Assembly (NCBI GenBank): GCA_003971905.1
Contig: RSEE01000025.1
Location: 744,001 to 772,466 of the forward strand
Reading direction: 5' to 3'
DNA from: Moniliella sp. 'wahieum'
Lineage: Eukaryota
Length of the DNA: 28,466 nucleotides
Shown: piece after piece, positions 1 to 28,466 of the stretch
Layout of the letters: each line of letters starts with the position of its first letter
Numbering within the stretch: position 1 is the stretch's first letter
Notes under the pieces: model-generated
What the model was told of the DNA's origin: nothing
The model's input: only the letters and a program-made list of their open reading frames with translations
Databases searched by the model: none
Program-made: the position numbers and the translations under genes

Positions 1-1185
1 TGACGTGTACAGCCGCTGGGACAGCGAGACGCGTCACCGTGCTGAACTGGTGCTGGGTGCACTCCATGGCGAGGGTGCCCAGACGCTGCTCTATGGCTCG
101 GGCTTGGCCGCTGCCGCCGCTGCCATCACCCACCTTTTCCCCCTCGGTCGTCGCCATTCGCAAGGGGTATCCGGGCGTGCATGGCGCGCTCAAAGCGTAC
201 GCGCGCGGTCGCAAGCTCACCATTCTCGACCTCGATGATCCCTATCCCACCGTGCCTGTTGACGACCAAGAGCCCATCCCTGGTTCGGACCAGCGGCGCG
301 GCGGCCTGCTCGTCTGGCTCGAGTGCCCGCTCAACCCTACAGGCGAGGCACGCGATATCCAGCACTACGCCGACCGAGCCCATGCAGTAGGCGGATTCCT
401 CGTTGTCGACTCGACGTTTGCCCCGCCGCCGCTGCAAAACCCGTTTGCCCAAGCGGCCGACTTGGTGGTACGTTCGTCTCCCCTCTTGCTTTGCTTTTCC
501 TATTTCGCGTACGCACCCCATCCCAGCGATCTGACCCCCACCCACCCCATGTAGATGCACAGTGGAACGAAGTACTTGGGTGGCCACTCGGACTCCTCGC
601 TGGGGTTTCGTCACGCGCTCCAAGGCCGTGTGGAACACGCTGTTTGAAGATCGAATCCACCAAGGTGGCGTACCGGGCAACCTGGAGTCGTTCCTGCTGC
701 TCCGATCGTTGCGTACGCTTCCGCTGCGTGTGGAGCGACAGGCATCTTCGGCGCTCGCGCTGGCTACTTGGCTGCAGTCTGACTGTGCAGGGCGAGGCGG
801 CGCTCGACCCGCAAGACGCGGCCTTGGGCAAGGGCAAAGTGGTGGACTGGTGTGGCACCCGTCGTTGCAGCCCTGGACCGAGACGCATACCCCCTTTGGA
901 CGTCAACTCGAGTCGGTCGGATTTGATCCCCGTACCCAGATGCACGGCGGCTTTTCACCTGCTTCTCTCTTCCACCTGGCCCAGACCCACGTCGCAACCC
1001 ACCTCGCCCACAACCCGCTACTTATCCCGGCCACCTCGTTGGGCGGCGTAGAGTCGTTGCTGGAACAGCGCATTGTCGTTAACCCCGACGAAGACCCGGG
1101 CGTGGTGCGTGTCTCGGTCGGGTTGGAGAGTGTGGAGGATCTCAAGGCCGACTTGCGCACCGCATTTCTCACTTTGCTCCAGTAA
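1..1185 (+). CDS. Cys/Met metabolism PLP-dependent enzyme (cystathionine gamma-synthase/lyase family), 5' end outside window
   Basis: Motifs YSRW, LYGSGLAA, WLECPLNPTG, VVDSTFAPP. After an intron at 468-554 (GTACGT...CTGAC...TAG) comes MHSGTKYLGGHSD (PLP-binding Lys), then ATSLGGVESLLE and RVSVGLE. Stop TAA ends at 1185. Several frameshifts. Confidence 0.9.
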
Positions 1186-1509
1186 CTAGTAATGCCCAAC
1201 CTAGTTGAACGTGACTCGGCTGGTTGCTTCCAGTTGCCTCCTCCTAGTACACTCTTGTGCCGGCACTGTTCCCCCCCACCTGGGTTGCGAGCAGCCTGCA
1301 CATTTGGCCAGTGGTTGGTTACAAACAAAGACGTCTATGGTGCACAAATCATCACTGTGGGTAGCTCGCTGGCTGGTTGGATAGTGGATTCGTTTATTCG
1401 TGTGGGCACATATGAGGGGAAAATATCGAAAACGCTTCGAAGTCGATAGAGAGAGGGTACATGTACATTGGACCAATGGGCCGGCAGGACGACGGGTACC
1501 CTGACGCCC

Positions 1510-3714
1510 TTACGCCTTCTTGGCTGCCTCGGCTTGCTCCTCCGCAATCTCTTGAATCTCATCATCAATCGCAATCTCCTCATCCAGGTCCTCCACTTGC
1601 AGGTTGGGGCGATGAATAAAGTCGGTAATGAGCTTCTTGTACGGGTGGGGCACGCCTTGTGGGTTGTTCCTGCGCACAAACGGAAGTACTACTCGGCATA
1701 GACATTGCCGTCGGCACGGCCGAAGGGCGAGTTGATAATGTGGTCCGACAACACAAAGCTGTCGTCAACGGCACTGCAAATCCACGCACCGTCTTGCACA
1801 GCGCTGACACACTCGCCTGGACCGTATCCAACTGCGTGGGCGCCAGCCAGCCCGAACGCAAAAGTGCGCCGCCTTCTCCTCCATCTGCCACAGACCGTAC
1901 AGCTCGCCACCGTCGTCAACGTCGCCCGCACCCCATCCTTGTCCGCAGACGGCGGCAGTTGCTTGATGGCATTGTGGAACTGACGGAAAATGTAGTTCGA
2001 GGTGTGGACCGAGGCGGCAACAAAGGTAGCCTGCGAACACGCTTCCAATGACGCTTGCTTGTTCAGCCCCTTCTTTTGTGCGGCCACCACATCGTCCGCC
2101 GCCTTCTTGACCAGCATGGCCGAAGCAGCGTCAAAGCCCTTTTGGATTCCCTCGAGCGAGTCGAGATCGGCATCGCTGGCTTTCGAGCTCAAGTTCTTCT
2201 CCCGTACGTCCGAGCCGAGGTAGGTGAGTGCCTCCGACATGGGCTTGCCCTTGACCGCGTCCACATAGGCTTGCACCAAGAACCGACCCGATTGGAGCGC
2301 CAGAATCGTATTGTCGCCTTCCCACGTGCAGTGCACCGCAAAGTCAGAGAACATGTTGGCCAGACCATTGTACGCCGAGTACCCGTGTCCTCCGAGCGAT
2401 TGCCGCGACTTTTCAATCGCGTCGAGCGTGGCCCAGGTGCAGAACGCCTTGAGACCAGCCGAGGTTGAGTGCGTCTGCTTCAGCATGTCCACGTGCGTTC
2501 GAGGTTAGGGTCACCAGGCTCCAGCGCCTCCAGCGCCTTGCTCGTCTCGTCGTACATGGCCGTCATCTCGAGCGCAGTAAAGCCAAATGCGACCGCCTGC
2601 GCCAAGAGCGGCAGCAAACGCCGTTGGTGAATCGGGTAGTCAAGCAACTGCGTCTCCAACTTTTGCGATGGGTCCGACTTGAATTGCCGTCGCACCGCCG
2701 CATACCGCACCGAAATGGTAAGTGCCTTCTTGGCCGTGTTGGCACTGTCGGCGACCATGGCGGTACGACCACCGAGCAGAGCACCGTACGTCAGCTGCGC
2801 CAGTGGCGGCTCCCGCACCTCGCCTTCGCGAGTAACCTGGGTGTGCTTCATCAGCATGTAGGCACGTGGGATGCGCACATTGGTGAATTGAATGTAACCA
2901 TTGTCAATTCCGTCGCGGCCCATCTTTTTACCAATGTCACCAATGTTGATGCCGGGAAGCAGGTCAAACGTCTGCGTGTTGCGCAGCGGAACAATAAACG
3001 TCTTGACACCATAGTCCTTGCCATCCACAATCAGACGCGCAAACACAGAGCAGTGCGTCGCCGTTTGGGCCGCACCGCCAATCCACCACTTGGTCGCACC
3101 CAGGTGCGGGGTATGGATGACAAACTCATCGGTTTTGGGGTCAAACGTGGCGCGCGTCTCGAGACCGGCAACGTTCGAGCCGTGCTGCAGCTCAGTCATG
3201 CCAAAGCATCCAACCATGCCCTGGAGCGTAATGACACCCTTGTCAATCCAGTATAGAACTGGTTGGCAGTGGCGCCCGAGCGGATGGCACCCAGGAACAG
3301 GCCATAGTGCACGCCAAACCGGGTCCAGAAGCCAGGGTCAAAGCCCGATGAGCTCCATGCGCCTTTGGAAGTCCTCGACCGACTCGTTGGTAACGTAGTG
3401 CACAAGAGAAGTGATGCGCTTCATGGTCAACTCGCGCAGCTGCTCCTTGCTCAAGTCGTAGAAGTTGCCCATGTAGAAGAGGGGTTGCGCTCGAGCTCGA
3501 GCATTTGTTTTTCCTTGAGCAGGAGCGCTGCTTCGGTGCCATGCTGGGCAATGGCCAGCTGGAGCGCGAAGATGCGGATTGGTCAGCGGGCACGCGGGTT
3601 GGGGGGGGGGGGGGGGGGGAAGAAGGCACATACAGCGCGGACGTTGAACGGCGGGTTGGCACGCTCTTGCATCATGGTGGTGACGCTCTGCTTGTCGATC
3701 CACTTGGTCGTCAT
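1510..3714 (-). CDS. Acyl-CoA oxidase (peroxisomal beta-oxidation, POX family)
   Basis: [75 protein letters not shown] at 3714 (MTTKWIDK), intron 3559-3633, stop TAA at 1510-1512. Split over several ORFs by frameshifts. Confidence 0.93.
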
Positions 3715-3726
3715 GGTGGGCAGGCA

Positions 3727-3775
3727 GGGGTGGTGGAGGCGGGGGGAGTGGGGGTGGGGTGGGGGTGGGGGTGGG
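3727..3775 (+). other. G-run cluster with G-quadruplex potential immediately upstream of the acyl-CoA oxidase start
   Basis: GGGGGGAGTGGGGGTGGGGTGGGGGTGGGGGTGGG: more than four G-tracts with 1-3 nt loops. Confidence 0.4.
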
Positions 3776-6700
3776 AGTACGGCCGGCAAGTGCGGAGGCT
3801 TTTTATCGCCCGACTTTGGCGTGGGCCTGCCGGGAGCCAGTGTGGGGAAGGGCCAGTGTGGACGCGGCTGCCCACTGCCGCCGGCTGAGGCCCAGCCGCC
3901 CGGCACCGCCTAACCCTACGCGCCGGCACGCGTCTACCCGGCCGGGCCGGACACACGGCCTGGCTGTGAAATGGCTATGACGTAACGCGCGCACCACACC
4001 ACACCAGTGCGCGCCCCCGCGCTCGCACCAGCCGCAGCGCCCCATGCGTGAAAACCTCCGCCGCACCGCACCGGTGTTCGGCTTACGCCCGCCGGGAGCA
4101 CACCGAGGCGCACCTAATCTGCGCCCTGCCACTGCCCCCGTGCGGGCGTGTGCCGGACGCACCACGCGCACGCAGCGTCGCGGTGGAGGTGGCTGGGCCA
4201 GTGCCAGCGTCTGCGGCGCTAATGCATAATGCCGCTGCGCGTGCGCCGGCTGGCGCTGCCCGCGACGCGCTGCCACCTCGGCTCCGCCAAGTCCGTCGCT
4301 TTCAAAATCCAAGCCATCGCCTGCCTGGCCAGGCCTAGTCTCTTCTCCCCATTCACTCGTCACGCGTCACGCGTCCAGCAACCTCATCATTAATCATTAA
4401 TCAGCCACCCCCCTCCTCCTCGCACCTGCCCTGCCGTCCCGGTCGACGCGCTCAGATCCCTCAGACTCAGACAAGTGTGGACTGTCCCCCCTGCTCCGCC
4501 CTGGACACCTGCCCAAAGTCAGCCCATCTCGTCCTGCGCCCGACCCCGGGGAACACACCCGGTCCGCGTGTGACATGTGACGCACAACGCGTGGCACAGC
4601 TACTGCTTCGACCCTCTGTCCCCGCACGCTTTGGCTCGCAGTAGGTGTCCCTTCCAGACGCGTCTTCGTTTTCTCTCTGATCTCTCAGATCGAACACCTC
4701 AGGGGTACCTAGTACCTGCCCTCTGTGTGGATGTCGCCTGCATCTGAGATCGGATGGCGCTCTAGCATCTTTTCTTCTTGCTAGTAGCATTCACAAATAG
4801 ACTTCACACACTAACCTCCTTCTCCGGATCAAAATACCCCGCGTTAAAGCTTCAGGCTCTATCGACTATCATTTCAAGAATTTCAAGGTCGACCCACTCT
4901 GCCCACAAGTGTGATTTGTGATTCACCGCATATGGCCTGCTTTTCTGAATGGCGCGGCAACGCGCAACGGGTACCGCATGAGATTATGGACCGGTACTAG
5001 CTATTACTAGAAAAAGTGATAGTCGCCTCTGTTTTGTCTGACCTCTGACCTCTCTGGCATACTGTCGTAGAAAACCTCTTCAGCTTCATTCTGCATGGGT
5101 TTCAAGCTTCAAGCTTCATCGATAATCGACAATCCTTCAAGCGCTCAAGCTCCATCGATCATCGACCTATCACACTCAAGCATATAAATGCCAGCACGCA
5201 ACGAGTTTTAGCGTACTCAATACTCATAAGTGAGGCACTGCGACGGAGGCCATGCCACAGGATCGGTGTCGCAATCTGATCTGCGCCAACATGTGGGGAA
5301 CTTCACCCACCCCGCCCTGTAAGGATCGGCGCGGGTACGAGGGAGAACCACAACAACTACCGCCAATAAGGAAACTTAGCAAAGGATGCATTGGTAAAGA
5401 GAAGGAAACAGGATCAGCGAAGAGCAGTGAGATCTGAGAATATACTTGAAGATTTACCTGATTGTGTATGCTGTTGGGACCCGTGGTCCCGTACTTAGGC
5501 CAAGGTGCCTCATCACCCTTCACCCCTGATTTGTCCTCCGAAGCCTCCACGTGTATACTCAGGCTTGTTTGAACCCCTGTCTCTAGGTGTGGCACAAGGC
5601 TTAGACCTTGACCACGACCACCGCGATTGCATTGCTCTACACTTCCAGAGGTTCTTCGCCCAACCCCTTGGGCTCCTCCGGTCTTACATATGCTATACCA
5701 CGGCTGCACCTGCAGTTCCTGCTGAATCCTGAACTTGGTACTGTCGGGATGGGGCCTGAGAGGCTGCGACGGGGACAACCTCAACTATAAAGATCACATT
5801 TGTCCTTCTGATGAGAGACGGCACGAGGGACACTCAGATTGAGGTCTGCCAGGTGAGTGTAGCGTTGGAGGGGGCAAGTTTGATGCAAATTTTGATCGAA
5901 TTCGTCATGTGTTGAGTGCATCTCTCTATAAAGTTCTGACGGATCCCTGAGGGAATAAAGTCCCCCCAGGGTGGGAAACGAAATAACGATCACTTTTGAC
6001 ATGATCCTCGCGCGCAACTCTTACGCGCACTTCCTAAGCACGCGCGTGTGGTGCAGCCAAAAGGATATCAACGACTACCCTTTATAATTGCCTCAACTGG
6101 TTCGTACGCCGCGAACGCGGTTAGGACGAAGCATCATTGGTAGCACTATAGAGAGGTACGGAAGAAGTGTCCGCAATTGAAAGCGAGACTCAAGAAGACA
6201 CCTCAATTATTCGAGACGAATTGTCATAACATGTGGTCAAGCACAGCAACAGTAGAGGTTACAAAACGCTTAATGGCTTTCCTCAAGACTGGCAACACAG
6301 CTACAGGTGTCTCGAGCTCACTGATAAAAGCAGGTTCCGATTGATATCCGGCTTTGTTCCTTTGGTGCCGCTGTTAACGCGCAGCAAGCGCAAGGATAGG
6401 ATATGATGTTATAGCTTGAACACATCTTGGTTCCTTCCCTCCATACCCCCACAACAAGTTTGGAACGATTTGAGCGAGGCAATGTGTTGAGGAGCCGATT
6501 CTCAAGCATGAGTGCACCATCTCCGCGGTAGTCATATTCACAATCGGCCGGTTAGGGAGGCACAAGAGGAAAGGGGGACAGAGGAGGCAGGCCAGATGCA
6601 CATATTCCCGAATGATGAGACCACGTGTTTGGGGAGAACCGCAGGAATATAGTGATGGACCACCCCCCAAGGATTCGTGTACAAAAGGAGGCCATCATGG

Positions 6701-7287
6701 TTGTATATTAGAACGTGGTATATACGCGAGAGCTGAACCGTGAGTCATACTTTTTACTCCATCAACGAAGAAAGGCTCTATAAAAGGATTCTCGCTCCCT
6801 GCCTTCAAGGTTCTGTCATTTTCCATCCTCGCTCGACCTCCTAAATCACAAGGCAGCTCGCGCCTCCAAGCTTCATCATGCCCAACACAGAGCCGGAGAC
6901 TGCAAAGGAGTGCGTCTTCTAGTGAGGCATCAGACTTATTGTGTGCGCGCCGAGTTGATCGCCGCTCTGGCTTGGATCCGGACTGAGGATCCGCTGTCGC
7001 TTCGGGTTCGGTAGACGGGCCGGTCGACTGTGGGCAACGCACCTTTCAGCGTTGTCCTCCGTCCAAAAGCATTTTTTCCACATCGCCATTTTGCGTGGGA
7101 GACCCAGGGGGCAATCCAGAGAGGGGCTGAAGGTGCAACTCAGGGGAACTAGCCACACGTCTGACATATTAATGTCAGATGTGAGCCACAGTAGAGATGG
7201 TGGCCAGCGCTCACCGGTTGGAACCAGCTGAGATCGTGCTTGCGCCGGAGCGCTGGCCAGACCAATGCGTCTAACCCGTCCCGTCCG

Positions 7288-7520
7288 CAACTCGCGCTTA
7301 CCTACTCAGCCTACTTCCCCTCAGACTTTAACTTTGTCCAGGGAGGTAAGCTGCCGGGGCTGTACTCCTCTGTCGGGGCATCAGGTAATGTGCCGATCAA
7401 TGCTTCTACCTCCTCCGGCTGTGAAGGTGGGTCGCTCGACGGGACCGGCACCTCCTGCTGGTCGGCTCGGGTGATGTGGCGCGCAGACGGCCAAGGCGAG
7501 ATCTAAGTCTACATCCCCCA
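7288..7520 (+). pseudogene. Polysaccharide lyase family 14 (PL14, alginate/glucuronan lyase-like) remnant
   Basis: LTYSAYFPSDFNFVQGGKLPGLY...CWSARVMWRADGQGEI*VYIP matches the PL14 pattern F.F..GGKLPG / S.R.MWR..G.GE.Y.Y. An in-frame TAA sits at 7504-7506 where Tyr is expected. No recognisable intact N- or C-terminal part. Confidence 0.75.
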
Positions 7521-8993
7521 GAAGTTGGGGGGAGGGTACAAGCTTTGAGGGTTTCTCCATACTTCTTCTCCGCCATCTTCAAGTAAACGTTCATCCTGCC
7601 TCAGTGGTGTGCGATCATATCCATACTTTTCTTGTGGGCAATCGTACCATCAATGTTAGGCGTAATGCTCAGCTCACTACAACGGTATGGTGTGTGATCA
7701 ATGTGAGTAGGTCGGTACATATATGGTTCATACCACGTCTGATGTACACCATCATGATTGCCAGCAGGAAATGACCCCTGTGGCGACCCTAACCGTGCAA
7801 GCGTCGCAGAAGCTCAGTCCTTTCAAAGACGGTACATCGGGCTATATAATAGGCTGGCTCCAAGTGCTGCGTGAAAGAGGTACAAGAGTCATGGGCATAT
7901 GCGGAATGCTTCCAATGCCGTTTTCCTAAATACCGATCTAGGAAATCAGAATGAAAGTGCTCCAACTATGCACGGGCAAGCGGTCCCCCAACGTACTGGC
8001 CGCTTGCCTCCACAAGTTGTAAGCGCAAAGGGGAAGACGAATCGACAACGAGAGGGAGGGGACGTGACTGATTTCATATCGGGAACGAGGCTGAGGAGGG
8101 CAGATAACGAAAGGAGGAAAGAACATATGCTCTTCAAGCATTGTCCATTGTTTCTGAGGGCTATATAAATGCTTTTCTGTGGCTAATATCGGGCGCAGCG
8201 GCAGGTGTTCCTCAAGGTCGGTGTGGCCGGGCAAACGATGATGTGTGACGGGTGCTATTCCCATGGCCGGCGGTGGAAGTTACGGTTAGGACAGGGACGG
8301 CATCCGCTTAGGATGTACTATGACCTAACGGTGCATGCCCTTTGAAGATATCAGGAGATGGAGATGGGGGAAAGGATAGAGATCATATTCATCGAGTGGC
8401 ATGGAGCGAGGTATATATACCTCGGAGAAGAGGAGGCCGAGTGAGCTGACTCACACGGAGAAAACAAAAGGGGCATAGAACCAAAAGGGGGACAGGATCT
8501 AGAACAAAACAGGGTCCAGTGAAACTGGTGACATCGGTGACCAGGTGAGCCTGGTCCCGACAGAAGATGAACAGGTGGTCGAATTTGGGGGCGCCGAATG
8601 TATGTTTTAGTTGGCGCGGAGGGGTCCGGCTGGTCACTTATCAATCAAGACTTACATCCACCTGTCAGTTCTAGGGAAAACAACGCACCGTTGTCTGCCT
8701 GAACCCCAGAGTCGAAGGCGGTCTTTGTTGGGACTACCAAAAGAATGTGTTGCCCCTCCATCCGCGCTTTGCGAAGTCTGTAGAAAGGAGCGCTCCACTC
8801 CCCCCCCACCATCTACATAGCAGCAGCAAAACCCTACTGAGCCACATGGAGGAGGATGCTGATTTCAACATTGCAATCACAAGCGGAACCAGCGCCGAAA
8901 TTTTGTGACCGGGCGGAATGCGCAGCGAGATGGCGCAACTGTCCTCAGGAAGAAGAGTTTGCTGGCCCCCACCACATCCAATTTTTGCCCATC

Positions 8994-9909
8994 ATGTCAG
9001 GTTTGCCAGCTAAGCCCACCGCGCCCATGGGCAACGTCCCTGCCGCCGAGCCCACCGAGCCTGCCGCTTCGGCCGACCCCAAGCCTTCCTCTGCGTCCAA
9101 CGACGAGGAGGCGGGGACAAGACGGTGTTTGATGACCAGGAAAATTTTACTCTCTCGCACCCGCTCGCTTCCACCTGGACCATGTACGCCGACCTGCCCA
9201 GCTCCAATCGCCGCGCCACCTCTTCTTCCTGGGGCCAAACGATGGAGAAGCTGGCCGACGTGGACACAGTCGAGGCGTTCACTGGGTACGTGCCAACCCC
9301 TTTTCCCAACTCTTCTTTTTCCACCCCCTCCCCTCCCCTTGGCGAGCACGAAAGCTAACCACGAACCCCTGCTGTCAAGTCTGTTCCACCATGTGCCTGC
9401 GCCGACGCAGCTTGGCCAAAAAATGACTTTTTACCTTTTCCGGGATGGAATTCAGCCGGCCTGGGAGGACAAGGGGAACGTTGGTGGTGGCTCGTGGAAC
9501 GTGCAGTTCCCAGGGACAAGTCGGCGGGCAAGATTGATGACATGTGGCGCAACACGATGCTTGCCGCGATTGGCGAGACGTTGGACATTCCTTTCCCCTC
9601 GGGCGCGCGTCCGATCCAGAACCTGGACAAGGCCCCCTCGGTCGTGGCCGGCGTCGCGTTGGCGGCGCGGCCGAACTTTTACCGTATTTCCATCTGGACC
9701 CCTCGCCTCCGGATGCGAACAAGAATGCGGAGGATGATGTGGCGCGCATCGGCCAGCGCACGTACGATGTCGGCTTGAACTTCAAGGTCCATGCTCTTGG
9801 CTTTACGCAGGAGGAAAGGTTGAGCACCGCCTACGGCTCCGAGGTCGAGTTCCAGTCCCATGAGGATGCAGGTCGGAACAAGGGCCGCAAGGGTAAGGTG
9901 GGCGTTTAG
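8994..9909 (+). CDS. Eukaryotic translation initiation factor 4E family protein (divergent)
   Basis: HPLASTW, FYLFRDGIQPAWED..N.GGGSW, DDMWRNTMLAAIGET, RPNFYRISIW, EFQSHED. Intron 9286-9379 (GTACGT...GCTAAC...AAG). Stop TAG ends at 9909. Frameshifted. Confidence 0.9.
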
Positions 9910-10539
9910 GTTCCCCCTTTCGTGTAGTCTACCGACCGCGTCTCTTCTTCCTCTGCTCTCCTCCCCCTCGTGCGAGACTCTACAGTGGAGGTGGTAGAGC
10001 GCTCCGCCTGTGAGCCGCTAGACTCTAGCTGCCGCCCCTACAGCTCACATGCCCCCCAACCCATGGCCATTTCTCTTGTGCCGCTATTTCTACGAATCCT
10101 TTTCTCCCTCGTTGGCTTGTGCTTCTGTCACGTTATTCGGATGTCATCTTCTACACCAACTCCAAAGCCATGCATCTCTTGTTCTTGCCCAACATGTCAC
10201 ATGTTGCCAATGCAGCTCCGTCCATTCCACTGCAGGACCAAAGGCGTTCGGCTGGAAAGGTTCGAGCCCTCGGTTGGCTGGACTGGATACTAGGTACTGG
10301 AAGCGGGCAGTTGCATCTTATAGGGGCTCAGGCGCTCAGGCTGAGCTATGACACTGACGGGATGACTTGGACGACCGAAGGAGAATGCGTTGCGTGGGAG
10401 GAGGCCTTGCCGCCGCGAAACGGGGGCCAATGTACCTGGCCCGTTAAGCGACTCGATTGGTTGGTCCGGTAGTTAGGCCTTAGGGGTCAGTATGTCAGTC
10501 GCTGACCGATCAGAATGCGTTGAGCGTTAGTGAGTACGT

Positions 10540-11290
10540 GAACGTTGTACACATCAACGCGCCAACGTTCACGTTAAGCTTAACGTTAACGCTAAGCCTT
10601 AGTAGCGCAGCAGAGAGAAGAGCCGCGGCTTCCCAGGGACTTGAAGCTTGAAGCTGACACCCAGGGGGTTGGATGGAGTAGGTCGATTAAATGGTTGACC
10701 GAATGAACCAGGGGCACCAGCAGGGACACTCGAGGAAGGGGCAGGGGAAGCCGACGCTAAGTACCGTTACACGTTAAACGTTAAACTTGAACGTTGAAGA
10801 CGTTGAATCTTGAAGCTTGAAGCTCATCTGGGCAAGATGGCCAGATAGAAGATGTCCTTGGAAACGGTGCAAAACAGGGAGGGAGCATCGAGCACACGGC
10901 TATGTTGGTGCCGCACGTGCTGGCCCAGAAGGCGGTGTACGGAATCCAAGGATGTGCCCTCCATCATGCATCGCTAGCACACTAGTCACTAGTCCTAGTC
11001 ACTAGTCACGTCACCAGCTGGAGCCACTAGTCACTACTAACAAGTCCCGACTCTGGACCGAGATCGTCGATTCGATGACATGATGACATCTGAGATCCTC
11101 CGGTCTCTGAGATACGTACTCTCTAACGCTCCGAGGCGCCACGCAGCAGCCGATGCAATCAGTTATTAATCATACTCGGTACAGAGCGTGAGGCTTGAGG
11201 TACTGAGTAACTCAACCCTGTACGTGAGTACACTGAGTACAGAGTCCTCGCAGTCTTAGTACGTTTAGTACTCACTTACTGATACCAGCT
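10540..11290. repeat. Intergenic zone of short degenerate 7-bp-period repeats built on palindromic hexamers (AACGTT, AAGCTT, ACTAGT, AGTAC(T))
   Basis: CTTGAAGCTTGAAGCT at 10640-10655; ACGTTAAACGTTAAA...TTGAAGCTTGAAGC at 10771-10824; CACTAGTCACTAGTCCTAGTCACTAGTCAC at 10980-11009; TACTGAGTA/ACTGAGTAC at about 11200-11240. Confidence 0.7.
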
Positions 11291-11923
11291 GCGATCAAAC
11301 TGGCGGTCTGGCGCAACTTGCACATCTGCACCACGGGGCCATTGTTCAATCTACGCGGCGTTCCCGCACTGCGCCCTGCTTCAGAAGACCCAGGCTGTCA
11401 AAGGCAGCGCACTCATCCTATTCACTTTTCCTAACGCTTCATAACGATGGGACGTTGGAGTGGATTGGAACGCCTCGTGCCCAACGCCGACAGCCTCCAT
11501 TGCCGGTTTCATACCCTCTTCAGCTTGATCGAATCCCTGTTGCTCCGGGCCACCCTACCTTACATGTTACAAGCCTTGATGTGCCCCGTACCGGTGACGG
11601 ATGGTGGGGTGGCTGATACTCAAAACGGAATGTACTGAATCGATAGTCGATAGTCCTTGGTAAATTTGAAAACTCAATAAGCGAATCCAGTGCCCCGTGC
11701 TGAGTGGCTGAGCCTTGCTGCGCCGTTGCGGGCATGTTGAGCAGCGGGGCTGCAGCGGCTGAGTGCTGCCTGCGCCTGCTGCGCCCGCTCTGGAACCTGG
11801 GGTGTCCAGTGTGTGGCTTGAAAAATCCCGAAGATAGGGGCGGGAACGCCCATTGTACTACGTGCAACGTTCAACGTAGTGTTCGTTCGTCGAACGTCGT
11901 TGAGGTTGAACTTGATGCGTTCT

Positions 11924-12006
11924 CATCGACCATCGACCATCGACCATCGACCATCGACCATCGACCATCGACCATCGACCATCGACCATCGACCATCGAC
12001 CATCGA
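11924..12006 (+). repeat. Perfect heptamer tandem array (CATCGAC)11 plus a partial unit
   Basis: Eleven exact CATCGAC units at 11924-12000, followed by CATCGA. Confidence 0.97.
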
Positions 12007-12891
12007 TTCTCCATGGTGATGTTGATGCTGCAGATGCCGGGGGCATCTGGTGCATCGTTCTTTGATGCTGGGATGGGGGGGCCTGACGCATCCTCAGGCT
12101 CAGGCCTCATGAGGACCAAGTCTATTCGAATACTCACAGACTTTATTACTGTTGCTAAACAGACTCATACGCCATCGCTCTAAGACCCAATCGCGCTCAG
12201 TCGAACAGCGATCTTACCGTCTTACCCGTGGGCGGAGATCCAAGAACCTCCTCTGGTTTTCGGGGCCGACGGGTCGAAGTGTATCCCAGTGTTGGGAACG
12301 TTGAGCGGGGAGTACATGGTGCAGACAAATACAAAATACATACTGTGGGTGCGCCCTGGTGCATGGTGTGGCCTGGTGCACGGTGCACCGGGAGGCTGGC
12401 TGGCAGCAGCCATCGGCGCATTGTAGCGCACATCATGCATGATCGTCATGCACCATGCCGTCGCACCTGTGGCGTTAAGCTTTAGAGCGAAGGCTTAGCG
12501 CTGTAGCGCTGTAACCCTGCCTCCTTGCATATCCAGCGCACTGGCCCCGCGCCGTTGCTCCCACCACTGAGCCCTTGCGCTCTCCCTCCGGATTGCGTGC
12601 AGCAGCGCATCCGGCACCAGCGCACACTGCCCCGCGCCCATGCACGGCGCCACCCGCAGGCGAGTGCCTGGCCACCCGTCACAGACTGCAGTCCCTCGCA
12701 GCTAGCACTATCCGCCATCAGTGCATCCGCCAGCGCAAGCCCCGCGCCCGGCCCTTTCCTGCCCCGATCCGACACTACACGCGTGTCCTCCGGCAGCAGC
12801 CTCCAACCAACCCTCTCCCTCCTCCATCCAGTGCCCCCCGCTGCCCCCCCCCCCCCACCGCTCCCATCCCCTGCTCCCGCCACCACCAGCG

Positions 12892-15082
12892 ATGCAGCCC
12901 AGCATTCCGCTCAAGCGTTTCGACACGGGCGAGTCGGATGAGTCGGCCATCGACACCGGCATGGGCGAGGGCATGGAGGAGGTCCACCCCGGCGGCATGC
13001 CCACCAAAGTGTTCAGCTGGCCGCCCGACACCAAGGTATCTGACGACGCCCCCTGGGCTCACATCGTCCCCGTGCGGACCAAGGACACCAGCGACGACCA
13101 TGCTGCCCAGGCGGAAATCGAGAGTGGCGACCGCTTTCCTCCCGAGGACCAGCAGGACGTCCTCGATGTCTTGGGCGGCGGACTTGTCTCCCATCTCAAT
13201 CTCTGGCGCGGGCAGAAGGCTTCCTTGGCGACTTGTCCGGAGTCCCTACTGCCCAACAGCAGGAGCTCTTTCATCTCCCTGCCGGCTTGCGCAAGGGGCT
13301 CAAGCAACGACAGTACGTTCTCTACCTCTCGCACTGCTGCCGCTGACTTCTCTCCCTCCACAGTGTACAGAGTGAGTCGTGATTTTTTGTTCTTCCGTAT
13401 TGTGCGAGATGGTGGTGGGGAAGGTTGGACCATCGATCGAAATGCTAACCAACGAGACGCTAGTGATCGCCCTCAGCTCTGTGATTGCTGGTGGGATTTT
13501 CCTCCAGACGGGACATACCCTGGCTGTTGCCGGCCCGCTCTCCCTCTTGATCGCGTATCTGTTACAGGCGGACTGATTGCGTGCGTGATACTGTGCGAAG
13601 CCGAGCTTGCCAGTTTAGCCCCTGTCTCGGGCTTTTACGTACGGCACCCGTCCATGTGGCTGGATGAGGCGTTGCGTTCGCCACGGGCTGGGCTATCGTC
13701 GTAGGCAACGCGCTGGCGCTCGCGCCGGCCGAACTAATCTCCTGTGCCCAGATGGCACTCTACTGGGGAATGTCTCCCCTGCCGTCCTAATCACCGTCAT
13801 GGCCACTCTGATTGTGGCATCCAACGTGTTTATGCTACGCATCATGGGGGAGGTGGAGGTGGTAGCAGCAGTGTTCAAACTGATTTTTATCATCATGCTT
13901 GTCATTCTCAGTCTCTGCCTCGACCTAGGTGCCGGGCCCAAGGGGGAACGGATCGGGTTCCGGTACTGGACCGCGCCCGATGGGCCCATGCGATCTTTTC
14001 TTCTCCCAGGGGCGAGCGGTAGGTTTTTCGGCGTTTGGCAAGCGGCCATCACCAGCGTTTACACCTTCACCACCATCGACGCTACGTTTGTTGCCGCTGC
14101 TGAGCTCGAGGCTCCACGACGCAACATCCCCAAAGCTGCCAAACGGTAGGTTTCTCTCCCTCTACGCACTCGCTTGTCTTGCGGTAGCAGATGACTGACA
14201 AGCAGGTAGTGTGTTTATTCGCGTTTTTGTCCTTTATAACCTGCTCATCATTTCCATGGGGCTCATCGTCTCCTCCCGTGACCCACGGCTGAACCGTACC
14301 GTAGGGACCCAACAGAGCGTCTTTGTCATTGCGGTCGAAACAGCTGGCATCAAAGCCATGCCCAGCATCATTAGTACGTCCTCTTGTCCCTTGCTCCGCC
14401 GTCCTTTCTCCATCCACAAGAAATTGACAAGTTGGATCACAGACGTTTGTGTCATCGCTTCATCCTGGAGCGCAGCCAACTCGTTTGTCCTTGCAGGTTC
14501 GCGTACCTTGGTAAGCCTTTCTGAGGAAGGATATGCCCCCAAGGCGTTTACCAAGATTCACAAGTTTGGCGTGCCCTGGGTCGCGGTTTTGACCATGTGC
14601 ATTTGCTTTTTTGGCCTTTCTTTTCTGGCCATGTCTTCGCGCGCCACTTCCATTTTCAACTGGTCCAGTGCGTGTGCCATGTGTACCTGTGGACATACTC
14701 GGTAATCTGCCTTACCTCGATCCGCGTACAACGCGGGATGAAGGTGCAGGGAATCAAACGTTCCTCCCTTCCCTGGAGTATGAGGGGGCAACCGTACATT
14801 GCCTACGTTGGACTGAGCGGCTGCCTCCTCCTCCTTCTCAGCAACGGAATCCAGATTATGGTCCCGGGTCACTTTTCCGTCCCGGCGCTCCTCTCTTCGT
14901 ACTTGGCTCCGTTGGTTCTGCTAGGCGTCACGGCCCTGTACAAATTCTGGTACCGTACCACCATTGTACCAGTGGAGGAGATGCCAATCCAACCCTGGAT
15001 CATCCAACATATCATGAACCCCGAACCTCCTGCCCCTCGTTTGAGAGGGTGGCGCCGCCTCCTCGTTTTCCTCTGGGCATGA
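12892..15082 (+). CDS. Amino-acid permease (APC superfamily, yeast amino acid transporter family)
   Basis: Spliced LRKGLKQRHVQMIALSSVIAGGIF, AGPLSLLIAY, MGEVE, IGFRYW, PRRNIPKAAKRVFIR, SWSAANSFVLAGSRTL, GVPWVAV, QPYIAY. Introns 13313-13363, 13372-13463, 14146-14209 and 14374-14442. Stop TGA ends at 15082. Start codon is tentative. Confidence 0.9.
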
Positions 15083-16907
15083 GTGCCTTCACCATTTTCT
15101 CCTCCTGTATCATAATATCTTGCCCGCATCAATTCTCTGGATCCAACTGTTATGTGGGGAGTGAGACTCTTGAGGTTCGTAGTCGCGCATAACCAGTCAC
15201 AAGGCGGCCGCACAGGGGGGACTCTAATCCGCCAAGCTGGACGATTGATGATCGGTTTCCCACCAACGATGGGATCAACGAGGATAAAAAAGTCAGGATC
15301 GTGTTGCCAACGGAACGAGGCCGACCAAAGACAACAGGGAGGAAGAAAGGAAAAGAGACACCGAAGCAATATAAACTTGATGCGTTCGTTTTTGTAATGG
15401 CCCATTGAACAAGGGGTCAACTCTATACTTGCTTCCATACCGTCGACAGCACAGGCGGATTGTAGGGAGATTGAAGCAACAGAGGATACCGTGGATGCAA
15501 TAGAACAGATAATCCACCGGCAGTGGGGATATAGGGGTCAAATACATCTCATCCACCAACCCATGTTGTGGGTGGTGGCAGAGTGGGTGGATATGACGAC
15601 GGGCAAAGCGTTAGCACATAAAAAGGGTGTGGGGGGGGGTCACGGCATGAAGAAAACAGGCGTAACGATGAGAAACACACAGAAGCGGAGGAAAAATGAT
15701 TGCTTGCGCAAGCAGGGTGGAGGTGGCCGGGGAGGGACGGGGAAATGAACAACCCAATGTGTGCTGGCTCCCTGCGGGTTGGCCTCCGCGTTTGGTACAC
15801 GTCGAATTCTGTTTCGGGGCTTCGATGTAGCAGGGCTCTCAGCAAGGTAAAACCGGCGGAGCATGAAAATGGCTTCAGTTCCAGGTCGCCCCCCGACCCA
15901 CGGCAGATGGATAGGTCGGACGAAGGATGCATACCGAGCGCTGTTTGTGGGCTTCTACCGCTGATGCTCGTGCCGGGACGCTGCCTCAACTAGGGCAAGA
16001 GTGTAACGGGGTCGTCCGGCACTTGCAGGATGATACTGTTGATGCCGAACTGCGCGCTTCCCGCCGCCATACTAGGACACGCATTGGATCCCGAATTGGC
16101 CTAGGGCAGCCCTACGCATGGGACACGCACAGAATAGGACCGCGCATGTCATGCATCATGGTCAGTCGCATGGGGAAAGAGGGCGAAAGGGAGAGGGGGG
16201 CATCGCGCGGCGGGTAGAGCAGACATCTGATTCCCGGTATCTCTGCGAACTCAGCATGAATGGCGTGCATGACTCAGCACGGTGCTCTTGCAACCAAAGA
16301 CACACCCCAGCCGATTCTGCGCCGTGTTCGGCTGCATCTGGTACAAGGGCCAAGGCGAGACGCATCGCCCGCTAGCCAATCACCCTGCAACGGCTGCCCG
16401 GCGGCGTCGACGTGATTGGCTACCCGTTAGCGCCACATGGTGTGCGTGCATGACCTCGACTGTCGCAGCGTCGACGACGGGCAGAGACGGAAGGATGACA
16501 TGGATGACAGCAAACAAGAAGACCGCGGGCCGACACGTGGCGGCGATGGCGGTGGCGGGGCGCAGTCCGGGTGACAGGAACCGATTTGCGGGGAACGGAC
16601 TCGATCTCCTGGCGCCCTACGGCCTAGAGCTGCCCCACAGGCCTGGTCCCGGAGCGGCGTCCCTGTGTGGGGTAAACGTTTAAAGGGGAGGTTCTGCCGG
16701 CGAATACACGCCGCAGCACGATGATGGGTGGCACCCAACCAGTGTCGGCGCAATTCAACCCTAGTGGACATGCACCCTCTCACTGAGCCCGCTTCCCGCG
16801 GCCTGCACCCCCGCCGCGGGACGCGTGCCGGGCGTGTGGCGTTAGCATTGAATATTGAGCCAAGTCCCGAGGCAGCGCCCGCGTCCTGCTCCCACCCACC
16901 TGCCGTC

Positions 16908-18756
<1,849 letters not shown>

Positions 18757-20153
18757 GAAAGGCTTTAGTCCTTGTTCCAAAAGCTCCTCATCGCGATTTC
18801 CTCTCCTATTCTCCTGAGGTCCTACTAGGTTCTCCATGAATCGCCTGCGCCTCATGCTCAGTCTAGGCTCATAGGCTCAGGCTCGGATTGGGTGCTCTCG
18901 CGTCAAGCATATACGCAGCAATAAAAAAGAGAAAAAAAATACTGGTTGAAAGGGATTTGATCACGAGGACTCCAAGGAGCCGCGTTCTAGTGCTACGCAC
19001 TGGTCTGCCGTAGGACAGCTGAGAGATTACTACGCGATCTGTTGTTGTGGAAAACATGTTCCTTTCAGCCTCATAAACTTTGATGACCCACAAAGCCTAG
19101 TACTTCTGCTTTTTGTCTACCAGTCTCTCTGCCGGGTAAGGCCTAGCAGTAGTACCTCTGAGTACAGCCTAAGCAAGCGCCAGGCAGCTGTTCTGCGCCA
19201 CCGACTGACCCACCCTCGCTTCTTCTGCTCGCGTCCCCCATAGGGCTGCATGCATGCATTGCTGTACGAAAACCAATCGCTTTGGCAGCGCATCGCGTGC
19301 CGGCTTCTGCGGCTGCACTCATCTCCCTCAGTCTCTCTCGCTGCAAGACGCCGCCCACGCCTGCGGCTTGGACAGTGTGCCCAGCACATGGCAAACATTG
19401 GTCATTAACATTGCCAACGAACTCCTCCATGCCCCCTTTGAATGGAGCTTGTCCGGCACACCGCTTCGTCTGCCTTGTCCTCCTCCTCGTCTGCCACCCT
19501 CTCCTGCCCACTGGCGTATACGTACCGGTCTCCGGCACGGCCGCAGCGTGCGAGCAACCGCCGAGACACGGCACGGCCGCTGGCTGCGCCTGCGCCGCAC
19601 GCCGCGCCGAGCGGAGGAGCAATCGAGCGGGGCAGCGCAACACAGTGTGACAGTGACGCGTCGCGTGCGTATCACGCCCTGCGACAAGCGGCCCTCGGAC
19701 GGAGCGGCTTTAATAAGCTTTACTGATCGATTTATCAACAAGTAGGAGCTATTAGGCCCAGCGCACCCTCCCGGCCTGGTGGAACGCGGCATCAGCTGCC
19801 CGGCTGGTCCGCCAATCCTGCCGCCGACGCTTCCCCATGCTCCGCCCGCCGTCTCCCCCGTCGCTTCTGCCTGTCCCCCGCTACGCCCTCCCCTCCGCTG
19901 GCGTGGGACGTAGTCGTCATGCGGAGGTGGGTTTGGGCGGACGAGGAGGAGGCAGCGCGGGGCCGCCAACGGCCGCTCCGCCGGTTCCAGCTCGCCGAGC
20001 GCGTGGGGGAGCTCGTGCCGCACAGGGCTGCTGTTCCTGCGTCCAACAGAGGATGATCAATGTCCTGTGTTTCGGACGCACGAGACTGGACAGCAGTGGA
20101 CTTTTTCCCCCCTTGTCTTACGATCAGCGTACGATTTTCCGTTGGTTCCTATG

Positions 20154-20160
20154 TATATAA
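20154..20160 (+). promoter_or_regulatory. Putative TATA box of itp1
   Basis: TATATAA about 120 nt upstream of the ATG at 20282. Confidence 0.45.
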
Positions 20161-20281
20161 GTATCGTACGCTTAATTGGCGATGGAGAGCCTTTGGTCGA
20201 CAACACTGGAAGTCGTTGATCTGAACGGGTACGACCGCTGCGACTTCCGCACACGGCCCCGCCCCACTGACTGTTTTCAGT

Positions 20282-22270
20282 ATGGGCTCCTTGATCGATA
20301 TCTCCCCGGCCTCCAAGGAGGGCTCGACGCACGATGCGCTCGCGGGCAGTAGTAATCAGGTTGACCTGGCTGTCGGAGAGGAATCGCCGGCCGGAACCGC
20401 TGGCCGTGTTCTCCCGCTGGGCTCAGACAAAGGACGCGGTGGCCCAGGTGGACCTGGAACAACAGGAAGACGAAAAGGATGATCTGGGGCCAAAGGCGCT
20501 GCCGACCGAGCCGTACTGCGCCTTCACTCAGGGAACCAAGCTCTTCATTGTCCTGACCGTCTCCATGGCCGGCTTCTTCTCGCCGTTTTCCATCAACATT
20601 TACATTCCGGCCCTGCCCCAAATCGCACAAAAGCTGCATATCTCTGGGAGTAAGTGGACCTGTGGCGAGACTTGGCCGTACTAGGACGTGCGCTTCTGAC
20701 CTTTGCTCCATGCCGCCTCTGCTCCTAGCCGACACCAATGTCACGGTGACCGTCTACATGATCGCCCAGGGTTAAGTCTTCTGGGCCCCGCTATCAGACG
20801 TACGTTCCCCCCTGTCTCCGAGTACTTCTGACCGTGTGGGCGTGTGGATCCGCACGCTGGTGTTCTGACGCGAACCTGTACCCTTATGAACGCGATTCGA
20901 TAATGGATGCTGCTTGGTTGTGTATACCTGCAGGTTTTGGCCGCCGACCCATTTACCTCATCACGTTCCTAATCTACTTTGCCGCCAACCTCGGTTTGTC
21001 CTTTACGAACGTCTACTGGCTTCTCGTCGTTCTGCGTATGGTCCAGGCGGCCGGCGCGTGCAGCGCGATTGCCATTGGAGCAGGGACGATTAGCGATGTT
21101 ACGGAGCGCAAAGAGCGGGGGGGTTACATGGGGTACTATGCCCTGGCGCAGTACACCGGTCCGGCCATTGGGCCCGTCATTGGCGGCGCCTTGGCCCAGC
21201 GGTGGGACTTCCACGCGACCTTCTTCTTCCTCACTGCGCTCTCGGGCCCTTTCTCATCTTTATGGCCCTGTTCCTCGTCGAGACACTGCGCGTGCTAGTG
21301 GGCAACGGAAGCGCTCGCACCGGGGGATCTACGCCCCCTCCTCGAGCCCAGCTGCTCGCCTCCTCCTCCTCCACCTCCTCGGCCCCCGCCCGCGCATGAA
21401 GAGCCCCCCCAGCGCCCGTCGAGCAGCCCCTGGAGTTCGGCTTCCAACGGCCCTTTTGGTCTTTGCCCGACCGGAAACTAGTCGGCCATCGCGGCCTTTC
21501 GATGATGGTCTATGCGACCTACTACCTATCCTCGGGCTCGCTGCCCTACCTCTTCAAAGAGGTGTACGGCCTGGACGAGCTGATGATTGGCGTGTGCTTC
21601 GTCCCGAGCGGCGTGGGGTGTGCCCTGGTACCGTCGTTGCGGGAAAATTGCTCGATTGGGATTACCGCCGCGCCCTGCGCAGCCGCGCGTACAGCTCACC
21701 CGTGCCCGCTTGCGCTCGGCCTGGGTCTACTTGCCTTGCTATTCCGTCTCGCTCTTGGCATACGGCTGGTGCGTGCGTGCACATACGAGCATTGCCGCTC
21801 CGATCGTCTTTCAGTTACACGTACGTCCTGCTTTGCCCGCATGCAATGTATGCAGCACCGTTCTACGTATACTAATGCGGAAACGCTAACGAGAATGATG
21901 ATGATGATTCTGCCTTTCTCTTTCTTCTGTGCCGCCCACCCTGCCCATCTCACATGGTATATGGGCGATGACCTCCCTGGACACGGACATGGTATTCTAG
22001 TGGGCTGTTCTCCACCATGTACTTTACCAACATCAACACGCTCATCGTCGACCTGTACCCCGGTAAGGCCGCCAGTGCCACGGCGGCCGTTAATGTAGGC
22101 CGGTGCCTGCTGGGCGCTGTGGCTGTGGCGGTGGTCCAGCCGATGATCCAGGCCATGGGCGCAGGATGGACGTTCACCCTCGGCGCACTCCTCACGCTCG
22201 TTGTGGGGCTCGTGTGCCAGGGCCTATTTATCTCTATGGCGAGGCCTGGGCCGCACGCGCGTCGGCCTAG
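20282..22270 (+). CDS. itp1: MFS transporter, orthologue-like to Ustilago itaconate transporter Itp1
   Basis: [161 protein letters not shown]. These closely match U. maydis Itp1 as I recall it, and the gene lies next to tad1. Introns about 20650-20728, 20800-20933 and 21821-22000. Ends [13 protein letters not shown] at 22270. Confidence 0.85.
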
Positions 22271-23808
22271 GCATCCTCCTCGTCCTCCTCCTTCTTTTCC
22301 TTGTCTTCGTCTCTCCTGCGGAGAATCACGCATCCGCTTCGCCGGATCTATCTATTGTCTACTCTCTCGGCTTCCGATGGTTACACTTGCGTGCGCTCTC
22401 TGGTTTTATACAGTGCCCCATTTTTATCCTGCTGCGTCCCGTTGCTTGCCCAATGCATCATGCCCAATGCATCCTCCTGCGCCAGTGGATGTGGAGCGGG
22501 AGGCCGCAGACCGTAGTTGGACGAGGCGTAGTAGTACAGGCTCCCCTCGGGCGCACATCGCACGCCTCGGATCGCGTCGCGTTGCAACCTGCCGCGCCCC
22601 TTCTCGTTGGGCATAAGCGCGCTCCCGGCTCCCTTTAACCACCGCTAAACCCAATTTCTCGATCCGTTGCAACTGTGAAGGCGGTGGCCTAGATTCAATA
22701 GTCACGATCTGGGGATGGCGGCTCTCTGAAAATGGTTGGAACTGGCCCCATGTTCATCCTGAATCAGATTGTTCGCCTTGGCCAGTGTACGTTTTCTCGT
22801 CCCTATTCACGCGTTATACTGATGCTCATGGAAAAAACACCAATAAGGTAAGTACGGTGGGCACTCATCGTAATGGCTACTTTCGCGCTTTGCTGCAACT
22901 GAGAGAAGAGAACGGGGCGGAAGAACGCAGGTTCGTAACTCGGATCAACAAAGCGAACGGCGAGCAAGCGCGTTGGCGCTGCGAGGCTCAATGTACGATG
23001 CACGGTGCACGACGGTTGGACCGATAGCGAGGATGGCGTGGAGCAAGCGACCCCCAACATATGGCGTGAGCAGGATCATGCACGACGCCGGTCCTCGGCG
23101 GCCGCGCTCGGAGGTAGCGGCGTTGCTTCCACACCATCATGAGAGAGCGGGAGGCCGATCGCTTCTTGGGGTGAGAGACCGACGCACGCAGCCTCGTGTG
23201 CATGTGCACCGCGCAGGATGCGCAAGAGCCGTCGCGTGCGCAATGGGGGCCAGCGATGAGCCGCGTTGACATGTGACATGACATGTGATGTATGCGGCAA
23301 GTGACACTGAAAATTGAATAGTGACTAGAGCGACGCACAGACCACCAGGTACGACCCGCCAAGTCCGCGAGCACGCTGCACATGCGGTCTGGGTACGCAG
23401 GCACCGTCCTGGCCCACGACGGACGAGGCGGCCTTGCCGTTCGCTCGGCCGTGCGCGCTGGGCAGCCGGCAGGACGTGCGACATGTCACAGCAGATGCGG
23501 ATGCCCCCACCGTGCCATCCGAGCGCCGCGCTTGTCCGCCGGGCGACCATTCACGATTCCATTCATCATCTGAACGACGATCCATCCGCCGTCTGCGACG
23601 TGCGCTCCGCACAGGCTGTCCGCCTGCGCCGTGCGCAGTCCCCCCAGTGTACCGCCGGCTCCCCGCCCGATTTGGGACACCGAGCTGAGACGCTGGACGG
23701 GGTCTGTGCGGGACAAGCGTATAATGTAAGCTGTCCTCCTCGGCGCCCACTGCCTCCTCCCCCTGCTCTCGCTCTCACCAGCACCGCCTCGGACGCACTC
23801 CAAGCCCC

Positions 23809-25354
23809 ATGGCACCGCTGCCTGCCGCCCCACCTTCCCCCACCGCCGCTGCCGCGGCCTCGGTCCCCCTGCCGCTCACCGGCCACCCGGACCTCTCCGA
23901 CACGGGCGGCACTTTCAGCGACATCTTTGGCACGCCGGCTATGCGGGCCATCTGGTCGGACCAGAATCGCGTCGCATGCTACCTGGCCATCGAGGCGGCC
24001 TTGGCGCGCGTCCAGGCCGACCTGGGCATCATCCCCCGCCGCGCCGCCGAGGAGATTGCCCGCCACTGCCGTGTGGAAGAGGTGGATTGGGCACTGTACA
24101 ACGCCAAACGGAGCGGATTGGCTACCCCGTCCTGGGCATCGTCCAGCAGCTCGTCGCGCACTGCCAGGATGGCTTGGGCGAGTACTGCCATTGGGGCGCA
24201 ACGACACAGGGTACGTTTTCGTCTACGCTCGCTTCAGCCTGCGGCCGGCGCGCGCCGCCGCAGGGACATGCAGAAAGAGAAAGAGAAGGGTGACTGACAC
24301 AGTAAGAGGGGACTTTGTTGGACAGACATTACGGATACAGCGACCGTGCTGCAGCTTCGCCAGTCCTTTGGGTTCATCAAGGCCAAGTTGGCCAGCATGG
24401 CAGCGAGCTTGACGCGCCTGGCGCAGACCTACCATGACGTGCCCATGGCCGCGCGGTCCAACCTGCAGCAAGCGGTGCCCATCACCTTTGGGTTCAAGAT
24501 GGCCCGCTTCCTCGCCACTCTGCAGCGGCACCAGGCCCGCCTCGCCGAGCTCGAGGCGCGCCTGTACACACTCGAGTTTGGTGGCGCGGCAGCAACCTTT
24601 CCTCGCTCGCGCGCACACGGCCTCGCGACGCACGAGGCGCTGGCCACGGCCCTGGATTTGGCTCCGGCAGAGATCGCATGGCACACGGAGCACGACCGGT
24701 TCGCCGAGGCCGCCACGTTCCTCGGCTTGCTCACGGGCACGTTGGCCAGTTGGCCACGGACATCAAATTGATGTCCCAGACCGAGGTGGGGGAGGTGAGC
24801 GAGCCCTTCCTCCCCCACCGCGGGTCGTCGTCCACCATGCCCCAAAAGAACAACCCCATCTCCTGCGTCTATATCCACGCTTGTGCCGCGCACGTCCGGC
24901 AGGGCGTAGCGGCCTGCCTGGACGCCATGCAGTCAGACCACGAGCGCGGAACAGGGCCCTGGGAAATTCTCTGGTCCAACTGCCCCTGATGATGAACTTC
25001 ACCTCGGCCGCCCTGGCCAACGCCGATTTTGTCCTTGCTGGCTTACAGGTCTTCCCCCAGGCCATGCAGCGCAACTTGGGGCTGACCAAGGGCCTGATCG
25101 TCTCCGAGGCGGTGATGATGGGCCTCGCGCCGACGCTCGGAAGGCAGTATGCCCACGACGCCGTGTACGCCTGTTGTCGTACGGCCCTGCTTCAGGACCG
25201 GGCACTGGTCGACGTGCTGTGGGAGAATCAAGAGATTGCGAGTAAGCTCGATCGCAGCGAGCTGGAACGGCTGTGCGATCCGGCGAATTCCCTCGGCCAG
25301 TGCGACCAGTGGATCGATCGCGTCTTGGCCCGCGCGCCGGCCGCTCCGGCCTAG
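23809..25354 (+). CDS. tad1: Trans-aconitate decarboxylase Tad1 (fumarase/aspartase superfamily, 3-carboxymuconate cycloisomerase-like)
   Basis: LTGHPDLSDTGGTFSDIFGTPAMRAIWSDQNRVACYL, IGYPVLGIVQQLV, GLGEYCHWGATTQ/DITDTAT, PMAARSNLQQAVPITFGFKMARFLAT, EIAWHTEHDRFAE, signature GSSSTMPQKNNPISCVYIHACAA, DAMQSDHERGTGPWEI, LGQCDQWIDRVL. These closely follow U. maydis Tad1 as recalled. Intron 24211-24325; stop TAG ends at 25354. Confidence 0.9.
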
Positions 25355-26205
25355 GTGCCTGCCCCACTCGTCGACTCTGGTCCGGGGAGGACCTGCTTGG
25401 GGGGGGCGGCGTGCCTTCTTGTGATCCTCCCGGGCGCACCCACGCCCCATCACGATCGACTCCCGAGTGTGTTGCTGTATAAAGTACTCTGGCGTGGTGT
25501 GCGTCGAGGACAAAGCCGGCACCACGCACGCCCTTGTCTCCTTGCACACCTCGTACGCAGCGCGGCACACCCGCCGGCACCACCCACGGCTCCCACCCTA
25601 CGAACCTAGAATCCATCCACCTTTTCCTCTACCCACGTGTACGCGACTCGACGAAATCTACCGACCCGATCTGCGTGTCGAGTACGATGGTGCACCCGGC
25701 CTGGCACGAGCAAGAGGGCGCACGGACACCGTAGGTCACAGACCGCAACGTCCCAGGAGAGTATCGGTGAAATACGCAAAGATTAGGAAGGGTCAGAAAG
25801 ACGTGTACATGTATTCCATTCACAAGTAGAGCCGTTTTGCCTCAAGCCTCTGCAACCTCGTGGCGGGGGGAGAGGGGTGGGGGTGGGGGGGGGGGTTGCG
25901 CAGCTCGGCCCTTGTCCGTCGTAGCGTACGCGTACACACGTCCACATCGATGCGCACACCTTCAAGGCGCCCCCCGCACCGCGCCGTCCTGGACGAAAGC
26001 GATCTCCCTCTTCCTTCCTTCCGACTCGGGACTCCTGTCCAACACACACGCATTCTCAATCCGCCAAATGAGCGGAACGGCTCATCTTGCCGGGGGGAAC
26101 GGGAGAACGAAACAAGACCAACCGATCCAACGTCCGCCCCTGCGCCCTGCGCGCCGCACCACGTACATCTCCAACCGCCCTTGCCCCCGCCTCAGGCCTC
26201 AGGCC

Positions 26206-27205
26206 TCACTGCGCATCCTTATACGACGAAGCTGTACACAAAACCACGTACCAAAGTCAATGCTCCTTTCCTTCTGCTGCGGCCGTGCCGGCTCGGGCTG
26301 GATCCAAGGATCGCGCTCGACTCACCGAGATCAAGTTGCCATCGGGATCGCGCACGTAGACACTGAGGATCGGCCCGACGGCGCCCGTGCGCCGCACGGG
26401 GCCTTCGACCACGTCAATCTTTTGCTCCGCGAGGTGTTGCTGTTGGCGTTCGTACATACGTAGTGGGAGCGGGAGGGGGGTCGGTGGGTGAGCATTCACG
26501 CCGTAGGAGCGGGGAAACGAGGGGTGGAGAGGACCGACAGAGGAGTAGGAACGGGGGTGCGTACCTGCGCAGCGGCGATGCTGTCCGAGATGATAAAGCA
26601 CAAATCCTGGGATCCTGGTTGGGGCAGGGCGGCTTCTGGGGGTGCGTGAGGAGGGTGAGTGTGTGTGGCGTGGCGTTGGGCGCTCACGCACAGGGGGGGG
26701 GGACGTACTTGGTTCGCTGAGGAGCAAAGGGGGGATGAGGGAGAGAGGAGATGGAAAGAGAGCACAGAACGTGAGAAGGAAGCAAGGCCAAACGGACAAG
26801 GCCATCATCCAGTCGGGTCAATTCGTCTGTGTGCTACTACTCTGCACTGCTCGACCCTGCTCTTGGCGCGCACCGCGCTCCGCTCCGAGCACAACAGGAA
26901 GGGGTACATACAACTCGTTGCCCTTCTGGTGCAAATTGATCTTCTGCTTGCCAAACGCCAGCGCCTTGCGGCCCGGACCAAAATGGACCAGCTCCATCCC
27001 GAGGCGGGTGTAGAACGCAACGGTGCGATCAACGTCGTGGCACGTAATGACCAAATGGTCCAGGGACGCAATGGTGAATCCACGCTGCGCCGCGGCGGCG
27101 CTGGAGGGGAGCGCCGGAGCGCACGGAGGTGGTGGTGCAGGAGGGTGGATGGGGGGACGCGGGCGGCGCGGGCGGCGCTGGCGCGCACGAGCGCGGGGGC
27201 ATCAT
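26206..27205 (-). CDS. rdo1: VOC/glyoxalase-bleomycin-resistance family protein (GLOD5/STM3117-like), probable rdo1 counterpart of the itaconate cluster
   Basis: Spliced product IASLDHLVITCHDVDRTVAFYTRLGM...[37 protein letters not shown]...VVEGPVRRTGAVGPILSVYVRDPDGNLI. Exons about 27205-26912, 26716-26709, 26635-26565, 26439-26326 and 26231-26206. The family call is from motifs; the rdo1 name is inferred from position next to tad1. Confidence 0.8.
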
Positions 27206-27771
27206 GCACATGATGGTGGTGGTGGGTGCTGGACGCGGGCGCGGGATGGCCGATGTCGATGACGCTGGACCGTCGACGGTTGGGAAGCGGCAAGGCGCAG
27301 AGGGCGCTCAGGCAAAGACGTCATCGGCCGGCCCGGCGCCGATGTGCCGGGCGAGTGACTGGACGTTAGTTGGTGCGGTGTGCAGAGGCGACGAGCGATG
27401 GCTCTGCTATGCGCGGGAGCGCAGCTGCTGGCAAGCCAAGTCACCAAGTCACTAGTCAGCAATCGACGTTCGACGCAGCACTCCGACGCTGCGCCCCGCT
27501 CCTCCGTGCGCCGCCATCTCCGCCGCCGCCGCCCATCGGCGCAGCGGACGTTTTCTCTCCAAGCCGCGTGCGCCGCGTGTTCCCGCCTCCCCGGCTCCCC
27601 TTGACGCCACGATTGTGCCAGGATTGTTCCGCACGTGCTCCGGACCCATGAGCGAGGCCGTATCCCCAACCGCTATCGCCCTGTGGACGGCCCGCTGGGC
27701 CCGCCCGACTTCAGGCACCTCAAATTCCGCGCCAACCATGCGCGAGTGGGCACGATGGAACGAGGGCTGCG

Positions 27772-28028
27772 GTGCGAGTACAGCACCATGACCGGTCTCG
27801 AAAGCGCTGCTGATCGGGATCAACTATGTCGGCACCTGCGCCGACCCCACATGGTACTCGAACGACGTGGTCAACGGTCGGCACTTTCTGCTCCGTGCGG
27901 GCTTTGGCGCAGATAACACGGTCCTTACGGACCAAACCGCCGATCCGCGCGTCCGCCCCACCCTAGAGGCGAGCGACCGACAGTGGCGAGGCAATGAATC
28001 AACGATTGCATTGGTGGGCGCTTATTGA
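27772..28028 (+). pseudogene. Metacaspase (peptidase C14, Mca1-like) truncated remnant
   Basis: EYSTMTG, then after a frameshift (frame starting 27801) KALLIGINYVG...NDVVN..HFL...GF...N.VLTD...DPR.RPT. This is the start of the metacaspase catalytic domain. Similarity then ends and a stop is reached at 28026-28028 without the FHYSGHG or DSCHSG catalytic motifs. Not in the ORF track. Confidence 0.7.
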
Positions 28029-28466
28029 TAGTGGAGGCAGGGGGGAGCCCTGCTCGCGCTCGCTGGTAGCCGACTTGCCCTCCGGTCCACCCAGCTCGCT
28101 CGCAGCTCCGTTACCTTCTTCCTCGCCCAGCGCAAACTCCTCGTCAGTTCCACCAGGCAAGGGGGCCAAGGCTACCTGCGAGAAGCAGCCCTGCGCGCTG
28201 CCATCCGCGCCGATCGCCGCACCCCGGTCCCATCGACACCCCACGACCAAGACCACACCTGTCGCTCGCGCCGCTGGCGTCTTGACCGCCACAAAACGCC
28301 TCCCCCATCGACTGTAAACAGACCACGCTTCCTTGCAGATGAACCACGCGCGCTTGCCCGGGGCGCACCAGAAGCTGCAGCTGCCATTGCCGTTTTCGAT
28401 TCGCTCCGACCCGTTCGCCACGACGTCCTCTGCGCTGCATTCGACCTGCTCAGGGGGTACCCCTTT
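27999..28466 (-). CDS. Possible 3' end of an unidentified gene entering from beyond the window
   Basis: Open frame from the window edge (KGVPPEQVECSAEDVVANG...GTDEEFALGEEEG) with plausible coding composition. No family recognised. Confidence 0.25.
   Translation of the reverse strand, partial: KGVPPEQVECSAEDVVANGSERIENGNGSCSFWCAPGKRAWFICKEAWSVYSRWGRRFVAVKTPAARATGVVLVVGCRWDRGAAIGADGSAQGCFSQVALAPLPGGTDEEFALGEEEGNGAASELGGPEGKSATSEREQGSPLPPLSISAHQCNR

Follow-up and report, generated by a model that had tools for sequence, protein, structure and literature searches.

The window, by which we mean the whole 28.5-kb stretch of DNA that was analysed, carries three genuine genes in its right part: tad1, itp1 and an rdo1-like gene. 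Our best explanation, held with about even confidence, is that they form an authentic piece of an Ustilago-type itaconate cluster lying beside the housekeeping genes of what is probably a Tilletiaria-like exobasidiomycete, and that this sub-cluster arrived or left by horizontal transfer. What argues for this is the orthology of Tad1 and Itp1, the grouping of a flanking SSB-type Hsp70 with that of Tilletiaria anomala, and the discordance between the Kimura distances of the two. Further weight comes from the lack of linkage between SSB and the cluster in three smuts, the lack of Tilletiaria proteins among the close matches, and a GC-rich right part.

The three genes and their surroundings

The sequence is error-rich. 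One-base indels occur at about 3–6 per kb across the window, and the gene for the essential Hsp70, SSB, is hit as much as tad1 and itp1. Because an essential gene carries a similar density of indels, frameshifts are uninformative on decay; we rejected the idea that they prove the block to be made of pseudogenes, and they are likely sequencing errors. The features are collected in Table 1.

Table 1. Features of the right part of the window, with strand and basis of assignment
Feature	Position	Strand	Basis and remarks
SSB-type Hsp70, left flank	16908..18756	+	Pfam HSP70; 6 indel frameshifts, intronless
Non-coding gap between SSB and itp1	18757..20333	.	Pfam-negative, codon-bias-negative
itp1 orthologue, MFS itaconate transporter	20334..22270	+	PF07690, UMAG_11777 alignment, tree
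tad1 orthologue, trans-aconitate decarboxylase	23809..25354	+	PF00206, PF10397, PDB match, tree
rdo1-like glyoxalase/VOC (GLOD5-like), 3 exons	26257..~27215	-	Pfam Glyoxalase, PDB 3ey7; start codon uncertain
Metacaspase-like remnant, 55 aa	27801..27965	+	PDB matches only

Two open reading frame pieces of tad1 have the U. maydis enzyme, trans-aconitate decarboxylase 1, as their PDB match (E 6e-61 and 1.4e-58) and carry the Pfam domains Lyase_1 (E 1.9e-17 and 3.9e-09) and ADSL_C (E 4.1e-21). A frameshift-aware alignment over positions 23736-25345 gave 376/493 identities to the U. maydis protein, about 77%, with a single phase-1 intron at 24211-24325 and, in the well-aligned part, five one-base indels (near 24101, 24593, 24612, 24749 and 24976). 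In the tree, the window protein falls inside a Tad1 clade with 100/100 support. The residues known to be key to Tad1 are those of the SS loop, GSSxxPxKxN, with Ser320 and Ser321, together with Arg360, Thr362, Trp365 and Trp369 (PMC11880804). All 14 of the positions that we checked (the loop from G319 to N328, R360, T362, W365 and W369) are the same as in U. maydis, and they include all six with mutational evidence of importance.

Tad1 shares its fold family, Lyase_1 plus ADSL_C, with CMLE, and in the tree bacterial CMLE-like sequences surround the Tad1 clade. The next best PDB match of each piece was indeed a CMLE-type lyase (E 1.2e-30 and 1e-23), but the window protein matches Tad1 some 30 orders of magnitude better; on those E values and the clade placement, we rejected a CMLE of aromatic catabolism. 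A metagenome scan with U. maydis Tad1 returned just 2 loci, of 46% identity and CMLE-like.

The second gene, itp1, contains a fragment (20936-21295) with 90% identity to UMAG_11777, the 'Itaconate transport protein' of U. maydis. Across 20505-22258 there are 367/443 identities (83%), the MFS_1 domain is found at E 2.6e-21, and the Itp1 clade has 100/100 support. There are about three introns, near 20654-20728, 20800-20933 and 21825-22000.

The rdo1-like gene lies 0.9 kb from tad1. Its product has a Glyoxalase domain (PF00903) and matches PDB 3ey7 (E 2e-13), and our three-exon model places introns near 26895-26633 and 26564-26440. It shares 69/124 identities with a Jaminaea protein and 43/59 with an unnamed partial protein. 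Going by family and position, the gene would be the orthologue of UMAG_12299; that this orthology is only putative counts against the transfer reading.

What surrounds the three genes is much as an earlier note on this DNA had described it. The stretch beyond itp1, said there to be about 1.5 kb long and geneless before SSB is reached, measures 1577 bp without a Pfam match or codon-bias signal, and it occupies the place where adi1 follows itp1 in U. maydis. The metacaspase remnant reported beyond rdo1 also held up: 6/6 of its PDB matches are metacaspases, all weak (E 0.024-1.1). Neither the remnant nor the open reading frames downstream matched Pfam at E<=5, the catalytic His/Cys motif was not seen downstream, and the remnant falls short of a metacaspase (Peptidase C14), the mark of which is a p20 domain that bears the catalytic His and Cys. 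The same note had found no PrpF-type isomerase, mitochondrial carrier, bHLH regulator or P450 in the window. A Pfam scan of 405 stop-to-stop open reading frames of at least 45 aa (132 + 94 + 150 + 29) gave no match to PrpF, Mito_carr, HLH, p450 or Peptidase_C14, and short signature motifs for the absent families were likewise missing from all six frames of the window. These absences apply to the 28.5-kb window and to a sequence with many one-base indels; the right edge lies about 1.25 kb beyond rdo1, so that cyp3 may simply follow outside, and within the window the linked adi1, mtt1 and ria1 of a complete Ustilago-type cluster were not found.

Lineage signals of the flank and the block

The window SSB has 549/612 identities to T. 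anomala SSB2 and 534/611 to the U. maydis protein. It grouped with T. anomala with support of 99 in a quick tree and 100/97 in a later one, and forcing it together with the 11 smut-order rows cost 24.8 lnL (AU p 0.022), a grouping chosen for testing after the quick tree had been seen. Smut-order SSB proteins are at least 96.6% identical to that of U. maydis (4/4), whereas the window protein is 87.2% identical. All this makes the host probably a Tilletiaria-like exobasidiomycete rather than a smut. Two things count against the transfer reading here: the placement comes from one gene, SSB, and the window SSB, at a distance of 0.111 from that of T. anomala, is only slightly nearer to it than the U. 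maydis protein at 0.117. The ACOX piece of the window gave no usable taxonomy in the protein atlas.

The block tells a different story from its flank. By Kimura distance, the window SSB is 0.140 from that of U. maydis, 9–28 times the distance between smut genera (0.015 from U. maydis to P. hubeiensis, 0.005 to S. graminicola). For Tad1, the same three distances are 0.278, 0.232 and 0.097, and for Itp1 they are 0.196, 0.316 and 0.169. The window Tad1 and Itp1 are therefore about as near to their U. maydis counterparts as the proteins of different smut genera are to one another, an excess of similarity of 8–24 times over the expectation from SSB. No Tilletiaria-labelled protein was found among the close matches of either Tad1 or Itp1. 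Literature searches on itaconic acid found nothing on Tilletiaria and nothing related on Exobasidiomycetes, and a search for Tad1 with horizontal gene transfer returned nothing related. Separate contigs and locus tags indicate that SSB is unlinked to the itaconate cluster in U. maydis, S. graminicola and P. hubeiensis. Composition shifts too, with 62.4% GC in the right part vs 57.6% (p 0.002); GC3 is 0.76-0.85 in the block and 0.67-0.76 in the flanks, although these ranges overlap, a point against transfer. Transfer of the three-gene sub-cluster is nonetheless the likeliest cause that we can suggest for the discordance, with a chimeric contig as its rival.

Supply of trans-aconitate and rival explanations

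By analogy with the U. maydis enzymes, a cytosolic Tad1 would decarboxylate trans-aconitate to itaconate, and Itp1 would transport the itaconate over the plasma membrane. In U. maydis the cluster comprises cyp3, rdo1, tad1, itp1, adi1, mtt1 and ria1; deletion of adi1 or ria1 costs the fungus its itaconate, and yeast with Tad1 alone does not produce any (text of Geiser et al. 2016, PMC4720413). Given these two results for adi1 and for Tad1 alone, a genome lacking adi1 could only use trans-aconitate of other origin. This is where the earlier note's proposal of a stand-alone trans-aconitate module comes in, and judged from sequence it is plausible: the checked Tad1 positions are conserved, and no copy of the Ria1 promoter motif precedes tad1 or rdo1. 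Against it stand the nearness of the right edge, the error-rich assembly, a stop codon in itp1, and M. mackinlayi, which according to the text of PMC8951962 lacks mtt1 and ria1 and still produces itaconate (2.2 g/L). Use of trans-aconitate by the module without a dedicated Adi1, through uptake from plants or another isomerase, is a tentative suggestion that we hold at less than even confidence; that the partner genes sit elsewhere in the genome is a rather doubtful one, and that the block genes are an idle relic seems quite unlikely.

The rival that survives best is a split cluster, with adi1, mtt1 and ria1 (plus cyp3) on other contigs or just beyond the window and with de novo synthesis of itaconate in the manner of U. 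maydis. We consider this possible, if on the unlikely side. The closeness of rdo1 to the window edge favours it, as does published variation: in P. hubeiensis mtt1 lies outside the cluster (text of PMC6064134), and there is the M. mackinlayi case. Yet the texts of PMC6064134 and PMC8951962 report no strain in which tad1 is kept while adi1 is missing or unlinked, although their figures and supplements might show one, and in the window the neighbour of itp1 on that side is SSB, behind a non-coding stretch of 1.6 kb. The promoter evidence cuts both ways. A Ria1 motif, CNYNNNNRTCACGY, is described in the promoters of all cluster genes in the text of PMC6064134, and one match lies upstream of itp1 (19664-19677). 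Chance alone would give 2.5 matches over the window, however, and this one is the sole match; none was found upstream of tad1 or rdo1, where indel errors could mask copies.

It is improbable, in our view, that the three genes are decaying, nonfunctional leftovers of a formerly complete cluster. What speaks for decay, and leaves room for it beside transfer, is mostly in itp1. Its coding sequence of about 1.55 kb has the highest indel density, with about nine one-base indels, and at 20773-20775 a TAA stands in frame, which one single-base error does not account for; the metacaspase-like remnant adjoins the block as well. SSB, however, has a comparable density of frameshifts, 6 in 1.85 kb, Tad1 keeps 14/14 checked positions, and the 77-83% protein identity and strong codon bias of the block argue for continued selection.

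An assembly artefact, in which a smut block was joined to an exobasidiomycete left flank or came in as a contaminant, also strikes us as improbable. It would account for the discordant lineage signals of SSB and block, and the rise of 5 points in GC and the low consensus quality are in its favour. The pattern of indel errors, on the other hand, is alike on both sides, the GC of the gap between SSB and itp1 (59.3%) is near that of the stretch directly left of SSB (58.4%), and the block proteins are no more than 77-83% identical to those of the closest named smut. The junction has no repeat able to cause a false join; scans for tRNAs, tandem repeats, other repeats, Rfam families and bacterial promoters and terminators found nothing at the junctions.

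Least probable of all is vertical descent of an ancient rdo1-tad1-itp1 core from the ancestor of smuts and exobasidiomycetes, to which smuts added adi1, mtt1 and ria1. The window Tad1 and Itp1 split off before every other member of their clades (96/91 and 95/92), and with this basal position the 'ancestral core' of the earlier note fits; tree shape alone is compatible with descent, which counts against transfer. Simple vertical descent does not fit, because the Tad1 and Itp1 distances to smut proteins, no greater than those among smut genera, are far too short relative to SSB. Tilletiaria-labelled proteins are lacking among the close matches, and the root position is unsure, nesting among the named smuts not being rejected (AU p 0.277), a result that counts against transfer as well.

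If the transfer reading is taken further, rdo1-tad1-itp1 might be a mobile module passed between smuts and an exobasidiomycete lineage and working without Adi1, Mtt1 or Ria1. Trans-aconitate from plants, the aconitase inhibitor found in grasses, would be its substrate, and itaconate, which acts against bacteria, its exported product; the smut cluster would be this module with supply genes added later. We offer that as a speculation that is unlikely to be right in full.

Likeness to known systems

The nearest known system is the U. maydis cluster, where rdo1, tad1 and itp1 come in the same order as in the window and encode the Tad1 and Itp1 with which we aligned the window proteins. In S. graminicola, too, Itp1 and Tad1 have consecutive locus tags. 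The window differs from U. maydis in the absence from it of adi1, mtt1, ria1 and cyp3, in the SSB Hsp70 at adi1's place, and in a host marker unlike those of smuts. For the function proposed for the block in the earlier note there are other precedents. Yeast Tmt1 and E. coli Tam are trans-aconitate methyltransferases, a known means by which cells dispose of trans-aconitate, an inhibitor of aconitase. They have this disposal in common with the proposed module; they differ from it in belonging to an unrelated enzyme family, in methylating rather than decarboxylating, and in having no transporter partner.

Were both the host placement and a genome-wide absence of adi1 to prove true, no earlier Tad1/Itp1 pair would come from beyond the smut family, and none would lack the isomerase. 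Disposal of trans-aconitate would then be separable from itaconate biosynthesis, and we would have a concrete case for the assembly or spread of the cluster. Engineering would also gain a second Tad1 and a second Itp1, both divergent. Should the partner genes instead turn up elsewhere, or the contig prove to be a chimera, the window is merely another variant of a known cluster.

Published partial clusters are likewise modular, with parts kept without the remainder. The text of PMC6064134 describes a P. tsukubaensis cluster without rdo1 and cyp3, and that of PMC8951962 several isolates that carry itp1 only. All the partial clusters in these texts are from Ustilaginaceae, unlike the probable host here. 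Partial clusters as such were already known from these accounts, and the window is a further variant among them, with tad1 but without a linked adi1.

Genes of the block and their neighbours

Pfam scans of stop-to-stop ORFs gave the layout in the table below. The DNA is fungal and GC-rich, with a GC content of 50–68% in 1-kb steps, averaging 57.6% at 1–18756 and 62.4% at 18757–28466 (p 0.002, from 500-bp windows that are not independent); the intergenic DNA of the three-gene block (itp1, tad1 and an rdo1-like gene) shares the higher value (59–68%). The polysaccharide lyase piece sits in a 5-kb stretch of lower GC (about 50–54%) that is otherwise unannotated. Some 15 units of a 7-nt microsatellite, (CATCGAC)n, occupy 11910–12020, and long poly-G runs lie at 3594–3622 and 25868–25896. 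Strong matches to PF10712 (NAD-GH) opposite the Hsp70 gene (16845–18876, −) were rejected as a second gene, since this family is known to arise artefactually when Hsp70 is translated in antisense.

Genes recognised in the window
Feature	Position	Strand	Evidence
Cys/Met PLP enzyme	3–1182	+	Pfam
Acyl-CoA oxidase	1583–3337	−	Pfam
Polysaccharide lyase 14 piece	7195–7503	+	Pfam, E 9.3e-19
eIF4E	8841–9775	+	Pfam
Amino-acid permease	13376–15079	+	Pfam
SSB-type Hsp70	16908–18756	+	Pfam
MFS transporter (itp1)	20334–22270	+	Pfam
Lyase_1/ADSL_C enzyme (tad1)	23809–25354	+	Pfam
Glyoxalase/VOC gene (rdo1-like)	~27215–26257	−	Pfam

In the PDB, the two lyase pieces of tad1 match Trans-aconitate decarboxylase 1 of U. 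maydis (E 6e-61 and 1.4e-58), followed by CMLE-type lyases as the second-ranking family (E 1e-30 and 1e-23). A frameshift-aware alignment to a Tad1 protein of the U. maydis cluster yields 376/493 identities and a single clean phase-1 intron at 24211–24325 (GTACGT...CAG). The SS loop G319–N328 and residues R360, T362, W365 and W369 are identical to those of U. maydis Tad1; S320, S321, R360, T362, W365 and W369 are reported as important by mutation (PMC11880804). In our tree the Tad1 clade falls, with weak support (80/79), among bacterial CMLE-like proteins and apart from the fungal ones of Pisolithus and Mucorales, a placement that hints at a bacterial origin of Tad1. An MFS fragment of itp1 (20936–21295) shares 90% identity with UMAG_11777, which bears the name 'Itaconate transport protein'; aligned in full, itp1 has 367/443 identities to it and contains about three introns. 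Divided into three exons, the VOC gene is GLOD5-like and matches PDB 3ey7 (E 2e-13) and a Jaminaea protein (69/124 identities); we call it rdo1-like from its family and position.

What of the missing partners? None of the 405 ORFs of at least 45 aa in the 28.5-kb window, scanned in batches of 132, 94, 150 and 29, matched the Pfam families PrpF (Adi1), Mito_carr (Mtt1), HLH (Ria1) or p450 (Cyp3), so their absence, as claimed in the earlier note, holds for this window. Relaxing the threshold to E<=5 for 40 ORFs of the block region brought nothing new, nor did a six-frame scan of the window for short signatures (bHLH basic region, P450 haem loop, carrier motif) yield anything relevant. A scan of codon bias, with genes of the window itself as training set, found no coding signal in 18757–20400, 22350–23775 or 25400–26250, bearing out the claim of no recognisable gene between the SSB-type Hsp70 gene (SSB) and itp1. 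Beyond rdo1 about 1.25 kb remains, and the absence of cyp3 extends just that far. The metacaspase remnant proposed there survives as a resemblance: all six PDB matches of a 55-aa stretch (27801–27965) are metacaspases, but weak ones (E 0.024–1.1), with no catalytic motif in the surrounding translated frames and no Pfam domain detectable downstream (E<=5).

Discordance between host marker and block

Over its C-terminal 188 aa, SSB shares 91% identity with Tilletiaria anomala, 80% with nearly all of the named smuts listed (82% with P. flocculosa) and 79–80% with Malassezia and Tilletia; at full length the values are 89.7% for T. anomala and 87.4% for U. maydis. SSB groups with T. anomala and an unnamed ENA protein (SH-aLRT 99 in a quick tree, 100/97 in a careful one), and constraining it to the smut order lowers the log-likelihood by 24.8 units (AU p 0.022, for a group chosen after the first tree was seen). 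All four smut-order SSBs compared are at least 96.6% identical to U. maydis, the window's 87.2%. Host placement comes from this one gene. The window's Tad1 and Itp1, by contrast, stand at about the distance from U. maydis that separates one smut genus from another.

Kimura distances for the host marker and two block proteins
Protein	Window–U. maydis	U. maydis–P. hubeiensis	U. maydis–S. graminicola
SSB	0.140	0.015	0.005
Tad1	0.278	0.232	0.097
Itp1	0.196	0.316	0.169

Taking the window–U. maydis distance over each U. maydis–smut distance, the block genes are 8–24 times too similar relative to SSB. No Tilletiaria-labelled protein was among the close Tad1 or Itp1 matches in shared-word searches, which is weak evidence. 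The best account of the data is transfer: the three-gene sub-cluster would have passed between a smut-related lineage and that of the window, in either direction. The window's Tad1 and Itp1 branch basally in their clades (96/91 and 95/92); nesting among named smuts is not rejected either (AU p 0.277). The main rival, a chimeric contig or contaminant, seems improbable: the error pattern is alike on both sides, the gap between SSB and itp1 (18757–20333) has a GC content near that of the stretch immediately to the left of SSB, and no repeats were found at the junction. SSB and the itaconate cluster lie on separate contigs in U. maydis, S. graminicola and P. hubeiensis. The 'ancestral core' suggested in the earlier note, if inherited by simple vertical descent, suits the topology of the trees but is at odds with the distances.

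Function of the block

Adi1 produces the trans-aconitate that Tad1 decarboxylates; deletion of tad1, adi1 or ria1 abolishes itaconate, S. cerevisiae with Tad1 alone makes none, and plants accumulate trans-aconitate as an antifeedant, according to PMC4720413. If the genome truly lacks adi1, Tad1 would therefore be usable solely on trans-aconitate from another source, and a putative stand-alone module of this kind, the idea of the earlier note, is a reading we hold tentatively. It is nearly as likely that the partner genes are present but unlinked. The sole copy of the published Ria1 motif lies upstream of itp1 (19664–19677), with none upstream of tad1 or rdo1; as 2.5 copies are expected by chance, the count is uninformative.

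An idle relic we consider unlikely. One-base indels, mostly apparent deletions, run at about 3–6 per kb of coding sequence over 16908–25354 in housekeeping and cluster genes alike: five in the well-aligned part of tad1, about nine in itp1 and six in the 1.85 kb of SSB, which leaves no room for introns. Because SSB is essential and highly conserved, the frameshifts are not taken as evidence of decay and probably belong to the assembly, which resembles a long-read consensus that has not been polished. In itp1, an in-frame TAA (20773–20775) falls where U. maydis Itp1 reads LSPVI; at this point the window's sequence is shorter by 6 nt, so this is the sole lesion beyond the reach of a single one-base error.

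Relation to known clusters

Our searches found nothing relevant on itaconic acid in Tilletiaria or Exobasidiomycetes, or on Tad1 gene transfer. The passages on published clusters that we consulted describe neither tad1 retained without adi1 nor a cluster beyond Ustilaginaceae. They do report variants: P. tsukubaensis lacks rdo1 and cyp3, and P. hubeiensis has no mtt1 within its cluster (PMC6064134); M. mackinlayi, without mtt1 and ria1, still makes 2.2 g/L itaconate, and several isolates carry itp1 alone (PMC8951962); a 2026 survey adds four species with similar clusters (PMC13208730). An unnamed Itp1-like protein and an Rdo1-like one (P0126/P0310) are both listed with 10,458 bp as their longest contig, and an Itp1-like and a Tad1 protein (P0121/P0472) with 10,088 bp; from these equal sizes, comparable small blocks may exist in other organisms. 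In S. graminicola, Itp1 and Tad1 have consecutive locus tags, and the window's itp1–tad1–rdo1 is the U. maydis order reversed. The discordant host signal is an added finding on a variant of this known cluster.

Follow-up and report, generated by a model that had tools for sequence, protein, structure and literature searches.

A probable itaconate cluster segment with itp1 next to an Hsp70 gene in a smut-type basidiomycete

Three genes lie side by side in the window, the whole 28,466-nucleotide stretch of DNA that we analysed: an MFS transporter gene (20282-22270, plus strand), a class-II lyase gene (23809-25354, plus strand) and a VOC protein gene (27205-26257, minus strand). Pfam profiles compared with the stop-to-stop ORFs of the window matched MFS_1 at 20762-21295 (+), Lyase_1 and ADSL_C at 24298-25351 (+), and Glyoxalase at 26821-27201 (-), and gene models were built with our own script, a protein-to-DNA alignment that is aware of both frameshifts and introns. 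The profiles and the spliced alignments place an MFS transporter, a fumarase-superfamily lyase and a VOC protein next to each other, as a first-pass annotation of this DNA had claimed. We assign them to itp1 (a DHA1-type itaconate exporter), tad1 (the trans-aconitate decarboxylase type of the aspartase/fumarase superfamily) and an rdo1-type gene with a glyoxalase fold. Flanking itp1 is an Hsp70 gene (16953-18738, plus strand), recognized by the HSP70 profile in five abutting ORFs.

As sequenced, itp1 has four exons (20282-20649, 20729-20799, 20934-21820 and 22001-22270) and ends with a TAG codon at 22268-22270. The start codon is putative; the N-terminus is unconserved and a frame break lies near 20428. 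Intron 1 (20650-20728, 79 nt, GTAAGT..TAG) is in phase 1 and intron 3 (21821-22000, 180 nt) has GTACGT..TAG borders. For intron 2 (20800-20933, GTACGT..CAG) our script picked a donor at 20804 to keep the phase, but we prefer the donor at 20800 combined with the loss of one base from the T run at 20935-20938. Exon 2 is small (71 nt in this sequence), has an in-frame TAA (20773-20775) and lacks two codons relative to U. maydis and S. graminicola. Five relatives have predicted proteins that start or diverge just before FGRRPIY (HGRRPIY in one), 3' of intron 2, and five have predicted proteins that end or diverge immediately past VFQF, at the intron 3 site. Spliced alignment shows the transporter and U. 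maydis Itp1 (UMAG_11777) to be collinear along residues 34-488, where 369 of 450 positions are identical (82.0%). Beyond the clade identity drops sharply: for a 107-aa piece it is 90% with UMAG_11777, labelled 'Itaconate transport protein', while other fungi follow at 65% and then 53%. In the transporter tree the window protein falls within an eight-row Itp1 clade (SH-aLRT 100), and it is an Itp1 orthologue.

The tad1 gene consists of two exons (23809-24210 and 24326-25354, with a TAG stop codon at 25352-25354) and encodes a product of about 477 aa. Its single intron (24211-24325, 115 nt, GTACGT..CAG, phase 1) falls between TTQ and DITDTATV, and the partial protein P0003 of a relative starts eight residues after this site. 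The Lyase_1 and ADSL_C architecture is present across the pieces 24298-24768, 24438-24986 and 24413-25351. Our U. maydis reference was P0002, whose residues 24-516 are identical to the solved Tad1 structure in the PDB; the lyase is collinear with it, and 363 of 451 aligned residues (80.5%) are identical, as against 56-60% for bacterial and other fungal homologues. When a 140-aa piece was searched against the PDB, Tad1 (9h4h) scored 202 bits, 3c8t 105 and the CMLE 1re5 96. A 55-row tree, comprising eight picked sequences, every second remaining full-length database match and the window model, places the lyase in a four-row Tad1 clade (SH-aLRT 100, stem length 0.43) separate from the bacterial and other fungal CMLE-like proteins. 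Within this clade the window protein is sister to the U. maydis, P. hubeiensis and P0003 rows (SH-aLRT 95). By this tree and the PDB scores the lyase is of the Tad1 type and not a generic PcaB, in line with the first-pass annotation, and tad1 orthology is clear.

The residues reported to be functional in Tad1 are those of the SS loop, GSSxxPxKxN with Ser320 and Ser321, together with Arg360, Thr362, Trp365 and Trp369 (PMC11880804). The loop, spanning the G319-N328 region, maps to GSSSTMPQKNNP at 24822-24857 (+), and G319, S320, S321, N328, R360, T362, W365 and W369 are all retained in the alignment. Equivalents of Arg360, Thr362, Trp365 and Trp369 also occur in CMLE-like proteins and do not discriminate between the two types. 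Twelve positions tell the three Tad1-type sequences apart from 97 others. The window protein carries the Tad1-type residue at eight of them, the other type at two and a third residue at two; its SS loop has the Tad1-like Asn where 94 of the 97 others have Arg.

The rdo1-type gene is read from the minus strand in four exons (27205-26912, 26716-26709, 26635-26565 and 26439-26257) and ends with TGA at 26259-26257; a fourth intron, starting at 26321, is possible, and exon 1 contains one frame break at minimum and probably a second. In spliced alignment the product is about 63% identical to three GLOD5-type proteins. Its PDB matches are 3ey7, Salmonella STM3117 (3hnq/3huh) and human GLOD5 (3zw5), the latter two being the closest solved relatives of exon 1 (E values of 5e-11 to 2e-10); unlike them, the window gene has three to four introns and an N-terminal extension. 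The best matches among 1.84 billion representative sequences were six fungal-looking fragments of 58-74% identity, and no match in these database searches carried the name Rdo1. Geiser et al. 2015 (Table 1; PMC4720413) list Rdo1 as a protein of 180 aa whose closest known homologue is a Salmonella macrophage colonisation factor, which is the STM3117/GLOD5 family. The window protein has the Glyoxalase/VOC fold of this same subtype, as expected of an Rdo1-type protein, and its orthology to Rdo1 rests on family type and position.

Exon 2 of this gene is a micro-exon of 8 nt, CGAACCAA (26716-26709, minus strand), flanked by ..CAG and GTACGT. Within the conserved EFEPKA it supplies the last base of the Phe codon, Glu-Pro and the first base of the Lys codon, and runs of our script with three different guide proteins each recovered it independently. 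By our own arithmetic estimate, a string flanked in this way would turn up by chance in the 267-nt interval with a probability of about 1e-4. The micro-exon of the first-pass annotation is present and well supported in silico, and it would explain the shortened public gene calls of the rdo1 family.

None of the three reading frames is intact as sequenced. Introns aside, the genes contain about 18 or more frame breaks of one or two bases, mostly one-base losses at short homopolymers, in addition to the in-frame TAA in itp1. Five breaks lie in tad1 (near 24106-24109, 24592, 24612, 24748 and 24975) and about 12 in itp1. We used Hsp70 as a control for assembly indels: HSP70 profile positions 1-123, 124-186, 186-369, 368-422 and 414-593 follow one another in the five abutting ORFs in alternating frames, amounting to at least four frame switches, and an acyl-CoA oxidase (ACOX) gene shows at least two. 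Since single-base indels hit these neighbours as well, we infer an unpolished assembly in which the frame breaks arose as errors.

In U. maydis the cluster (GenBank KT852988, as cited in the text of PMC6064134) is ordered cyp3-rdo1-tad1-itp1-adi1-mtt1-ria1 (Geiser et al. 2015, PMC4720413). The rdo1-tad1-itp1 neighbour relation is kept in the window, as had been proposed, along with the high identity of Tad1 and Itp1, the catalytic residues and the VOC subtype of Rdo1. The published order is broken at one point, where Hsp70 occupies the place beside itp1 that adi1 has in U. maydis. Pfam searches of 321 ORF pieces (three sets of 121, 69 and 131) from the 28.5 kb window gave no match for adi1 (PrpF), mtt1 (Mito_carr), ria1 (HLH) or cyp3 (p450), and no source of trans-aconitate for Tad1 is visible within it. 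The window covers 20 kb on one side of the trio and 1.26 kb beyond rdo1 on the other, so further genes could still exist to the right. According to the text of Geiser et al. 2018 (PMC6064134), the core of the cluster consists of tad1, adi1, mtt1, itp1 and ria1, with rdo1 and cyp3 outside it; the first-pass description of the trio as the cluster core thus overstates the case, as two of five core genes are present. In all species covered by the same text, each gene of the cluster is reported to be preceded by a putative Ria1 site. The window contains one match, a putative site CNYNNNNRTCACGY at 19664-19677 (+), about 600 nt upstream of itp1, which is not significant given the 2.5 expected by chance; unlike in U. 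maydis, there is none upstream of tad1 or rdo1, although indel errors could hide other sites.

Altered clusters are described in the text of two studies (PMC6064134, PMC8951962): P. tsukubaensis is without rdo1 and cyp3, P. hubeiensis without mtt1 and M. mackinlayi without mtt1 and ria1, and some Ustilaginaceae have itp1 only. The window resembles these cases, in which genes were lost or relocated within the family and itaconate can still be made when mtt1 or ria1 is not in the cluster, but differs from the variants in those text descriptions by having itp1 at the cluster edge beside a housekeeping gene.

We consider it highly probable that the block comprises the itp1, tad1 and rdo1 orthologues of the Ustilaginaceae itaconate / 2-hydroxyparaconate cluster in a smut-type basidiomycete. 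The first-pass annotation instead read it as a cluster core whose host, with an intron-rich genome, belongs outside the Ustilago group, so that Tad1 chemistry would reach a new part of the fungal tree; this appears improbable. Such a lineage could be argued from the sister position of the window Tad1, from a window GC content of 59% where the text of PMC8951962 gives 'around 54%' for most Ustilaginaceae, and from the lack of any database protein above 93% identity to any piece, which implies that the species is absent from the annotated genomes searched. However, the identities of Tad1 and Itp1 to U. maydis lie inside the 56-89% range given for Ustilaginaceae in the text of PMC6064134, and the window Tad1 is nearer to U. 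maydis Tad1 than is that of P. hubeiensis (77.9%). The seven or eight introns over three genes are close to the one to four per gene that had been claimed (tad1 one, itp1 three, rdo1 three or possibly four), yet they do not amount to an intron-rich genome: the gene calls of relatives break exactly at itp1 introns 2 and 3 and rdo1 intron 1, so that, with the tad1 intron, which is probably shared as well, relatives appear to have at least four of seven introns in common with the window genes. Moreover, neither the Hsp70 domain nor the long ACOX ORFs show introns, and many of the breaks are indels. The tad1 intron does distinguish the window from the U. maydis-type P0002, a single uninterrupted 516-aa ORF, which together with the intron-removal primers that Geiser et al. 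2015 (PMC4720413) used for adi1 only suggests that U. maydis tad1 is intronless.

It is also conceivable, if unlikely, that the breaks and the stop are real and that we are looking at a broken-up cluster in which itp1, and perhaps tad1 and rdo1, are recent pseudogenes. In favour of this, the roughly 12 breaks in itp1 exceed the roughly five that the pooled rate predicts (Poisson P about 0.006), a comparison that is biased because the breaks in Hsp70 and ACOX were counted as minimum numbers. The gene also has the in-frame TAA, and a single simple homopolymer error would not account for the 6 nt missing from exon 2. The expected flank lacks adi1, mtt1 and ria1, and species with itp1 alone or with partial clusters are known from the text of PMC8951962. 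Against decay stand the same type of break in Hsp70 and ACOX, which should be functional, the dominance of one-base losses at short homopolymers, and 80-82% identity between the breaks, where the catalytic and transmembrane motifs are preserved and no further stop occurs. Far less plausible still is an ordinary 3-carboxy-cis,cis-muconate cycloisomerase of the PcaB type, serving aromatic catabolism beside unrelated neighbours. Bacterial CMLE/PcaB (1re5, 1q5n) and the 'fumarate lyase' 3c8t have the fold, Pfam domains, SS loop and Arg/Trp catalytic region in common with the lyase, R360, T362, W365 and W369 recur in CMLE-like proteins such as P0004, and bacterial proteins labelled CMLE reach 60% identity. 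Yet CMLE/PcaB proteins have Arg in the SS loop (KRNP) and Glu between the two Trp, where Tad1 has Asn and Ile/Leu; the lyase lacks the loop Arg, groups with Tad1 at full support rather than among the cycloisomerases, is 80.5% identical to Tad1 against 56-60% to the CMLE-like database proteins, with solved CMLEs scoring far lower, and sits between Itp1 and Rdo1 orthologues.

By homology, the window Tad1 would convert trans-aconitate to itaconate by a cofactor-free decarboxylation involving the SS-loop serines and the Arg360 equivalent, and its sequence predicts trans-aconitate decarboxylase activity. Itp1 would export itaconate and its derivatives, and the Rdo1 VOC protein may act downstream, where conversion of 2-hydroxyparaconate to itatartarate has been proposed, a role that is itself a proposal in U. 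maydis. The genes adi1, mtt1, ria1 and cyp3 presumably reside elsewhere in the genome. Alternatively, though we think it rather doubtful, tad1, itp1 and rdo1 could form a free-standing module, parted from or never joined to adi1, mtt1 and ria1, in which Tad1 uses extracellular trans-aconitate rather than that made by Adi1. If so, the source could be, for example, the large trans-aconitate pools of grass hosts, and the role could be one of detoxification or conversion under different regulation; that neither tad1 nor rdo1 is preceded by a Ria1 motif would be in keeping with this.

On our preferred reading, that of a Ustilaginaceae-type cluster, the locus is a further instance of a known pathway with its genes somewhat rearranged; the pathway is not extended to a new lineage, and its known chemistry is unchanged. 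The locus also illustrates that frame breaks in an unpolished assembly can mimic introns, and automatic gene callers seem to overlook a very small exon in the rdo1 family. The window adds a natural Tad1/Itp1 pair, about 80% identical to that of U. maydis, to the pool for itaconate strain engineering, and it shows an arrangement of the cluster in which itp1 stands at the edge beside a housekeeping gene.

The itp1 and tad1 genes of Moniliella sp. 'wahieum' are orthologous to genes of the itaconate cluster known from the Ustilaginaceae, and rdo1 is the family-and-position equivalent of that cluster's Rdo1. Pfam profiles were run on stop-to-stop open reading frames (121 pieces of at least 110 aa, plus 69 and 131 shorter pieces) of the window, which has a G+C content of 59.2% over 28,466 bases. 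They located an MFS transporter (itp1, about 20282-22270, +), a Lyase_1/ADSL_C protein (tad1, 23809-25354, +) and a Glyoxalase-fold protein (rdo1, 27205-26257, -), and the encoded GSSSTMPQKNNP motif of tad1 was found at 24822-24857 (+); the first-pass annotation had described both the place and the content of this three-gene block correctly. The same profiles matched a Cys/Met PLP enzyme (3-1182, +), an acyl-CoA oxidase (1583-3337, -), eIF4E (8841-9775, +), an amino-acid permease (13376-15079, +) and Hsp70 (16953-18738, +), as well as a PL14 domain (polysaccharide lyase family 14; 7195-7503, +, E 9e-19) in a region otherwise without annotation. Matches to NAD-GH (PF10712) at 16845-18876 (-), antisense to Hsp70, were taken as spurious; the family is known to have been assembled from Hsp70 genes read in antisense frames. 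A tRNA scan of the window found none. Also present are 11.9 perfect tandem copies of CATCGAC (11924-12006) and a run of 19 G (3601-3619). Between itp1 and tad1 (22271-23808), ORFs of at least 40 aa matched nothing in Pfam; this 1.5 kb spacing strikes us as long for a compact fungal genome.

The lyase can be assigned to the Tad1 type rather than to 3-carboxy-cis,cis-muconate cycloisomerases (CMLE, PcaB type). Against the structure of U. maydis Tad1 (9h4h and related PDB entries), whose sequence is identical to residues 24-516 of the database protein P0002, a 140-aa piece (24328-24747) scored 202 bits; the next-best structure, 3c8t, reached 105 bits and the Pseudomonas CMLE 1re5 reached 96 bits. 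The best matches in a collection of 5.8 billion proteins were those of P. hubeiensis (73%), P0002 (71%) and a further database protein, P0003 (70%), followed by many CMLE-labelled proteins at about 60%. Over the whole gene model, identity was 80.5% (363/451) to U. maydis Tad1, 76.1% to P. hubeiensis and 79.9% to P0003, against 56-60% to four homologues from bacteria or other fungi; the P. hubeiensis and U. maydis proteins share 77.9% with each other. A maximum-likelihood tree (IQ-TREE quick, LG+G4) was built from 55 rows, comprising eight picked sequences, every second remaining full-length match of the collection search and the window model. It places the window lyase in a four-row clade with three Tad1-type sequences (SH-aLRT 100, stem 0.43), and within this clade as sister to the other three rows (SH-aLRT 95). 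Mutagenesis has shown that Ser320, Ser321, Arg360, Thr362, Trp365 and Trp369 matter in Tad1 (PMC11880804). All six are kept in the window lyase, and most of them are also common to CMLE-like proteins. At 12 signature positions, chosen for setting the three Tad1-type sequences apart from 97 others, the window lyase has the Tad1 residue at eight, the other type at two and a third residue at two. Among the eight is Asn328, a position with Arg in 94 of the 97 others; among the third-residue positions is 368, with Glu in 97/97 others, Ile in Tad1 and Leu in the window. A metagenome scan with U. maydis Tad1 returned only two loci (L001 and L002) at 46% identity and was set aside as uninformative.

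The transporter is similarly close to Itp1. Over a 107-aa piece, identity is 93% to the database protein P0121, 90% to both the 'Itaconate transport protein' UMAG_11777 and a Sporisorium graminicola protein, and 79% to P. hubeiensis SY62, after which it falls to 65% and 53%. The spliced model matches U. maydis Itp1 at 82.0% over residues 34-488, and the window sequence falls in an eight-row clade of the transporter tree (SH-aLRT 100, stem 0.83).

Database searches with the 63-aa exon 1 of rdo1 gave no named Rdo1. An exhaustive search of 1.84 billion representatives returned short proteins as six of its seven best matches (P0229, P0267, P0268, P0269, P0271 and P0272; 58-74% identity). The closest solved structures (PDB search, 26911-27099, -) were 3ey7, Salmonella STM3117 and human GLOD5. 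STM3117 is the Salmonella macrophage colonisation factor. Rdo1 is listed in Table 1 of Geiser et al. 2015 (PMC4720413) as a protein of 180 aa whose closest characterised homologue is this factor. By family type, length and position adjoining tad1, the window VOC protein would thus fit Rdo1. In Rdo1-type proteins the VOC domain is preceded by 30-115 N-terminal residues with a high content of Arg, Ala, Ser and Leu, an extension that looks like a mitochondrial presequence; it is present at the N-termini of P0229, P0267, P0268 and P0269 and in the window (27078-27205, -), where two frame corrections are needed to read through it.

Gene models were built with a self-written protein-to-DNA aligner that has frameshift and GT..AG intron states, using database homologues as guides. 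A single intron is predicted in tad1 (24211-24325, 115 nt, GTACGT..CAG, phase 1), and three each in itp1 (20650-20728, 20800/20804-20933 and 21821-22000, with a 71-nt exon 2) and rdo1 (26911-26717, 26708-26636 and 26564-26440). Between rdo1 introns 1 and 2 lies a predicted 8-nt micro-exon, CGAACCAA (26716-26709, -), which completes EFEPKA, a stretch conserved in the rdo1 family; three different guide proteins gave the identical solution. A fourth rdo1 intron (GTGAGT at 26321) is possible, but its phases do not fit, and the read-through 'VS' matches the family's E[LV]S.

These introns had been read as suggesting an intron-rich lineage outside the Ustilago group, a view that neither identities nor relatives' gene calls bear out. 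Identities between the window proteins and those of U. maydis fall inside the ranges reported within the Ustilaginaceae (56-89%, PMC6064134; 68-89%, PMC8951962). Eight Itp1-clade proteins were aligned: in five public predictions the sequence begins or departs just ahead of FGRRPIY (HGRRPIY in one), which follows window intron 2, and in five it stops or departs straight after VFQF, at window intron 3; the calls cut at one or other site are P0121, P0123, P0125, P0126, P0127 and P0129. Among these calls, the P. hubeiensis SY62 model from NCBI is without the first two exons. P0003 begins 8 residues past the tad1 intron site. The rdo1 relatives end at window intron 1: five of the six short proteins stop exactly at ...QKG[KQ]EL, which is where exon 1 ends plus one codon of read-through into intron 1, and P0271 extends 12 residues further. 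All six resemble fungal gene predictions truncated at this intron, as if gene callers had missed the micro-exon throughout the family. Since relatives' calls break at the window's intron sites, these introns appear to be shared with the relatives' cluster genes. U. maydis tad1 may be without its intron, because P0002 is one open frame and Geiser 2015 (PMC4720413) gives intron-removal primers for adi1 only.

Every gene in the window is split into pieces lying in different frames. The Hsp70 profile is covered by five abutting ORFs in alternating frames (1-123, 124-186, 186-369, 368-422 and 414-593) that leave no room for introns, so this gene, expected to be intact, has at least four frame switches; the acyl-CoA oxidase has at least two. 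The aligned tad1 model has five breaks, and those of itp1, tad1 and rdo1 are mostly one-base losses beside short homopolymers (AAA, GG, TTT, CCC). We interpret the breaks as indel errors in a long-read assembly left unpolished. For itp1, genuine decay may also contribute: the gene's roughly 12 breaks exceed the 5 or so that the pooled rate predicts (P about 0.006), and its exon 2 combines an in-frame TAA (20773-20775) with a two-codon shortfall, which requires more than one simple error. However, the control-gene counts behind this comparison are minimum estimates, and homopolymer runs are denser in itp1 (55 per kb against 32-37). In tad1, the loss of one base and the gain of another, separated by 20 nt (24592 and 24612, +), turn the conserved GNLSSLG into ATFPRSR and keep the downstream frame; they represent either a pair of assembly errors or a genuine frameshift with its compensation.

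The U. maydis cluster runs cyp3-rdo1-tad1-itp1-adi1-mtt1-ria1, as the first-pass annotation also had it. The genes are given in that sequence in Table 1 of PMC4720413 and in the legend to Figure 6 of PMC8951962, as a listing order rather than a stated map order. While cluster synteny is reported as conserved (PMC6064134), itp1 here stands at the block edge, with Hsp70 1.5 kb upstream. No PrpF, mitochondrial-carrier, HLH or P450 match was found among all ORF pieces of the window, which extends only 1.26 kb past the rdo1 start. The flank at 27206-28466 was considered as the start of cyp3 or adi1 and gave no Pfam match in ORFs of at least 40 aa. Partial itaconate clusters are already known (PMC6064134, PMC8951962). 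The published putative Ria1 site has one match in the window, upstream of itp1 (19664-19677; 2.5 expected by chance), and is absent upstream of tad1 and rdo1; the core RTCACGY has 13 matches against 16 expected. Ria1 control of the window genes is thus unsupported.

The assembly is error-prone and its host species is not represented in the protein databases searched. The itaconate pathway and its spread within the Ustilaginaceae have been published (PMC4720413, PMC6064134, PMC8951962, PMC13208730). What is new here is only the altered cluster edge and the in silico micro-exon. The STM3117 gene adjoins the genes with which bacteria degrade itaconate; this VOC subtype would then accompany itaconate metabolism in a fungus as well as in a bacterium.
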